64,000 nt of DNA from Candidatus Omnitrophota bacterium (lineage in GTDB: Bacteria > Omnitrophota > Gorgyraeia > Zapsychrales > Zapsychraceae): assembly GCA_023247445.1 (NCBI GenBank), contig JAHFGL010000004.1:1520-65519 (forward strand), written 5' to 3'. Positions 1 through 64,000 of the stretch are shown here, one piece after another; position 1 is the first letter of the stretch; every line of letters starts with the position of its first letter. The notes under the pieces were generated by a model, which had not been told where the DNA came from, did no database searches, and saw only the letters and a program-made list of their open reading frames with translations. A program made the position numbers and the translations under genes.

Positions 1-464
1 TTAATTTAAATAAAATTTTTGAAGGGGTATTAAACATTGTGTGGAGTGAAATTAAATATAAGGCGGATTTAAAGCAAGAGTTGGGAGAGATTCCGCTGGT
101 TGAATGTAATGGTCAACAGATAGGCCAGGTATTTATTAATCTCCTTGTTAATGCAACTCAGGCCATCCAGGGGCGAGGCGTGATCACGGTGCGCACCTAT
201 GCGAAAGATGATTTTGTTTATGCTGAAATTACTGACACCGGAGAAGGCATCCCTGCGAATATTATTGATAAGATCTTTGATCCATTCTTTTCGACCAAGG
301 ACGTTAGCAAAGGTACGGGCTTGGGACTCAGTATTAGTTACGAAATTGTTAAGAATCATAACGGAGATATTAAAGTCATAAGTGAGGTTGGCCGTGGAAC
401 AACGTTTATCGTTTCTTTTCCAGCAATTATTGGTGAGTCCTTGGATAAAAAGGTTGATTCATGA
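1..464 (+). CDS. sensor histidine kinase, C-terminal HATPase_c fragment (5' end lies outside window)
   Basis: Frame of ORF 39..464 stays open back to base 3. ATP-lid motifs NLLVNA, DTGEGI and GTGLGLSI are present. 4-bp ATGA overlap with the next gene suggests an operon. Confidence 0.8.
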   Translation, partial: NLNKIFEGVLNIVWSEIKYKADLKQELGEIPLVECNGQQIGQVFINLLVNATQAIQGRGVITVRTYAKDDFVYAEITDTGEGIPANIIDKIFDPFFSTKDVSKGTGLGLSISYEIVKNHNGDIKVISEVGRGTTFIVSFPAIIGESLDKKVDS

Positions 465-1636
465 GTAAGCAAATTAATATTTTAGTTATTGATGATGAAG
501 AGAATATTCTAAAATCTCTTAAACGGATTTTTATCAATGATACTTTTGATGTCGCGACAACAACAAACCCTGATGAGGCGATGGCAATCTTGAGTCGCGA
601 AAAAATCAAAGTTGTGATCAGTGATCATCGCATGCCAACTATCTCCGGAGTGGAATTTTTGCGTCGAGTTAAAGAGCAATTCCCCGATATTGTTCGTATT
701 TTGTTTACGGGATATGCTGACGTTTCCGCGGCCGAAGAAGCGATTAATGTTAGTCAGGTCTATCGTTTTATCAATAAACCTTGGAATGTTTCGGAACTCA
801 AAGGTGTTATTTATCAGGCGATTCAATATTATGATTTGGTTCGGGAAAATCGTAAATTGTTTCAAGCGACGATTGCTAAAAATGAAGAATTAGAGATCGT
901 TAATCGAAAGTTAAAGGCGATGTATGAGATCCAGCGCGAATTTAGTTCAACCATATCCCATGAGTTAAGAACACCGCTAGCGTCTATTAAGCTCGCCATT
1001 GATATTGTTTTAAGCGGGACCACTGGAAAACTCTCGAATCAACAAGATGATTTTCTTAATAAAGCGAAGTTAAGTGTCGATCGATTAAAGCGATTGATCG
1101 ATGATATTTTAGATTTATCAAAGTTAGAGTATGGTAAGCAAAAACTAAATAAGCAATTGCAGGATATCCACCGTGTTGTTAACGAAGTTATTGCTTTGCA
1201 AGAACCCGTGGCGAAGCATAAAAATATTTATCTTAAAACGCAGCTTTCTTCTAATCTTCCCAAAATTCCCTATGACATTGATCGTATCCATCAAGTTTTG
1301 AATAATCTTATTAGTAATGCCATAAAGTTTACAGATCATGGCGGCATTGAAATTTCCGCTGTCTATAATGAGGAAGATCGGCATGTTGAAATTCATATTA
1401 AGGATACGGGTGTGGGCATTGAAGAAGAAGATATCCCTAAGCTTTTTAAAAAATTTCAACAGCTTGGTGATCCAGCCCGGCGGGCAACAGGGGGAACGGG
1501 GTTGGGGTTAGCAATTTGTAAAGAGATTATTGAACAACATGGTGGGAAAATTTGGGTAAATTCACATTATGGTCAGGGGAGTATATTTTCTTTTATATTG
1601 CCTCTTGAAGATAAGAATAAGGCCGCCAATTTTTAA
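461..1636 (+). CDS. hybrid response regulator-histidine kinase (N-terminal REC, HisKA H-box ISHELRTPLASI, HATPase_c)
   Basis: REC signature ILVIDDEEN...DHRMPTISG. H-box and G-boxes KDTGVGI, GGTGLGLAI. Confidence 0.85.
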   Translation: MSKQINILVIDDEENILKSLKRIFINDTFDVATTTNPDEAMAILSREKIKVVISDHRMPTISGVEFLRRVKEQFPDIVRILFTGYADVSAAEEAINVSQVYRFINKPWNVSELKGVIYQAIQYYDLVRENRKLFQATIAKNEELEIVNRKLKAMYEIQREFSSTISHELRTPLASIKLAIDIVLSGTTGKLSNQQDDFLNKAKLSVDRLKRLIDDILDLSKLEYGKQKLNKQLQDIHRVVNEVIALQEPVAKHKNIYLKTQLSSNLPKIPYDIDRIHQVLNNLISNAIKFTDHGGIEISAVYNEEDRHVEIHIKDTGVGIEEEDIPKLFKKFQQLGDPARRATGGTGLGLAICKEIIEQHGGKIWVNSHYGQGSIFSFILPLEDKNKAANF

Positions 1637-1681
1637 GTTGGCGAGCCTCGCCAAACAAAAATAATAAAAGGCGGGAGCATT

Positions 1682-2062
1682 ATGACATCTAAAAAAAGAA
1701 TTATGATTATTGAAGATGAAGTGGACTTGGCCGACATGCTTAAGTTTCAACTTGTGGCGAATGATTATGAAGTTTTTTTGGCTCATAATGGAGCGGATGG
1801 TTTAGCCAAATTAGCTGAGGCCAAACCAGATTTGATTCTTTTGGATCTTAATATGCCGAAGTTAGGTGGTGTTGAGTTCTGCCAACGCATTCAAACACCG
1901 GATGGGCATTTAAAATATCCGGTCCTAATCCTTACCGCTCGGGCCAATACAGAACAAATTTTTAAGAATTATCCCATTGCAGGTTTTATGACCAAACCTT
2001 TTAAGATTGAAGAATTATTAAATGAAATAAAAACTATTGTTGAGAAAAATAAGGGCAATTAA
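1682..2062 (+). CDS. single-domain response regulator (CheY-like REC)
   Basis: IMIIEDEVDLADML ... LLDLNMPKLGG ... KPF motif. 126 aa. RBS-like ggcggga upstream. Confidence 0.85.
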   Translation: MTSKKRIMIIEDEVDLADMLKFQLVANDYEVFLAHNGADGLAKLAEAKPDLILLDLNMPKLGGVEFCQRIQTPDGHLKYPVLILTARANTEQIFKNYPIAGFMTKPFKIEELLNEIKTIVEKNKGN

Positions 2063-2067
2063 ATTTA

Positions 2068-3786
2068 ATGCATCATTTAAATGACCAAAATATTCTAATC
2101 TTTTTAATTCAGGTCCTTATCTTGTTAGCTTGTGCAAGAGGATTGGGTGAGCTTTTTCATCTCTGGCGACAGCCGCCTATGATCGCCGAGATTTTGGTTG
2201 GTGTTGTTTTGGGACCAACAATTCTGGGACGATTTTATCCGACGCTACAGCTTGCCATTTTTCCCTTAGACCCGATTCAACAAACAATGTTAGAAACTGT
2301 TGCTTGGTTGGGGGTTTTTTTCCTTCTTTTGGAAGCAGGATTAGAAATTGATTTTGCCTCTGCCTGGCGACACAAAGGGGATGCGTTAACAATTGCTTTA
2401 ACGGGTGTTGTGATTCCTATTCTCGTAAGTTTCTTAGCCTGCTTATTTCTTCCGGATCAATATTTAATCAATCCCGATCAAAGAGTTATTTTTTCACTTT
2501 TTATGGCAACGGTTATGGCGATCACCGCGATGCCGGTTGTTTCGCGTGTCCTTTATGATTTGAGTCTTTCTAAAACAGATTTGGGTTTTCTCATTATGTC
2601 AGCGCATTCGATCAACGATATTTTAGGCTGGCTTATTTTTACCCTTGTTTTAGTTTTCTTTAGTACAGGGACTATTCTTATCGGTAAGATACTGGCCTTG
2701 TCTCTTATGGTTCTTGTTTTCTTAATGGTTGCATTAACTATCGGCCGTCATTTGACAGGTCGTACGATTATGTTTATCAAGAAAAAAGCTATGCCCGAGC
2801 CGAGCACCTCGCTTACTTTTATTTGTTTATTAGGATTATTTTGCGGGATGATTACGCAAAAGATTGGGATTCATGCTTTATTTGGATTTTTTATTGCTGG
2901 GGTTATGGCCGGCGGGGCAAAAGCATTATCTGAAAAAACAAGACAAGTTATTTCCCAAATGGTCTTTGCTATTTTTGTTCCACTATTTTTCGCGAGCATT
3001 GGGCTACGCATTGATTTTTTTAAGAATTTTGATCTGTTCCTAGTTTTGTTTTTAACTGTTTTTAGTATTGTTGGAAAATTTTTGGGAGGATATGTTGGCG
3101 CATCGATAAGTAAAAATTGGCGAGATGATCGTTTGGCTATTGCCGTTGCGCATACACCTGGTGGAATGATGGAGGTTGTCGTTGGAATTTTAGCTTTTGA
3201 AAGTGGATTAATTACAGAACCTGTTTTTGTTGCTATTATTTTTGGCGCGATCTCATCATCTATTATTGTGGGGCCGTGGCTCAATTATTCGCTTAGTCGA
3301 AAGAAAGAAGTCAGCATCTTAGACTATTTCTCCAAGCGAACAATTATTGGTCAATTAAAGAGTCAACAAAAGTCAGTGGCCATTGTTGAACTTTGTGATT
3401 TAGCTTCGATGCAAGGCGCAATGCCATCGACAGAAGAAATAACTAAAGCTGTTTTTCATCGTGAAGAGTCCATGGGAACAGCTATTGAAGAGGGGATCGC
3501 TTTGCCCCATGCCCGATTAGCATCGCTTCAGCGACCGATTGTCGTTTTTGGCCGTTCACTAAATGGCATTGACTGGGATTCCCCTGATGGGAAGCCTGCC
3601 CAATTTATTTTCTTATTATTAACTCCTGAAAAGGATGAAGGGATTCAGATTCAAATTTTGCGGGCGATTGCAACGGTGATGAGTGATGTTCAAACTCGAA
3701 AGGATATTTTAAACGCTCAAGATGTTGAGGAGGTTTGGACAATTCTGCAAAAAGATTTCAACCTATTTCGGGTAAAAAGAAAATAG
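2068..3786 (+). CDS. cation/proton antiporter (Na+/H+ exchanger family) fused to a C-terminal PTS EIIA type-2 (EIIA-Ntr-like) domain
   Basis: About 12 hydrophobic helices N-terminally. C-terminal approx 150 aa carry the EIIA-2 signature AIEEGIALPHARL with a putative phospho-His. Confidence 0.75.
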   Translation: MHHLNDQNILIFLIQVLILLACARGLGELFHLWRQPPMIAEILVGVVLGPTILGRFYPTLQLAIFPLDPIQQTMLETVAWLGVFFLLLEAGLEIDFASAWRHKGDALTIALTGVVIPILVSFLACLFLPDQYLINPDQRVIFSLFMATVMAITAMPVVSRVLYDLSLSKTDLGFLIMSAHSINDILGWLIFTLVLVFFSTGTILIGKILALSLMVLVFLMVALTIGRHLTGRTIMFIKKKAMPEPSTSLTFICLLGLFCGMITQKIGIHALFGFFIAGVMAGGAKALSEKTRQVISQMVFAIFVPLFFASIGLRIDFFKNFDLFLVLFLTVFSIVGKFLGGYVGASISKNWRDDRLAIAVAHTPGGMMEVVVGILAFESGLITEPVFVAIIFGAISSSIIVGPWLNYSLSRKKEVSILDYFSKRTIIGQLKSQQKSVAIVELCDLASMQGAMPSTEEITKAVFHREESMGTAIEEGIALPHARLASLQRPIVVFGRSLNGIDWDSPDGKPAQFIFLLLTPEKDEGIQIQILRAIATVMSDVQTRKDILNAQDVEEVWTILQKDFNLFRVKRK

Positions 3787-3810
3787 AATTCTTTAGAACT
3801 TATCTTAAGA

Positions 3811-3970
3811 TTGTCATGCCTGAATGTTTTTATCAGGCATCCAGTCTTACCTCGTTTAGATTCCCGCCATTGCTTTTCTCTAAAATGAAGGTAAAGCAAT
3901 GACGGTACCAACTTCCTCTAAATTATTTTAAAGGTAAGTTGGTGCCGCTTAAAGCATGCGGGAATGACAA
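3811..3970. repeat. MITE-like palindromic element with termini TTGTCAT...ATGACAA and inner inverted repeat ATTCCCGC...GCGGGAAT; contains hairpins atgcctga/tcaggcat and ggtaccaactt/aagttggtgcc
   Basis: Seen directly in sequence between convergent genes. The 26-bp 3' end ccgcttaaagcatgcgggaatgacaa recurs identically at 30665..30690. Confidence 0.55.
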
Positions 3971-4011
3971 GCTTTTACCATTTTTTGGATAACTCCGAGT
4001 CTTTTGCTATC

Positions 4012-5700
4012 TTACAAATTTTTAATTTTAAAAATATCTTCAGCCCTGGCCAGCGCCAGATCAATATGTCCTACGATGTTCTCTTGCCCAATGCGTTCCA
4101 CAATTCCTGATTGTTTAAGTGTCATAAGAAGATTTGAATTAACTCCTGATAGAATAAGTGTTGTCTTGCTCTTCTTTAATCTGTGGAAAAGATCTTCCAA
4201 AACCCGCAGACCCGTCGCATCAATAATGGGAACATAACGCATCCGCAAAATAAGTATTTGGGGTGGTCTTTCAAATTCACGCAGCGTATCTTTAAATTTT
4301 TCCGCTGCGCCAAAAAAGAAGGGTCCATAAATTTCATAAACTTCAACCCCTGACGGAACATTGCGTTTGGAGATAGCGTTGGGATCATCTGATTCGTCAT
4401 CTTCTGCCCCAATCGATTTTGTTAGCGCATTAACTTCAGTGACTTCCACCATCCGTTTCATAAAAAGAAATGCGGCAAGAACAACACCTACTTCAATGGC
4501 GACAGTTAAATCAACAAGAACGGTCAAAGAAAAGGTGATAAGCAGTACCGCAATATCACTTTTCGTACTACGAAAAAGTTTTATAAAGGTATGCCATTCG
4601 CTCATGTTGTAGGCAACTGTAATTAAGATCCCTGCGAGTGTCGCCATGGGAATTAAGGCCGCCCATTTTCCAAAAAATAAAAATATAAGAAGAAGTGTTA
4701 TGGCATGGATGATTCCTGCCACAGGCGTTCGTCCACCATTTTTAATATTGGTAGCCGTGCGTGCAATAGCTCCTGTTGCAGGAATTCCGCCAAATATAGG
4801 AGACGCAATGTTGGCTATTCCTTGCGCAATTAATTCCATGTTGGAACGGTGCCGTCGGCCAGTCATCCCATCAGCGACAACCGCGGAGAGAAGAGATTCA
4901 ATTCCTGCGAGTAATGCAATTGTTAGCGCTGGCGATAACAATTTAGAAAATAAATCAATGTTTAAAGGAAATGAAAATGGTAGATGGGGCATTGGTAACG
5001 TGCTGGGAACTTGACCAAATCTACTTCCAATGGTTTCAATGGGTAAATGTAATAATTGTGTTATTCCCGTTGTTAAGATTATGGCAATGAGTGTTCCTGG
5101 CAACTTTTGGGTCACCCGCGGCCAAAACATAATAATGAGCACCGTCAATATTCCTAGGCCGAAGGCATCAAAATTAATGGATGGTAGATTTTGTAAGTAG
5201 GCTAACCATTTGGCGAGAAAGTGTTCTGGGGTGTGTGTTAACGTCAATCCTAAAAAATCACGGATTTGTGTTGTGAAAATAATTAAGGCAATCCCACTGG
5301 TGAATCCAACGGTAACAGGATAAGGAATAAATTTGATCACATCACCCATGCGGGCGGCCCCTAATATAATAAGGAAGATCCCCGCCATAAAAGTGGCGGT
5401 GGCGAGGCCTTCATACCCATATTGTTGAACGATGTTATAAACAATAACGATGAATGCACCGGTGGGGCCGCCAATTTGTACGCGGCTGCCGCTAAAGGCA
5501 GAGATCAAAAATCCAGCAACAATGGCCGTGTAAATTCCTTGTTCAGGTTTAACTCCGGAGGCGATGGCGAAGGCAATTGATAGCGGAAGGGCAACAATGC
5601 CAACAATAATTCCAGCGATTAAATCGTGGGAGAAAGTTTTTGCAGAGTAACCTTCTTTGATTGCCGTTATTAATTTTGGTTCAAATGTTTTAGTGTGCAT
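4012..5700 (-). CDS. SulP-family inorganic anion transporter with C-terminal STAS domain
   Basis: Sulfate-transporter N-terminal motif GIYTAIVAGFL..GGPTGA. Multi-TM core. STAS-like C-terminus ILILRMRYVPIIDATGLRVLEDL. Confidence 0.85.
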   Translation of the reverse strand: MHTKTFEPKLITAIKEGYSAKTFSHDLIAGIIVGIVALPLSIAFAIASGVKPEQGIYTAIVAGFLISAFSGSRVQIGGPTGAFIVIVYNIVQQYGYEGLATATFMAGIFLIILGAARMGDVIKFIPYPVTVGFTSGIALIIFTTQIRDFLGLTLTHTPEHFLAKWLAYLQNLPSINFDAFGLGILTVLIIMFWPRVTQKLPGTLIAIILTTGITQLLHLPIETIGSRFGQVPSTLPMPHLPFSFPLNIDLFSKLLSPALTIALLAGIESLLSAVVADGMTGRRHRSNMELIAQGIANIASPIFGGIPATGAIARTATNIKNGGRTPVAGIIHAITLLLIFLFFGKWAALIPMATLAGILITVAYNMSEWHTFIKLFRSTKSDIAVLLITFSLTVLVDLTVAIEVGVVLAAFLFMKRMVEVTEVNALTKSIGAEDDESDDPNAISKRNVPSGVEVYEIYGPFFFGAAEKFKDTLREFERPPQILILRMRYVPIIDATGLRVLEDLFHRLKKSKTTLILSGVNSNLLMTLKQSGIVERIGQENIVGHIDLALARAEDIFKIKNL

Positions 5701-5855
5701 GTTGTTTGGGATTATTGCGATGAACTGAATTATATCAAGAATATTTATTAAATATAAATAAAGATTCTTTTTTAAAATCCAAATACAATTTTATTGTGTA
5801 GACTTATTTTCTAACTTCTTTTACAATACGTTTGCTATCAATGACTTGGAGAACT

Positions 5856-8321
5856 ATGAACAAAACTGATCTAGAAAAATATCAAAAATGGACCATCATG
5901 CATAAAGAAATGACGAAGGATGCTATCAAAACATCATTTCAAGTTAACCGCGAATACACCCTTTCTAAAGACCAGTACACCGCAACAACCCACGATAATT
6001 TCCTGGCGATAGCTTTTACCATTCGCGACCGCTTAGTCGAACGTTGGATCCAGACACAACAGAGTTACCATAAGAAAAATGTTAAACGTGTTTATTATCT
6101 TTCTCTTGAATTTTTGATTGGTCGATTGCTTGGCAATAATGTTTATAACCTTGGGCTCGAGAAAGAAGTTAATGAGGCGTTAGAAGAATTAGGATTTGAT
6201 TTGGAAGAAGTACGAGATCAAGAGCTTGATGCTAGTTTGGGCAATGGAGGTTTGGGTCGACTAGCTGCTTGTTTTTTGGATTCAATGGCCACTCTGGGCA
6301 TTCCCGCCCACGGTTACGGGATTCGTTATGAATATGGAATTTTTAATCAAAAAATTAAAGATGGTTTTCAAGTTGAATTGCCTGATGAGTGGCTGCGTTC
6401 TGGGACGCCATGGGAGTTTGCCCGTCCAGAATATGCGGTTAAGATTCGTTTTTATGGCGGGACCAACATGTTTTACGACAAAAATGGCAAACTCTGTGTC
6501 AAATGGATAGATACACAAGATGTCTTGGCGGTGCCGTATGATTTTCCTGTGCCGGGATATAAGAATGATGTGGTTAATACACTGCGGTTATGGTCGGCGC
6601 GAAGTACGGAAGAATTTGATTTTGATTATTTTAAAAATGGCGAATACGACCAGGCTGTTTATCAAAAGATTTTGTCGGAAAATATTTCTAAGGTACTTTA
6701 TCCATCCGACAATGTTCATCAAGGTAAAGAGCTTCGTTTAAAACAAGAATATTTTTTTACGGCCGCCTCAATTGCCGATATTGTCCGCCGATTCAAAACG
6801 GAGAATGTCGACTTTCGTAATATTCCCAATAAAATTGTTATTCAACTTAATGACACGCATCCGGCGCTGGCGATTGCCGAACTTATGCGGCTGTTGGTGG
6901 ATGAATATGAATTAGTGTGGGAGACTGCGTGGGATATTACCAAGCGAACATTTGCGTACACGAATCATACGATTATGCCAGAGGCGCTTGAATGTTGGTC
7001 CGTTGATCTTTTTGAACGCGTCTTGCCACGACATTTGCAAATTATTTATGAAATCAATGATCGGTTTTTAAAAGACGTGGCGGTTCAATATCCTGGAGAT
7101 TTGGAGCGACTAAGTCGGATGTCGCTCATTGAAGAGGGGTATCCCAAAAAAGTCCGCATGGCGCATTTAGCAATTGTGGGAAGTTTTTCCGTTAATGGGG
7201 TTTCGCAACTGCATTCGGAGCTTCTTAAGAGTCATCTTTTTCGAGATTTTTATGAATTTTATCCCGATAAATTTAACAATAAGACTAATGGCATCACCCC
7301 GCGCCGCTGGCTTCTTAAAGCTAATCCAAAACTTTCTTCCTTAATTACTGAGTCGTTAGGTGAAAATTGGGTGAAAGATCTTGGGCAACTTGAAAAGTTA
7401 TTGCCTTTAGCTGAGCAACAATTATTTCGTGGGGAGTGGCAGAAGATAAAGAATCAAAATAAAAAGGTCTTAGCGGCGTATATTGCCAAGACCAATAATA
7501 TTTCCGTCAATCCAGAATCTATGTTTGATGTCCAGGTCAAACGCATTCATGAATATAAACGTCAGCTTTTGTTTGCCTTTTATATTGTTTCGGAATATTT
7601 GAAGATTAAAAATAATCCCGGAGCCTTGACTGTGCCGCGAACGTTTATTATTGGCGGCAAAGCCGCGCCGTCGTATTCGATGGCGAAACTTTCCATTAAA
7701 TTTATTAACAGCATTGCGGATATTATTAATCGTGATAAAGCGGTGCGGGATAAAATTCAATTGGTCTTCTTAGAAAATTATCGCGTTTCTTTGGCGGAAA
7801 GAATATTTCCAGCGAGTGATTTGTCCGAGCAGATTTCAACCGCCGGCACCGAAGCCTCTGGAACAGGAAATATGAAATTTATGATCAATGGCGCATTGAC
7901 TATCGGCACGTATGATGGCGCGAATATCGAAATGGCCCAGGTCGTTGGCCCGGAGAATATTTTTATCTTTGGTTTACGAACGCATGAAGTCGAAGAATTA
8001 AAACGAAAAGGGTACAATCCACAGGATTTTATTAATCAATTACCGGTTTTACAGGAAATTTTTCATCTAATTCAAACCGGATTCTTCTCTTATAATCAAC
8101 CAGGATTGTTTGATCCAATTCTGCATTCGATTACTTCCTACGATCCATTTTTATTGTGCGCTGACTTTGCTGCGTATTGCCAGATGCAAGAGCAAGTTTC
8201 AAAGACCTATCAAAATAAGGAAGATTGGACGAAGAAATCCATTATCAACGTGGCCAAGTCTGGCTTCTTCTCCAGCGACCGCACGATTGCCGAATACGCC
8301 AAGAATATTTGGAAGGTGTAA
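5856..8321 (+). CDS. glgP: glycogen/alpha-glucan phosphorylase (PLP-dependent)
   Basis: Pyridoxal-phosphate site EASGTGNMKFMINGALTIGTYDGANIE. Length approx 820 aa. An alternative upstream start at 5832 exists, but GGAG precedes the ATG at 5856. Confidence 0.9.
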   Translation: MNKTDLEKYQKWTIMHKEMTKDAIKTSFQVNREYTLSKDQYTATTHDNFLAIAFTIRDRLVERWIQTQQSYHKKNVKRVYYLSLEFLIGRLLGNNVYNLGLEKEVNEALEELGFDLEEVRDQELDASLGNGGLGRLAACFLDSMATLGIPAHGYGIRYEYGIFNQKIKDGFQVELPDEWLRSGTPWEFARPEYAVKIRFYGGTNMFYDKNGKLCVKWIDTQDVLAVPYDFPVPGYKNDVVNTLRLWSARSTEEFDFDYFKNGEYDQAVYQKILSENISKVLYPSDNVHQGKELRLKQEYFFTAASIADIVRRFKTENVDFRNIPNKIVIQLNDTHPALAIAELMRLLVDEYELVWETAWDITKRTFAYTNHTIMPEALECWSVDLFERVLPRHLQIIYEINDRFLKDVAVQYPGDLERLSRMSLIEEGYPKKVRMAHLAIVGSFSVNGVSQLHSELLKSHLFRDFYEFYPDKFNNKTNGITPRRWLLKANPKLSSLITESLGENWVKDLGQLEKLLPLAEQQLFRGEWQKIKNQNKKVLAAYIAKTNNISVNPESMFDVQVKRIHEYKRQLLFAFYIVSEYLKIKNNPGALTVPRTFIIGGKAAPSYSMAKLSIKFINSIADIINRDKAVRDKIQLVFLENYRVSLAERIFPASDLSEQISTAGTEASGTGNMKFMINGALTIGTYDGANIEMAQVVGPENIFIFGLRTHEVEELKRKGYNPQDFINQLPVLQEIFHLIQTGFFSYNQPGLFDPILHSITSYDPFLLCADFAAYCQMQEQVSKTYQNKEDWTKKSIINVAKSGFFSSDRTIAEYAKNIWKV

Positions 8322-8423
8322 CTACGTTTAGACTGGTTTAATTTATTTATCAACACCCCTGCATTAGCTACGACCATTAGAAAAACTCACCTACGAACCC
8401 GATATCAAATTAAGAAAGGCGCG

Positions 8424-9176
8424 ATGAAGGGAATTTTAATTTTTATATTGTTATTTTTATTGCCCTTACATACGTTTGCTGAAGAAATAACCGTTGCCGC
8501 AACGGCGAATATTGGGTCTGCGCTCGAAGAATTAAAAGTAGAATTTGAAAAGGATTCTGGGGATAAATTAAAGGTCATTATTGGTTCTTCTGGAAAGCTG
8601 ACGACACAAATCGAAAACGGTGCGCCGTTTGATATTTTCATGTCCGCAGATATGAAATATCCACAGACACTTTTTGAAGAAGGATTGGCCGCGCAAGCTC
8701 CGAAAGTTTATGCCTACGGTGTTCTTGTCTTGTGGTCAACCAAGAATTTAGATTTATCCACGGGAGTCAATGTGTTAACTGGGCCAGAAATAAAAAAGAT
8801 CGCGTTGGCTAATCCACAAGTTGCGCCTTACGGCCGGGAGGCGGTCAATGTGCTAAAGTATTACAAATTGTATTCGGATGTGACGAAAAGACTTGTTTAT
8901 GGCGAAAGCATTGCCCAGGCTAACGATTTCATCAGCACGCAATCAGCTGATATTGGATTTACATCTAAATCAACGGTGCTTAGTCCAGATTTAAAAGACA
9001 AAGGCGTTTGGACAGAGATTCCTGCCGAGTCATATAATCGCATTGCCCAAGGAATGATTATTTTAAAACACGGCAAAAAGAATAATTTAGAAACTGCGCA
9101 AAAGTTTTATGATTTTGTTTTTTCAGCCAAGGCAAAATCTATTTTAAAGAAATATGGATATCTAATTGATGAATAA
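8424..9176 (+). CDS. modA: molybdate ABC transporter periplasmic binding protein
   Basis: Signal peptide. ModA-like motifs GSSGKLTTQIENGAPFDIFMSAD. Operon with permease and ATPase. Confidence 0.85.
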   Translation: MKGILIFILLFLLPLHTFAEEITVAATANIGSALEELKVEFEKDSGDKLKVIIGSSGKLTTQIENGAPFDIFMSADMKYPQTLFEEGLAAQAPKVYAYGVLVLWSTKNLDLSTGVNVLTGPEIKKIALANPQVAPYGREAVNVLKYYKLYSDVTKRLVYGESIAQANDFISTQSADIGFTSKSTVLSPDLKDKGVWTEIPAESYNRIAQGMIILKHGKKNNLETAQKFYDFVFSAKAKSILKKYGYLIDE

Positions 9177-9576
9177 GTTAACCGGAACAATTGTTCATAT
9201 CGAATCCTCTGAGCACATGTCGATGGTTGATGTTGATGTCAAAGGGGATATTTTTAGTTCCATTGTTTTGGAAACGCCAGAAACGGCGAGCTATTTAAAA
9301 GTTGGCAGGGCTGTTACGCTGATGTTTAAAGAAACAGAAGTGTCGATTGGGAAGAATCTCAGCGGGCAAATTAGTTTGCGCAATAGATTTGGCGCCGTCA
9401 TCCGCAGCATCGAAGCTTCGGGCATCTTAGCTAAAGTTCTTCTTGATTATCAAAGTGTGCAAATTGTTTCGGTCATCTCAGCACGTTCTGCCGTTAAACT
9501 CAATTTAAAAAAAGGTGATTCTGTGGAATGGTTAGTTAAGACCAATGAAGTTTCGCTGTTAACAGAGAAGGGTTAA
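9166..9576 (+). CDS. tandem Mop (molbindin/TOBE) domain molybdate-binding protein
   Basis: 136 aa, consistent with two approx 68-aa Mop repeats. Sits between modA and modB. Confidence 0.65.
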   Translation: MMNKLTGTIVHIESSEHMSMVDVDVKGDIFSSIVLETPETASYLKVGRAVTLMFKETEVSIGKNLSGQISLRNRFGAVIRSIEASGILAKVLLDYQSVQIVSVISARSAVKLNLKKGDSVEWLVKTNEVSLLTEKG

Positions 9577-10248
9577 ATGCTCAACGATTTACAGCCACTT
9601 TTTTTGACGTTCGAACTGGCCGCGATTACAACGCTAATCCTCGTTGTGCTGGGCATTCCGTTGGCCTATTGGATCGCCTTTTCAAAAAGTAAATTAAAAT
9701 ACATTGTTGAACCGCTTGTCAGTATGCCGCTTGTCTTGCCGCCGACTGTTTTAGGTTTTTATATCTTACTTGCCTTTAGTCCAAAATATTTTCTTGGACA
9801 TTATTTGGAATCGACCTTCGACATTCGAATTGCGTTTAGCTTTGTGGGACTTGTGATTGGTTCGGTCTTTTTTAGTCTTCCGTTTATGGTTAATCCCATT
9901 AAGTCAGGATTTGAAAATTTTCCAGTTTCCTTAATTGAAGCTTCGTACGTTTTGGGAAAATCAAAATGGGAAACTTTAATCAAAGTTATTCTGCCCAATA
10001 TTAAACCGGCGCTTTTTGCGGGATTCGTCATGGCCTTTGCGCATACAATCGGAGAGTTCGGTGTTGTTCTTATGGTTGGCGGCAATATTCCTGGAGAAAC
10101 AAGGGTGGCGTCGATTGCGATCTTTAGCGAAGTTGAAGCGCTTAATTACGACAAGGCTAATTTTTATTCCTTGATTCTTGTGGCGATTTCATTTTGTATT
10201 TTGTTTGGTTTCTATTATTTCAACAGAAAATCGGTAAAGATATTTTAA
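9577..10248 (+). CDS. modB: molybdate ABC transporter permease
   Basis: ABC permease EAA-like loop EASYVLGKSKWETLIKVILP. Five to six TM segments. Confidence 0.85.
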   Translation: MLNDLQPLFLTFELAAITTLILVVLGIPLAYWIAFSKSKLKYIVEPLVSMPLVLPPTVLGFYILLAFSPKYFLGHYLESTFDIRIAFSFVGLVIGSVFFSLPFMVNPIKSGFENFPVSLIEASYVLGKSKWETLIKVILPNIKPALFAGFVMAFAHTIGEFGVVLMVGGNIPGETRVASIAIFSEVEALNYDKANFYSLILVAISFCILFGFYYFNRKSVKIF

Positions 10249-10249
10249 T

Positions 10250-11131
10250 ATGATAAAACTTCATTTTAAAAAGATGATGCACACATCCCAGGGGCAAGAG
10301 TGGCTCGATGTTGATTTAAAAGTCGAGAAGGGAGGCTTTTCTACGTTTTTTGGCGAATCCGGAGCTGGGAAGACGACGCTACTGCGCATTGTCGCTGGAT
10401 TAACCGATCCAGCCGAAGGATATATTGAAGTCGATGGTGAAGTTTGGTTTGATAGTAAGCGGAAGATTAATCTTCCTGTTCAACAAAGAAAGGTTGGATT
10501 TGTTTTTCAGGACTACAGTCTCTTCCCTAATATGACAGTTCGCGAGAATATTCGATATGCGTTAGCTGACAAAAATCAGGAAAATATTATTGATGGGTGG
10601 TTAGCCGCGATGGATTTAAAAGGATTAGAACACGAGCGTCCACAAAAAATATCGGGAGGACAAAAGCAAAGGGTGGCTTTGGTTCGCGCGCTTGTCAGTA
10701 GTCCCAAAATTTTATTATTAGATGAGCCGTTGTCTGCTTTAGATGTCAACCTACGTTTAAAACTTCAGGATGAAATTCTTAAAATTTATCAAAAGACGAA
10801 GATCACAACGATCCTGGTGAGCCACGATTTGTCGGAGGTCTTCAAATTGTCGCAACGGGTTTTGGTTTTAGAACAAGGCAAGATTGTCAAATCCGGTCAA
10901 CCGCACGAAGTGTTCAGCAATCAAAATTTAAGTGGAAAGTTTAAGTTTGTAGGAACGATTGTTGATATCCAAAAAGATGCGATCCTCTCTATAATAACGG
11001 TTCAGATTGGAAATAATTTAACAAAAGTGGTGGCAACCGATGAAGAGTTGAAAGATTTAAAGGTAGGGGATAAAGTGGTCGTTGCTTCAAAGGCATTTAA
11101 CCCGCTTTTGATGAAATATGACGGTCGTTAA
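10250..11131 (+). CDS. modC: molybdate ABC transporter ATP-binding protein with C-terminal TOBE/Mop domain
   Basis: Walker A GESGAGKTT, signature ISGGQKQRVAL, Walker B LLLDEP. C-terminal approx 70 aa resemble a TOBE fold. Confidence 0.85.
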   Translation: MIKLHFKKMMHTSQGQEWLDVDLKVEKGGFSTFFGESGAGKTTLLRIVAGLTDPAEGYIEVDGEVWFDSKRKINLPVQQRKVGFVFQDYSLFPNMTVRENIRYALADKNQENIIDGWLAAMDLKGLEHERPQKISGGQKQRVALVRALVSSPKILLLDEPLSALDVNLRLKLQDEILKIYQKTKITTILVSHDLSEVFKLSQRVLVLEQGKIVKSGQPHEVFSNQNLSGKFKFVGTIVDIQKDAILSIITVQIGNNLTKVVATDEELKDLKVGDKVVVASKAFNPLLMKYDGR

Positions 11132-11227
11132 GCTGGGTAGAGAAAATATTGAATTTTTCTTTGCATACGAGTGTTTTTATATTATATTGCGAATGATTCT
11201 TCCAGTAGGAACTCAAACAAAATTCAA

Positions 11228-11560
11228 ATGATCAGAAATCTAAAAATTTATTTAATGGTGGTTGCTTTAGGAGTTGTTGGAATTTTAATCCCTTCCACTA
11301 CGTTTTCCCAAGCAGAAAATGTGCAGGTTGTTGGCGACAAGGAATTGTCTGGAGAAGTTCTTTCTGTTGATTCGGTTGAATCGGTCATTGTCGTTAAATA
11401 TCTTATCGATGAAAAAAGTGAAGCTTACGAAGCCGAGTTGTTTAAGGTTGGACCGACAACGGATATTTCAAAAGTTAAAGTGGGAGATCGCGTGCAGTTA
11501 AGTTATTCCCAGAATTCAGAAGGAACCAAGACATTAAATTCTTTAAGGATTGAAAAATAA
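11228..11560 (+). CDS. hypothetical secreted protein
   Basis: Internal start chosen for its signal-peptide-like N-terminus MIRNLKIYLMVVALGVVGILIPSTTFSQA. No recognisable domain. Confidence 0.4.
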   Translation: MIRNLKIYLMVVALGVVGILIPSTTFSQAENVQVVGDKELSGEVLSVDSVESVIVVKYLIDEKSEAYEAELFKVGPTTDISKVKVGDRVQLSYSQNSEGTKTLNSLRIEK

Positions 11561-11597
11561 ATCTTAATAACAAGTTAAATAGATGGAGAAAGAAGGC

Positions 11598-12065
11598 ATG
11601 AAAAAAGAAATGATTCTAACGGTTGTAATCGCAACAGCATTTTTAATTGGATGTTCACAAAAACCAAAAGAAGAGTCGATGCTAGATGCTGATAAAATTT
11701 TAGAAAATCAAGTGATAGCGCCGACACCGGTTGCTGGGGTTCAACAGCCGATGGTTGAAGGACAACAACCGATCGCGATGGACAATACCGCCACTATGGA
11801 GCAAGCTGCTGAACCGATGGCCGCAGTTGCCGAAGTAACCACACCAACAGCCATGGATATTCAGCAGGCCTTAAAGAATGCTGAATTTTATAATGGAAAA
11901 GTCGATGGAGATATTGGCCCCAGAACCAAAAAGGCGATCAGAGAATTTCAGGCCAAAAATGATTTAGCCGCCGATGGTAAGGTTGGACGTAAGACATGGG
12001 CAAAGCTTGCACCCTATCTTAACCAAGCCCCAGAACCGACAACGACAACAGATATCTCGAATTAA
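11598..12065 (+). CDS. lipoprotein with peptidoglycan-binding (PG_binding_1-like) domain
   Basis: Lipobox LIGCS. C-terminal motif YNGKVDGDIGPRTKKAIREFQAKNDLAADGKVGRKTW. Confidence 0.6.
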   Translation: MKKEMILTVVIATAFLIGCSQKPKEESMLDADKILENQVIAPTPVAGVQQPMVEGQQPIAMDNTATMEQAAEPMAAVAEVTTPTAMDIQQALKNAEFYNGKVDGDIGPRTKKAIREFQAKNDLAADGKVGRKTWAKLAPYLNQAPEPTTTTDISN

Positions 12066-12406
12066 TAATTTCGAATTGTCGAATTAGCAAAATCCAGATT
12101 TAGAGATAAGTAGCCCTTAATCCCAGAGATATTCTCCCTCCAAAGAAGAGAGCCTTCGGATTTAAATCATTCTTTATTTTTAGGATCAATGCTATAATTC
12201 GTCCATTGCATTATTCTAATTTTAATAACTTTGTATTAGGACAGCAACCTTATCGGCGATATCTAGTCGGATTGTGTTTAATTATTCGGCCATTTAAGCG
12301 TGAATAGAAGAATTTTATTGGATAATTATCCGATTGAATTTTTTAAATCATTTAGTATCATATATCTATTAATAATAAGAAAAATTCTTAAGGAGAGGTT
12401 CCTATC

Positions 12407-13423
12407 ATGCGAAATAAATTTTTATTTGTTCTAACGATGTTTGCGTTTTTGACAAGCTCGGCATTTACATTTAACAAAGGGAAACTGACGATTGATAAGA
12501 CCCAGCGAGAGGAAAAGCGAAAGCAAGAGTTAGATCAAATGCAAAAGGAATTTGAATGGTGGCCAACTGATGCCAAGCCTGCGCCGGTTAAAGATCCTGA
12601 GCAGGGAGGGTATTGGTGGTGGCCAGATGCCCCAGGGCAAGCGCGTCCGTGGGGAAATCGTGGTTATATTTATGTTTACCGAATTATTTATGATTATAAA
12701 GCCGAAGATAAATATGAAGAAGAAGTAGCCCAGCCTGTGGAACCAACACCCACGCCAGCCGCACCTGAACTGAAACCATCCTTACTAGTTAAGAAAATTT
12801 TAAAGAATGTAAAAATTTATTTTGATTATAACAAAGCTGATATACGCCCCGATCACACCGCTATTTTGGAAAAAGCGATCAAGACTTTACAGCATAATCC
12901 ACAGGCGAGCATCCTGATCACAGGCAATTGCGATACCCGTGGGTCCGTCGAATATAATCAAAAGCTAGGTAAGAAACGTGGTGAAGTTATTAAAGAATAT
13001 ATGCTTAGCCACGGAATCGCGGAAGATCGTGTCAAAATCATTAGCCGTGGGAAATTGGATGCGGTTGCTTCCATCACTGATTTAGTGGGGATGCAGAAGG
13101 ATCGTAACGCCCAATTTATGGTTGCGGAAGTGGAAGAAGTGATGATTCCCAATTTTGAGCAAGAACAAGGCGAGGATGCCAAGGCCGCCACAAAAGTTGA
13201 AGAAGGAAAATATTTAATTGAAAAAGAAGAAAAGGTTGATTCCGCGGTTCAGGTTTCAACCAAAGAATATGTGATCCAGAAAAATGATTCTCTCTGGAAA
13301 ATTGCCAAAAACGAGTTGGGGAGTGGTCATCGTTGGAAGTATCTTTATGAATTTAATAAAGAGCGCATTAAGAATCCAAATAAATTAAAGGCCGGGACAA
13401 AGATTTTGATTCCGGTTGAATAG
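12407..13423 (+). CDS. OmpA/MotB-like peptidoglycan-associated domain protein with C-terminal LysM domain
   Basis: OmpA_C-like block NCDTRGSVEYNQKLGKKRGEVIKEYM. LysM-like YVIQKNDSLWKIAKNEL...LKAGTKILIP. Signal peptide. Confidence 0.75.
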   Translation: MRNKFLFVLTMFAFLTSSAFTFNKGKLTIDKTQREEKRKQELDQMQKEFEWWPTDAKPAPVKDPEQGGYWWWPDAPGQARPWGNRGYIYVYRIIYDYKAEDKYEEEVAQPVEPTPTPAAPELKPSLLVKKILKNVKIYFDYNKADIRPDHTAILEKAIKTLQHNPQASILITGNCDTRGSVEYNQKLGKKRGEVIKEYMLSHGIAEDRVKIISRGKLDAVASITDLVGMQKDRNAQFMVAEVEEVMIPNFEQEQGEDAKAATKVEEGKYLIEKEEKVDSAVQVSTKEYVIQKNDSLWKIAKNELGSGHRWKYLYEFNKERIKNPNKLKAGTKILIPVE

Positions 13424-13432
13424 AGATAGTTT

Positions 13433-13717
13433 ATGAAGAAGATATTTCTTCTAACATTGGTTCTTTGTTGCGTGGCCAGCTTATCTGTCGAGAGTTTTGC
13501 GCAATTAAGTCGTGATATTGAATATTATAAGGGCAAGATTATCCACATGGATAAGAAAGCCAATACGATTACGGTTCAAAGAGCCGATGGAGCCAAGCGG
13601 ATTTTTGATATCAGTGCGGCAAGACATCCAGACTTAGCAGGTAATGAATTAGTCATTGTTATTGTTCCTTTGGGAACTGATAAAGCCATTAATGTAAAAA
13701 TATCAATACGGCAATAA
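13433..13717 (+). CDS. small hypothetical secreted protein
   Basis: 94 aa with N-terminal signal peptide. No recognisable domain. Confidence 0.4.
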   Translation: MKKIFLLTLVLCCVASLSVESFAQLSRDIEYYKGKIIHMDKKANTITVQRADGAKRIFDISAARHPDLAGNELVIVIVPLGTDKAINVKISIRQ

Positions 13718-13721
13718 ATGA

Positions 13722-14306
13722 ATGTTTGAAACTTTTCTTTTAGCCTTTATTCCGCTATTTGTTACCGTTGATGCGATAGGGACGTTGCCCATCTTTATTG
13801 TCCTGACGCAAAATCTAAAACAACAAGATAAAAAACGTATTATCGTTCAGTCGGTCATAACCGCCCTTTGCGTGGCCATCGGGTTTCTGGCGATTGGAAA
13901 GTTTGTCTTTAAAGTTTTAGGCATCACGATGGCTGATTTTATGATCGCTGGTGGTGTCATTCTTCTTTGTATCGCGATTGTCGATTTAATCAAACCAGAA
14001 AAATATCGTCAAGACATCTCGATCGAAGAGTTGGGGGCCGTTCCTTTGGGAACGCCGCTTATTGTTGGCCCGGCTGTTCTTGCCACGTCTTTGATGATTA
14101 TGAATCAATACGGCTTGGTGATGACGGTGCTATCTTTGGTGACAAATATTTTGCTAACAGGTTTTGTTTTTTTACAATCTGAAGTATTAATTAAATTTTT
14201 AGGTAAAGCGGGGTCAAACGCTTTATCGAGAGTCATGGCGGTTTTGCTGGCGGCAATTGCGGTCATGATGATTCGTAAAGGAATTTTCTTGATTGCAGCA
14301 GTATAA
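13722..14306 (+). CDS. MarC-family integral membrane protein (UPF0056)
   Basis: N-terminal FLLAFIPLFVTVDAIGTLPIFI is typical of MarC. Six TM segments. Confidence 0.75.
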   Translation: MFETFLLAFIPLFVTVDAIGTLPIFIVLTQNLKQQDKKRIIVQSVITALCVAIGFLAIGKFVFKVLGITMADFMIAGGVILLCIAIVDLIKPEKYRQDISIEELGAVPLGTPLIVGPAVLATSLMIMNQYGLVMTVLSLVTNILLTGFVFLQSEVLIKFLGKAGSNALSRVMAVLLAAIAVMMIRKGIFLIAAV

Positions 14307-14381
14307 AAAGGTATATTCTTTGCCCGTTGAAGATTTTTAATAAATCTAAAACGGGTATAATTTTGAAACCCACTGAATTTT

Positions 14382-14933
14382 ATGCACGATCAAGTTTATT
14401 CATATGTTATTATTCCTGCGCTGATTTTTTTGGCTAGAATTTGCGATGTGACGATTGGCACTGTGCGGATTATGCTTGTTGCCCGCGGTAAGAAGGTGAT
14501 TGCGCCAGTCTTGGGTTTTATTGAAATGATGATTTGGGCGCTGGTCATTCGTCAGCTGATGACCAGTGGCTTATCTAATTGGGTTTGTTTTATTGCTTTT
14601 GCGGGTGGCTTTGCCGTCGGCAATTACGTTGGGATGTATATTGAAGAAAAGCTGGCGATGGGGCTACAGGTTATTCGTATCATTACGCAGAAAGATGCGC
14701 ATCATTTGTTAATTGATCAGTTAAAGTCAGAAGGTTATGGCCTCACGATTGTTGATGCGCAAGGGGCCAATGGTAAAGTTAATCTTATCTTTACCGTTGT
14801 TAAACGTTCTGACCAGCAAAAGGTTATTAATATCGTTCAACAATTTAATCCGAATGCGTTTTATTCTGTTGAAGATATTCGTGCGGTTGGGAAGGGGATT
14901 TTTCCTTCGTCGAAAAACTTGTTAAACATTTAA
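14382..14933 (+). CDS. UPF0316/DUF2179-family membrane protein
   Basis: N-terminal TM pair plus C-terminal PII-like soluble domain. Pattern ARGKKVIAP..GF.E..IW...EEKLA matches the family. Confidence 0.55.
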   Translation: MHDQVYSYVIIPALIFLARICDVTIGTVRIMLVARGKKVIAPVLGFIEMMIWALVIRQLMTSGLSNWVCFIAFAGGFAVGNYVGMYIEEKLAMGLQVIRIITQKDAHHLLIDQLKSEGYGLTIVDAQGANGKVNLIFTVVKRSDQQKVINIVQQFNPNAFYSVEDIRAVGKGIFPSSKNLLNI

Positions 14934-14951
14934 AAATTCTAGGAGTTGTGA

Positions 14952-16706
14952 ATGAACATTGGATCATTTAAATTTTTGGAAAATAAGATTGTGCTACGTT
15001 TTAACCTGCGTATCTGTGAAACGGCGGAAGAACTCTTGGAGAGTTCTTTGTTTAAAGAAGTGCTCACAAGATCGCTTGATGAATTGTCTCAGCGCAATTC
15101 CTTTCTTCTTAATATTTTTGACGGTCACAAAACTGACGACCAGCAAATTAATGATTTAATAAAAACATTTCAATTCTTATCAAAAATGCCAGGGACGCTG
15201 GTTCCTAACGTCGTTAAAGGTTCACAGCGGTTCTTGAAAGATCCGCATTTGCTTAATGATTTTGTTGAGTACTTATACAATTATTGGCGTAGATATGATC
15301 GTTTTCTTATTTGTGATTCAACGCAGAATGATTTAGATAAAAGTTCTTACCGTACGTTTAATGCAAGCGTCGGAGAGTTGACCAATTTAATTCGTGGGGT
15401 TTACCGTGATATTCAAGAGAATATTATCGGACATCATCCGCGTATTTATCGACAGGTTAGCGCCGGTGCTGAAGTTGCGACGATTTCAATCGACAAGCAA
15501 ATTACGTTTCCAAGCGCCAATTACAATAAGCTCAACAAAGTCCCGATGATTCGTCAGGTATTATTACATCCACCGCTAATTCTTAATCCACCAATGAATA
15601 AACGATCAGGCAAGTTCCAGCGGATTCCCACGAATCCACTAGATGTGGTTGATATTAATAGAGAAGAGTGGCTGTGCTATCCGGCCAAAGTTGGAGAACT
15701 CGTTATTTTAATTTATTTCCACAATAAATTCTTGGATCTTGGGTTTTCGCTGTGCAACTTATTTCAATTAGCGGAAGATGAAGATTTAAACAAAAAACCC
15801 GATGCCGTTTATGTGTTTGGTGTGGCTCCGGGCTCCTTAAATCAATTTGGTGATTTTCCGACGGTTTTTTACGATGATGAAGCCAATGACCTTTTGGTTG
15901 GCGCCGTGCCTAATGACAATCAATTTGGTTATTTTGGATATTTAAAGAAAATGGTTTTGACCCTGCACAATATTATAATGATGAAAAAGGGAAGACTTCC
16001 TTTTCATGGCGCGTTGGTGCGTATTATTTTAAAAGGCAACCGTGATGTAACCATTTTATTTATTGGTGATACAGGAGCCGGAAAGTCCGAGACGCTCGAA
16101 GCCTTCCGCGAGCTTGGTTATGATAAGATTCAAGACATTATTATCATTGCTGATGACATGGGGTCGCTTGATATCGACGGCGATGGCAACATCATTGGAT
16201 ATGGAACAGAAATCGGCGCATTCTTACGACTTGATGATTTGCAGCCAGGATATGCGCTGGGCCAAATCGACCGCGCGATTATTATGAGCGCCAATCAAGT
16301 CAATGCCCGCATCATTTTGCCGGTTACTTCCTATGACAATGTCATTAAGGGCCGCAAGATCGATTATATTTTATACGCCAACAACTATGACCAAATTGAT
16401 GACGAACATCCGATTATTGAACGCGTGACGGATGTCGAAAAAGCTTTGAATATTTTCCGCGAAGGAACGGTTATGAGTAAGGGAACCACAACCACAACCG
16501 GTCTGGTTCATTCCTATTTTGCCAATGTCTTTGGCCCACCGCAGTACAAGGAAATTCACGAAGGGCTTGCGCATAAATTTTTTAATGCTTTTTTTAAGAA
16601 TGGCGTTTTTGTCGGACAGATGCGCACCCGTCTAGGATTAGTCGGCGCGGAACGTGAAGGCCCTATTGAAGCCGCTAAAGAATTATTAGAAGTTTTGCAG
16701 AAATAA
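14952..16706 (+). CDS. HprK-related P-loop kinase domain protein with approx 370-aa N-terminal extension of unknown function
   Basis: Walker A FIGDTGAGKSETLEAFRELGY closely resembles the HPr kinase/phosphorylase C-terminal domain G(D/E)SG(V/A)GKSE. Good RBS aggag. Confidence 0.55.
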   Translation: MNIGSFKFLENKIVLRFNLRICETAEELLESSLFKEVLTRSLDELSQRNSFLLNIFDGHKTDDQQINDLIKTFQFLSKMPGTLVPNVVKGSQRFLKDPHLLNDFVEYLYNYWRRYDRFLICDSTQNDLDKSSYRTFNASVGELTNLIRGVYRDIQENIIGHHPRIYRQVSAGAEVATISIDKQITFPSANYNKLNKVPMIRQVLLHPPLILNPPMNKRSGKFQRIPTNPLDVVDINREEWLCYPAKVGELVILIYFHNKFLDLGFSLCNLFQLAEDEDLNKKPDAVYVFGVAPGSLNQFGDFPTVFYDDEANDLLVGAVPNDNQFGYFGYLKKMVLTLHNIIMMKKGRLPFHGALVRIILKGNRDVTILFIGDTGAGKSETLEAFRELGYDKIQDIIIIADDMGSLDIDGDGNIIGYGTEIGAFLRLDDLQPGYALGQIDRAIIMSANQVNARIILPVTSYDNVIKGRKIDYILYANNYDQIDDEHPIIERVTDVEKALNIFREGTVMSKGTTTTTGLVHSYFANVFGPPQYKEIHEGLAHKFFNAFFKNGVFVGQMRTRLGLVGAEREGPIEAAKELLEVLQK

Positions 16707-16872
16707 TTCTTTACTATATTTTTTATTTAGTGCTAGAATACCAACAGATTGAAGGTCTTAGTACTTCATAAGTTTGTTCTTCCTCACATCCGGCAAAAAT
16801 AGTTGTAACAAATCCTGCACATCTTGGTTGAGCAAGGTTTTAAAAATTGCATAACTTGAAATAAGGAAAGCA

Positions 16873-17910
16873 ATGAACCCAGCCAATCAACCAAACAACA
16901 ATCACACCCCTGCCAATGAAGTCGAACACCAAAAACTCGAACATCTCCTCAGCATAGAAGAAGGTCTTAATTCCATCTCGCATATCGATCGGTTAATTGA
17001 TTTTATTGTTCAAAAGACAAGCCTCGTGCTTCAAGCCCAGCGATGTTCTCTGATGTTCCTTGATGAAAACACACAGGAACTCTGTATTAAAGGACACTGT
17101 GGTTTAGGTGAGGAAATCGTCCGGCAGAGCCGTATCAAATTGGGGAGTCCAATCGCTGGGCTTGTCGCTGAGGATGGAAAACCGATTCTGGTCACCGACA
17201 TCGAGCGCGATTATCGTTTTGCCAGAAAAAGTAAAAAATATTATCTGGGGAAATCATTTATCTGTGTGCCGATTCAATTAAAGAAACGTATGATGGGGGT
17301 TATTAATGTTGCGGATAAACATTCACAAGAGGGAGATGTTTTTACCGCGTTTGATTTAAAGATTCTTTCAATGATTGCCCGGCAAGTCGCAACATCGATT
17401 GAAGTGGCTAAATTGTATCGTGAAATAAATTATTTAAATATCTTAGACCCCATCACCAATCTTTTTAATTATCGATATTTTGTTAAGAGTCTTGATCAAG
17501 AGATCAGTCGGCTGCAACGTTATTCGGGATCTTTATGTTTACTCTTAATTGACATCGATGATTTTAAAGCCTACAACGATCTTTTTGGTTATCGAGAAGG
17601 TAACGCTTTACTTAAACAAATTGGACAGGTTCTCAACGAGAATTTCCGAGATGCTGATATTGCCTGTCGTTACGCGGGGGATGAATTTGCGATTATCCTC
17701 CCTGAGACGCGGGTCGATGAAGCGCAAACCGTGGTGGAGAAAATCAATCGGATCGTTGGGGACCTGTCGCTTCAAAAGAAAATTACCTTTAGCGCCGGCA
17801 TCGCCAAGTATGCCGCCGGCATGCATCGATATGATTTGATTATGAAAGCCGAAGCCGCGCTTTTTGATGCCAAGCGCGAAGGCAAAAACCGCGTTTTAAG
17901 CTACGATTAA
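16873..17910 (+). CDS. GAF-GGDEF diguanylate cyclase (variant AGDEF active-site motif, RxxD I-site present)
   Basis: GAF N-terminal half. GGDEF domain with ...FRDADIACRYAGDEFAIIL. Confidence 0.8.
   Translation: MNPANQPNNNHTPANEVEHQKLEHLLSIEEGLNSISHIDRLIDFIVQKTSLVLQAQRCSLMFLDENTQELCIKGHCGLGEEIVRQSRIKLGSPIAGLVAEDGKPILVTDIERDYRFARKSKKYYLGKSFICVPIQLKKRMMGVINVADKHSQEGDVFTAFDLKILSMIARQVATSIEVAKLYREINYLNILDPITNLFNYRYFVKSLDQEISRLQRYSGSLCLLLIDIDDFKAYNDLFGYREGNALLKQIGQVLNENFRDADIACRYAGDEFAIILPETRVDEAQTVVEKINRIVGDLSLQKKITFSAGIAKYAAGMHRYDLIMKAEAALFDAKREGKNRVLSYD
17869..17910. repeat. 42-bp perfect direct repeat, copy A (3' end of GGDEF gene): gccaagcgcgaaggcaaaaaccgcgttttaagctacgattaa
   Basis: Identical 42-mer recurs at 19101..19142. 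Degenerate similarity continues approx 18 bp beyond. Confidence 0.9.
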
Positions 17911-17975
17911 CTCCTTTCCCAATTTATGCGCAACGAAATTTAATCAGCGTTAAAGAGCAGGGCCTCTACCAAAGG

Positions 17976-18036
17976 TTGACATCACTTTAAAGAATGCTAT
18001 ACTTGCACATGTAAGGTTATCCTTACACATGTTAGG
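17976..18036 (+). promoter_or_regulatory. sigma70-like promoter (TTGACA-16-TATACT) followed by operator-like palindrome ACATGTAAGG-ttat-CCTTACACATGT upstream of the wHTH-MNT gene
   Basis: Hexamers at 17976..17981 and 17998..18003. Inverted repeat at 18007..18032, directly read from sequence. Confidence 0.5.
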
Positions 18037-18044
18037 TAAACCAT

Positions 18045-18677
18045 ATGATCTCATCGCCATTTCAAATACATGAAGTCATTGATTCACCCTCTAAGGTGGC
18101 TATTTTAAGGGTTTTAGCTTCGCGTAAGGGTCTTAAGGCCACGGGTCGAGAGATAGCCAAGTTAGCTGGCTTTTCTGTGCCATCAACGCACGACTCCTTA
18201 AAAGCTCTACATGAACGTAATATTCTAAATCTTGAAATTATCGGTAAACAGCATATTTACTCGTTAAATGAAGACGATCGTCTGGTCCAGAAAATTATCC
18301 GGCCTATGTTTGCGGCCGAAGGGGGGATCAAGGATGAGATATGCAATTTTCTTTTGACTGAAATCAAGAAAGCTGGAATTAAACGAGAGATTGTTTCCTT
18401 GATCCTTTATGGAAGTGCTCAAAGGGGACTGGCCGTGAAAAATAGTGATGTTGATGTGGCCGTTATTGTTGATAGATTGGCCAATGTCAGTAAGGTGGAG
18501 GACATTTTTATCTCAACTATTCAGCCAAGGTTTAAAGCTTACTTTGGTGTCCAGCTTGATCCTTATGTGAAAGCAGCGTCAGAATTTCGCGATTTCTTAA
18601 AGAAGAATTTGCCCCCAGTTTCAACGCTGATTAAATCCTATTCTGTATTAAATGGCAAAGAACCTTTGGAGGTTTAA
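18045..18677 (+). CDS. nucleotidyltransferase (minimal NTase, MNT-type) with N-terminal winged-HTH
   Basis: NTase motif ILYGSAQRGLAVKNSDVDVAVIV (GS...DxD). N-terminal wHTH VAILRVLASRKG...IAKLAGFSVPSTHDSL. Translationally coupled to the next gene via TAAATG. Confidence 0.7.
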   Translation: MISSPFQIHEVIDSPSKVAILRVLASRKGLKATGREIAKLAGFSVPSTHDSLKALHERNILNLEIIGKQHIYSLNEDDRLVQKIIRPMFAAEGGIKDEICNFLLTEIKKAGIKREIVSLILYGSAQRGLAVKNSDVDVAVIVDRLANVSKVEDIFISTIQPRFKAYFGVQLDPYVKAASEFRDFLKKNLPPVSTLIKSYSVLNGKEPLEV

Positions 18678-19085
18678 ATGACAGCACGTGATGCAAAGGT
18701 TAGAGAAGAAAGTAAATCGGCCGCCGGAGATTATTTGAAGAAGGCCGCCGATAATTATGACCAAATGCTGGCCGCCTTTCATGCCTCAAATTGGAACGCC
18801 GCAGCGACACTGGCTGTTCAATGTGCAATTTCCTCTGCCGATGCCATTTGTGTTCACGAAAAAGGGATTCGTTCTATTTCCCAAGATCATTTAGATGTCT
18901 GTGATTTGGTTTCAAAGCTCTCTCTTAATGGCGCCGATGAAAAATCCAAGCAGCTTCGTAAAGTGATTGCGCGAAAAAACATGGTTCAATACGAATGTCG
19001 CAGTGTTTACAAGGCTGATGCTGATGAAATGGTAAAAGTTACGACGAGATTTTATCAGTGGGTCAATGAGAAGATGGGGAAGTAA
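18678..19085 (+). CDS. HEPN domain protein (partner of MNT; toxin-antitoxin-like pair)
   Basis: 135 aa, helical. Candidate Rx5H motif IRSISQDH. Obligate pairing with the upstream NTase. Confidence 0.6.
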   Translation: MTARDAKVREESKSAAGDYLKKAADNYDQMLAAFHASNWNAAATLAVQCAISSADAICVHEKGIRSISQDHLDVCDLVSKLSLNGADEKSKQLRKVIARKNMVQYECRSVYKADADEMVKVTTRFYQWVNEKMGK

Positions 19086-19100
19086 TTAACCCCAAAGAAG

Positions 19101-19142
19101 GCCAAGCGCGAAGGCAAAAACCGCGTTTTAAGCTACGATTAA
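19101..19142. repeat. 42-bp perfect direct repeat, copy B
   Basis: Identical to 17869..17910. Lies immediately downstream of the HEPN gene stop. Confidence 0.9.
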
Positions 19143-19186
19143 TTTCTCTCTTTCCAATTTCCCGACCTTTATTTATAATCTCATCT

Positions 19187-20218
19187 ATGCCCACCGCGAT
19201 TGTTTCCTCTAACCTAAAAAACTCTGCTGCTTACGCAACGTTATTAAATCAGGTCAAAAAAACTTTGCTCGAGGGGCAGGCGCGCATTGAAGAAGCGCGC
19301 GTTCGCATTTATTGGGAAACTGGAAAACATATTCAAACGCATATTCTCAAATATTCTGATCGTGCGGAATATGGGGCGGAGATTTTTAAGCGATTGTCGA
19401 AAGATTTGAATGTTGATTCAAGCGTTCTGCAGCGTTGTGTTCAATTTGTTAAAGTTTATCCTAAGTTACCAATTCTCGGTGGCCACCGAGAATTCAGTTG
19501 GTCACATTATCTTAAGCTCATTACGATTCCTGATAAAAAAGAGCGGCTTTTGCTTGAAAAGAATATCACTCAAAAAGGCTGGACGGCAGATGAACTCGCC
19601 GCACGGCTTAAGGAAGAACACCAAAAAATTTTAATCCCTAAGCACTCAGCACTAGGCACTAAGCCACTAATTCCACTTCGCGGCGCGCCCTACACCTACC
19701 AGGTGATTGACCGTCCAAATATTAAAACCGGAAAATCGAGTTTGCGATTAGATTTAGGTTTTGGTGTGTTTCATAAAGATCCGGCGCTCGTCGCTTCCTT
19801 TAATAAAGGCGACATCGTGGAGTCGCGTCCAAAGGAGGATGCGTTTAAACTTTACAAAACAAATCGAACGGCCAAAGATCTGTACACCTATTGGGCCGAG
19901 ATTGAGCGCGTCATTGACGGCGATACCGTTAAAGTGCGATTTGATTTAGGATTTAATGTCGAGGTGCGCGAGACTTTGCGTTTGCGCGGGCTCGACTGTC
20001 CAGAAATGGACACGAAGGAAGGCCAAGCGGCGAAAACCTTTGTCCAATCGCATTTGAAAGAAGAGCAATTCGTCCTCGTCCGCTCCAGCCGGTCCGATAA
20101 ATACGACAGATATCTTGCCGATATTTTTATTCCACAGAGCGAAGAACCGAATCCATCGAAGGATTTATATCTGAATAATTTATTGTTGCAGAATGGTTAC
20201 GCGAAACGGATGAAATAA
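19187..20218 (+). CDS. nuclease with DUF1016-N-like N-terminal region fused to C-terminal staphylococcal-nuclease (SNase/thermonuclease) domain
   Basis: N-terminal RIYWETGKHI...RLSKDL...VQFVKVYP resembles the YhcG/DUF1016 N-terminal region. C-terminal DGDTVKVRFDLGF...LRLRGLDCPEM is the SNase Ca-binding core. Start codon uncertain. Confidence 0.6.
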   Translation: MPTAIVSSNLKNSAAYATLLNQVKKTLLEGQARIEEARVRIYWETGKHIQTHILKYSDRAEYGAEIFKRLSKDLNVDSSVLQRCVQFVKVYPKLPILGGHREFSWSHYLKLITIPDKKERLLLEKNITQKGWTADELAARLKEEHQKILIPKHSALGTKPLIPLRGAPYTYQVIDRPNIKTGKSSLRLDLGFGVFHKDPALVASFNKGDIVESRPKEDAFKLYKTNRTAKDLYTYWAEIERVIDGDTVKVRFDLGFNVEVRETLRLRGLDCPEMDTKEGQAAKTFVQSHLKEEQFVLVRSSRSDKYDRYLADIFIPQSEEPNPSKDLYLNNLLLQNGYAKRMK

Positions 20219-20306
20219 TTAGGGACACGTACTTTTCTTTAAACGTAAATAGACCCCGGAAAGTTTATCAATTACCCAAACTTTCAACAATGTAAATGAG
20301 GTTACC

Positions 20307-21119
20307 ATGAATGAAGAATTGAGTGCTTGGAGTATCGTTAAGAAGTTAACGTGGCACGACGCGTTTCACGTTTTGGGTGTTATCGCATTGGCTTGGTTGG
20401 GTTCTTTTTTAATCCGTTGGGTTATCCGTCAATCGGCGGAAAAGGCTCCGGCTTATCTTCGGCTTTTTATGCTGCGGCTGTTGCCGATTTCTCGTCTATT
20501 GATTGCAATCGCGGCCGTTGTCATCATTGTGCCTATTCTCATTGAGCCGAAGTTTCAGAATGTCATCGCGCTTGTGATGAGCGTCGCTGTTGCGTTGGCC
20601 TTTGCGTTCAAAGATTATGCGGGCTGCTTAGCAGCTGGTTTTATTACCGTCTTAGAAAATACTTATCAACCTGGGGATTGGGTCGAGATTGATGGCACCT
20701 ATGGAGAAGTTAAATCCATCGGTCTGCGGGCGCTGTTCCTAGTTACGGCGGATGACACCGAGGTTTCGATTCCCCATTCCCGTCTTTGGTCAACGAGCAT
20801 CTTTAATGCCTCAAGCGGTAACCGAAGTCTTTTGTGCGTTACGAATTTTTATCTGCATCCGGATCATGATGCGGCGTTGGTGCGTAGTCGTTTAACCGAA
20901 ATAGCGCAGGCCAGTTCTTATCGTAAGTCCGATACCCCTGTTGTGGTTATCGTCCTCGAGAAACCCTGGGGAACTCATTATCGGCTTAAGGCTTATGTGA
21001 AAGAGAGCCGGGAACAGTTTTTGTTTATTACAGATTTGACAGTTAAGGGGAAGGCAATGATTCGTTCCCTGGGTATCCGCTTTGCTCAAGCGACTTATGC
21101 CGAGACAAGTTTTAAATAA
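20307..21119 (+). CDS. small-conductance mechanosensitive channel (MscS family)
   Basis: Three TM helices, then MscS beta-domain motif GDWVEIDGTYGEVKSIGLRALFLVTADDTEVSIPHS. Confidence 0.8.
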   Translation: MNEELSAWSIVKKLTWHDAFHVLGVIALAWLGSFLIRWVIRQSAEKAPAYLRLFMLRLLPISRLLIAIAAVVIIVPILIEPKFQNVIALVMSVAVALAFAFKDYAGCLAAGFITVLENTYQPGDWVEIDGTYGEVKSIGLRALFLVTADDTEVSIPHSRLWSTSIFNASSGNRSLLCVTNFYLHPDHDAALVRSRLTEIAQASSYRKSDTPVVVIVLEKPWGTHYRLKAYVKESREQFLFITDLTVKGKAMIRSLGIRFAQATYAETSFK

Positions 21120-21276
21120 TTACAAGTAATTGTCGACCACACACCTGAACCTGATTTTTAAAATTCTTGAGTCCCCAATATTCGTGTGGTAATGTATTTT
21201 CAATTAATATCCGATCAATCCCCCGATCTCGATCCCCCATCGGATTCAATCAGTCCAAAAGAAAGGGGAAAAGTTT

Positions 21277-21990
21277 ATGTCTACAGAAATGAATCTCACC
21301 AAAATCGCCGTCTTTAAGGGAAAGCAAGTTAGAAAGATCATTCATCATAATGAATGGTGGTTTTCAATTAATGACATTATTGAAGTTCTCACAGGGACAG
21401 AAAGACCGCGTAAATATTGGAATGATTTAAAGGTGAAGTTAATAAAGGAGGGTTATGTTGAAGTGTCCGAGAAAATCGGACAACTGAAATTGAAGGCTTC
21501 TGATGGGAAGGAATATTTAACAGATTGTGCAAATACAGAAACTATTTTTCGTATAGTTCAAGCAGTTCCCTCCCCCAAAGCCGAACCTTTCAAACGCTGG
21601 TTAGCCAGGGTTGGTTATGAGCGGATTCAGGAGATTGAAGATCCTGAGTTAGCGATGAAACGCATGCGGGCTATTTATAAGGCTAAGGGCTACTCTGATG
21701 ACTGGATCGAAAAACGTGTGCGTGGCATCGCGATTCGTGAAGAGTTAACGGATGAATGGAATAAGCGCGGTGTAGAAAATCCACGAGAGTACGCGATTTT
21801 AACAGCCGAGATTTCTAAAGCGGCTTTTGGAATGACGCCTTCTGAGTATAAGAAATACAAGGGACTGGACAGGCAAAATTTGCGCGACCACATGACTGAT
21901 TTGGAACTGATTTTTTCTATGCTGGGAGAAGCGTCCACAACAAAGATTGCCCGCGGACGAGATATGAAAGGGTTTGAGCCGAATAAGTAA
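21277..21990 (+). CDS. Bro-N domain protein (DinD-like, DNA-damage-inducible protein D family). The frame continues past an in-frame TAA (21988..21990) for 44 more sense codons, to 22125
   Basis: Bro-N N-terminal block KQVRKIIHHNEWWFSINDIIEVL. The post-stop in-frame translation AAVDGGSIAGNARKELEQKSGEKVITQENF looks like genuine protein. Confidence 0.7.
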   Translation: MSTEMNLTKIAVFKGKQVRKIIHHNEWWFSINDIIEVLTGTERPRKYWNDLKVKLIKEGYVEVSEKIGQLKLKASDGKEYLTDCANTETIFRIVQAVPSPKAEPFKRWLARVGYERIQEIEDPELAMKRMRAIYKAKGYSDDWIEKRVRGIAIREELTDEWNKRGVENPREYAILTAEISKAAFGMTPSEYKKYKGLDRQNLRDHMTDLELIFSMLGEASTTKIARGRDMKGFEPNK

Positions 21991-22142
21991 GCTGCTGTTG
22001 ACGGCGGGTCGATCGCTGGAAACGCTAGAAAAGAATTGGAACAAAAAAGCGGCGAGAAAGTTATTACTCAAGAAAATTTTCGCCAAATTCCTCAAAAGAA
22101 AAAGCAAATAAAAATAAAGAGATAGAGGCTCCCTTACATACC

Positions 22143-22805
22143 ATGCCCACACTCGACACAACCGAAAAATTTAAGAAATATATCTTTTGGATCTTCCGCG
22201 CTCTCTTGATCGTCACCGCGATCATCGCCGTCTTTTCCCATCATTGGAAAGAAGTCATGTATCTTTTATTTATTTTATTCCTGACGTTTCTGCCCAGGAT
22301 CATCGAGGGAAAGGTCGGGCTTGATTATCCCAGCGAGATTGAGATCATCATCCTTTTGTTTATCATAGCCTCGATTTATTTGGGCGAGATGCATTCCTTT
22401 TACGAAAAGTTCCCGTGGTGGGACGTGCTTTTACACTCGATTTCCGCGGTCATTATCGGTGGCATCGGGTTTTCGATTGTTTTTATTCTCAACAAGAGTA
22501 AGAAAATAGTTTTTAAATTAAGTCCCGGATTTGTGTGTTTGTTTGCGTTTTGTTTTGCGGTCGCCTTTGGTGCGCTGTGGGAAATTTTTGAATATATGAT
22601 GGATCAAGCCTTTGGCCTTAATATGCAAAAGTCAGGGCTTGTTGATACGATGGAAGACTTGATTGTCGATTCCTTGGGCGCGCTAGTTTTTGCTGTGTTT
22701 GGATATTTTCATTTAAAACGCAAGATTCATATGTTTGACTGGTTAGCCAGAAAATTCTTTAAGCTCAATCCGGAGTTAAAAGAGACATCACAAGAGAATT
22801 TATAA
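22143..22805 (+). CDS. hypothetical integral membrane protein (possibly YjdF/DUF2238-like)
   Basis: Five to six TM segments. Motif GALWEIFEY. Family assignment is tentative. Confidence 0.4.
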   Translation: MPTLDTTEKFKKYIFWIFRALLIVTAIIAVFSHHWKEVMYLLFILFLTFLPRIIEGKVGLDYPSEIEIIILLFIIASIYLGEMHSFYEKFPWWDVLLHSISAVIIGGIGFSIVFILNKSKKIVFKLSPGFVCLFAFCFAVAFGALWEIFEYMMDQAFGLNMQKSGLVDTMEDLIVDSLGALVFAVFGYFHLKRKIHMFDWLARKFFKLNPELKETSQENL

Positions 22806-22913
22806 TTGCCATAACCTGGCCGTTGTGATAAAAAATATCCAGCTCAATTCCCCACCGTTTTAGTTTATCCCCCAACTAAACTATCCAATAAATCATTAAT
22901 CAAAGGGGGAAGT

Positions 22914-23480
22914 ATGTCTACAGATAGGAAACAGAAAAAACAATCTAATAAAGGATTGGTTCATTTCGTTTCAAAGGAAATTATAGAAAGTAAGATTTAT
23001 TTAATACGTGGACGCAAAGTTATGTTTGATCATGATTTGGCAAAATTATACGAGGTTCCCACGCATCGATTAAATGAACAAGTCAAAAGAAATCCTGAGC
23101 GATTTCCAAAAGATTTTGTGTTTCAATTAAGCAACGAAGAATATAAAGCTTTGAGCTCGCATTTTGCGAGCTCAAAAAAGGGCTCCGGCGGACGTAGATA
23201 TTTACCGTTTGTTTTTACAGAACAGGGGGTAGCCATGCTTTCAAGCGTTTTAAAAAGTAAGAAAGCAGCTTTAGTTAACGTTGCTATCATGCGAGTTTTT
23301 GTAAAGATTCGAGAATTATTAACAACACATAAGAATTTGGCGGATAAATTAAAAGAGCTTGCCACGCGCATTGACAATCACGATGAACAAATTCACTCAA
23401 TATTTGACGCCATTCGACAGTTGATAAAAGAAGAAGAAAAGCCCAGGCGCGGGATTGGGTTTCATGTGAAGTATGATTAG
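22914..23480 (+). CDS. ORF6N-domain protein (KilA-N-related DNA-binding, phage antirepressor-like)
   Basis: ORF6N signature IRGRKVMFDHDLAKLYEVPTHRLNEQVKRNPERFP...GGRRYLPFVFTEQGVAMLSSVL. Confidence 0.75.
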   Translation: MSTDRKQKKQSNKGLVHFVSKEIIESKIYLIRGRKVMFDHDLAKLYEVPTHRLNEQVKRNPERFPKDFVFQLSNEEYKALSSHFASSKKGSGGRRYLPFVFTEQGVAMLSSVLKSKKAALVNVAIMRVFVKIRELLTTHKNLADKLKELATRIDNHDEQIHSIFDAIRQLIKEEEKPRRGIGFHVKYD

Positions 23481-23504
23481 TTTTTTAATAGAAGATGAAT
23501 TTAA

Positions 23505-23616
23505 ATTTTTGAGGTTCCAATTTGGAACCTCAAAGGTTAGTATCTTGATGTGCCAATTTGGCACCTCAAGTTGAATTTTAAAATTGGAAGTCACAGCTTG
23601 TGACTTCCAATTTTAT
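23505..23616 (+). terminator. array of three consecutive hairpins (ttgaggttccaatttggaacctcaa; gtgccaatttggcac; aaattggaagtcacagcttgtgacttccaattt), the last followed by a T-rich tract
   Basis: Palindromes read directly. Shared CCAATTTGG/AATTGG cores. Located between the ORF6N gene and ychF. Confidence 0.5.
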
Positions 23617-23693
23617 TGCTTGTTTCTTCCCCCCGTCAACGTTAGAATAACCCCTGTATTTATTTAGTTAAACACACAAGTTAAGGAATCATC

Positions 23694-24767
23694 ATGGAAA
23701 TTGGAATTGTAGGTTTGCCTAACGTCGGGAAATCAACCCTTTTTAACGCGCTAACCGGCGCCGCAGTCGCAGCTGAAAACTTTCCGTTTACAACCATTGA
23801 ACCAAACGTTGGGATTGTTCCACTACCTGACCCGCGTTTATATGTTTTAGCTGAAAAATTTGAGAGTCAAAAGATCACGCCTTCCGGCATTCGATTTGTG
23901 GATATCGCGGGGCTCGTCAAAGGGGCCAGCCAAGGCGAAGGATTGGGCAATCAGTTTTTAGGCCACATCCGCGCCGTTGATGCCATTGCCCACGTGGTGC
24001 GCTGTTTTCGCGATGATAATGTTGTCAACGTCATGGATCAGCTGGATCCAGTTAATGCCGCTGATATTATTGAAACAGAATTGTTACTTGCCGATTTACA
24101 GCAAGCGCAAAAAGCCCTTGAGAAATTAAAAAAGAATGCCAAGTCCGGCGCCAAAGAAGATAAAGAAAAGGTCGCCGTGATGGAAGAGATTCTAAAAGCT
24201 TTTGAAGAAGGCAAGTCAGCCCGCAGCCAATCAATTCCTAAAGAATTTTTAGAAGAATATCAATTTCTAACGGCCAAGCCGCTTTTATATGTGGCCAACA
24301 CCGATGAAGGCCCTGCCGATCCCAAATTACTTGGACCATTACAGGTTCGTGCAGAGAAAGAAAATGCAAAGATCGTTGTCCTTTCGACAAAATTAGAAGC
24401 CGAAATTGTTCAACTTCCCGAAGAAGAAAGAGCGGTTTATTATGAATCAGCGGGAATCACTTCCCCTGGACTGGCAACACTCGCTAAAGCCGGACGAGAA
24501 TTATTAAATCAAGTTTGTTTTTTTACAGCCGGGGAAAAAGAGACCCGCGCCTGGCTTATTAATAAAGGAACAAAGGCCGCGAAGGCGGCTGGAAAAATTC
24601 ATACGGACATTGAACGTGGATTTATCCGCGCGGAAGTTTACAAATATGATGATTTGGTCAAGCTAGGAACTTACAAGGCGATTCAAGAAAAAGGACTCGT
24701 GGCGCTTGAAGGAAAAGATTACGAAATAAAAGAAGGCGATGTTGTTTATTTTAGGTTTAGTGTCTAG
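23694..24767 (+). CDS. ychF: ribosome-binding ATPase YchF (Obg-like ATPase)
   Basis: G1 motif GIVGLPNVGKSTLFNALT. Central coiled-coil insert. C-terminal TGS domain. 357 aa. Confidence 0.9.
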   Translation: MEIGIVGLPNVGKSTLFNALTGAAVAAENFPFTTIEPNVGIVPLPDPRLYVLAEKFESQKITPSGIRFVDIAGLVKGASQGEGLGNQFLGHIRAVDAIAHVVRCFRDDNVVNVMDQLDPVNAADIIETELLLADLQQAQKALEKLKKNAKSGAKEDKEKVAVMEEILKAFEEGKSARSQSIPKEFLEEYQFLTAKPLLYVANTDEGPADPKLLGPLQVRAEKENAKIVVLSTKLEAEIVQLPEEERAVYYESAGITSPGLATLAKAGRELLNQVCFFTAGEKETRAWLINKGTKAAKAAGKIHTDIERGFIRAEVYKYDDLVKLGTYKAIQEKGLVALEGKDYEIKEGDVVYFRFSV

Positions 24768-24826
24768 CACAGATTATTTCAATTAAGCAACAGCGTTTTA
24801 AACATATGGATTGTTAAAATAAATTC

Positions 24827-24985
24827 CAATAAACAAATACCAAATGCCAAACAATATACAAATACACAAATCCCAATGGCCAAAAGTCACATTCAGTTTT
24901 GTAGCTTGTTAATTGGAGTTTTTTTGGTATTTATGATTTGGGATTTGAATATTGTCTGTGATTTGGTGCTTGGGATTTTTAATTT
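24827..24985. repeat. palindromic intergenic repeat, copy 1 (arms caaat-ccaaataccaaa / tttggtatttgtgatttgg around a core aatcccaatggccaaaa...agttttgtag.ttgttaattg)
   Basis: Shares a colinear match of approx 120 bp with 29727..29850. Confidence 0.6.
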
Positions 24986-25002
24986 AAAAAGAGGAGATTC
25001 TT

Positions 25003-25419
25003 ATGATTAAAGCAGAATTGGGAAGACAGCTCATGATCAACGTTGATAACACCGTTGGATCGCTGGCGGAGGTTACCAGTGTCGTCTCGGCATCAAGCAT
25101 TAATCAAATCGCTATTTGTGCGTATTCCGTTGGCAAGAAAGTTGCGATTATGTGCGTGACGGAAGACAATAATGCCGCGAAGAAGCTGTTGGAAGATCAG
25201 GGGTTTCTTGTTCAGGAAGAAGAGGTTGTTTTGTTAACGATTGATAATAAGGCCGGATCTCTACAGCGCGTCACCGATAAAATCGCTGAGGCGGGTGTTG
25301 ATTTGAAATTAATCTACGGCAGTGTTTCCCCCGGACAAGAGTCGGCGCGCATTGTTATTATTGCTGAAAATAATTTAGATGTAATTATGGTCATTAAAAC
25401 AGAACTTGAGCGCAGCTAA
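25003..25419 (+). CDS. tandem ACT-domain protein
   Basis: Two approx 65-aa beta-alpha-beta-beta-alpha-beta-like halves with Gly after the first strand (VDNTVGSLAEV; IDNKAGSLQRV). RBS gaggag. Confidence 0.6.
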   Translation: MIKAELGRQLMINVDNTVGSLAEVTSVVSASSINQIAICAYSVGKKVAIMCVTEDNNAAKKLLEDQGFLVQEEEVVLLTIDNKAGSLQRVTDKIAEAGVDLKLIYGSVSPGQESARIVIIAENNLDVIMVIKTELERS

Positions 25420-25432
25420 GAGGAGTAAGACA

Positions 25433-25699
25433 ATGTCATTTCAAGGTCAAGGCATGGATGAAAAACAAAAGCAAGTCTTTGATAAAGCACGCAAAGGCGT
25501 TTTGAAATATTTAGTGGAAAAAGGCGGCAAGCTCAATATGGGCGAGTTGCACGACTACAGCATGAATAAATATTTTATCCAGCATCAGGGGTTTTCGCGG
25601 ATGATGGAAACCTTTGTCGATGAAGGATTGGCACAATATGATGCAGCAACACAAGAGGTCACGATTTCTGAACTCGGTCAACAATTTATCTCCAGCTAA
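25433..25699 (+). CDS. small hypothetical protein
   Basis: Internal start at the Met preceded by RBS aagaggag. No recognisable domain. Confidence 0.4.
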   Translation: MSFQGQGMDEKQKQVFDKARKGVLKYLVEKGGKLNMGELHDYSMNKYFIQHQGFSRMMETFVDEGLAQYDAATQEVTISELGQQFISS

Positions 25700-25713
25700 A
25701 GCTTACCCTACAA

Positions 25714-26943
25714 GTGAATAATAAAATTTATGACGTAGTTATCGTTGGCGCAGGCGCGGCAGGCCTTATGACGGCCATTTGCTGCCGTCGGCATGGCCTT
25801 GAGGTTCTGTTGTTAGACGGTCAACCTAAGATTGGCGCCAAGATTTTAATGTCGGGCGGCACGCGCTGCAATGTAACGAACTTCGATGTCAACGAACGCG
25901 ATTATCAGAGTGAAGAACTGCGCACCGTGCGCAATGTTCTTAAGGCTTTTCCTGCCACACAAACAATTAAATTTTTTCGCCGGCTTGGCGTTAATCTTAT
26001 CTTAGAGCCCGGTGGGAAATATTTTCCCACCACACATTCGGGAAAGACAGTTTTGGAGGCCTTCCTTAAAGAGATTGATCGATTAGGCGTTGTTTTGCAG
26101 ACCTCTTGTAAAGTTGACCACATTGAATTTGACGGCAAGAAATTTCATGTTCGCGGAGAAAATTTTGCGACACTTTCTAAAACGGTTGTGCTCTGTTCTG
26201 GCGGGCTGTCGTACCCAACAACAGGCAGTGACGGCGTTGGCTACCGATTGGCTAAACATTTTGGTCATCATTTGATTCCAACAACGCCGGCGTTAACACC
26301 GTTTGGAACCAGTGATCAGGATTGGAAAGATTTAAGTGGCGTTACGCTGCCTGCGCGCTTAACCCTTCACGTTGATGGAAAGAAACACATTGCGTACGAA
26401 GACTCATTTCTTTTTACCCATTTTGGATATAGCGGCCCGTGTGTGCTCGACATCAGTCGTCATTGGATCAGGCTTAAAGATAAACATGATGTGAAACTAA
26501 CCGCGAACTTCTTGCCCGATTTTGACGAACAATTGTTGCGCAGCAGTTTGGATCAATTTGTTAAAGATCATCCTAAGAAATTGACAAAAAGTTTCTTAGT
26601 CGAGAAATTGCCGGAACGTTTCATTGAAACTTTCTTGAAAAAGATTGATTTAGATGACACGATAGGTGTCAGTCAGCTCAAGAAAGAAAATCGAGAGCGA
26701 TTGATTTCTGGTTTACTTTCTTGTCCACTCCCAGTAACAGGGGTGATTGGTTATAAAAAAGCGGAGGTTACCGCTGGAGGTGTTGATTTTAAAGAAGTCG
26801 ATGCCAAGACTTTGGAATCCAAATTGCAGCGAGGACTTTTTTTTGCCGGCGAGATTTTAGACGTTGATGGTCGCATTGGTGGATTTAATTTTCAATGGGC
26901 TTGGGCCAGTGGATATGTGGTGGCGCAGGCCATTATCAAGTAA
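25714..26943 (+). CDS. HI0933-family NAD(FAD)-utilising flavoprotein (BaiN-like)
   Basis: N-terminal Rossmann YDVVIVGAGAAGLMTAI. Approx 400 aa. HI0933 C-terminal block GGFNFQWAWASG. Confidence 0.85.
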   Translation: MNNKIYDVVIVGAGAAGLMTAICCRRHGLEVLLLDGQPKIGAKILMSGGTRCNVTNFDVNERDYQSEELRTVRNVLKAFPATQTIKFFRRLGVNLILEPGGKYFPTTHSGKTVLEAFLKEIDRLGVVLQTSCKVDHIEFDGKKFHVRGENFATLSKTVVLCSGGLSYPTTGSDGVGYRLAKHFGHHLIPTTPALTPFGTSDQDWKDLSGVTLPARLTLHVDGKKHIAYEDSFLFTHFGYSGPCVLDISRHWIRLKDKHDVKLTANFLPDFDEQLLRSSLDQFVKDHPKKLTKSFLVEKLPERFIETFLKKIDLDDTIGVSQLKKENRERLISGLLSCPLPVTGVIGYKKAEVTAGGVDFKEVDAKTLESKLQRGLFFAGEILDVDGRIGGFNFQWAWASGYVVAQAIIK

Positions 26944-26960
26944 TTGAACTAAAGGTTAGA

Positions 26961-27539
26961 ATGATTCAAGTTGTCGAAACGTTATTTAATCCTAAGGGGA
27001 TGGCCATTTTTTGGACATTTGCCGAGGGATTTATTTTAATATTCTTACGAGGCCTTTTTCTTAATCTCAAAGAACAAAAAAAGCAGAATGGTTTTATTGT
27101 TATAAGCTGCGTCCTTTTTATTCTTTTAACGTGGGTAATCATGTATGGACAAAAGTTTATACCACTTCCAACGAGCAATTATGGGTATCAAATTATGTTT
27201 TGGAACTTTTTTTGTACCCTGTGGGTTGTTCTAGAAGGGACCAGCGTATTTTATGCCTTTCAAATTTACAAACACATAAAGAAGATCAACCCCGCGGTTT
27301 GGACCGCCTATATTCTTCCCCTATTAGTCGTGGGGGCGTTTGGTTTTTTTATTTTTTATCAGAGTTATGCCATCTTTGTCTGTCAGAAATATCATTTATA
27401 TAAGGATGAGTTTTATAATATGCAGTTGTTTTATGTTCGGATTTGCGGAGTTTTCTGGATAACTTTCGAATGGTTGGCGGTTGTAATCTGGCTTAGATTA
27501 TTTTCATTGTTAAAAGAGGATCAATCCCATGCTAGATAA
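26961..27539 (+). CDS. hypothetical membrane protein
   Basis: Four to five TM helices. Internal start chosen to avoid overlap with the upstream gene. Confidence 0.4.
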   Translation: MIQVVETLFNPKGMAIFWTFAEGFILIFLRGLFLNLKEQKKQNGFIVISCVLFILLTWVIMYGQKFIPLPTSNYGYQIMFWNFFCTLWVVLEGTSVFYAFQIYKHIKKINPAVWTAYILPLLVVGAFGFFIFYQSYAIFVCQKYHLYKDEFYNMQLFYVRICGVFWITFEWLAVVIWLRLFSLLKEDQSHAR

Positions 27540-27885
27540 TATCTTTCTTTGGATTGGAGCCAATTTTACAGACGAAGCGTATATTCTTTCAACAAAGATT
27601 CATGGTGTCCTCTGGAGCATTGCTGATGTTATAGTCATATTAACTGTACTCAACGTTGTTTGGTTATTTGGAAAGAAAGATGGAGGGAAGTTTCCTGTCG
27701 TCAGACTTACTCTCCTTGGAGTTTCAGCAGCCTTAATACCGTTTCTTATATGGACTAACACACCAAGAGACTTTTATTATTTAGATTCTGGGATCGTCAT
27801 GATCCAACTTTTTGTTTTGATTTATACAATTATAAGAAATGGAAAAGATATTAAAGACATTTTAAAGCCCAGGCTAAGAGATTAG
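27529..27885 (+). CDS. hypothetical membrane protein
   Basis: Three TM helices. 11-bp overlap with the previous ORF in a different frame. Confidence 0.4.
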   Translation: MLDNIFLWIGANFTDEAYILSTKIHGVLWSIADVIVILTVLNVVWLFGKKDGGKFPVVRLTLLGVSAALIPFLIWTNTPRDFYYLDSGIVMIQLFVLIYTIIRNGKDIKDILKPRLRD

Positions 27886-27888
27886 GTA

Positions 27889-28116
27889 ATGAAAATGAAA
27901 CTTGGACAATATCAGCATTATAGGGGGAAATTTTACGAAGTTATTGGCGTCGCTCATCATAGTGAGACGCTGGAGGAGTTGGTGGTTTATAAGGCGCTAT
28001 ATAAAACTAAATTTGGAAAAGATTCGTTGTGGGTTCGTCCTAGAAGGATGTTTTGTGAAAAAATTAAGGTCGGGGTTGCATTTGTTCCGCGGTTTAAATA
28101 TATTGGGAAACAATAG
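27889..28116 (+). CDS. DUF1653-family small protein
   Basis: YQHYRGKFYEVIGVAHHSETLEELVVYKALY...WVRPRRMF matches the DUF1653 pattern. Confidence 0.55.
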   Translation: MKMKLGQYQHYRGKFYEVIGVAHHSETLEELVVYKALYKTKFGKDSLWVRPRRMFCEKIKVGVAFVPRFKYIGKQ

Positions 28117-28134
28117 GGAGAGGAAAGGGAGACT

Positions 28135-28440
28135 ATGAGAATTAAAGCTCAGATTTTTTTCGTATTTTTAATTTCTTTTGTTTTGTGTTCAAGTGCGTTA
28201 GCAGCAAGCAAGTCGCGTAAGATTGCCCCTGTTGCCGATCCAAGTCGTCAAACATTGTTTAATAAAACGACGGATTTTATCGCAACGGCGGGTGAATCAC
28301 CCTCAAATAAACAACAGATATTGCGTGAGCGCCGAAAGAATCGTCGGGAAGCTCGGGTGAGTGCCCAGAATCGCAAGCAACGCGCCAAAACGCAAAAGCG
28401 ACTTAAGAAAGAGCAGCAAGTGATTATGAAGAAGTTGTAG
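28135..28440 (+). CDS. small secreted highly basic (K/R/Q-rich) protein
   Basis: Signal peptide, then ILRERRKNRREARVSAQNRKQRAKTQKRLKKEQQ. Strong RBS gggagaggaaagggag. Confidence 0.4.
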   Translation: MRIKAQIFFVFLISFVLCSSALAASKSRKIAPVADPSRQTLFNKTTDFIATAGESPSNKQQILRERRKNRREARVSAQNRKQRAKTQKRLKKEQQVIMKKL

Positions 28441-28454
28441 AGAAAGGCTTCAAA

Positions 28455-28820
28455 ATGAATGTTGCTGTCGTTGGAGCATCAAACAAACCTGATCGATATT
28501 CCTATCAGGCCGTCATGTTGTTAAAAGAGAAGGGGCATCAGGTTTATCCCGTGCATCCGCGCATCAAAGACATCGAAGGAATGGCCGTCTATCCATCAGT
28601 TAATGACATTAAAGATTCGATTGATACTATTTCAATGTATGTTGCTGCTGATGTCTCAATAGCCATGGCGGATGATTTATTAGCCAAGCATCCTCGGCGA
28701 ATTATTTTTAATCCCGGGGCTGAGAATTTGCCGCTGGAAGAACAGTTACGTTTAAAGGGAATCCAACCGATTAATGCGTGTACGCTGGTCATGCTACGCA
28801 CCAATCAATTCGACAAATGA
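28455..28820 (+). CDS. CoA-binding domain protein (YccU-like)
   Basis: NVAVVGASNKPDRYSYQAV...VYPVHP matches the CoA_binding_2 pattern. Confidence 0.7.
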   Translation: MNVAVVGASNKPDRYSYQAVMLLKEKGHQVYPVHPRIKDIEGMAVYPSVNDIKDSIDTISMYVAADVSIAMADDLLAKHPRRIIFNPGAENLPLEEQLRLKGIQPINACTLVMLRTNQFDK

Positions 28821-29722
28821 ACGCGATTACAATTTCTAACTTAAAGAAAACTTACGCCAATGGCACCCAGGCCTTAAAGGAAATTAACCTGGAGGTCACC
28901 GCTGGAGATTTTTTTGCTCTTCTTGGCGCCAACGGTGCGGGCAAGACGACCGTGATTGGAATTTTGACGAGCATTGTTAATAAGACTTCCGGGTCGGTTA
29001 AGATTTTTGATATTGATATCGAAAAAGATCATATGGCGGCAAAGAAAATGATTGGTGTTGTGCCGCAAGAAATGAATTTTAATATGTTTGAACAGGTCCA
29101 GGATATTGTGGTGGCCCAAGCTGGATATTTTGGGATTGATCATAAAACTGCGATCAGAGATTCTGAAATTATTTTAAAGCAAGTTGAGCTTTGGGAAAAA
29201 CGAAAATCTCCTTCACGAACGCTTTCTGGTGGGATGAAACGGCGCCTGATGATCGCCCGCGCGTTAATTAATAAACCAAAATTGTTGATTCTTGATGAAC
29301 CAACCGCCGGTGTTGATGTTGAGCTACGTTACGGCATGTGGGAGTATTTGCGGCAGTTAAACGCTCAAGGCACCACGATTCTTTTAACGACCCATTATTT
29401 AGAAGAAGTCGAACAGATGTGTAAAAACGCGGCGATTATTAAGACGGGCGAGATTATCAAATACGATCGTGTGAAAAATTTGCTTCAGCTCCTTGAACAA
29501 GAAACCTATGTAGTTCACGTTGAGAAAATTCAGGCTATCGAAACGATCAAGATGTATAACCCCAAAGTAATTGATGATACAACCTTTGAGGTCGATATCA
29601 GTAAGAAAGAGAGACTAAACGATTTTATTCTCAAGATTTCAAACGCAGGAATGATTGTCACGGATATTCGACCTAAAGGGAATCGATTAGAGAAGTTGTT
29701 TTTAAAGATACTGAAACAATAA
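28817..29722 (+). CDS. ABC transporter ATP-binding protein (ABC-2 type exporter subunit)
   Basis: Walker A GANGAGKTT, signature LSGGMKRRL, Walker B LILDEPTAGVD. ATGA overlap with the previous gene. Confidence 0.85.
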   Translation: MNAITISNLKKTYANGTQALKEINLEVTAGDFFALLGANGAGKTTVIGILTSIVNKTSGSVKIFDIDIEKDHMAAKKMIGVVPQEMNFNMFEQVQDIVVAQAGYFGIDHKTAIRDSEIILKQVELWEKRKSPSRTLSGGMKRRLMIARALINKPKLLILDEPTAGVDVELRYGMWEYLRQLNAQGTTILLTTHYLEEVEQMCKNAAIIKTGEIIKYDRVKNLLQLLEQETYVVHVEKIQAIETIKMYNPKVIDDTTFEVDISKKERLNDFILKISNAGMIVTDIRPKGNRLEKLFLKILKQ

Positions 29723-29726
29723 AGCA

Positions 29727-29850
29727 CCAATACACAAATTCCAAATACCAAACAATATGCAAATTCAAAATCCCAATGGCCAAAATTAACTTTTAGTTTT
29801 GTAGTTTGTTAATTGCAATTTGTTTGGTATTTGTGATTTGGATATTTTAA
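29727..29850. repeat. palindromic intergenic repeat, copy 2 (same family as 24827..24985), between ABC ATPase and permease genes
   Basis: Direct sequence comparison of the two copies. Confidence 0.6.
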
Positions 29851-29855
29851 AAAAC

Positions 29856-30629
29856 ATGACCTCCCAAGAAAATTATGTAGCCTATCAAACGATCATCCGT
29901 AAAGAAGTGGTGCGCTTTATGCGTATTTGGACGCAGACGCTTTTGCCGCCGGTAATTACGCAGACATTATATTTTATTATCTTTGGAAAATTTATTGGAT
30001 CTCAAATTGGCGGGATAAATGGAATCAGTTACATGTCGTTTATCGTGCCGGGGCTTGTCATGATGGCGATTATTAACAATTCCTTTGCCAACGTAGTTAG
30101 CTCTTTTTTTGGAGCGAAGTTTCAGCGCAGCGTTGAAGAGCTTTTGGTTTCATCAACGCCACACTGGATTATTCTTGCTGGATATGTCAGTGGGGGAGTT
30201 TTGCGCGGAGTTGTCGTGGGGACGCTGGTCTTTATTGTTTCTTTCTTCTTTACCGTTCCGCATATTTATCACCCTTTTTTAATTATTGTATTTATGGTTT
30301 TGACATCGATTCTTTTTTCTTTGGGAGGGTTTATTAATGCGATCTTTGCGAAGAAATTTGATGACGTGGCGATTTTTCCAACGTTTATCTTAACTCCGTT
30401 AAGTTATTTGGGCGGCGTTTTTTATTCTATTCACAGCTTGCCGGAGGTTTGGCAGAATCTTTCAAAATTAAATCCGATCCTTTATATGATTAATGGTTTT
30501 CGTTACGGATTTTATGGAATTTCAGATGTGAATGTTTCCGTTAGTATTCTAATTTTGATTACGCTCATCATCATTTTAGCGGTTTATAGTTTGGATCTCT
30601 TAAAGAAGGGAACCGGGCTGCGAAGTTAA
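29856..30629 (+). CDS. ABC-2 type transporter permease
   Basis: Six TM segments. Internal start after the repeat. Partner of the upstream ATPase. Confidence 0.75.
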   Translation: MTSQENYVAYQTIIRKEVVRFMRIWTQTLLPPVITQTLYFIIFGKFIGSQIGGINGISYMSFIVPGLVMMAIINNSFANVVSSFFGAKFQRSVEELLVSSTPHWIILAGYVSGGVLRGVVVGTLVFIVSFFFTVPHIYHPFLIIVFMVLTSILFSLGGFINAIFAKKFDDVAIFPTFILTPLSYLGGVFYSIHSLPEVWQNLSKLNPILYMINGFRYGFYGISDVNVSVSILILITLIIILAVYSLDLLKKGTGLRS

Positions 30630-30637
30630 CTAAGGAA

Positions 30638-30690
30638 AGTCGATGCGGGCATCCAATTAGATTCCCGCTTAAAGCATGCGGGAATGACAA
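30638..30690. repeat. short derivative of the 3811..3970 element (cgatgcgggcatcc...attcccgcttaaagcatgcgggaatgacaa); looks like the two ends joined with the internal approx 110 bp missing
   Basis: 26-bp identity with 3945..3970. The inverted repeat ATTCCCGC-N10-GCGGGAAT is intact. Confidence 0.55.
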
Positions 30691-30707
30691 TCTTGGGATA
30701 ATTTCTA

Positions 30708-31736
30708 ATGAAAACTAATACTTTTAAATTAGCGTTAATCATTTTTGTTTCTCTGTTTATTTTGATTTTTGGTTTTGGGTATTATCTCTTAAACAGCTCG
30801 TGGTTTTGGGAAAAACTCGCCGTAAGTCTGATCAAGCAAGGGGGAAAAGAAGTCCAATCCGCCCAACTGAGCATCCAAAAAACAAATTTTAATCTGCCGA
30901 CAAAATTAATCTTAGAGGATGTTAAATTAAAGATTAAGATTCAAGAAGTGTCATACACAATTGATCTTAGCGGGCTCACCATTGATGCGAATTCCTTTAT
31001 CGTAGGCCGGGACAAAAAGATTGACCTTAATTTAAGCGGCCTAAGAATTGAATCATCAGTGGCTAATCTAAAAGACGCCAATATGGTGTTGGCCGTATCT
31101 TTCGAGAAGAATTTATTGAAAAGTTTAAAGGGCACTTTAAAAATCGCCTCGGCTGATTCGAATAAATATGTTTTAACCAATATTTCTGCCGATATCACGG
31201 GCGACCAAAAGAATATTGTTTTAGATAATTTCTTGGCGAGTTCTTATAACGGAGAGGTGAAAGGTAAGATTACACTAGCCTATCAACCGGCTGTTACGTA
31301 TGATATAGCCCTAGCGATCAAAGATGTCGATTTAACGGCGATGCGGGCCGCTAACATGGAGGTTTTTTCTCAGGTGCGTGGAAAGTTACAGGGAGATGTT
31401 GAATTAAAAGGTGAACCTGCTAAAATTCATTCCATCATCATGAACCTGGAGATACCTCAGGAGGGCCAAGTTAAGGCGCGGCTTCTTAAACCATTTTTTG
31501 ATTACATTCCGCAGAGCACGCAGAAAAAAGATTTAGAACTTTTGATGAAGGTTGACGGACTTGTGGCGCTGGACAAAGCCGTCCTTGCGCTAAAGAGTTC
31601 AAGCGAAGAGAAGCTAAGTACAACGATCGGACTTGAGAGCAAACGATTTAATTTAGATACACATTTAACAGTTGATTTTAATATTGAAGGTGGGCTTCAA
31701 AATTTGTTTGTTTTTCTACAGAAATTTCTTCAATAA
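30708..31736 (+). CDS. hypothetical membrane-anchored protein, possibly miniature AsmA/YdbH-like
   Basis: N-terminal TM, beta-rich. Assignment rests on gene order ahead of ynbE-like and ydbL-like genes. Confidence 0.35.
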   Translation: MKTNTFKLALIIFVSLFILIFGFGYYLLNSSWFWEKLAVSLIKQGGKEVQSAQLSIQKTNFNLPTKLILEDVKLKIKIQEVSYTIDLSGLTIDANSFIVGRDKKIDLNLSGLRIESSVANLKDANMVLAVSFEKNLLKSLKGTLKIASADSNKYVLTNISADITGDQKNIVLDNFLASSYNGEVKGKITLAYQPAVTYDIALAIKDVDLTAMRAANMEVFSQVRGKLQGDVELKGEPAKIHSIIMNLEIPQEGQVKARLLKPFFDYIPQSTQKKDLELLMKVDGLVALDKAVLALKSSSEEKLSTTIGLESKRFNLDTHLTVDFNIEGGLQNLFVFLQKFLQ

Positions 31737-31746
31737 TGGAGGCGAC

Positions 31747-31977
31747 ATGATGGAAATAAAACAAAAGAATATGTTGGCGCTGGTATCGATCTTTGGGCTT
31801 CTGACAGCCGTGGGATGTACGGTCAAAGCTGTCGGTGATCCAAAACGGCCGATTACAATCGATGCCCATATTACCGTTGATATCAAGGGACTGCAGAATA
31901 CAGCAACCGATATCGAAGATTTTGTCAGTGGTCAGAAATCTAAAGAAAGTTTACCTGTCGATCAAGGAGGAAAATAA
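31747..31977 (+). CDS. YnbE-like small lipoprotein
   Basis: Lipobox LLTAVGCTV, then KAVGDPKRPITIDAHITVDIKGLQ, resembling YnbE. RBS ggagg. Confidence 0.55.
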   Translation: MMEIKQKNMLALVSIFGLLTAVGCTVKAVGDPKRPITIDAHITVDIKGLQNTATDIEDFVSGQKSKESLPVDQGGK

Positions 31978-31978
31978 T

Positions 31979-32392
31979 ATGTTTAGAAAGACATTATTAA
32001 TTGTATTAAGTGCATGTTTACTTGCCGTTAGTTATAATCACGTCGTTTTGGCTCAAGGAAAATATAGTATTAAAGAAATGACGCCACAGGTTCAAGGCGC
32101 CCTTGAGAATCGCCGTGATCGTTTTGATAAACTCAAAGAATTAAAAGCTAGTGGGGCTATTGGGGAGAATAATCAGGGGTACGTTCAAGTTTTAGCGAAG
32201 GGCGAGGGCGCGGATGAAATTGTTTCAGCAGAAAATGCTGATCGAAAACTTATCTATGAAGCAATTGCCAAACAAAATGAACTTCAAGGGGCACTTGATA
32301 CCATTGAAAAAGTTTTTGCACAGGTGCAACGCGATAAAGCTACCGCTGGGGATAAGATTCAAACTGAAGCAGGTGATTGGATTACAAAATAG
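31979..32392 (+). CDS. YdbL-like (DUF1318) periplasmic protein
   Basis: GENNQGYVQVL...IVSAENADRKLIYEAIA...GDWITK matches the DUF1318 pattern. RBS aaggagg. Confidence 0.6.
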   Translation: MFRKTLLIVLSACLLAVSYNHVVLAQGKYSIKEMTPQVQGALENRRDRFDKLKELKASGAIGENNQGYVQVLAKGEGADEIVSAENADRKLIYEAIAKQNELQGALDTIEKVFAQVQRDKATAGDKIQTEAGDWITK

Positions 32393-32399
32393 TTTGTCT

Positions 32400-33791
32400 T
32401 TATCGTGATTTGCGTTGGCCGAGGAATTGATTTGTCGCCACGGCAATTATAATCAAATAAAGCGGCACCAGTGGCAGCGCATAGCGCGGAAGAATATAGA
32501 AGAAGGAATGTACTGCGATAAATAGAATTATAAGGGCAAGGATTAGCCCTAACCGTTCAATGTGGCCATTCTTTTTCTCGATGAAGGTAAGTTGTAGAGT
32601 GTAGAAAAGCGAAAGTATTGTTAGAAGGGCCATTAGAAAACTTAGCCCATAGCTAAACACCTGCCGATCATAAAGTTTTTGCAACCAACTTGGATATGCG
32701 ACAAATCCTATCTGTGTTGATTCCCAAAAAAGCATTTTAGCGCCTTCCACTAAACCTAGTCCCGCCGCTTGGAGAGGATTCACAAGCATTTTTCCTATCG
32801 CTAATTTAATTAATGTCTGATCAGCTTTTTGTGCGGGTAAGTGATAACTCTCAAGTTCCTGTCTTTTCTCTGCACCTAAGTCATCGGAGATTCGCCACGA
32901 CCAAAAGGCACATCGGTCCTTCCCTAATGCTTTTTGACAGAACTGTTCACCAGGAATAAAGGCGGCCGCACTTTGCATTCGTTGGTTGTTTAATTTTTCC
33001 ATCCGGCGGGCGATGTTGCCATAAAGCGCCCACGCGCCGCGATCAGTTAAGGCAAAGTGTCCATTATATTTTTGGTTGGCAGACTTATAGAGAAAGACGG
33101 GAATTTCAAAACTGAAAATAAAGATAAGAAAGAAGATCGCCATTTTAAGACCTAATCGGCGGTTTTTGATCGCGTAGATAATACAAATAAGAAAGAATGC
33201 TGGTGTAATGATTTCAAAAATGGCTTTTGTTAAAGTCAAAAGAAAGAATAAAATGCCCCACACAAAAGCTAGGAGATAATCTTTCTTTGAGTTTAGCTGG
33301 GAGAGTTTTTCAACGGACACGTAGCCTACAATAATCGTCGCGAGAATCAAGGGATAACTTGCGATCTCTGAGAAAAGGCTGCACGCAGAATTGATAACTG
33401 CTGGAGAAAATCCAAAATAAAAAAGAGTAACGGTCTGGATGATCGGATGGATTTGAAATTTTCTTAAAATTTTTAGTAGAAGTAGTTGGCTTATAAATAG
33501 AATACAAAATTGAAAGAATATTTGGATCGAAAGATAAGAGACAGAAAGAATATCGGCGAGGCGCATGGATAATGAGATAAGAATTGGATAAACAGGCTCG
33601 CGGTTTGGGCCTGTTTTAAAATATTCAATCCAGCCTTCTTTATAGAGAAGGGAGCCAAGATGCTCATAACCCAAAGCGTCATGGACCAAGATGGGCTGCG
33701 TTGTTGAGGCGAGATAGAGCCAGTAGATGACACAACAGATGATTGCAACCAGGGGTGTCTTTTGAATCCAGGAGGATTGTTTCGATAACAT
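32400..33791 (-). CDS. GT39/GT83-like (ArnT/PMT-type) integral membrane glycosyltransferase
   Basis: N-terminal loop HDALGYEHLGSLLYKEGWIEYFKTGPNREPVYPIL. Approx 11 TM helices. Confidence 0.5.
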   Translation of the reverse strand: MLSKQSSWIQKTPLVAIICCVIYWLYLASTTQPILVHDALGYEHLGSLLYKEGWIEYFKTGPNREPVYPILISLSMRLADILSVSYLSIQIFFQFCILFISQLLLLKILRKFQIHPIIQTVTLFYFGFSPAVINSACSLFSEIASYPLILATIIVGYVSVEKLSQLNSKKDYLLAFVWGILFFLLTLTKAIFEIITPAFFLICIIYAIKNRRLGLKMAIFFLIFIFSFEIPVFLYKSANQKYNGHFALTDRGAWALYGNIARRMEKLNNQRMQSAAAFIPGEQFCQKALGKDRCAFWSWRISDDLGAEKRQELESYHLPAQKADQTLIKLAIGKMLVNPLQAAGLGLVEGAKMLFWESTQIGFVAYPSWLQKLYDRQVFSYGLSFLMALLTILSLFYTLQLTFIEKKNGHIERLGLILALIILFIAVHSFFYILPRYALPLVPLYLIIIAVATNQFLGQRKSR

Positions 33792-33868
33792 TTTTTAGTT
33801 CTCTTGTTTGACTTGCCTCAACGATTTCATTAGTATACAAGAGGTTCAAATAATAGGAAATATCATTT

Positions 33869-34690
33869 ATGAAAACAAAGCTCGATTCTTCGATTCCTAT
33901 TCGTCGTTTAGGAATTGGTTTTATTTTGGTCATAGTCTTTTTTATTTTTGTTCTGATCATCCGAGGCGAATATCCAAAATTAAGAGACCAATTGGCGCAT
34001 TGTAAAATATTTACTGGACTTATTCAAACGCAAGAAGATGTTCACAAACGCGCTCAATACATCACGGTTGATTATTTTACGCCCTCCTTTGAAAGTCTTA
34101 ATCAGTTTGTTGCCAGCCGTGGGAAGACCTCTATTGGTAATTTAGAACAATACGAAAATTATTATACAAAAATGATTGCGGCTTTCCCTAAGATGGCGGA
34201 GGCGTATGCGATGCTGGGCTTTGTTGATTATTATTTAGGGAAAGAAGAAGCGGCTATTGGGTCTTTTCAAAAGGCTACGGAACTCAATCCATATTTGTTC
34301 CCCGCGTATTACAATCTTGGTGTTATTTATTTTAAAAATCATAATTATGCAGAATCTTTATTATTTTTTAAAAAAGCCGTTACGATTAGTCCCGAGATAA
34401 CTTTTAAAATTGTCAAATCCTCCAAGCTCTATCAAGATCTTATTGTTAATCCCAAAACACATGCGGTCACCGTACCTGATTTAAACAAAAGTTATTTGGA
34501 GGGGTATAAACTTTTGGTGGCGGATTGTTATTATCTGAAGAATACAAAAGCCATGAATACCATTGCGCAGCATGCGCTGGACTTAAAGTTGGGAGAGGCC
34601 AATTTTTTTAGTCGTTATATGAATTTAGATTTAGAAAAAGAACCTGGCCCGAGTCCCGAGGTTGATAATATTACAGTGCAGATTTTTTAA
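33869..34690 (+). CDS. TPR-repeat protein with N-terminal TM anchor
   Basis: TPR units AEAYAMLGFVDYYLGKEEAAIGSFQKATELNP / YLFPAYYNLGVIYFKNHNYAESLLFFKKAV. Confidence 0.7.
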   Translation: MKTKLDSSIPIRRLGIGFILVIVFFIFVLIIRGEYPKLRDQLAHCKIFTGLIQTQEDVHKRAQYITVDYFTPSFESLNQFVASRGKTSIGNLEQYENYYTKMIAAFPKMAEAYAMLGFVDYYLGKEEAAIGSFQKATELNPYLFPAYYNLGVIYFKNHNYAESLLFFKKAVTISPEITFKIVKSSKLYQDLIVNPKTHAVTVPDLNKSYLEGYKLLVADCYYLKNTKAMNTIAQHALDLKLGEANFFSRYMNLDLEKEPGPSPEVDNITVQIF

Positions 34691-34755
34691 ATTATTGTTA
34701 AAGAAAGAAATATTCGCCTTATAATAAAGACCATTGAACGCGAAGAAGAGGGATT

Positions 34756-34941
34756 ATGAAATCAAAAAATATTTTTATTGTTCTTTTAAGCGTTCTGCTG
34801 ATTATAATTTTGTTTCAAAACACTCAGGTTGTTGCTTTTCAGTTTTTACTTTGGAAAATCACCGCTTCACGGATTTTCTTGATTTTATTAGGGATAATCG
34901 TGGGCTTTATGTTTGGGCTTTTCGCCAGTAAGAAATTATAG
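34756..34941 (+). CDS. small two-TM membrane protein, LapA/DUF1049-like
   Basis: 61 aa with two hydrophobic helices. RBS gaagaggga. Family call tentative. Confidence 0.4.
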   Translation: MKSKNIFIVLLSVLLIIILFQNTQVVAFQFLLWKITASRIFLILLGIIVGFMFGLFASKKL

Positions 34942-34952
34942 GAATTTGAATC

Positions 34953-36017
34953 ATGACGAGTGCCGCTAAAAAATTATCGCAAACCGCAGGGCTCCCCCCG
35001 GGGACGCTTGTTTACGTTGGCGATCACAAAAAACAAACCGCACGTATTACTTTGTTCGATTTCGATGTGAATCAATATAAAGAACAGGAAATTTTTTCTG
35101 TTGAAGAATGTTTTCCCTTCAAAGATTCAGAAACCATTACGTGGATAAATATTGATGGTTTGCATGATGTGGACGTCATTGAAAAGATTGATAGTCGTTT
35201 TGGTATTCATCCACTGGTATTGGAAGATATTTTAAACACTGAGCAACGTCCCAAGATTGAAGATTATGGAGATTACGTCTTTATTACATTAAAAATGTTT
35301 AATTATAATCCGGAGTTAGATGAGGTTACGCCAGAGCAGATTAGTATGATATTCGGGTCTAATTATGTTATTACATTTCAGGAATCGCAAGGAGATAGCT
35401 TTAATCCAATTCGTGATCGAATTAGAAACAATAAAGGCCGCGTGCGTAGAATGGGCGCGGATTATTTAGCCTATGCTTTGCTGGACACAATTATCGATGA
35501 TTATTTTGTTATTCTTGAGCGCTTAGGCGAAAAGATTGAACTATTTGAAGATCAGTTAATGGGAGATACGGATAATACTTGGCCACATAAAATTCATCAG
35601 CTCAAACGAGAAGTTATTTTGCTTAGAAGATATATTTGGCCTTTGCGAGAGGTGGTTGGTGGATTCCAACGTATTGAATCAAATTTAATTAACAAAGCGA
35701 CAGGAATCTTTTTGCGCGATGCCTATGATCATACCATTCAAGTCATGGACACCATTGAGTCCTATCGCGATATGCTTTCTGGAATGCATGATGTGTATCT
35801 TTCGAGCCTAAGTATCCGAATGAACGAGGTTATGAAGTTTTTAACAATCTTTACCGCTATTTTTAGTCCACTTACATTTTTAGCTGGAATTTATGGGATG
35901 AATTTCCAACATATGCCTGAACTGCATTGGGTTTGGGGATATCCTTTCATTTTGGTTATTATGGCCACGATTACTTCTTTAATGCTTATTTATTTCAAAC
36001 AAAAGAAATGGCTTTAA
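34953..36017 (+). CDS. corA: CorA magnesium/cobalt transporter
   Basis: C-terminal two TM helices with the YGMNF signature loop. Confidence 0.9.
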   Translation: MTSAAKKLSQTAGLPPGTLVYVGDHKKQTARITLFDFDVNQYKEQEIFSVEECFPFKDSETITWINIDGLHDVDVIEKIDSRFGIHPLVLEDILNTEQRPKIEDYGDYVFITLKMFNYNPELDEVTPEQISMIFGSNYVITFQESQGDSFNPIRDRIRNNKGRVRRMGADYLAYALLDTIIDDYFVILERLGEKIELFEDQLMGDTDNTWPHKIHQLKREVILLRRYIWPLREVVGGFQRIESNLINKATGIFLRDAYDHTIQVMDTIESYRDMLSGMHDVYLSSLSIRMNEVMKFLTIFTAIFSPLTFLAGIYGMNFQHMPELHWVWGYPFILVIMATITSLMLIYFKQKKWL

Positions 36018-36037
36018 TTTCTATTTCTGTCCTTAGT

Positions 36038-36064
36038 TGTCCTACCTTGTCCCATTGACAATCC
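36038..36064 (+). promoter_or_regulatory. conserved upstream motif tgtcctaccttgtcccattgacaatcc with palindrome TTGTC-N4-TGACAA overlapping a -35 TTGACA (putative -10 TATCTT 17 bp downstream)
   Basis: Near-identical motif at 38535..38560 upstream of the third PEP-CTERM gene. Confidence 0.45.
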
Positions 36065-36121
36065 TCTTCTTATAGATTATCTTTCATCTATCTTTCAAAT
36101 TATTAGATTTGCGTAAAGCCA

Positions 36122-37249
36122 ATGAAAAAAACCTTAATTTATTTATGTTTTAATTTATTCCTTTTGGGGAGTTCGCTTCCTGCCTATGCCGGGGGAGGAC
36201 TGCCACCAGGGCCAAATTACAACAATCTTGATTTTACGGACTTTGTGGTTTTTGGCGGCGGGCATACTATTTTAGGCCGTGGAGTCAGCGCTGATGATAA
36301 TGAACCCGATGATCCAGATGATCCGATTATTATTAACGGAGCCTTGGTTGGTAGTAATGGCAATATTGAAGTTCGTGGTAAATCTCAAACCGAGGCCATT
36401 GTTACCAATGGTGATATTTTGCTTGGTAATCATGTGAGAGTAGATGGGGATGTGATTGTTAATGGGGATGTGGATTTAAATCTCGATGCTCAAGTTGGTG
36501 GTGATATTGAGGCGGGAGGGAAGGTTCATTTAGGAAGACATTCAGTAGTTTCTGGCGATGTCACCGCGGGTGGTGATATTGATTTAGAAAAATTTTCTAG
36601 CATTGGTGGAACAGCTTCAGAATTTAGCACGCCGCTAACCTATTCACCTATTACGTTACCCCCTTCAACAGCCTTTGGAATAGGTACTCTCGATGTGACG
36701 AAAGGCTCAGGTAATACAACAACACTTTTACCGGGATCATATGATGATATTACTTTGGGAGCTTCCAATGTTTTGAATCTTCAAGGCGGCAAATATTATA
36801 TGGATAATCTTAATTTGGGAGAGTTTAGTACAATTAATATTGATCTAACTAGCGGCGAGTTTGAAATGTATGTTCTTCATGATGTAACGATTGGACGATA
36901 TACGAATATGTTTTTAACCGGTGGCGAAGCTGATCAAGTTTATATAGAGGTAGGAAGAAAATGGCTTTCGCGAGGCCATAGCAATCTTTATGGGACTGTT
37001 TTTTCACATGGTGATTTGCAGATTGGTCGAAAGACAAATTGGACGGGCGCATTATATGCCGGGGATGTCTTAAGAATTCGCGGAGGAAGTAATATCAATT
37101 TTGATTTATATTGTGGTTTTGAAGGGGATTTAGCTTGTGAGGATGTACCACCACAGACATCAGCTGTTCCTGAACCGACGACGATCGCTTTATTGGCCTC
37201 TGGTTTATTGGCCGCCTCAAGATTAAAGAAATTGAAGAAACTTGCCTAA
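36122..37249 (+). CDS. PEP-CTERM protein, paralog 1: signal peptide, bactofilin-like beta-helical repeats, ice-binding-like (DUF3494-like) C-terminal half, PEP-CTERM anchor
   Basis: C-terminus SAVPEPTTIALLASGLLAASRLKKLKKLA. Repeats GDVIVNGDVDL.. / GDIEAGG / GDVTAGGDIDL. Blocks LYGTVFSHGD...TGALYA. Confidence 0.8.
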   Translation: MKKTLIYLCFNLFLLGSSLPAYAGGGLPPGPNYNNLDFTDFVVFGGGHTILGRGVSADDNEPDDPDDPIIINGALVGSNGNIEVRGKSQTEAIVTNGDILLGNHVRVDGDVIVNGDVDLNLDAQVGGDIEAGGKVHLGRHSVVSGDVTAGGDIDLEKFSSIGGTASEFSTPLTYSPITLPPSTAFGIGTLDVTKGSGNTTTLLPGSYDDITLGASNVLNLQGGKYYMDNLNLGEFSTINIDLTSGEFEMYVLHDVTIGRYTNMFLTGGEADQVYIEVGRKWLSRGHSNLYGTVFSHGDLQIGRKTNWTGALYAGDVLRIRGGSNINFDLYCGFEGDLACEDVPPQTSAVPEPTTIALLASGLLAASRLKKLKKLA

Positions 37250-37318
37250 TATTATGTTTTATCTTTTAGCCATCGATACATTCTAGGAATATAAATTAAG
37301 AAAATATAAAGGTTAAAA

Positions 37319-38455
37319 ATGCGAAAATTTTTATTGCTAAGCTATTGTTTTATTTTGGCTTCGGAATTGTTGACTAGTCGTGTTTATGCTGGCGGAAGTC
37401 TCCCACCACCATCACCATCAACCTCAACAAACGTTGCCCTTGACTTCACTGATTTTGTGGTGTTTGGTAACAACCGCGTTGTAATTGGCCGGGGCGTTGA
37501 TTTGGATGATGAAGTTATCGATCCCGATGATCCAGATGATTTGACAACAATTAACGGTGGGAATTTGGGAAGCAATAGAAATCTTTATACTTATGGCCGT
37601 ACCCAAACAGAAGGAATTTTTGCTGGGGAAGACTATCATGCTGGACGGGAAATTCAAGTTGATGGAGATATCGTTGCGAATAGTGAAGTAAGAATTTATT
37701 CAGATAGTCATATTGCTGGTGATATTGATTCCGGTGGAGATTTATATCTTGGATCACGTACGAATGTTGGAGGTGACATAACGGCCGCAGGCGACATGTT
37801 TTTGGGAACGGGAATTGTGATTGGTGGAACTCAAGCATCGGGTGGCACTCCAGATGTTTATGTCCCAGTGACACTTCCTCCACAAACGGTTTTTGGTGCA
37901 GGGGCAGTTGATGTTAGGTCGGGTTCAAATGAAACTGTTACGTTATTGCCAGGAAGCTATGATGATGTTCTTTTGGGATCATATAATGTTCTTAATCTCA
38001 CTTCTGGTAAATATTATTTAGATTCTTTTCATCTAGGAGCTTATAGTATTATTAATTTAGATTTGAGTGGAGGGAGTTTTGAGATGCATCTTGTTCGAGA
38101 TGTAAAACTCGGACGATATACAACAATGTTTTTAACGAATGGAACACCAGATCAAGTTCTTTGGGATGTAGGCACGAGTTGGCATTCTTATGGGTATGCG
38201 ACTCTTTATGGAACTGTTTTTGCTCAAAATGATATTGTGATTGGCCGGGGCAATAACATTACTGGAGCACTTTATGCCGCGGATCAGATACATATCTATG
38301 GAAATAGTGTGATTAATTTTGATTTGTATTGTGAACTTACACATGCTGGATGCGATGACCCTCCAATAACAAGCGCTGTTCCTGAGCCAGGAACGATGGC
38401 GTTGTTGGGATCTGGCTTGCTTGGGGCATTTAGATTTCGAAGAAAGAAAACGTAG
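37319..38455 (+). CDS. PEP-CTERM protein, paralog 2 (same architecture)
   Basis: C-terminus SAVPEPGTMALLGSGLLGAFRFRRKKT. Shared blocks GGSLPPP, DFTDFVVFG, DDPDDP, TLLPGSYDD, LYGTVFAQND, TGALYA. Confidence 0.8.
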   Translation: MRKFLLLSYCFILASELLTSRVYAGGSLPPPSPSTSTNVALDFTDFVVFGNNRVVIGRGVDLDDEVIDPDDPDDLTTINGGNLGSNRNLYTYGRTQTEGIFAGEDYHAGREIQVDGDIVANSEVRIYSDSHIAGDIDSGGDLYLGSRTNVGGDITAAGDMFLGTGIVIGGTQASGGTPDVYVPVTLPPQTVFGAGAVDVRSGSNETVTLLPGSYDDVLLGSYNVLNLTSGKYYLDSFHLGAYSIINLDLSGGSFEMHLVRDVKLGRYTTMFLTNGTPDQVLWDVGTSWHSYGYATLYGTVFAQNDIVIGRGNNITGALYAADQIHIYGNSVINFDLYCELTHAGCDDPPITSAVPEPGTMALLGSGLLGAFRFRRKKT

Positions 38456-38486
38456 TAGGAAAAATATTAGATTTTGGGTTTAAAAT

Positions 38487-38520
38487 AAAGCAGATTACTT
38501 AAATGTAATCTGCTTTATTG
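38487..38520 (+). terminator. rho-independent-like hairpin aaagcagattac-ttaaat-gtaatctgcttt
   Basis: 10-12 bp perfect stem. Near-identical hairpin recurs after paralog 4 (41129..41168). Confidence 0.55.
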
Positions 38521-38534
38521 GTTGTGTCCAACAG

Positions 38535-38560
38535 TGTCCTACCTTGTCATATTGACAACC
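38535..38560 (+). promoter_or_regulatory. second copy of conserved upstream motif tgtcctaccttgtcatattgacaacc (perfect palindrome TTGTCA-TAT-TGACAA over the -35 hexamer; -10-like TATCCT 17 bp downstream)
   Basis: Direct comparison with 36038..36064. Confidence 0.45.
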
Positions 38561-38729
38561 TTGTGTTCATAGTTTATCCTTTCACTAATTCATTCAAAGA
38601 GTCATAAATAAATTAGACAAATTGTTGGTGTTCTTAATCGACAATATCCGATGTTGTTATCTTGACAGTTTTTAGATAATATTTTATGCTTTGCCACATT
38701 TCAAAATTAGTATAAAGGGGCGAGAAATA

Positions 38730-39875
38730 ATGAAGAAAATTCTATCAACAATTTTTATTTTAGGTTTATCGATTTTGCTGCCAATGACAGCGCATGCCGG
38801 TGGGGGTCTCCCTACACCAAGCGCACCAGCGACGACGGATTTTACATTTAGCGATTTTGCTGTCTTTGGTGGAAATCGTGTTGTTCTTGGTCGTGGTATT
38901 GATGCCTCTGATGATGATCCAGATGATGTTACGCCTGAAGATCCAAATGATCCTATCATTGTAAACGGTGGGAATATTGGAAGTAATAACAATATTCACG
39001 TTTATGGAAGAACTGATACTGAGAGTATTGTGGGAGGCGGACGATTTGTAGGAGGGCATAGGATCGATGTCAATGGGGATGTTATTTTTAATGAAAATGT
39101 ATTGATTTATGGGAATAGTCATATTACTGGGGATGTCCAAGCTGGAGGAGATTTAACACTTGGTCGTGAGATCACCGTTGGTGGTGATGTAACGGCCGGT
39201 GGAAGCATTAATTTAGGGCCTTTTGATTCTATTGGAGGGGCAGTAACCGCAAACGGAACACCTACAGTTTTTTCCCCAGTTAGTTTGCCTCCAGAAACAG
39301 TATTTGGCCATGGAACTGTCGATGTTCGCACGGGAGATTATGCTACAACAACGCTTTTACCAGGGTCCTATGATGATCTGATTATGGGAGATCACAATGT
39401 TCTAAATTTGTCAGCAGGGAAATATTATATTGATCGTTTACGCATGCTTTCAAGTAGTATCATTAATATTGACCTTTCGGGTGGATCTTTTGAACTTTAT
39501 GTGACCAATGGTGTTTCTCTTGGTCGATATATGGATATGAATTTGATTAATGGTTCAGCTGAAGATGTTTATATTGAAACCAACAATTGGCATAGCTATT
39601 CTTATGCCACTTTATATGGCACAATTTTTGCCCATAATAGTATTGTTGTTGGACGTAAAACTCATCTCACAGGGGCTCTTTATGCAGAGAATGGTATCCA
39701 TGTTTATGGTGGATCGCGTATTGATTTTGATTTAGCCTGTCATCTTGATTCTGACCAGGAACAGTGTCAACCCCCGCCAACAACATCAGCTGTTCCTGAA
39801 CCCGCCTCGATGGCTTTACTAGGTTCTGGTTTATTAGGGGCATTTGGATTAAGAAAAAAGAAAGCTAAAGCATAA
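38730..39875 (+). CDS. PEP-CTERM protein, paralog 3
   Basis: C-terminus SAVPEPASMALLGSGLLGAFGLRKKKAKA. Internal start at MKKILST after RBS aaagggg. Confidence 0.8.
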   Translation: MKKILSTIFILGLSILLPMTAHAGGGLPTPSAPATTDFTFSDFAVFGGNRVVLGRGIDASDDDPDDVTPEDPNDPIIVNGGNIGSNNNIHVYGRTDTESIVGGGRFVGGHRIDVNGDVIFNENVLIYGNSHITGDVQAGGDLTLGREITVGGDVTAGGSINLGPFDSIGGAVTANGTPTVFSPVSLPPETVFGHGTVDVRTGDYATTTLLPGSYDDLIMGDHNVLNLSAGKYYIDRLRMLSSSIINIDLSGGSFELYVTNGVSLGRYMDMNLINGSAEDVYIETNNWHSYSYATLYGTIFAHNSIVVGRKTHLTGALYAENGIHVYGGSRIDFDLACHLDSDQEQCQPPPTTSAVPEPASMALLGSGLLGAFGLRKKKAKA

Positions 39876-39910
39876 TAAATTTAAAAATTTAGTCTTTGAT
39901 AAGTAATAAA

Positions 39911-39948
39911 AATAGTGGATTTCAAAAGAATCCACTATTTTTATTATT
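39911..39948 (+). terminator. hairpin atagtggatt-tcaaaaga-atccactat followed by a T-rich tract
   Basis: Read directly. Immediately downstream of the paralog 3 stop. Confidence 0.5.
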
Positions 39949-39979
39949 TCCTAAATTATTATTAAATAATACTAAAAAA

Positions 39980-41098
39980 ATGATGAGAAAGTTTATTGTA
40001 ATACTTTATATGGTTAGCTTTATGTTGGCTTTTCCTATTTATGCCAATGCTGGGGGAGGATTACCATCTCCAAGTTCTACTACAGATTTTACCATTAGTG
40101 ATTTTGTTGTCTTTGGTAAAAATTCCGTTGTTATTGATCAAAATGTTGATGTCACAGGCGGAACAGTTTCTACGACCAGCGGTCCATTAGTCGGCAGTAA
40201 CGGTGATGTTACTCTATGGCAAGGGGTTCAATCCCATGGTGTTGTAGGTGGGGATGATCTTGTCATTGGATCTGATGATGTTGATGTTTACGGTGATGTG
40301 GTTTTTAATGGTGATGTCCAAGTTTATCAAGACAGCCAGATCCATGGTGATGTTGATGCGGGCGGCAATGTCAATACAGGTTCAAATGATTATTTTGGTG
40401 GGGATATTACAGCTGATGGCACAATCACTCTAGGGACTCTCACAAGCGTGGTAGGAGCGGTCACACCCAATGGTAACCCAGATACTTATTCCCCGGTAGC
40501 TTTGCTCCCAGAGACAAGCTTTAGTGCGGGAACCTTGTCATCCCAAGATAGAAATATCACAGGATTTAATGCCTCGCTTAATCTTGCCCCAGGGACCTAT
40601 CGAGATGTGAGTTTTAATCGGCCTAATGCGACTTTAAACCTGACCTCAGGAACGTATTATTTACGTAATTTAACGATGCCGGTAGATAGTATTATTAACA
40701 TCAATTTAAGTGGCGGAGATTTTAAGTTGTATGTGCTTCAGGATATATCTCTTAATCACGATGTTAATATGTTTTTAGTCAATGGAACAGCAGATGATGT
40801 TTATATAGAAGTTGCTCATAATTGGTTTTCTGGTGAACGAGATACGTTTTATGGAACAGTTTTTGCCCATAACGATATTACAGTTAATGCCAGTTCCCAT
40901 GTGACAGGGGCGCTTTATAGTGAACATAATATTTTTATTGGTCGTGACTCAGTGATCAACTGTGATGTTTATAATAATGATGATGATTGCAATGGACCCG
41001 ATGTCGTCACGCCTTCAGAGGTTCCCGAACCAGCAACGATGGTGTTATTAGGATCTGGTTTACTTGGGGCGCTTGGATTTCGAAGAAAGAAAGTTTAA
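39980..41098 (+). CDS. PEP-CTERM protein, paralog 4 (more divergent N-terminal half)
   Basis: C-terminus SEVPEPATMVLLGSGLLGALGFRRKKV. Start at MMRKFIV. Confidence 0.8.
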   Translation: MMRKFIVILYMVSFMLAFPIYANAGGGLPSPSSTTDFTISDFVVFGKNSVVIDQNVDVTGGTVSTTSGPLVGSNGDVTLWQGVQSHGVVGGDDLVIGSDDVDVYGDVVFNGDVQVYQDSQIHGDVDAGGNVNTGSNDYFGGDITADGTITLGTLTSVVGAVTPNGNPDTYSPVALLPETSFSAGTLSSQDRNITGFNASLNLAPGTYRDVSFNRPNATLNLTSGTYYLRNLTMPVDSIININLSGGDFKLYVLQDISLNHDVNMFLVNGTADDVYIEVAHNWFSGERDTFYGTVFAHNDITVNASSHVTGALYSEHNIFIGRDSVINCDVYNNDDDCNGPDVVTPSEVPEPATMVLLGSGLLGALGFRRKKV

Positions 41099-41128
41099 CT
41101 AGGGAAATATTATTAGGATTTAAAAAAT

Positions 41129-41168
41129 GAAGCAGATTGCTTAAATGTAATCTGCTTTATTTTTTTTG
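41129..41168 (+). terminator. rho-independent terminator gaagcagattgc-ttaaat-gtaatctgcttt + T8
   Basis: Homologous to the hairpin after paralog 2, so the duplication included the 3' flanks. Confidence 0.6.
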
Positions 41169-41207
41169 CTTGTAACTTTTTATTTTCAAAGTAGAATAAC
41201 CCCAGTT

Positions 41208-41792
41208 ATGAGTCCTAAAAGTCTTAAGCGCTGTGTTTGGCCGGGCGATGATCTTTTATATATAGCCTATCATGATCAAGAATGGGGCGTTCCCGTTCAT
41301 GATGATCGTCTTTTCTTTGAAGCGCTCATTTTAGATGGCGCCCAAGCAGGTTTAAGTTGGATTACGATATTAAGAAAGAGAGAAAATTATCGCAAGGCCT
41401 TTGACCAGTTTGATGTCAAAAAAGTCGCGCGGTATGATTCAACAAAGATCAAAGAGTTGCTCTCAAATGAAGGAATTGTGCGCAACCGACTTAAAGTTGC
41501 ATCAGCCGTCACCAATGCCCAGGCATTCTTAAAAGTACAAAAAGAATTTGGAAGTTTTGATAAATATATTTGGCAGTTTGTTTCTTATAAATCGATTCAA
41601 AATCGTCGACGCTCTGTGAAAGATTTACCAACAAAAACTAAAGAATCTGATGCGATGAGTAAGGATTTGAAGGCGCGTGGATTTAAGTTTGTTGGATCGA
41701 CCATTTGTTATGCCTTTATGCAAGCCGTTGGAATGGTCAATGATCATACGGTTGAATGCTTTCGTCACGCACAACTTTCCAATGCATCCTAA
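41208..41792 (+). CDS. tag: DNA-3-methyladenine glycosylase I
   Basis: Tag signature YHDQEWGVP...DGAQAGLSW...GIVRNRLK. Zinc snap Cys/His at the termini. Confidence 0.85.
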   Translation: MSPKSLKRCVWPGDDLLYIAYHDQEWGVPVHDDRLFFEALILDGAQAGLSWITILRKRENYRKAFDQFDVKKVARYDSTKIKELLSNEGIVRNRLKVASAVTNAQAFLKVQKEFGSFDKYIWQFVSYKSIQNRRRSVKDLPTKTKESDAMSKDLKARGFKFVGSTICYAFMQAVGMVNDHTVECFRHAQLSNAS

Positions 41793-42102
41793 ATATAAAA
41801 GAATGCTCAAAGGCATGTTGGCCAAGGAAAAGGCCAAGAAGAAAAGTAAAGTAAAAGAAAAATGGTTTTTGTATATTTTAGAGTGTAAGGATAAAACGTT
41901 TTATACGGGTGTGACGAATAATTTAGAACGACGGCTTAAGATGCATAACAGTGGCAAAGCCTCGCGATATACTCGAACCCGTCGGCCAGTTAAGTTTATT
42001 TATCAAGAGATTTGTGGTAGCCGAACGCAGGCCTTGGTTCGCGAATGTGCGGTTAAAGCCCTGCCGCGTAAGAAAAAACAAGAGTTGATTATTAGTGCAT
42101 AG
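41782..42102 (+). CDS. GIY-YIG nuclease domain protein (UPF0213/YhbQ-like)
   Basis: WFLYILECKDKTFYTGVTNNLERRLKMHNSG. Overlaps the tag 3' end by 11 nt. An alternative start is at 41803. Confidence 0.65.
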   Translation: MHPKYKRMLKGMLAKEKAKKKSKVKEKWFLYILECKDKTFYTGVTNNLERRLKMHNSGKASRYTRTRRPVKFIYQEICGSRTQALVRECAVKALPRKKKQELIISA

Positions 42103-42114
42103 GAAGGAATAAAC

Positions 42115-42507
42115 ATGGCGACATTGTTTACTCGAATTGCTAAAGGTGAAATCCCGTGCCATAAAATTTTGGAAGATGAGAATTATCTCGCTTTTTTGGA
42201 TGTGCGGCCGATTAATCCTGGACATACGCTGGTTATTCCTAAAAAAGAAATTGATTATATTTTTGATGTAGAAGACGATCTCTTAAGCGGCCTTATGGTT
42301 TTTGCTAAAAAGACAGCCAAGATGATTAAAAAAGAAATTTCGTGTAAGAAGGTTGGGATGATGGTGGCCGGCTTAGAAGTTCCACATGTTCACATTCATT
42401 TGATTCCCATTATGGAAGTCACCGATTTAAATTTTGCTAAAGCTAAACCAACGCTTGCGGAAGAATTAGCTAAAGTCGCAGAGCAAATCAGGAAACATCA
42501 GAAATGA
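42115..42507 (+). CDS. HIT-family (histidine triad) nucleotide hydrolase
   Basis: Histidine triad HVHIHLIP. Approx 130 aa. Confidence 0.85.
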   Translation: MATLFTRIAKGEIPCHKILEDENYLAFLDVRPINPGHTLVIPKKEIDYIFDVEDDLLSGLMVFAKKTAKMIKKEISCKKVGMMVAGLEVPHVHIHLIPIMEVTDLNFAKAKPTLAEELAKVAEQIRKHQK

Positions 42508-44138
42508 TAGCCGCTAAGGGAGTAACATTACAATACGGGCAACGACGTTTGTTTGAAGACGTCAACATTGTCTTCTCGCCAGGGAATTGCTATGGCTTAA
42601 TTGGGGCCAACGGTTCTGGGAAGTCTACATTTTTAAAAATTCTTTCGGGAGAGATTGATTCAACCATGGGAGAAGTTGCCATTGATCGCGGTAAGCGGCT
42701 TTCGATGTTAAAACAGGATCAATTTGCTTTTGATGAGGTGACTGTTTTAACAACCGTGATCATGGGACACAAAGAACTTTATGATATTCTTCAGGAGAAA
42801 GATGCGATTTATGCCAAAGCTGATTTTTCTGATGCCGATGGTATCCGCGCTTCTGAACTCGAGGCCAAATTTGCCGAGATGAATGGTTGGGATGCCGAGA
42901 CCGAGGCCGCGCAGCTTTTAGGTAACGTAGGCATCAAGGAAGAATTTCATCAGATGACAATGAAGCAGCTTCAGGCTGGACAAAAGATTCGTGTTCTTTT
43001 GGCCCAAGCCTTATTTGGTACACCGGACATTCTTCTTTTAGATGAGCCTACCAACCAACTTGATGTGGATACCTGTTTATGGCTGGAAGAATTTTTGTGC
43101 GAATTTCAAAATACGGCCATTGTCGTTTCTCACGATCGACATTTTTTAGATAAAGTTTGTACCCACGTTGCTGATATTGATTTTGGAAAGATTCAGCTTT
43201 ATCCAGGAAATTATACGTTCTGGAAAAAATCAAGTGAGCTGGCGCTACGCCAACGCGGTGATAAGAATAAAAAGGTTGAAGAGAAGAGAAAAGAGCTGCA
43301 GGATTTTATTGCCCGCTTTAGCGCCAACGCTTCGAAATCTAAACAAGCGACCTCGCGAAAGAAGATTTTAGAAAAGCTAACCTTTGATGATATCAAACCG
43401 TCTTTGCGTAAATATCCTTATGTTTCATTCAAGTTCGAGAAAGACGCGGGAAATGATATTGTAAAGATTGAAAAATTGACGAAAAGTATCGATGGAAAGT
43501 TAATTTTTAAAGACCTAGATATTCATATCAACAAAGGCGATAAGATTGCGTTTGTTGGACGAAATGATATCGCTAAGACCACATTATTTCAGATTTTGAT
43601 GGGAGAGCTCACGGCTGATTCGGGAACGTTTAAATGGGGCATATCCGCTTCTCAGGCGTATTTCCCTAAAGATAATAAAAAGTTTTTTGATGTCGATTTA
43701 AACTTGATTGACTGGCTGCGCCAATTTTCGAAAGAAAAAGAAGAAAATTTTATCCGTGGATTCTTAGGGCGGATGTTATTTACTGGCGAAGAGTCGCTGA
43801 AGAAGGCCTCGGTTCTTTCTGGAGGTGAAAAGGTCCGCTGCATGCTCGCGCGGATGATGCTCGTTGGCGCTAACGTCGTTATTTTAGATGAACCCACCAA
43901 TCACCTTGACCTTGAATCCATCAGCTCGCTTAACGATGGACTGGAAGATTTCAAGGGCACAGTTTTATTTTCTTCGCATGACCACCAATTTGTTGACACC
44001 ATCGCCAACCGTATTATTGAAATCACCCCTAACGGTTTTCTCGATAAGCCGGGCATGACCTTTGATGAGTATTTGACGAGCGAAAGTGTTCGCCAACGTC
44101 GGGATGAGCTTTATCAAGAAGAACACGCGAGTTTGTAG
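42504..44138 (+). CDS. ABC-F family ATPase (two nucleotide-binding domains, no TM domain)
   Basis: NBD1 Walker A GANGSGKST. NBD2 signature LSGGEKVRCMLA and Walker B VILDEPTNHLD. Inter-domain linker. NBD2 Walker A is degenerate (GRNDIAKTT). Confidence 0.8.
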   Translation: MIAAKGVTLQYGQRRLFEDVNIVFSPGNCYGLIGANGSGKSTFLKILSGEIDSTMGEVAIDRGKRLSMLKQDQFAFDEVTVLTTVIMGHKELYDILQEKDAIYAKADFSDADGIRASELEAKFAEMNGWDAETEAAQLLGNVGIKEEFHQMTMKQLQAGQKIRVLLAQALFGTPDILLLDEPTNQLDVDTCLWLEEFLCEFQNTAIVVSHDRHFLDKVCTHVADIDFGKIQLYPGNYTFWKKSSELALRQRGDKNKKVEEKRKELQDFIARFSANASKSKQATSRKKILEKLTFDDIKPSLRKYPYVSFKFEKDAGNDIVKIEKLTKSIDGKLIFKDLDIHINKGDKIAFVGRNDIAKTTLFQILMGELTADSGTFKWGISASQAYFPKDNKKFFDVDLNLIDWLRQFSKEKEENFIRGFLGRMLFTGEESLKKASVLSGGEKVRCMLARMMLVGANVVILDEPTNHLDLESISSLNDGLEDFKGTVLFSSHDHQFVDTIANRIIEITPNGFLDKPGMTFDEYLTSESVRQRRDELYQEEHASL

Positions 44139-44187
44139 ATTTATGCCCGCTTGACAAGGCGGAGCATATAGTGTATTTTTTGAGTGT

Positions 44188-44562
44188 ATGAAAAGAGTTT
44201 ATAAAACATCAGTTCCCTTTTTGTTGGTTGCCTTCGTGGCGGCTTCTATATTATTGTGCTGCTACAAGCCAGCCTCGGCTGCGGTTAATGTCAAAGTTCC
44301 TGCCTGCCATAAAGCTCAAAAATCACAAACTCCTAGTCAAGATCATAAATGTTGTAAGAAGAACATGATGATGCAATCAGCTGTTCTTCATCAGGATTTC
44401 AAAGTATCCAATTTAAATCAACAAAGTTATGACTTCTTGGTGTTAGGATTAAGCTTAACGTCAACGTTAATCAAAGTTTCATCGCAATACCGACTCCCCA
44501 TATCTCCTCAGAAGTTTGCCTCGATCTCCATCTTCCTTAAAACACACACCCTTCGTATTTAA
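44188..44562 (+). CDS. hypothetical small secreted protein upstream of metal-efflux genes
   Basis: Signal peptide and Cys/His/Met-containing stretch VPACHKAQKSQTPSQDHKCCKKNMMMQ. May be spurious. Confidence 0.3.
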   Translation: MKRVYKTSVPFLLVAFVAASILLCCYKPASAAVNVKVPACHKAQKSQTPSQDHKCCKKNMMMQSAVLHQDFKVSNLNQQSYDFLVLGLSLTSTLIKVSSQYRLPISPQKFASISIFLKTHTLRI

Positions 44563-44634
44563 TAATTCATTCCAAAAATTTTCTAAAAAGAATAATAGAT
44601 TCTCTGTCGTTAGTTTTAATTAAAGGAGTGCGAT

Positions 44635-45909
44635 ATGAAGGGAAATAAGAATATAATTTTGGGCGTGGTCTTTTTAGTGGTTATTGTCATTGGATTTATA
44701 ATGACGAAAGAGTCGAGAGAACATAAGTTAACGCACACTGCTTCTGATGTTTATTATTGCCCCATGCATCCGCAAGTCATCAGTGATAAGCCAGGGAATT
44801 GTCCGATTTGCAGTATGAAGTTGGTTAAAAAGGAATTTTCTAAGAATTCATCTGTTCCAAAAGTTACACAGACCAAAGAGAAAAAAATTCTTTATTGGAC
44901 GGATCCGATGATTCCTGGATATAAAGCAGAAGGTCCGGGAAAGTCGCCGATGGGGATGGATTTGGTTCCTGTGTTCGAAGAGGGATCAAATAAAATAACA
45001 TCTGATAATTCTGTTCAAGGGTATTCAACGATTTCAATCGACACGCAAAAACAACAATTGATGGGCGTTCGAACCGTGCCCGTTGTGAAGAAAACATTAA
45101 CCAAAACGCTTCACGCGTATGGTTATGTGGCGCATGATTTAGAATTGTATCAGGCCCAACTTGAATACATTGAGGCCTGGCGTGTGTTTTATGCCTTTAT
45201 GTCCCGTCGACAAATTAAAGATGAATTTCGTAGTGATTGGAGACAATACTATGTTAATCAACCAGCGCATGGGCGCTGGCTTAGTAACGATAAACTTAAA
45301 GCGCAAGAAAGACTTATTAAGGCTGAGTATGAATTAAGGCATATGGGATTGACCGATACGCAGCTGGAACAGCTACGAAGAATCAAATATGGACAACCGT
45401 GGGTTCAATCCGATTTATTATTCTTTGAAAAAGATCAGCCATTCTGGATTTACGCGCAAGTTCTGGAAGTGGATTTAGGATTTATTGCCGCGGGACAAAA
45501 AGTCATCGCAACGATTCCAACGTATGGTGAAACAGTGGAAGGCATCGTGCGCAGTGTCTCGCCCGTTGTTGATCCCACGACACGCACTTCGCGCGTGCGC
45601 ATTGAACTACCAAATTACAAAGGTGAATTAAGTGTAAACATGTATGTTAACGTGGATATGCCTGTTGAATTAGATGAGGCGTTCGTGATTCCTCGTGAGG
45701 CCATTATGGATACAGGAATAAGCAAAATAGTTTTTGTACAAACCCAAGATGGCGTCTTTGAACCACGTAGTATTCAAACAGGTTTTGAAGGTGATGATAT
45801 GGTGGTTGTGAAATCTGGATTAAAAGAAGGCGAGACGATTGTATCCTCAGGCAATTTTCTTTTGGATTCAGAAAGTCGCTTAGAAGGATCACTATCAGGA
45901 GGGCAATAA
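44635..45909 (+). CDS. RND efflux periplasmic adaptor (CusB/CzcB-like) with N-terminal heavy-metal-binding motif
   Basis: N-terminal YYCPMHPQVISDKPGNCPICSMKL (HMBD-like). Membrane-fusion-protein beta-barrel and lipoyl regions. Confidence 0.75.
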   Translation: MKGNKNIILGVVFLVVIVIGFIMTKESREHKLTHTASDVYYCPMHPQVISDKPGNCPICSMKLVKKEFSKNSSVPKVTQTKEKKILYWTDPMIPGYKAEGPGKSPMGMDLVPVFEEGSNKITSDNSVQGYSTISIDTQKQQLMGVRTVPVVKKTLTKTLHAYGYVAHDLELYQAQLEYIEAWRVFYAFMSRRQIKDEFRSDWRQYYVNQPAHGRWLSNDKLKAQERLIKAEYELRHMGLTDTQLEQLRRIKYGQPWVQSDLLFFEKDQPFWIYAQVLEVDLGFIAAGQKVIATIPTYGETVEGIVRSVSPVVDPTTRTSRVRIELPNYKGELSVNMYVNVDMPVELDEAFVIPREAIMDTGISKIVFVQTQDGVFEPRSIQTGFEGDDMVVVKSGLKEGETIVSSGNFLLDSESRLEGSLSGGQ

Positions 45910-45910
45910 T

Positions 45911-48900
45911 ATGATTGAGAAAATTATTGATGCCTGTGCTCGTCAGAAGTTTTTGGTCTTACTTTTTGTAACGGCCGCTATTGTGGCTTCGATATGGTCA
46001 GTCAAAAATATTCCACTGGATGCTATCCCTGATCTTTCCGACACCCAAGTGATCATTTATTCCAAATGGGATCGCAGTCCAGATATTATTGAAGATCAAG
46101 TTACCTATCCAATCATATCGTCCTTATTGGGAACTCCTGGCGTCAAAGCAATCCGCGGATTTTCTGATTTTGGATTCTCTTATGTTTATGTCATTTTTAA
46201 AGATGGCACAGATCCTTATTGGGCGCGAAGTCGTGTCTTAGAATATTTAAGTAAAATTTCCTCTCAGTTGCCCGAGGGCGTTAAGACAGAATTAGGTCCT
46301 GATGCCACGGGGGTGGGTTGGGTTTTGCAATATGCACTTGTGGACACTAGCGGTACGCATGATTTGGCACAGCTGCGTAGTTTTCAAGATTGGCATTTGC
46401 GTTATTGGTTGGGGTCGGTGCCCGGTGTTGCTGAAGTAGCTTCCCAAGGCGGCTTTGTCAAACAATATCAAATCACCGTCGACCCAAGAAAATTGCTAGC
46501 CTACAATATTCCTATCAATAGAGTCATCGAGTCCGTGCGTTTGGGTAATCAAGAAACCAGCGGTCGACTCGTTGAATTTACCGGCGCGGAATATATGATT
46601 CGCGGTCACGGCTACGCCAAGTCTATTGATGATTTAGAGCAGATCGTTCTGGGGGTGGATGCTCATGGCACACCGATTGTTATTAAAGATGTTGCTCATG
46701 TTGCTTTAGGAGGTGAAACACGGCGTGGAATTTTGGATTTAAATGGCCAGGGTGATGTTGTTGGCGGAACCATTGTAATGCGTCAGGGAGAGAATGCGTT
46801 AAGAGTTATTGAGGCTGTTAAAACCAAACTTAAGGAGATTGAACCTTCATTGCCGCCAGGCGTCAAGATCGATATCACCTATGATCGTTCTGATCTTATC
46901 TTACGCGCTATTGATCATCTTAAAAAGCAACTGATAGAAGAAATGATCATTGTCAGTTTAGTTATTCTAATTTTCTTATGGCATTTCCCGTCAGCATTTA
47001 TTCCGATTGTCACCATTCCGATTGCGGTCTTGATCGCTTTTATTCCTTTGCTCGGAATGAAATTAACATCGAATATCATGTCGTTGGCAGGCATTGCCAT
47101 ATCAATCGGGATTTTAGTTGATGGGGCGATTGTGCAAATGGAAAATGTTTATAAACGCCTGGAAGAATGGGAGGCCGGTGGTAGGCGAGAAGATCCAAAA
47201 GAAGTGGCGCTTAAAGCGATTAAGGAAGTTGCGCCATCGGTATTTTTTGCGCTACTGGTCATCGCTGTATCATTTTTTCCAATCTTTACACTTCTTGATC
47301 AGGAAGGACGGTTGTTTAAACCACTAGCCTGGTCAAAAACATTTGCCATGGCGGTCGCAGCGATTTTAGTTGTGACGCTTAATCCAGCGCTGCGCCTGAT
47401 GTTTGTGCGCACTAAACCTTTTACCAAAGGTCCTGGCTGGTTGAGGAGTTTAGGGAATACATTATTTATTGGCCGCTATTATCCCGAGGAGAAACATCCC
47501 ATAAGCCGGGTGTTATTTCGTGTGTATGAACCTATCTGTCGGTTTGTCCTTAATCACGCCAAAATGACAATTATCATTGCTTTGTTATTAATGGCCAGTG
47601 TGATTCCAATTCTTTTACCTCACGGAAATTTTAAGTTTAAGGGGATTTCTTTGCCACATACATTAGGATCGGAATTTATGCCGCCGTTATGGGAAGGGCA
47701 AATTTTATATATGCCTATCACTATGCCGGGAATTTCAGTAACGGAAGCCCAAAAGTTATTACAAAATCAGGACAAGATTCTTAAAAGTTTTCCAGAAGTG
47801 GATAAGGTTTTTGGCAAAGCCGGACGGATGGAAAGCTCAACGGATCCTGCGCCATTATCAATGATGGAAACGGTCGTGTTGCTCAAGCCGGAAAGCGAGT
47901 GGCGCATCGTTAATGGCCGTCCAATTACCCATGAACAACTGATTGAAGAAATGGATCAAACGCTAAGAATTCCCGGAACCAGCAATTCTTGGACGATGCC
48001 GATTAAAAATCGTATTGACATGCTTTCAACGGGAATTCGCACACCCATTGGAATTAAAATTTTAGGTGCTGATTTTAAAGAAATTGATAGAATGGGCATG
48101 GCCTTAGAGGCGTTATTAAAAAATGTCCCCGGCACGCGCAGTGTTTTTGCTGAACGCACGCAGGGCGGATATTTTTTAGACTTTGATCTTAAACGCCAAG
48201 AGCTTGCACGTTACGGATTGTCCGTTGCCGATGCCGAAATGTCGATTCAATCGGCCATTGGTGGCGAAAATATTGCGACGACTGTTGAGGGTCGGGAAAG
48301 ATATAGCATCAATGTCCGTTATCCGCGTGAATTTCGCGATAATGTGGATCAATTAAGCCGTGTCCTTGTGGCAACACCATCGGGCGCGCAAATTGCTCTG
48401 GGACAAATCGCAAATATTGTTGTGCGCACGGGACCGGCGATGATCCGCAATGAAAATGGGATGCTTGCTGGTTATGTGTATGTTGATGTGGCCGGCCGTG
48501 ACATTGGAACCTATGTTGAAGAGGCAAAGAAGAAAGTCGCCACTGAGTTTAAACTGTCGCAAGGATACACGTTAATCTGGAGCGGACAGTATGAGAATAT
48601 GCTTCGTGTCCGTGAGCGACTTAAGATTGTTGTCCCACTGACACTTTTTATTATTGTTCTTTTACTTTATTTCAACACAAAATCATGGGTTAAAACTGGT
48701 ATTGTTTTATTAGCCGTGCCGTTTTCGTTAATCGGTGCATTTTGGTTATTATGGATACTCAAATACAATCTATCGATTGCAGTTTGGGTTGGGATGATTG
48801 CCTTGATGGGACTCGACGCGGAAACGGGTGTCTTGATGTTACTTTTTCTTGATATTGCTTATAAAGATGCCGTGCGTAAAAATGCCATGAAAACGATCGG

Positions 48901-49159
48901 TGATTTGCGCGAGGCCATCATTGTTGGAGCGGTTAGGCGCGTACGACCCAAAATGATGACGGTGGCAGCCGCTTTACTAGGCTTATTGCCGATTATGTTT
49001 TCGCATGGAGCCGGAGCCGATGTTATGAAACGGATCGCCGCGCCCATGGTGGGAGGTTTAACGACGTCGTTTATTTTGGAATTGCTTGTTTACCCGGCTG
49101 TCTATTTTCTTTGGAAATCGCATTTTGAATTAAAGAATAATAAACCTCAAATAACATAA
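45911..49159 (+). CDS. heavy-metal-efflux (HME) RND inner membrane pump, CusA/CzcA family
   Basis: 1082 aa, 12 TM helices. Two large periplasmic loops. Typical AcrB/CzcA N-terminus MIEKIIDACARQKFLVLL. Confidence 0.85.
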   Translation: MIEKIIDACARQKFLVLLFVTAAIVASIWSVKNIPLDAIPDLSDTQVIIYSKWDRSPDIIEDQVTYPIISSLLGTPGVKAIRGFSDFGFSYVYVIFKDGTDPYWARSRVLEYLSKISSQLPEGVKTELGPDATGVGWVLQYALVDTSGTHDLAQLRSFQDWHLRYWLGSVPGVAEVASQGGFVKQYQITVDPRKLLAYNIPINRVIESVRLGNQETSGRLVEFTGAEYMIRGHGYAKSIDDLEQIVLGVDAHGTPIVIKDVAHVALGGETRRGILDLNGQGDVVGGTIVMRQGENALRVIEAVKTKLKEIEPSLPPGVKIDITYDRSDLILRAIDHLKKQLIEEMIIVSLVILIFLWHFPSAFIPIVTIPIAVLIAFIPLLGMKLTSNIMSLAGIAISIGILVDGAIVQMENVYKRLEEWEAGGRREDPKEVALKAIKEVAPSVFFALLVIAVSFFPIFTLLDQEGRLFKPLAWSKTFAMAVAAILVVTLNPALRLMFVRTKPFTKGPGWLRSLGNTLFIGRYYPEEKHPISRVLFRVYEPICRFVLNHAKMTIIIALLLMASVIPILLPHGNFKFKGISLPHTLGSEFMPPLWEGQILYMPITMPGISVTEAQKLLQNQDKILKSFPEVDKVFGKAGRMESSTDPAPLSMMETVVLLKPESEWRIVNGRPITHEQLIEEMDQTLRIPGTSNSWTMPIKNRIDMLSTGIRTPIGIKILGADFKEIDRMGMALEALLKNVPGTRSVFAERTQGGYFLDFDLKRQELARYGLSVADAEMSIQSAIGGENIATTVEGRERYSINVRYPREFRDNVDQLSRVLVATPSGAQIALGQIANIVVRTGPAMIRNENGMLAGYVYVDVAGRDIGTYVEEAKKKVATEFKLSQGYTLIWSGQYENMLRVRERLKIVVPLTLFIIVLLLYFNTKSWVKTGIVLLAVPFSLIGAFWLLWILKYNLSIAVWVGMIALMGLDAETGVLMLLFLDIAYKDAVRKNAMKTIGDLREAIIVGAVRRVRPKMMTVAAALLGLLPIMFSHGAGADVMKRIAAPMVGGLTTSFILELLVYPAVYFLWKSHFELKNNKPQIT

Positions 49160-49179
49160 AGCAAAAAGGAGGAAGTACA

Positions 49180-49524
49180 ATGAAAACAAAATTATTTGTT
49201 TTAATCTTGATGGCCGTCTTTTTAAGGCTCGATGGGGCTATCGCGAGCAGTGAAGAAATTGCCGTCGCGGTCGTAGAAAAAGACAAGGCTGCTGTGGAAG
49301 TTGTCGATGTCGGTAATAAAATTTGTCCAATTTCCGGGGAGAAAGTCGGCGAAATGGGTGAGATTGTAAAGCATGAATATAATGGCAAGTCGTATAATTT
49401 ATGCTGTAGTATGTGTCTTAGAGATTTTAAGAATGATCCAGAAAAGTTTAGCAGAATAGCCGAAGATGAAGTTGCAAAAGAAGCGGTGGTAGACAATTCT
49501 GAAAAAGTTCAAGAACAAAAATAA
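49180..49524 (+). CDS. secreted YHS-like metal-binding domain protein
   Basis: Signal peptide. CPISGEKV...YNGKSYNLCCSMCLRDFKNDPEKF resembles a YHS/TRASH-type Cys motif. Confidence 0.55.
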   Translation: MKTKLFVLILMAVFLRLDGAIASSEEIAVAVVEKDKAAVEVVDVGNKICPISGEKVGEMGEIVKHEYNGKSYNLCCSMCLRDFKNDPEKFSRIAEDEVAKEAVVDNSEKVQEQK

Positions 49525-49538
49525 AATCAAATTACTTT

Positions 49539-49667
49539 AAATATTGAATTGTTTCTGGAGGGACGTCGGTCCAACGAGCCGCATGGATTCAGGCGAGGAA
49601 GGACCGCCGAGCGAAGCTTGCCTCGCAGGGGCAAGCGAGCGATCCCGGAAGAAACAATTCAATATTT
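49539..49667. repeat. GC-rich approx 95-bp island flanked by perfect 17-bp inverted repeat aaatattgaattgtttc / gaaacaattcaatattt (candidate structured RNA or MITE)
   Basis: Inverted repeat read directly. Inner segment is far more GC-rich than its AT-rich flanks and contains a hairpin gcttgcc/ggcaagc. Confidence 0.5.
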
Positions 49668-49699
49668 TTAGATTAATTTTAGAAACTGGAAAAAAGTTT

Positions 49700-50866
49700 A
49701 TGCAAGATCCCATCTGCGGGATGAGTGTTAGTGAAAAGAGTTCTCTACGATTAACCGTCAGCGGCCAAACCTATTATTTCTGCAGCGAACATTGTCTGAA
49801 GAAGTTTGCTAGCCAAAATAAAGTTGATGCTGATATGGTTTCCTCATGCGCGGGTTCTACGAGCCTTCCATGGTACAAAAATAAAACTTTACTGACCGCG
49901 GCCATTCTTCTTTTATTGTATGTATCATCGTATTTCCTTCCAATCTTGGGGCCTTTTAAGCAATCGCTAACGATGTATTTTCAAAAAGCCTGGTGGGCGA
50001 TTGCCTTAGGACTTATTCTCGGTGGGATCATTGATTATCTTGTTCCTCGCGAATACATTTCATATGTCTTGGCCCGCCGGAAGAAACGCACGATTGTCTA
50101 CTCGGTTATGTTGGGCTTTTTGATGAGCGTTTGTAATCACGGCATTCTAGCTATTTCGATGGAGCTTTATAAAAAGGGGGCTTCCACCTCAGCGGTCATT
50201 GCTTTTTTGCTCGCAAGTCCCTGGGCAAATTTGCCAATAACATTAATGCTCATCGGTTTTTTCGGATTCCTTAAAGCTATTTATATTATCGTAGTTGCCA
50301 TTATTATCGCTTTAGTCACAGGATATATTTATCAATTTCTCGAGAGGCGTCAGCTTGTTGAAACTAATTCACAAAGCCTGATGTTCGAGGAAGATTTTTC
50401 TATTATGAAAGATATTCAAAAAAGATGGAGTGATGTGGAATTTTCTTCAGATTATTTAAAAGAAACGGCACACGGCATTTATGGGGGAGTGGTTGCGTTG
50501 AGCAATATGGTTCTCTGGTGGATTTTAATTGGCATTGGTATTGCAAGTTTTGCCGGTGCATATATCCCGCCGCATTTTTTTCATCAATATATGGGACCAA
50601 CGGTTTTGGGACTTGTTGTGACACTTATTATGGCCACTATTTTGGAAGTCTGCTCGGAAGGCACCGCGCCCTTGGCCTTTGAAATATTTAGGCAAACCGG
50701 CGCCTTGGGAAATAGTTTGGTGTTTCTGATGGCCGGAGTCGCGACCGACTATACAGAAATTGGTCTTATTTGGCACAACATTGGCCGTCGGGCGGCACTA
50801 TGGTTGCCGGCAATTACTGTTCCTCAAATAATACTTTTTGGTATATTGGCTAATATTATTTTTTAA
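49700..50866 (+). CDS. YHS-domain-fused permease (PF03773-like predicted permease)
   Basis: N-terminal MQDPICGMSVSEKSSLRLTVSGQTYYFCSEHCLKKF is a canonical YHS. Then approx 8 TM helices. The upstream 156 nt of the long ORF is treated as noncoding. Confidence 0.6.
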   Translation: MQDPICGMSVSEKSSLRLTVSGQTYYFCSEHCLKKFASQNKVDADMVSSCAGSTSLPWYKNKTLLTAAILLLLYVSSYFLPILGPFKQSLTMYFQKAWWAIALGLILGGIIDYLVPREYISYVLARRKKRTIVYSVMLGFLMSVCNHGILAISMELYKKGASTSAVIAFLLASPWANLPITLMLIGFFGFLKAIYIIVVAIIIALVTGYIYQFLERRQLVETNSQSLMFEEDFSIMKDIQKRWSDVEFSSDYLKETAHGIYGGVVALSNMVLWWILIGIGIASFAGAYIPPHFFHQYMGPTVLGLVVTLIMATILEVCSEGTAPLAFEIFRQTGALGNSLVFLMAGVATDYTEIGLIWHNIGRRAALWLPAITVPQIILFGILANIIF

Positions 50867-50869
50867 CCT

Positions 50870-51559
50870 GTGTATAATGACGTTATGAAGAAATTTATTA
50901 AATTCATTTTACAGTTACTTTTTTTTGCCCTTCTTACCTTCATCGGTTATAAAGCCTTTTGGCAATATCAACATGAAAATCGGATTCTCAAACAAGTGAT
51001 TGAGCGACTACAAGCCGATTCACGGGTAGCAGAGGTTTTAGTGACCGGCGTTAATTATGATGAAAAATCGGCTAAGACCTTTACAACGATTAAATTTTTA
51101 GAATACGACATCGATAACAAAGCGCTTGAACCAAAATATTTTACTTTCTCCGGAAATATTATCCAATTCCAGTCGCTGGTCATCCGCTTTGATGATATTT
51201 ATGTCCGTAACGCTGATCGTCTGCGCGGCAAAAGCGCGTTTATTTTTTGGAAAGTTTTTATGCTCGACGGCCGAAACACACAGGAATATGAGATTAATAA
51301 AATGTATGACACGCCCCAAGGATACAAATTAAACGATATAAAGGACCCATTTGAAGATCGTTTATGGAAAGATTTCTGGATTTACGCGCTTAACCCCGAT
51401 CGCGCCAAACGTAGTGGCGTTAAAAATGCCCAGATTGAAGCTCCCGGAACGATGTTTGTTCCTGGACATCTCTACACACTTAAAATTGAACATGATGGTG
51501 GACTGCGAATTGATTCATTGCCGCTTCCCGTCATTTTGCATGGCGAAAAAATTCCCTAA
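50870..51559 (+). CDS. hypothetical protein with N-terminal TM anchor
   Basis: No recognisable domain. Confidence 0.35.
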   Translation: MYNDVMKKFIKFILQLLFFALLTFIGYKAFWQYQHENRILKQVIERLQADSRVAEVLVTGVNYDEKSAKTFTTIKFLEYDIDNKALEPKYFTFSGNIIQFQSLVIRFDDIYVRNADRLRGKSAFIFWKVFMLDGRNTQEYEINKMYDTPQGYKLNDIKDPFEDRLWKDFWIYALNPDRAKRSGVKNAQIEAPGTMFVPGHLYTLKIEHDGGLRIDSLPLPVILHGEKIP

Positions 51560-51634
51560 ATCCTTGCTGGATTTATTTACTAAAGAGCTATAATGCCATC
51601 AAAGAATATTAATCCTTTTAAAGGGGAGGACATC

Positions 51635-52258
51635 ATGATGTTAACAAGAAATTTATTCGTTATTATATTTGTTTGTCTTTTAATCAGTCCTGCTTTTTCT
51701 GAAGATGGGGTTTTGGTTTCTGGACCATCAAGAACCCAGTCGTTCTCTCCATCCCAAACTCTTTCAACGAATGAACAGATTGTCCAACAAACGATCATGG
51801 CCGCTTATCAGCAAGCAGTGGCAAACGTCGTCCAGAAACAGATTGTTCAACAAAAGTTAAATATCGCCCAAGGAGTTGTTCAGGAGGTAATTGGCCAAAC
51901 CGTTCTTCAAGGATTAAAAGAACAGGCGGTTACGCAGGCTCTTAGGCAAGCATATGCGCAAGGGATAAGCCAAGTTGTTAATCAGCGCCAACAGCAAATT
52001 ACGCAAGAAGTCATTAAACGTAATATTGCCGCTAGTGTCGAACAGGCGCTTAGAAAATCGATGATGGAACAAGTGTATAAACAGGTTGCCCAAAAAGTTA
52101 TTGAGCAACGAATCCTTCAAGAACAAGCCGTGCTTCAACAACAGCTTCAGCAGCGTGTAGGAGCGGCGATTATGCAGCAGCGACAGCAAGCCATGCAGCA
52201 GGCTCTTGCCAAGCAATATGAGCAGGCTTTACTACAAACCCTCGCCAGTCAACGCTAG
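51635..52258 (+). CDS. secreted glutamine-rich repetitive protein (coiled-coil-like Q/V/A repeats)
   Basis: Signal peptide, then degenerate repeats (Q.V.Q..V.Q). Strong RBS aaggggagga. Confidence 0.45.
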   Translation: MMLTRNLFVIIFVCLLISPAFSEDGVLVSGPSRTQSFSPSQTLSTNEQIVQQTIMAAYQQAVANVVQKQIVQQKLNIAQGVVQEVIGQTVLQGLKEQAVTQALRQAYAQGISQVVNQRQQQITQEVIKRNIAASVEQALRKSMMEQVYKQVAQKVIEQRILQEQAVLQQQLQQRVGAAIMQQRQQAMQQALAKQYEQALLQTLASQR

Positions 52259-52312
52259 AGAAGGACCCGAAGGAAAATTGTCTCTTCGTGAAATAACGTA
52301 TATACTTTCCCT

Positions 52313-54229
52313 ATGAGAATCCATTCTCAGCCTTTTTATAAGTCGATTGATATTTTAAATTCGGCTTTGATTCTTGTGTGCATAACTTATGCGCTTGGGA
52401 TCGTTTCTGACATTTCCTTCCTTCAGGATTTAGGAATCCTATCGTTGCTACTGCTTATTCCTTTGAAGGTATTTCTTTATTGTGGCATTTATGGAATATT
52501 AGTAGAAATAGCAAGTAAAGAGGAGGTATTGGTAAAGTTTGATCATTGGAAAGATTATGTTCGGCGATTTTGGAAAATTTACAGTATTTTGCTGGTTGTT
52601 CCTTTTTTTATTCATCTGCCATTAACCTTACTCGTCCCGTATTTTAAAAGCTTGCCTATCACTGTTGTGGTTTTTCAGTTTAATATTATTGCCTTATTTA
52701 TTTTAGCTAAGACAATCATTGCTAAGAAATATATCCAGCCTCTGGGCCTATCCGCACGGCCGATTGTCATTGATCTAAAAATAGCGGGAACGATTCTTGG
52801 GATCTACGCAATCGATATGGCCGTATTTTATTTGCCACAATTTATTGACGGCGGGCCACTTTATTTACCGAATATTTTAGGGTTTGTATCGGAATTAATC
52901 CATTACATGGAGTTTCTAATATTTGTCGTCGTTATTTTGGATGGGTATCCTGAAATTGAGAAACATCTTACTCCCGAGCGAGAATTATATATTATCAGCC
53001 CACCGAATGCCGGAGTTCGCGATAGTTTGGGATCCATTATTTATAAGCCGAATCCGGCGGTTTTTGTTGTTTTAAAGGCTTTGACTCCCAAAAATTATCG
53101 GATTCGACTATTTAATCGTGTGCCCTGGCAAAATAGGTTTTATAAAAGTAATGTTTTGGTCGCGATCACCTGCTTTACTGGGAATAGTTTTGAGGCTTAC
53201 AAAATTGCGAAAGAATTTAAAGAGAGCGGGGCAACCGTCATTATGGGCGGCCCGCATGTGACGTATTTACCGGATGAGGCTTTAGGATATTGCGATAGTG
53301 TTGTTATCGGAGAGGCGGAGGGGGTTTGGAAACAATTGATTACGGATTACGAAAATAATTCTTTGAAGAAGAAATATGTCGGTGCCGCCGAGGATAAATA
53401 CTATGAAGAGGTGCATCAAGAATTGCTTATGTCATCGCCAGAGGTGATCAGAGATTTTCTTGAGACGACACGTGGATGTAAATTTAAATGTCATTTTTGC
53501 ACTATTCCTGGATTAAGTAGCGGCCGAACACGGACAAAACCAACATTCCAGCTTGTTGAGTTGATTGAAAAGATTAAACATAAATATAATTCGGTATCTT
53601 TTATTGATAACAATATTTACAGTGATCCTGCTTACGCGAAAGAATTGTTTACTGCTTTAAAACCGCTTAAGGTTAAATGGCGAACGGCGTGTACCATTGA
53701 TATCGTTAAGAATGAAGAATTGCTCAAACTTGCCAAAGACAGCGGATGCGAGTTGCTTTTATTTGGTTACGAGATTTTTGGTAGTTCATCTGAAAAAGGT
53801 CAAGGAGGAAAATTCGCTTTAGCTGAAAAATATATTCAATTAACGGATGCCGTCAAGAAGATGGGGATCCGAGTTAAGGGGAGTTTCGTCTTTGGGTGGG
53901 ATACGGATCGGCTCCGAGACTTAATTACGTTATGGAAATTTTGTTTGAAGATCCGTCCTGAGATAACCGTCATCAATTTATTGACACCAATCCCTGGGTC
54001 CCATACGTATGACGATATGCTCAAAGAAAATTCTATTACAAATCTTAATTGGCGCAGTTACTCTTTCCATAATTTTGTTTTTAAACATAAGCATATTAAT
54101 CGACGTGTGTTGGATTTATTGTTTCCTATTCTTCGTCCATTTTTTATGTTTACGACTTCGCGTATGGGCTTTTCTGCGCTTTTCTTGTTAGTCGTGGTTA
54201 TAAGTTTGTCAGTTATGTTTAAACTCTAA
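52313..54229 (+). CDS. membrane-anchored B12-binding-domain radical SAM protein, paralog 1 (6 N-terminal TM helices + B12-binding-like + radical SAM CxxxCxxC + C-terminal TM)
   Basis: TTRGCKFKCHFCTIPGLS. B12-binding-like VAITCFTGNSFEAYKIAKEFKESGATVIMGGPHV. Hydrophobic N-terminal 220 aa. Confidence 0.75.
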   Translation: MRIHSQPFYKSIDILNSALILVCITYALGIVSDISFLQDLGILSLLLLIPLKVFLYCGIYGILVEIASKEEVLVKFDHWKDYVRRFWKIYSILLVVPFFIHLPLTLLVPYFKSLPITVVVFQFNIIALFILAKTIIAKKYIQPLGLSARPIVIDLKIAGTILGIYAIDMAVFYLPQFIDGGPLYLPNILGFVSELIHYMEFLIFVVVILDGYPEIEKHLTPERELYIISPPNAGVRDSLGSIIYKPNPAVFVVLKALTPKNYRIRLFNRVPWQNRFYKSNVLVAITCFTGNSFEAYKIAKEFKESGATVIMGGPHVTYLPDEALGYCDSVVIGEAEGVWKQLITDYENNSLKKKYVGAAEDKYYEEVHQELLMSSPEVIRDFLETTRGCKFKCHFCTIPGLSSGRTRTKPTFQLVELIEKIKHKYNSVSFIDNNIYSDPAYAKELFTALKPLKVKWRTACTIDIVKNEELLKLAKDSGCELLLFGYEIFGSSSEKGQGGKFALAEKYIQLTDAVKKMGIRVKGSFVFGWDTDRLRDLITLWKFCLKIRPEITVINLLTPIPGSHTYDDMLKENSITNLNWRSYSFHNFVFKHKHINRRVLDLLFPILRPFFMFTTSRMGFSALFLLVVVISLSVMFKL

Positions 54230-54283
54230 ACGTTAGGTTTAATCTCCGTTCGGCTTGAATCATTGAATTAAAGTAATGTCATT

Positions 54284-56206
54284 ATGATGTCTAAAGACAG
54301 CCCTTTAAAAACATCCTATGAAGTCTTGGCCTCGGTGCCGAGTCTTGTTCTTGTCACATACATGCTAGGATTGTTCTATGACACATCGTTTATCCAGGAT
54401 TTAGGATGGTCCGCCCTACTTCTTTTTATTTTCCTAAAAATAATTCTCTATAGCGGCATCTATGGTGTGTTGGTTGAGCTCGCCAGCGGACAGGAATTTC
54501 TAATTGACTTTAAGCAGTTTCGCCAGAACATCCGGGCCTTTTGGAAAATCTATTCCTTGTTATTGGTTGTCCCGTTTTTTATCCATTTTCCTCTAACGCT
54601 TTTATCAAACTATTTTAAAGCCTTGCCGGTCACCGTTGTTTTTACCCACTTTAATATCATCGCGCTATATATTTTAGCCAACTATATTATCGAGAAGAAA
54701 TACGTTAAACAACTGGGATTACCGAGAAGAAAAATTCCTCTGAGTATTTTTAATATTGTCGTGATTCTGGCTTTATACTTCATCGACTTAGGCGTTTTTT
54801 ATTTGCCGCAGTTTGTGATGACAGAAAAATATTACTTACCTAACTTTCTAGGGTTTCTTTCAGAGATCATTCATTATTTTCAGTTCTTGTATTTCTCGGT
54901 TTTAATCTTGAACTCCTATCCTGAAATTCAAAAGCATTTTACCCCGCAACGAGAACTCTTTTTGATCAATCCTTGGTGTGCGGGTATGTTGCGCAGTTTG
55001 GGATATGCCTTGTTTAGCCGCGGCTATCCACCGGCATTTGTTGTCCTTAAGGCCATGACACCAAAAAATTATAAAGTTCGCGAATTTAATCAAGTCATTT
55101 GGCGCAATCGCTATTACCGTGGGCATCCTTTGGTCGCCATTACATCTTATACAATGAGTAGCTTTGAAGCCTACAAGATTGCGAAGGGATATAAACAGCG
55201 AGGCGCAACTGTTGTTATGGGTGGGCCGCATGTGACATACTTACCTAAGGAGGCCTTGGAATATTGCGATAGTGTTGTTGTTGGAGAAGCCGAGGGAGTG
55301 TGGAAAGATGTCATTAAAGATTACGAAAATCATACCTTAAAGAAGGAATATACAGGCAGTGGCACCAAAGAATATCATGACCAAGTTTATCAAGAGCTTC
55401 TTAATTCTTCGCCCGATGTGATCAAAGACTTTTTAGAGACCACCCGGGGGTGTAAGTTTAAATGCCATTTTTGTACGATTCCTGGATTAAGCGGAGGCAA
55501 TGTGCGCAATAAACCAGTTTTTCAGCTGGTTGAATTGATTAGGAAAGTTAAGAAAAAATATAATCAAGTTACATTTATTGATAACAACATTTATAATGAT
55601 CCCGCGTATGCCAGGGAACTTTTCAAGGCGCTTAAACCTCTCAATATTAAGTGGCGTACGGCGTGTACCATTGATATTGCAAAGAATGAAGAGACCTTAA
55701 AGTTGGCAAAGGAAAGTGGCTGTGTAGGATTATTGGTTGGCTATGAGATCTCAGGAAATTCGCCTGATAGTCAGAATTTGCGCGGGAAGTTTTCGATGGC
55801 TGAACAATATCGGCGCTATACGCAAACGATCCAACAGCTTGGCATTGCCATTCGCGCTAATTTTATTTTTGGTTTTGAATCGGATCGGTTAAAAGATATT
55901 TGGCGGCTTTGGCGATACTGCTTATCGTTAGGAGCGAATTCAGCCGGGTTGGGTATTTTGACGCCGCTTCCGGGGTCACAGCTTTATCACGATATGCTTA
56001 TCGAGAATCGATTAACGAACCTCAACTGGTGTCGATATTCGATGTTTCAGTTGGTATTTAAACATAAATATTTAAACGATGCGGTTGTCTCAAAGGTTTT
56101 TCCTGTTGTTTCTGTTTTTTATTTATTAACTACGTCTAAGACAGGGCGGATTTTATTTTCACTCTTAATCATTTTGGCGTTATGCACAGTTTTATTTAAA
56201 CTTTAG
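54284..56206 (+). CDS. membrane-anchored B12-binding-domain radical SAM protein, paralog 2
   Basis: TTRGCKFKCHFCTIPGLSGG. Same conserved blocks as paralog 1: YPEIQKHFTPQRELFLINP, GPHVTYLPKEALEYCDSVVVGEAEGVW. Confidence 0.75.
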   Translation: MMSKDSPLKTSYEVLASVPSLVLVTYMLGLFYDTSFIQDLGWSALLLFIFLKIILYSGIYGVLVELASGQEFLIDFKQFRQNIRAFWKIYSLLLVVPFFIHFPLTLLSNYFKALPVTVVFTHFNIIALYILANYIIEKKYVKQLGLPRRKIPLSIFNIVVILALYFIDLGVFYLPQFVMTEKYYLPNFLGFLSEIIHYFQFLYFSVLILNSYPEIQKHFTPQRELFLINPWCAGMLRSLGYALFSRGYPPAFVVLKAMTPKNYKVREFNQVIWRNRYYRGHPLVAITSYTMSSFEAYKIAKGYKQRGATVVMGGPHVTYLPKEALEYCDSVVVGEAEGVWKDVIKDYENHTLKKEYTGSGTKEYHDQVYQELLNSSPDVIKDFLETTRGCKFKCHFCTIPGLSGGNVRNKPVFQLVELIRKVKKKYNQVTFIDNNIYNDPAYARELFKALKPLNIKWRTACTIDIAKNEETLKLAKESGCVGLLVGYEISGNSPDSQNLRGKFSMAEQYRRYTQTIQQLGIAIRANFIFGFESDRLKDIWRLWRYCLSLGANSAGLGILTPLPGSQLYHDMLIENRLTNLNWCRYSMFQLVFKHKYLNDAVVSKVFPVVSVFYLLTTSKTGRILFSLLIILALCTVLFKL

Positions 56207-56214
56207 GAACACTT

Positions 56215-58152
56215 ATGGATTTGAAGAAAGAAAAAGAAGAAATATCTTTATTAAGCAGGGCAGGGGGAATTCTTAATTCTCTGGCTTCGATGGTTTTTCT
56301 GACGTATATGTTGGATGTTCTTTTCGATAGCAATTTTGTTCAGAATCTGGGCATATTCGGTCTGTTGATTTTTATCCCGCTTAAGATTCTTCTTTTTACC
56401 GCCATGTTCGTTACCTTAATTGAGATAGCCAGTGGGGAAGAGATTCTTTTTCAATTTGCTCGCTTTAAAAGTAATGTGACTAAATTTTGGAAAATTTATG
56501 CCTTAGCGTTATGTTTGCCGCTAGCCATTTATTTTATTGTGAAGTATGTCTTTAGGTTGCCTCAAAACTTATCCATTAGTGTTTTAATGTTTCATTTAAA
56601 TATTGTTATTTTCTTTTTGGTTTCTTACGGCATTATTAATGCAAAATACATAAAGCCAGGGGCGCTAAAGAGAAGAAGCATCGTTTTAAGCTTGAAAAGT
56701 GTCGGTATTATTCTTGCCCTTTATGGATTGGATCTGGCCATTTTTTATTTACCACAGTATGTTGATACCTCAAGATTTTATCTGCCCAATCTGTTAGGAT
56801 TTCTTGCTCGATATTTAGATTTCTTTATCTTTACGTATTTATCTCTGATTATTTTTAAGCAATATCCTGAAATTGAGAAACGATTTACTTTTGATCGTGA
56901 ACTTTACTTAATCAATCCCTATCCTTATGGCGGAGATCTTCTGACGGGATTTTCCTATTCTGCGTGGCGGTGGCATCCACCTATTTTTGTTGTTTTAAGG
57001 GCATTAACGCCAAAGCATTATAAAGTCACAGAATTTAATCAACGTATTTGGGCCAATCGATATTATAAGAAAAATGCTTTAGTGGCGATTACCTGTTACA
57101 CCTCGAACTCTCCGGAGGCTTATAGGATTGCGAAAGAGTTTAAACGACGTGGTGCGACTGTCATCATGGGTGGGCCGCACATTATGTGTGTACCTCAGGA
57201 AGCCATCGATTATTGTGATAGTGTCGTTGTTGGAGATGTGGAAGGGGTCTGGCGTGAGATCATTCGCGATTATGAAAATGGATCACTTAAGAAAGAATAT
57301 TCTGGAGAATCAAAGAAAGAAGATCATGAATTTGTTCAGCAAGAACTGATGACCTCGACTCCAGAAGTGGTTAAAGACTTTTTGGAACCAACGCGAGGAT
57401 GTAAATTTAAGTGTCATTTTTGTGCGATTCCAGGCATTGTGGATAATATTAAAAGATTACCTGTTGAAGAATTCTTGTCGCTGATTAAACGGATTAAACA
57501 TAGATATAATCGTGATCTTTACTTTATTGATAGCAATATTTATTCGGATCCCGCGTATTCTAAAGAATTATTTCAAGCTTTGAAACCGATGAATGTTACC
57601 TGGCAGAGCGCGGCGACCATTGACATCGCCAAGAATCAGGAAACACTTAAATTAGCTCGAGAAAGTGGTTGTAAATTATTGTTATGCGGTTATGAAGTTC
57701 CTGCCGGATCGCTGGAAACAAAAGTTGATGGCAAATTAACGATGGCGGATCGATACATTGACTATACGCGAATTATCCAAAAAACAGGAATTAAAATAAA
57801 AGGGACGTTTATGTTTGGTTGGGAGTCAGATAGTTACAAAAGTTTATTTGAGCTATGGAAGTTTTGCTTTAAACTTAGCCCACAAATAACCGTTATGTCG
57901 ATTTTGACACCCATCCCTGGATCCAAACTTTATGTTGATATGCTTAAAAGCAATCGTTTAACGAATTTAAATTGGCGGGCGTATGCCTTTTATAGTTTGG
58001 TTTATAAACATCCCAATCTAGATAATTTTATATTTCCAAAATTATTTATCTTTATCCGATATGTGTTTTTCTTTACGACATCTACGTTCGGTCGAAAAGT
58101 TTTTATTTTTGTATTAATTGGGGTTGCGCTACTTCTTTTAACGAGGTTATAA
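56215..58152 (+). CDS. membrane-anchored B12-binding-domain radical SAM protein, paralog 3
   Basis: PTRGCKFKCHFCAIPGIV. Blocks YPEIEKRFTFDRELYLINP, GPHIMCVPQEAIDYCDSVVVGDVEGVW. Confidence 0.75.
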   Translation: MDLKKEKEEISLLSRAGGILNSLASMVFLTYMLDVLFDSNFVQNLGIFGLLIFIPLKILLFTAMFVTLIEIASGEEILFQFARFKSNVTKFWKIYALALCLPLAIYFIVKYVFRLPQNLSISVLMFHLNIVIFFLVSYGIINAKYIKPGALKRRSIVLSLKSVGIILALYGLDLAIFYLPQYVDTSRFYLPNLLGFLARYLDFFIFTYLSLIIFKQYPEIEKRFTFDRELYLINPYPYGGDLLTGFSYSAWRWHPPIFVVLRALTPKHYKVTEFNQRIWANRYYKKNALVAITCYTSNSPEAYRIAKEFKRRGATVIMGGPHIMCVPQEAIDYCDSVVVGDVEGVWREIIRDYENGSLKKEYSGESKKEDHEFVQQELMTSTPEVVKDFLEPTRGCKFKCHFCAIPGIVDNIKRLPVEEFLSLIKRIKHRYNRDLYFIDSNIYSDPAYSKELFQALKPMNVTWQSAATIDIAKNQETLKLARESGCKLLLCGYEVPAGSLETKVDGKLTMADRYIDYTRIIQKTGIKIKGTFMFGWESDSYKSLFELWKFCFKLSPQITVMSILTPIPGSKLYVDMLKSNRLTNLNWRAYAFYSLVYKHPNLDNFIFPKLFIFIRYVFFFTTSTFGRKVFIFVLIGVALLLLTRL

Positions 58153-58155
58153 AAA

Positions 58156-58764
58156 TTATTTAAGATTTTTGTAGATGAAGGGGATCTTGAGAATAATTTG
58201 AATAACAAAATAGCTGGCGATCGTGGTTGCAAAAATCTGCCATACTTTGAGGGGATAAATAAAGCAGGTAAAGATAAACACGCACATAATTGTTTTTCGC
58301 GAAATATTATCAAGATGATAAATGGTATCAACCAGTGATGGGATGTTGTACTTCTTGCTGTAAATTTCACAAAGTTGATAGAGAGTTTTCTGGCAGAGGT
58401 CTTCTAGTTGGAAGTCTTTTTTGAGTAGTTCCGTACTAATTTCAACAACCAACTTCTTTTGATTTTGATTCAGTTTAAATAGCGGATAAATAAATAGTAG
58501 CCCTGCCCATAAATAAACATACTGTTTTGATACGATAATCAATACGAGTAGTCCAACAATGAGGACATTAAGAAGCAATTGCAAACAGAGAATTTTTCTT
58601 AAACGGGGATAAAGAGTGGCGGCGTGATTAACATCTGTAAGATGTTCAGAAATGGCCGGACGCGTAACCAGGAAATTAAACCATCGAAAGACTTGTTCGT
58701 CAGTATCGATTGAGCTAGCAATAGCTTCCAAACTACTAACTGCTTTATGAAAAGGGATGGCCAT
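58156..58764 (-). CDS. hypothetical integral membrane protein
   Basis: 202 aa, 3-4 TM helices. Convergent with the radical SAM cluster. No recognisable domain. Confidence 0.4.
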   Translation of the reverse strand: MAIPFHKAVSSLEAIASSIDTDEQVFRWFNFLVTRPAISEHLTDVNHAATLYPRLRKILCLQLLLNVLIVGLLVLIIVSKQYVYLWAGLLFIYPLFKLNQNQKKLVVEISTELLKKDFQLEDLCQKTLYQLCEIYSKKYNIPSLVDTIYHLDNISRKTIMCVFIFTCFIYPLKVWQIFATTIASYFVIQIILKIPFIYKNLK

Positions 58765-58868
58765 AATTGTTTTCCTGTAAAGAATCGTTGAAAAGTTGAC
58801 GGTATTCTACATGGATACAATGCAACAGACAAGACAAAATTTAATTACCTTGAAAGTAAATTGAGAAA

Positions 58869-61136
58869 ATGATGATGCGAAATATCAAAAGGGATAATAC
58901 AAAGCTAATTTGTGATATTGGAGAATTGGGAGGACTCTTTAGAGATTCAACGAGTCTTGAGACCTTCTTGCAGCGCATCGTTGAGATGATTGCCGATCAT
59001 ATGAATTCTGATGTTTGTTCGATCTATCTTTATTATTTGGATACGCAGGAATTGATTTTAAGCGCAACGCATGGCTTAAATAAAGATTTTATCGGAAAGC
59101 TTAAATTAAAGTTGGGAGAGGGGTTGACCGGTGTCGCTTTAAAAGAGCTACGGCCAATTTCGGAGCGCCATGCCAGTAAAAATTCCAGTTTTAGGTATTT
59201 CCCCGGCTTGGGTGAAGAGAAGTATGAATCTTTTCTCGCTGTTCCCATTATCCGCGGAACAACTAAAATTGGGACGATGGTCATCCAAAATACGCAGAAG
59301 GATTATTTTAGCGATGAGGATACCATCGCCTTGCGTGCGGTGACCTCTCAGCTGGCCAACACGATCGAAATGGCGAGGCTGATCATGTCCTTTGAAACGC
59401 AACATGATCTTCAAAAAGAAACACAGCCAACCGAACCATTAAAATTTATTCAAGGGAAAGTTGGTTCAGAAGGGTTTGCCTTTGCGCAGGCCACGATTCT
59501 TAAGAATGAAAAAAATTTGAGACTTTATATTCAAAATAAGATTGTACAAAGTTACACCTTAGAAGATTTTGAAAAGGCCGTTGCCTTAACAGAAAAACAG
59601 CTGGAAGAATTTCAGCGGCAGATTGAAGAAAAATTAGCCGACGTGGCTTCGCTTATTTTTTCCGCGCAGATTTTGATGCTTAAAGATAAAGGTTTTATTG
59701 AGGCGATTGTTCATCTGATCGAAGATGGCGAGGATCCGGTTTCTGCGACGATCACCGTTGTTGATCATTATGTCCGAAAGTTTGAAAGCCTTCCGAATCT
59801 TTATCTGCGTGAAAAAAGTCAAGATATTCGAGACATTGGCAAACGATTGCTGGACAATTTGGTTGGGCATGGTCAACAAGCCTCTGAGTATGAGGATCAC
59901 ATTATCGTTTCCGAAGAATTGTTGCCATCGGATGTCCTTAAATTTTCTTCACAGAAGGTTAGGGGAATTATTCTTTTACGCGGCGGAACCACATCACATG
60001 TTTCCATCTTAGCTCAATCATTGTCGATTCCACTTATCATTGCCGATCATCTGGATCTTTTATCGTTACCGGCCCAAACAAAAATTTTGATGGATGCCGA
60101 ACAAGGAAATATTTATATTAATCCTGCCCAAGAGATTACTAATTCGTTTAAGGGTAAGGAGGATCTACGAAAAGAAGTTGAGCGTCTTAAAAGTTCAATG
60201 TCCGCGACCACAGAGACTAGCGATGGAACGCGGGTGTATTTGTTGGCTAACATTAATCTTTTAGGTGATGTTAAAAACGCACGGGAATATAAGGCCGAAG
60301 GGGTTGGACTTTACCGAACAGAATTTCCTTTTATTATCCGTAGTGATTTTCCATCAGAGGAAGAGCAGTATGTGATTTATAAAAAGCTTATTGATGGAAT
60401 TCCAGATAAAGAAATTACTCTTCGAACACTTGATATCGGTGGTGACAAAGTTTTATCTTATTTCCAACATCACATTAAAGAGAACAATCCCTTTTTGGGA
60501 ATGCGTTCGATCCGTTTTTCGTTGCAGCACCTTGATATTTTTTCTCATCAAATCCGGGCTATTTTACGCGCCGGGGCAGACGCTAACATTCGTATTATGT
60601 TTCCTATGATTTCATCGTTGGATGAGTTTTTGGATGCCAGAAAGGTTGTCATTTCTTGTATCAACGATTTAAAAATGGCTGAGGTTCCTTGCAATGAGAA
60701 TCCAAAGATTGGTTTAATGGTTGAATTGCCATCGGTGGTTGAAATTATTGAGGATTTGGCGCAGGAGGCGGATTTTTTTAGTATTGGTACCAATGATTTT
60801 ATTCAATATATGCTGGCGGTTGATCGCACTAATGAAAAGGTGTCGAATTTGTATCTGCCTCATCATCCATCGATTCTAAGGTCTTTAAAGAAAATTGTTG
60901 ATGCTGCTAATAAGTTTAAAAAAGATGTCTCCATTTGCGGTGATATGGCTCAAGAGGAAAAATATTTGGAATATTTTCTTGGAATTGGGCTAAGAAAATT
61001 TAGTATGACGCCGGCGGGGTTACCCAAGATTCAAACAGCCCTACGTCAAATTAAAATGGCGACGGCTAAGAAAAATACAGAAGCCATTTTATCAAAGAAT
61101 ACAGTTAATGATATCGCCCGCATGATGAAGATATGA
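58869..61136 (+). CDS. ptsP: GAF-domain phosphoenolpyruvate-protein phosphotransferase (Enzyme I-Ntr)
   Basis: N-terminal GAF. PEP-utilising phospho-His site GGTTSHVSILAQSLSIPLI. Signature 2 SIGTNDFIQYMLAVDR. Confidence 0.85.
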   Translation: MMMRNIKRDNTKLICDIGELGGLFRDSTSLETFLQRIVEMIADHMNSDVCSIYLYYLDTQELILSATHGLNKDFIGKLKLKLGEGLTGVALKELRPISERHASKNSSFRYFPGLGEEKYESFLAVPIIRGTTKIGTMVIQNTQKDYFSDEDTIALRAVTSQLANTIEMARLIMSFETQHDLQKETQPTEPLKFIQGKVGSEGFAFAQATILKNEKNLRLYIQNKIVQSYTLEDFEKAVALTEKQLEEFQRQIEEKLADVASLIFSAQILMLKDKGFIEAIVHLIEDGEDPVSATITVVDHYVRKFESLPNLYLREKSQDIRDIGKRLLDNLVGHGQQASEYEDHIIVSEELLPSDVLKFSSQKVRGIILLRGGTTSHVSILAQSLSIPLIIADHLDLLSLPAQTKILMDAEQGNIYINPAQEITNSFKGKEDLRKEVERLKSSMSATTETSDGTRVYLLANINLLGDVKNAREYKAEGVGLYRTEFPFIIRSDFPSEEEQYVIYKKLIDGIPDKEITLRTLDIGGDKVLSYFQHHIKENNPFLGMRSIRFSLQHLDIFSHQIRAILRAGADANIRIMFPMISSLDEFLDARKVVISCINDLKMAEVPCNENPKIGLMVELPSVVEIIEDLAQEADFFSIGTNDFIQYMLAVDRTNEKVSNLYLPHHPSILRSLKKIVDAANKFKKDVSICGDMAQEEKYLEYFLGIGLRKFSMTPAGLPKIQTALRQIKMATAKKNTEAILSKNTVNDIARMMKI

Positions 61137-61825
61137 AATCTAAGCTTTTTTCTTTAAGTTTCGTTTTCATCATTCTTTCGGCTGGTCTTATGCACGCCCA
61201 AAATTCCCCTGCTGAAATTCGTTATATCGCCATCGGCGATTCCTATACTGTTGGAACAGGATCCAGTCCCCAAGAAGCCTGGCCAACACTTCTTACAAAA
61301 CATCTACAAAAAGAAGGTATTTCTATCCGCCTGGTTGCCAATCTGGCTCAAAACGGTTGGACGACACAAAATGCTGTTGAAATTGAACTTCCTATTTATA
61401 AAAAATTAAAACCAACCTTTGCGACAGTTTTGATCGGCGTTAACGATTGGGTAAGAGGTATGCCGGCATCAACTTTTTCTGCCCGCTTTGGTAATCTTCT
61501 AGATGAAATGCTTAAAGAATTGCCCAACAAAGATCGCCTTTTAATTATGACAATTCCTGATTTTTCCGTTACGCCAATGGGCGCAAGTTTTGGCAATGTT
61601 CGCGACATTTCGTCAGGAATTACACAGTTTAACGACATTATCAAGAAAGAGGCAAAGGCACGCGGCTTAAATGTTGTTGATATCTTTACGTTGTCTCAAC
61701 AGATGGGGCAGGATCCATCGTTAGTAGCTGATGACGGATTACATCCTTCGGCTAAAGAACATGCTCTTTGGGAAAATCTAATTTATCCACAAGCAAAGCG
61801 CATTTTACTCGGCGATCATCGTTAG
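61133..61825 (+). CDS. SGNH/GDSL-family hydrolase (secreted)
   Basis: Signal peptide. Block I IAIGDSYTVGTG. Block V DGLHPS. ATGA overlap with ptsP. Confidence 0.7.
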   Translation: MKSKLFSLSFVFIILSAGLMHAQNSPAEIRYIAIGDSYTVGTGSSPQEAWPTLLTKHLQKEGISIRLVANLAQNGWTTQNAVEIELPIYKKLKPTFATVLIGVNDWVRGMPASTFSARFGNLLDEMLKELPNKDRLLIMTIPDFSVTPMGASFGNVRDISSGITQFNDIIKKEAKARGLNVVDIFTLSQQMGQDPSLVADDGLHPSAKEHALWENLIYPQAKRILLGDHR

Positions 61826-61927
61826 TATGCTGCCCGACATTTTTATCTTTTTGTTAGATGAAATATAAATGTCTGATATAATTCAACTTAGCTTTACATA
61901 CAAATTTATTAATCCTTTTGCTAATCA

Positions 61928-62326
61928 ATGATAAAAAATAATACCAAACCAACCCGCATACTGCTCGTTGACGATGATCCTGTTCAAGTTAAACTTCTCC
62001 AAACGAGATTAAAGGAAAATGGTTTTGAGGTCTTAACCGCTCATGATGCCGCGGTTGGATTACAACTTGCGATTGATCAAACTCCCGAAATTGTCATCCT
62101 TGATGTGATGATGCCGATTATTAATGGTTATAATTTCTGCCGACTTGTCAAAACAGAAGTTAAGGTAAAAGATATTTCAGTTATCCTATTAACTTCCCGT
62201 GATAAGTTAGAGGACATTCGAATTGGTCTTGAGATGGGTGCTGATGCTTACTTGGTTAAACCCGTGAATATTGAAGAACTTCTTAGAGCGATTAAGGTCG
62301 TTGGCTCCAGTAATCATAAACATTAA
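61928..62326 (+). CDS. single-domain response regulator (REC)
   Basis: ILLVDDDPVQVKLL...ILDVMMPIINGYNF...YLVKP. Confidence 0.8.
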   Translation: MIKNNTKPTRILLVDDDPVQVKLLQTRLKENGFEVLTAHDAAVGLQLAIDQTPEIVILDVMMPIINGYNFCRLVKTEVKVKDISVILLTSRDKLEDIRIGLEMGADAYLVKPVNIEELLRAIKVVGSSNHKH

Positions 62327-62336
62327 TTCCCCACTT

Positions 62337-63140
62337 ATGTTTGCCATCAAAATTCTTGAAAATATAGGTTTTACCGTTAAAGAGTGGTGTGTTGTTACGG
62401 TTGAATTTCTTCAACTGCTTTTAGAAACCCTTTATTGGATTTTTCTTGGACCCTTTCGAGCTAAGCCCATCAACGTTCCCACCCTTTTCGATCAAATGGT
62501 TTTTATGGGGATTCAATCGATTGCCATCGTCTTTTTTGTTAATCTTTTTACAGGTGTTGTTTTGGCCATGCAATCGGCCCATCAACTTGCTCAGATGGGG
62601 GCGACAATTTATGTCGCCAGTTTAGTCACGATCTCGATTTGTCGTGAACTAGGACCAGTCTTAACGGCTCTGGTTATCGCCGGCCGAATTGGCGCCGCGA
62701 TTACCGCTGAAGTGGGATCGATGAAAGTCAACGAGCAGATTGAGGCGCTCGACACGATGGCCATTAGCCCTGTTCGTTATCTAGTTGTTCCTAAATTTTT
62801 GTCACTCCTTATTATGCTGCCGTGCCTGACGGTGTTTGGCGATATGGCGGGGATTTTGGGAGGTTACTTGATTGGCGTTTTTAGTTTAGATATTAATTCC
62901 GGATTATACATTCAAACGGCTTTAAAATATTTAACGCTTAAAGATATTTATACAGGACTATCGAAACCCTTTGTTTTTGCTATTATTATTTCACTCGTAG
63001 GCGCTTATCAGGGATTAAAGACAAAAGGCGGCGCGGTTGGCGTTGGAAAGGCAACAACGATCAGTGTGGTCACGAGTTTTATTTTAATTATTCTGGCTGA
63101 TTGTGTGGTTACGGGAATTTTTTATTTTATGGCGATGTAA
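62337..63140 (+). CDS. mlaE: MlaE-family ABC transporter permease (phospholipid/lipid-asymmetry system)
   Basis: Approx 267 aa, five TM. MlaE-like conserved region ELGPVLTALVIAGRIGAAITAEVGSMKVNEQIEALDTMAISPVRYLVVP. Confidence 0.75.
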   Translation: MFAIKILENIGFTVKEWCVVTVEFLQLLLETLYWIFLGPFRAKPINVPTLFDQMVFMGIQSIAIVFFVNLFTGVVLAMQSAHQLAQMGATIYVASLVTISICRELGPVLTALVIAGRIGAAITAEVGSMKVNEQIEALDTMAISPVRYLVVPKFLSLLIMLPCLTVFGDMAGILGGYLIGVFSLDINSGLYIQTALKYLTLKDIYTGLSKPFVFAIIISLVGAYQGLKTKGGAVGVGKATTISVVTSFILIILADCVVTGIFYFMAM

Positions 63141-63148
63141 TTAAGTAA

Positions 63149-63233
63149 TGTCATCCTGAGGAACGTAGTGACGAAGGATCTCAGAAAATTTAAGTGCTTT
63201 GAGATTCTTCGCACCTTCGGTGCTCAGAATGAC
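63149..63233. repeat. palindromic element gtcatcctgaggaacgtagtgacgaaggatctc ... gagattcttcgcaccttcggtgctcagaatgac between mlaE and mlaF
   Basis: Approx 33-bp imperfect inverted repeat arms read directly. Arms contain secondary hairpins. Termini GTCAT/ATGAC are shared with the 3811 element. Confidence 0.55.
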
Positions 63234-63258
63234 GATAGATTAAGGAAAATTTTAATTT

Positions 63259-63999
63259 ATGACAGCTGAAAAAAAAGTAGCGATTTCGATTCGGGATTTA
63301 GAAAAATTCTTCGGCGAACGAAAAGTTTTGGATAATATCAATTTTGATATTAACAAAGGAGAGATTTTTGTCATTATGGGCGGCTCTGGTAGCGGTAAAA
63401 GTACGCTTCTTAGAATTATGACCGGTGGGGTTAAGCCCAGCCGTGGAAAAGTTTTATTTGGCGATAAAGATATTCATACACTCGAAGGCATCGAGGCTGA
63501 AAAGGTCAAACGGCGATTTGGTATGAGTTTTCAATCGGCGGCGCTTTTGGATTTTCTGACCGTTGAAGAGAATGTCAGCTTGCCACTACGTGAACACACC
63601 CATCTTGATCCCAAGGTTGTTAGCATTATCGCCAAAATGAAATTAAATTTAGTTGGCCTTCAAGGATTTGAGAATTATTATCCCAGTATGATTTCCGGTG
63701 GGATGAAAAAACGCGTGGGGGTGGCCCGCGCCATTGTCATGGATCCTGAAGTTGTTTTTTATGATGAACCGACCGCGGGACTTGATCCGGTTGTTTGCGC
63801 CGTTGTCGATCAGCTTATTCTTGATTTAACAAAGAAGCTCAACCTGACCTCGATTGTTGTGACCCATAATATGGAAAGTGTCTGGCGTATTGCAGATCGT
63901 GTAGCGATGGTTTATCGAGGAAAACTTATTGAGGTTGGAACAAGAGATCAAATTCGTCATTCACAAAATAAAATTATTCAACAATTTGTTAACGGCGAG
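63259..63999 (+). CDS. mlaF: MlaF-like ABC transporter ATP-binding protein (3' end outside window)
   Basis: Walker A GGSGSGKST, signature ISGGMKKRVGVA, Walker B VVFYDEPTAGLD. Frame is open to the window end. Confidence 0.8.
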   Translation, partial: MTAEKKVAISIRDLEKFFGERKVLDNINFDINKGEIFVIMGGSGSGKSTLLRIMTGGVKPSRGKVLFGDKDIHTLEGIEAEKVKRRFGMSFQSAALLDFLTVEENVSLPLREHTHLDPKVVSIIAKMKLNLVGLQGFENYYPSMISGGMKKRVGVARAIVMDPEVVFYDEPTAGLDPVVCAVVDQLILDLTKKLNLTSIVVTHNMESVWRIADRVAMVYRGKLIEVGTRDQIRHSQNKIIQQFVNGE

Positions 64000-64000
64000 A

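Follow-up and report, generated by a model that had tools for sequence, protein, structure and literature searches.

Three tandem enzyme genes and a convergent partner gene

The window, by which we mean the whole 64,000-nucleotide stretch of DNA that was analysed, contains three tandem + strand genes, and an open-reading-frame check placed each at the coordinates given in the preliminary description. We refer to their products as TM-B12-radical SAM enzymes (paralogs 1 to 3). Intergenic gaps are 54 nt (paralogs 1 and 2) and 8 nt (paralogs 2 and 3). The genes and the domains of paralog 1 are as follows:

52313-54229, + strand: paralog 1, TM-B12-radical SAM enzyme, 638 aa (open reading frame, Pfam PF02310 and PF04055, AF2)
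52313-52948, + strand: N-terminal 6-TM domain of paralog 1, aa 1-212 (hydropathy, AF2 helices, profile search)
52982-53392, + strand: Rossmann-type B12-binding domain of paralog 1, aa 224-360
53450-54082, + strand: radical SAM partial TIM barrel of paralog 1, aa 380-590 (PF04055, 43.3 bits)
53477-53500, + strand: CxxxCxxC [4Fe-4S] motif of paralog 1, C389/C393/C396 (family conservation)
54101-54223, + strand: C-terminal helices of paralog 1, aa 597-637, with a seventh TM helix and a TTSxxG motif (hydropathy, AF2)
54284-56206, + strand: paralog 2, TM-B12-radical SAM enzyme, 640 aa (open reading frame, Pfam, motifs)
56215-58152, + strand: paralog 3, TM-B12-radical SAM enzyme, 645 aa, the copy adjoining the partner gene (open reading frame, Pfam, motifs)
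58156-58764, - strand: partner, a 202-aa four-TM protein, convergent and 3 nt from the paralog 3 stop

The feature reaches position 58764 and includes the last of these genes, because the downstream membrane protein is a conserved partner that is fused to the enzyme elsewhere. In pairwise alignment, the other two enzymes are 58% and 48% identical to paralog 1. The motifs quoted in the preliminary description were all found, and FYLPQ, YLPN.LGF, YPEI.K, GATV.MGGPH, and GCKFKCHFC are invariant among the three.

All three paralogs scored above the PF04055 gathering cutoff of 29.5 bits (43.3, 40.2, and 35.8 bits for paralogs 1, 2, and 3), and paralogs 1 and 2 scored above the PF02310 cutoff of 32.1 bits (33.8 and 35.0 bits), with paralog 3 slightly under it (29.1 bits). 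The CxxxCxxC motif sits in a partial TIM barrel that aligns with solved radical SAM enzymes, which together with the Pfam scores places the proteins in the radical SAM superfamily, and a Rossmann-type PF02310 domain ahead of the radical SAM core assigns them to class B. The motif is present in all three window paralogs and is 100% conserved among 171 family members. Other invariant barrel residues are D432, W456, D463, G485, E487, K500, G528, P559, P561, and W580 (paralog 1 numbering), and the only conserved cysteines outside the single CxxxCxxC are C287 (87%), C327, and C479. In the Rossmann domain, an invariant GG (G312-G313) follows strand 4, and a conserved T..T.N loop (T286/T289/N291) follows strand 3, the position that lies under the cobalt in OxsB, TsrM, and TokK (PMC13331322).

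From this conservation of motifs, cobalamin binding by the enzymes is putative. AprD4, which is reported not to bind cobalamin and carries the name diol dehydratase, not methylase, is the top match by sequence (6fd2 being the best PDB match of the paralog 1 barrel) and also by fold. We found no cobalamin riboswitch in the window or in seven related loci, and no B12 genes nearby. These observations favour an alternative to which we give a low probability: that the Rossmann domain works without cobalamin, as in AprD4, and that the enzymes carry out a non-methylating radical reaction (dehydration, rearrangement, desaturation, or C-C coupling) on a membrane substrate. B12-type radical SAM enzymes also perform cyclisations and ring contractions (PMC13459092), and we count this in favour of the same alternative.

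Hydropathy analysis identified six N-terminal hydrophobic segments and one C-terminal segment in each window paralog. The AF2 model of paralog 1 (108 homologues; pLDDT 91.4, pTM 0.89) has N-terminal helices at residues 7-32, 42-67, 76-107, 116-141, 155-177, and 185-210, followed by the Rossmann domain and the barrel and then by helices 597-615 and 617-637; the whole-chain pTM indicates that AF2 is confident in the placement of the TM domain relative to the barrel. Pfam, hydropathy, AF2, and fold searches thus agree on the architecture claimed earlier from the sequence, in which a 6-TM domain is followed by B12-type Rossmann and radical SAM domains and then by a C-terminal TM helix. The distribution of K/R residues (positive-inside) and the topology of the natural fusions described below place the catalytic domains in the cytoplasm and fit an N-in orientation. 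Such a membrane architecture is unusual; a review from 2026 on radical SAM enzymes that modify lipids nowhere uses the word "transmembrane".

The 6-TM domain and the four-TM partner

A profile search with the 6-TM domain against 1.84 billion representative proteins returned 98 representatives, almost all of about 640 aa. Judged by this search, the domain appears to occur only in the TM-B12-radical SAM family, and Pfam gave no consistent match for it. Its conserved residues lie at the cytoplasmic ends of helices (G58, G61, E65, S68-G-E-E, N82, W87, K139, Y140, F201, Y212, and P213), and K52 is conserved in mid-membrane; conserved intramembrane residues are few. We argue that the 6-TM domain is more than an anchor. 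First, it is fused only to the TM-B12-radical SAM enzyme. Second, its conserved residues cluster at the cytoplasmic interface, together with a mid-membrane lysine. Third, AF2 is confident of its position against the barrel. Fourth, the nearest relatives that lack a TM domain make do with C-terminal hydrophobic helices. Divergence of the N-terminal domains had been taken as a sign of specialisation, a reading that the data do not bear out: across the family, no part of the enzyme evolves faster than the TM domain (mean identity 23% vs 50-56%), and the TM domains of the three window paralogs are one another's closest relatives.

The gene at 58156-58764 had been regarded as a hypothetical flanking membrane protein but is the sole conserved partner of the enzyme, to which it is fused in one genome. 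The window has it next to a family member, and so do 19 of 20 further independent loci whose downstream sequence could be read; there, its homologues are likewise convergent to the enzyme gene (gaps of -31 to +51 nt). The exception, L017, has no adjacent partner. The partner is also adjacent in one syntenic 4-copy contig (gene calls only). Adjacency of the enzyme and partner genes is near-obligate. The window set itself has the features that define the family: a 6-TM domain that fits the A7 profile, a TM helix at the C terminus, and, next to the enzyme gene, a convergent gene for a four-TM partner of about 200 aa.

In one Omnitrophota genome (locus L010), the partner is fused N-terminally to two such enzymes, P0211 and P0227 (hhalign probability 97.8, E = 7e-13, and 97.7, E = 2e-12, respectively). 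The two fusions are paralogous, with 32% identity along the whole of their length, so the fusion is old and not an assembly artefact. We collected 77 partner homologues, all of about 200 aa; the few with a source name are from Omnitrophota. For one of them, P0123, and for P0080, a relative of paralog 3, the longest contig on record is 5110 nt in each case, so the two probably share a contig. The partner has no Pfam match and no specific fold match. Its AF2 model is all-helical (pLDDT 86.8), with the conserved regions in packed helices (pLDDT ~90). D22, W28, F29, Y135, L144, V145, and D152 are invariant, and the conserved residues fall in N-terminal and central helical segments that are predicted, under the fusion topology, to lie on the cytoplasmic side. 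Partner distances track the enzyme TM domain when the soluble domain is controlled for (partial r 0.40, Mantel p ~2e-4); the reverse partial, partner vs soluble domain with the TM domain controlled for, is not significant (r 0.14, p 0.13). Effects of rate or composition that two fast-evolving membrane proteins have in common could account for part of this mirror-tree signal.

The strict pairing of the genes and the invariant residues in cytoplasmic segments of the partner would also fit a partner that is itself the substrate, with the enzymes modifying its conserved cytoplasmic helical region, e.g., by C-methylation, and the paralogs acting on different residues. MgmA and Mmp10 modify methyl-coenzyme M reductase in this manner of enzyme and protein target, MgmA (a protein glutamine C-methylase) is our second-best fold match, and no small-molecule pathway genes are conserved nearby. 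We nevertheless consider it improbable that the partner is the substrate. N-terminal fusion in two old paralogs is typical of subunits rather than substrates, the conserved regions are predicted to be well-packed helices and offer no exposed loop, the partner co-varies with the TM domain and not with the catalytic domain, and the conserved 6-TM domain would be left without a role.

Besides the partner, no neighbour family recurs across the compared loci, and the neighbourhoods are heterogeneous. The Q-rich protein and ptsP, both named earlier as neighbours of the cluster, are not conserved across loci; the upstream gene for the Q-rich secreted protein is common only to the window and its closest syntenic relative. 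No lipid or quinone pathway gene or other biosynthetic gene is conserved beside the system, and the neighbours related to lipids or quinones vary by locus. L010 is the single locus at which MenA, a MenG-like methyltransferase, and a YegS lipid kinase lie beside the fusion genes. Weak context hints elsewhere are an AsmA-like gene near the system in L002, MlaEFD in L009, MlaE in the window, and LuxC, an acyl-activating enzyme, and SCP2 in L006.

Heterogeneous neighbourhoods, the small number of conserved intramembrane residues, and weak NCBIfam similarity to RiPP and phosphonate methylases (e.g., ApyD and PhpK) could be accommodated if the membrane module only localised or coupled the enzyme, and a soluble or exported substrate (a peptide, cell-envelope precursor, or cofactor) were modified at the membrane, possibly during transfer to an export step. 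We think such a role unlikely, since the genes beside the system include no conserved precursor-peptide-like gene, transporter, or protease, and the Q-rich secreted protein occurs elsewhere only in the closest syntenic relative. Moreover, a sister family attaches by C-terminal helices alone, which makes ten extra TM helices unparsimonious as an anchor.

Distribution of the family and a proposed function

Full-length homologues of the window enzymes number more than 950, at 44-58% identity, which argues that the architecture is not due to chance. Named members of the enzyme and partner families are all from Omnitrophota, except one MAG labelled Planctomycetales, and loci carry from one to four enzyme copies. 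Each window paralog groups with proteins of other genomes. P0004, which opens a syntenic array of four copies, shares 78% identity with the soluble domain of paralog 1; that of paralog 2 is closest to P0003, P0005, and P0011 (66-68%), with its TM domain closest to paralog 1 (55%); and that of paralog 3 is closest to P0162 and P0080 (66-67%). The three paralogs predate speciation. Sequential or regiospecific action is compatible with the data, because the paralogs are old, have orthologues elsewhere, and all keep the family-invariant residues.

We propose, with moderate confidence, that the enzymes and their partner form a two-component integral-membrane radical SAM system specific to Omnitrophota, in which the partner and the 6-TM module present a lipophilic substrate for radical modification. 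A membrane-embedded lipophilic substrate is our best reading and a plausible one. In this proposal, the 6-TM domain and the partner would assemble into a single module in the membrane, from which the active site would receive, at the inner leaflet, a hydrophobic substrate embedded in the bilayer. The substrate could be a prenyl-quinone, a polyprenyl compound, or the alkyl or acyl chain of a membrane lipid. A 5'-deoxyadenosyl radical, probably with methylcobalamin, would then functionalise an unactivated carbon, with methylation the likeliest reaction and cyclisation or C-C coupling possible. The paralogs may take different positions or substrates, with one partner common to all. A bolder and doubtful version is an intramembrane lipid-tailoring machine of a class not recognised before. 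In it, the partner and 6-TM domain would draw the prenyl-quinone, or an alkyl chain belonging to an ether lipid or a membrane-spanning lipid, out of the inner leaflet, and each paralog would add a methyl group or ring at a different carbon. If so, Omnitrophota would be a source of heavily methylated tetraether or ether lipids or of methylated quinones. Producers and enzymes are currently unknown for the "overly branched" tetraether and ether lipids and methylated quinones of anoxic waters and sediments (PMC11868695).

The family has a clear and testable definition: an enzyme, a convergent or fused partner, one to four paralogs per locus, and named members almost all from Omnitrophota. Should the substrate be a membrane lipid or quinone, the genes would become candidate markers for the biosynthesis of modified lipids in an abundant uncultured anaerobic phylum, with a bearing on lipid biomarkers and palaeoclimate proxies, and the system would represent a new structural route for bringing radical chemistry to a substrate within the bilayer. 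Whatever the substrate, the enzyme and partner genes, conserved as a pair and fused in nature, provide a concrete target for study.

Comparison with known radical SAM enzymes

Few groups of enzymes are as large, or as little charted, as the B12-type radical SAM enzymes. We found no description in the literature of an integral-membrane member with a dedicated membrane subunit, and by comparison with curated models the TM-B12-radical SAM enzyme and its partner appear to be an uncharacterised system that belongs to no curated B12-radical SAM subfamily. Whole-protein scores were under the curated cutoffs of the NCBIfam equivalogs HpnJ, HpnR, BchE, TIGR04072, PhpK, ApyD, AprD4, and MgmA. The best model was HpnJ (74-91 bits vs a cutoff of 577.6); the other best scores were for BchE (45-62 vs 481), TIGR04072 (39-66 vs 360), TIGR04014 (27-47 vs 360), HpnR (27-43 vs 650), and AprD4 (at most 45 vs 500).

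Among solved class B enzymes (AprD4 6fd2, MgmA 9ccb, CysS 9n1b, TsrM 6wte, TokK 7kdx, and OxsB 5ul3), the closest folds were AprD4, MgmA, CysS, and TsrM. In two fold searches, about 340-440 of 638 residues, taken to be the soluble part of the enzyme, aligned with targets of 417-731 residues at 11-18% sequence identity. TM helices and a membrane partner are absent from the descriptions of these solved enzymes, and the window enzymes have hydrophobic membrane helices in place of the usual C-terminal helical domain.

A sister family of 415-460-aa B12-radical SAM proteins (e.g., L031 9941-11233, L027 9995-11338, and L012 1355-2617) is 30-39% identical to the TM-B12-radical SAM enzymes across the whole soluble part and likewise has C-terminal hydrophobic helices, but has no N-terminal 6-TM domain, partner gene, or conserved neighbours. 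On the L012 contig, one sister copy occurs together with a full-length TM family member. The sister proteins reach no NCBIfam equivalog cutoff and are uncharacterised.

Methylthiotransferases (MiaB/RimO/MtaB) are distinguished by an N-terminal UPF0004 domain, with three Cys for an auxiliary [4Fe-4S] cluster, and a C-terminal TRAM domain, and the window enzymes did not match this type. Tes/GDGT-MAS and Mss, the synthases of membrane-spanning lipids, are likewise radical SAM enzymes that work on bilayer lipids; of 267 Omnitrophota MAGs, 15 are reported to have Mss homologues (PMC11868695). In Tes, three [4Fe-4S] clusters go with a rubredoxin-like domain, and there is no B12 domain (PMC13459092), whereas the window enzymes have one CxxxCxxC and a B12-type domain; no Tes structure was among the best 50 or 60 fold matches.

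GrsA/GrsB, Gmm/Hgm, HpnP/HpnR, HpnJ, and the ladderane enzyme TIGR04072 belong to the same class as the window enzymes and act on membrane lipids. GrsA/GrsB are GDGT ring synthases, Gmm/Hgm is a GMGT methylase, and HpnP/HpnR are hopanoid methylases. No curated GrsA/GrsB or Gmm model was among the NCBIfam matches, and Grs and Gmm were compared by published description only. Lipid-modifying B12-type enzymes are often stand-alone genes, as with GrsA/B and Gmm (PMC13459092), which sets a precedent. For none of the enzymes named in this paragraph does the description include an integral 6-TM domain or a membrane partner of its own. In models of GrsA/B, a Rossmann domain and a barrel are joined by a C-terminal helix with a presumed role in substrate binding (PMC13459092), and GrsA and GrsB, as paralogs that differ in regiospecificity, are a precedent for the tandem copies in the window.

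The enzyme genes and their membrane domain

The preliminary description had placed three tandem paralogs of ~640 aa at 52313-58152. The ORFs are there, every motif that it quoted is common to all three, and a fourth gene, here called the partner, converges on the last of them:

52313-54229 (+): enzyme gene, paralog 1, 638 aa
54284-56206 (+): enzyme gene, paralog 2, 640 aa
56215-58152 (+): enzyme gene, paralog 3, 645 aa
58156-58764 (-): partner gene, four-TM protein, 202 aa

The enzyme genes are separated by intergenic gaps of 54 and 8 nt, and paralog 1 is 58% and 48% identical to the two other copies in pairwise comparison. The architecture proposed for them (six TM helices, a B12-type domain, a radical SAM domain, and a C-terminal helix) is borne out by Pfam, a Kyte-Doolittle scan, and an AlphaFold2 model, which agree. 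Radical_SAM scores above the Pfam threshold in all three paralogs and B12-binding in two of them, the third falling marginally under; the hydropathy scan marks seven hydrophobic segments per protein, six of them N-terminal and the seventh at the C-terminus. The model, built for paralog 1 alone with 108 homologues as input, is confident over the full chain (pLDDT 91.4, pTM 0.89). It runs from six long N-terminal helices through a short amphipathic helix to a five-strand Rossmann domain (aa 224-360), followed by a partial TIM barrel with C389/C393/C396 and a C-terminal pair of helices, the final one hydrophobic. These proteins are integral-membrane radical SAM enzymes of class-B type. As Fe-S/SAM enzymes, they need their catalytic domains in the cytoplasm. 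Basic residues are concentrated at the N-terminus and in loops 68-88 and 139-152, with acidic residues after helix 6, a charge pattern in the sequence that fits a predicted N-in topology with cytoplasmic catalytic domains.

Mean identity across the family is 23% in the TM domain versus 50-56% in the soluble domains, so the TM domain evolves fastest. Its conserved residues lie at the cytoplasmic rim (G58, G61, E65, SGEE, N82, W87, K139, Y140, F201, Y212, and P213) and, for K52, in mid-membrane. Three lines of evidence argue that the domain is a functional membrane module and not a simple anchor. First, there are these conserved rim residues together with K52. Second, AlphaFold2 positions the domain relative to the barrel with confidence. 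Third, the closest relatives without a 6-TM domain, a sister family of uncharacterized proteins of 415-460 aa (members in the homologous loci L026-L036, L040, and L012 1355-2617), are 30-39% identical to the soluble part and attach to the membrane through C-terminal helices only. The sister family keeps one or two of these hydrophobic helices and therefore looks tail-anchored. It has neither the partner nor a conserved gene context; the genes common to its loci encode signaling proteins only (FIST, histidine kinase, REC, and GGDEF), in just 3 loci, and were rejected as a functional clue.

We found more than 950 full-length enzyme homologues (630-650 aa, 44-58% identical). Those carrying names belong to Candidatus Omnitrophota or Omnitrophica, the sole exception being one MAG labeled Planctomycetales, and they are annotated only as "radical SAM protein", "B12-binding domain-containing radical SAM protein", or "YgiQ family". 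Among 1.84 billion representative proteins, a 6-TM domain profile retrieved just 98 matches, nearly all of 620-657 aa, the shorter ones resembling fragments.

A dedicated four-TM partner, occasionally fused to the enzyme

The most important addition to what had been described before is the partner at 58156-58764, which is conserved and in some cases fused to the enzyme. Its stop codon lies 3 nt beyond that of paralog 3. Homologues that are 26-57% identical occupy the same convergent site directly behind the enzyme gene in every related locus first examined. In a systematic HMM scan of 10 loci fetched earlier and 80 from a metagenome search, 19 independent loci had the partner at -31 to +51 nt from the 3' end of the enzyme gene. 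That layout is shared by the window and by its closest syntenic relative, a JGI contig known as gene calls only; L017 has no partner inside its 770 nt of downstream sequence. At the junctions in the window (58150-58160) and in L001-L025, enzyme and partner are always convergent, with 3' ends abutting or overlapping. Such gaps are too short to hold terminators, and the 3' transcripts of the two genes therefore probably overlap in antisense. The layout is odd, given that the same two products are fused in other genomes.

The partner family comprises 77 members, all of ~200 aa and all annotated as "hypothetical"; those with names are Omnitrophota. There was no match in Pfam and no specific match in a fold search. 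AlphaFold2 predicts helices throughout, including two long hairpins; we read the protein as four predicted TM helices plus a compact helical region formed by the N-terminus and the central loop. The invariant residues sit in this N-terminal and central-loop region.

Two longer 6-TM matches (845 and 865 aa), both from one Omnitrophota MAG, tie the two proteins together. Their extra N-terminal ~205 residues are homologous to the full length of the partner (hhalign probability 97.8 and 97.7; E 7e-13 and 2e-12), giving the order partner region, 6-TM domain, B12 domain, and radical SAM domain. Compared with each other from end to end, these two proteins share only 32% identity; the fusion is therefore old and real. 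No stand-alone partner gene was detected in the 22.6-kb stretch of their locus, L010. With a four-TM protein joined N-terminally to a six-TM domain that is N-in, both partner termini must be cytoplasmic, and the conserved segments would then lie, like the catalytic domains, on the cytoplasmic side. The enzyme thus has a dedicated four-TM partner. A rival reading, in which the substrate is a protein, namely the partner itself, is unlikely.

A mirror-tree test on 20 enzyme-partner pairs bears on how the two may meet. Partner distances correlated with TM-domain distances (r 0.52), and still did so once soluble-domain distances were taken into account (partial r 0.40, p about 2e-4); with the roles of the two domains swapped, the partial correlation over the 20 pairs fell short of significance (r 0.14, p 0.13). 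As evidence for a TM-TM interaction of partner and enzyme, these sequence distances are modest, and shared rate or composition effects may add to the signal because both proteins are fast-evolving and membrane-embedded.

Old paralogs and their genomic neighborhood

The number of enzyme genes varies from locus to locus:

Enzyme copies per locus
1 copy: L002, L003, L006, L008
2 copies: L001, L005, L010
3 copies: window, L009
4 copies: syntenic JGI contig

In a neighbor-joining tree of 171 family members, paralog 1 groups with the homologous enzymes P0004 and P0006, paralog 2 with P0003, P0005, and P0011, and paralog 3 with P0080 and P0162. Each window paralog thus clusters with proteins of other genomes, so the duplications predate speciation: the family has expanded into old paralogs, and all three copies keep the family-invariant residues. 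The genes are mosaic. Surprisingly, their TM domains (52313-52948, 54284-54919, and 56215-56870) are mutually nearest in the whole family (55%, 41%, and 38%), and their soluble domains are nearest to orthologues in other genomes (78%, 68%, and 67% for paralogs 1-3). Third-codon-position identity is near saturation everywhere, so recent gene conversion among the three copies was rejected and any 5' exchange must be old. The pattern reflects either such old exchange between tandem copies or co-adaptation to a single shared partner.

Neighborhood conservation across loci, proposed earlier as a check, held for the convergent partner and failed for the other flanking genes. When neighboring ORFs of 21 loci were clustered, only enzyme and partner recurred, besides shadow ORFs and heterogeneous response regulators. 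The Q-rich protein and ptsP, previously offered as context, are not conserved neighbors. The 221-aa Q-rich protein (51593-52258; a signal- or anchor-like N-terminal segment and many QQ/Q-x-x-Q repeats) and a 229-aa protein (50870-51559) occur elsewhere only in the closest syntenic relative and were rejected as parts of the system. Genes for ptsP, a GDSL lipase, and CusBA are common only to that relative or to none, and were rejected as functional partners. A response regulator was also set aside as a partner: REC-domain genes lie in 9 of the 21 loci with varying architecture, distance, and orientation, which is not robust. Stand-alone receiver-domain proteins lie near the system in the window (61928-63140), upstream of MlaE; in L009 (11571-14330), upstream of MlaEFD; and in L017 (1429-1806), immediately upstream of the enzyme gene. 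Identity between the copies in the window and in L009 is 55%. In L005 and L009, the last enzyme copy is followed by a Toast_rack_N protein and a rhomboid protease.

Rfam elements and tRNA genes gave no matches in the 64-kb window. Seven related loci yielded only tRNAs, a 6S RNA (L008 10814-10966, ~240 nt past the partner gene), and a c-di-GMP-I riboswitch (L003 1652-1734; 36.1 bits, barely over the gathering score). Promoter and terminator scans showed no excess over shuffled expectation.

The window has ~40% GC, positive GC skew along its whole length, and a strong coding-strand bias (1-64000, almost all genes on the plus strand). Four tandem paralogous genes of 375-400 aa (36122-41098), with weak ice-binding-like or bactofilin-like beta-helix matches and C-terminal PEP-CTERM sorting signals in three of the four (37319-41098), look like a secreted or surface protein array. 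A metal-efflux/handling block (44635-50866) encodes a CusB-like MFP, a CusA-like RND pump of 1082 aa, a small YHS protein, and an ArsP-type permease fused to a YHS domain; the block shows synteny with the closest relative (a 19780-nt JGI contig) and lies immediately upstream of the radical SAM array. A Na+/H+ exchanger fused to a PTS EIIA-2 domain (2068-3786) and a GAF-domain Enzyme I of PtsP type (58869-61136) in the same window suggest that a regulatory (nitrogen-type) PTS controls ion transport. The remainder consists of ordinary chromosomal genes.

Proposed function and comparison with known enzymes

Lipid- or quinone-related genes lie near several loci, different ones at each, and directly adjoin enzyme genes in L010 only. 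There (2359-12598), genes for MenA (1,4-dihydroxy-2-naphthoate polyprenyltransferase), for a MenG/UbiE-like methyltransferase, and for an NTP-transferase joined to a lipid kinase of YegS type are interspersed with the two fusion genes. Elsewhere, L002 has an AsmA-like protein near the enzyme, L009 has MlaEFD, the window has MlaE, and L006 has LuxC, SCP2, and an acyl-activating enzyme. We take these neighbors as weak hints to function. The leading reading, which we infer, is a lipid substrate; a substrate from outside the bilayer is an unlikely alternative. We suggest that the 6-TM domain and the partner would form a ten-helix membrane module that takes a hydrophobic substrate from within the bilayer and delivers it to the active site on the cytoplasmic side. 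The reaction would be a radical functionalization, methylation most likely, and the paralogs may differ in position or substrate.

At the putative cobalamin site, the canonical GG that follows strand 4 never varies in the enzyme family, and the loop after strand 3, the one located beneath the cobalt in OxsB, TsrM, and TokK (PMC13331322), is conserved as T-C-x-T-x-N. Conservation of both elements favors, without proving, a functional cobalamin site. Cobalamin-independent chemistry is an unlikely alternative. Cobalamin riboswitches were found neither in the window nor in 7 related loci.

No NCBIfam equivalog was approached, the best being HpnJ (74-91 bits versus a cutoff of 577.6), and in a sequence search of the PDB the barrel alone matched, to AprD4 and MgmA. 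The auxiliary-cluster cysteines of methylthiotransferases and Tes-type synthases are missing from the enzyme family, which excludes both identities. Full-text literature searches returned nothing on B12-radical SAM enzymes with transmembrane segments or on this family from Omnitrophota, and the word "transmembrane" is absent from a review of 2026 on radical SAM enzymes that modify lipids, which describes GrsA/B as a Rossmann domain, a barrel, and a C-terminal helix (PMC13459092). The enzyme-partner system is defined well enough for direct testing, and a B12-type radical SAM enzyme that is integral to the membrane and has a membrane subunit of its own would come as a surprise to specialists.
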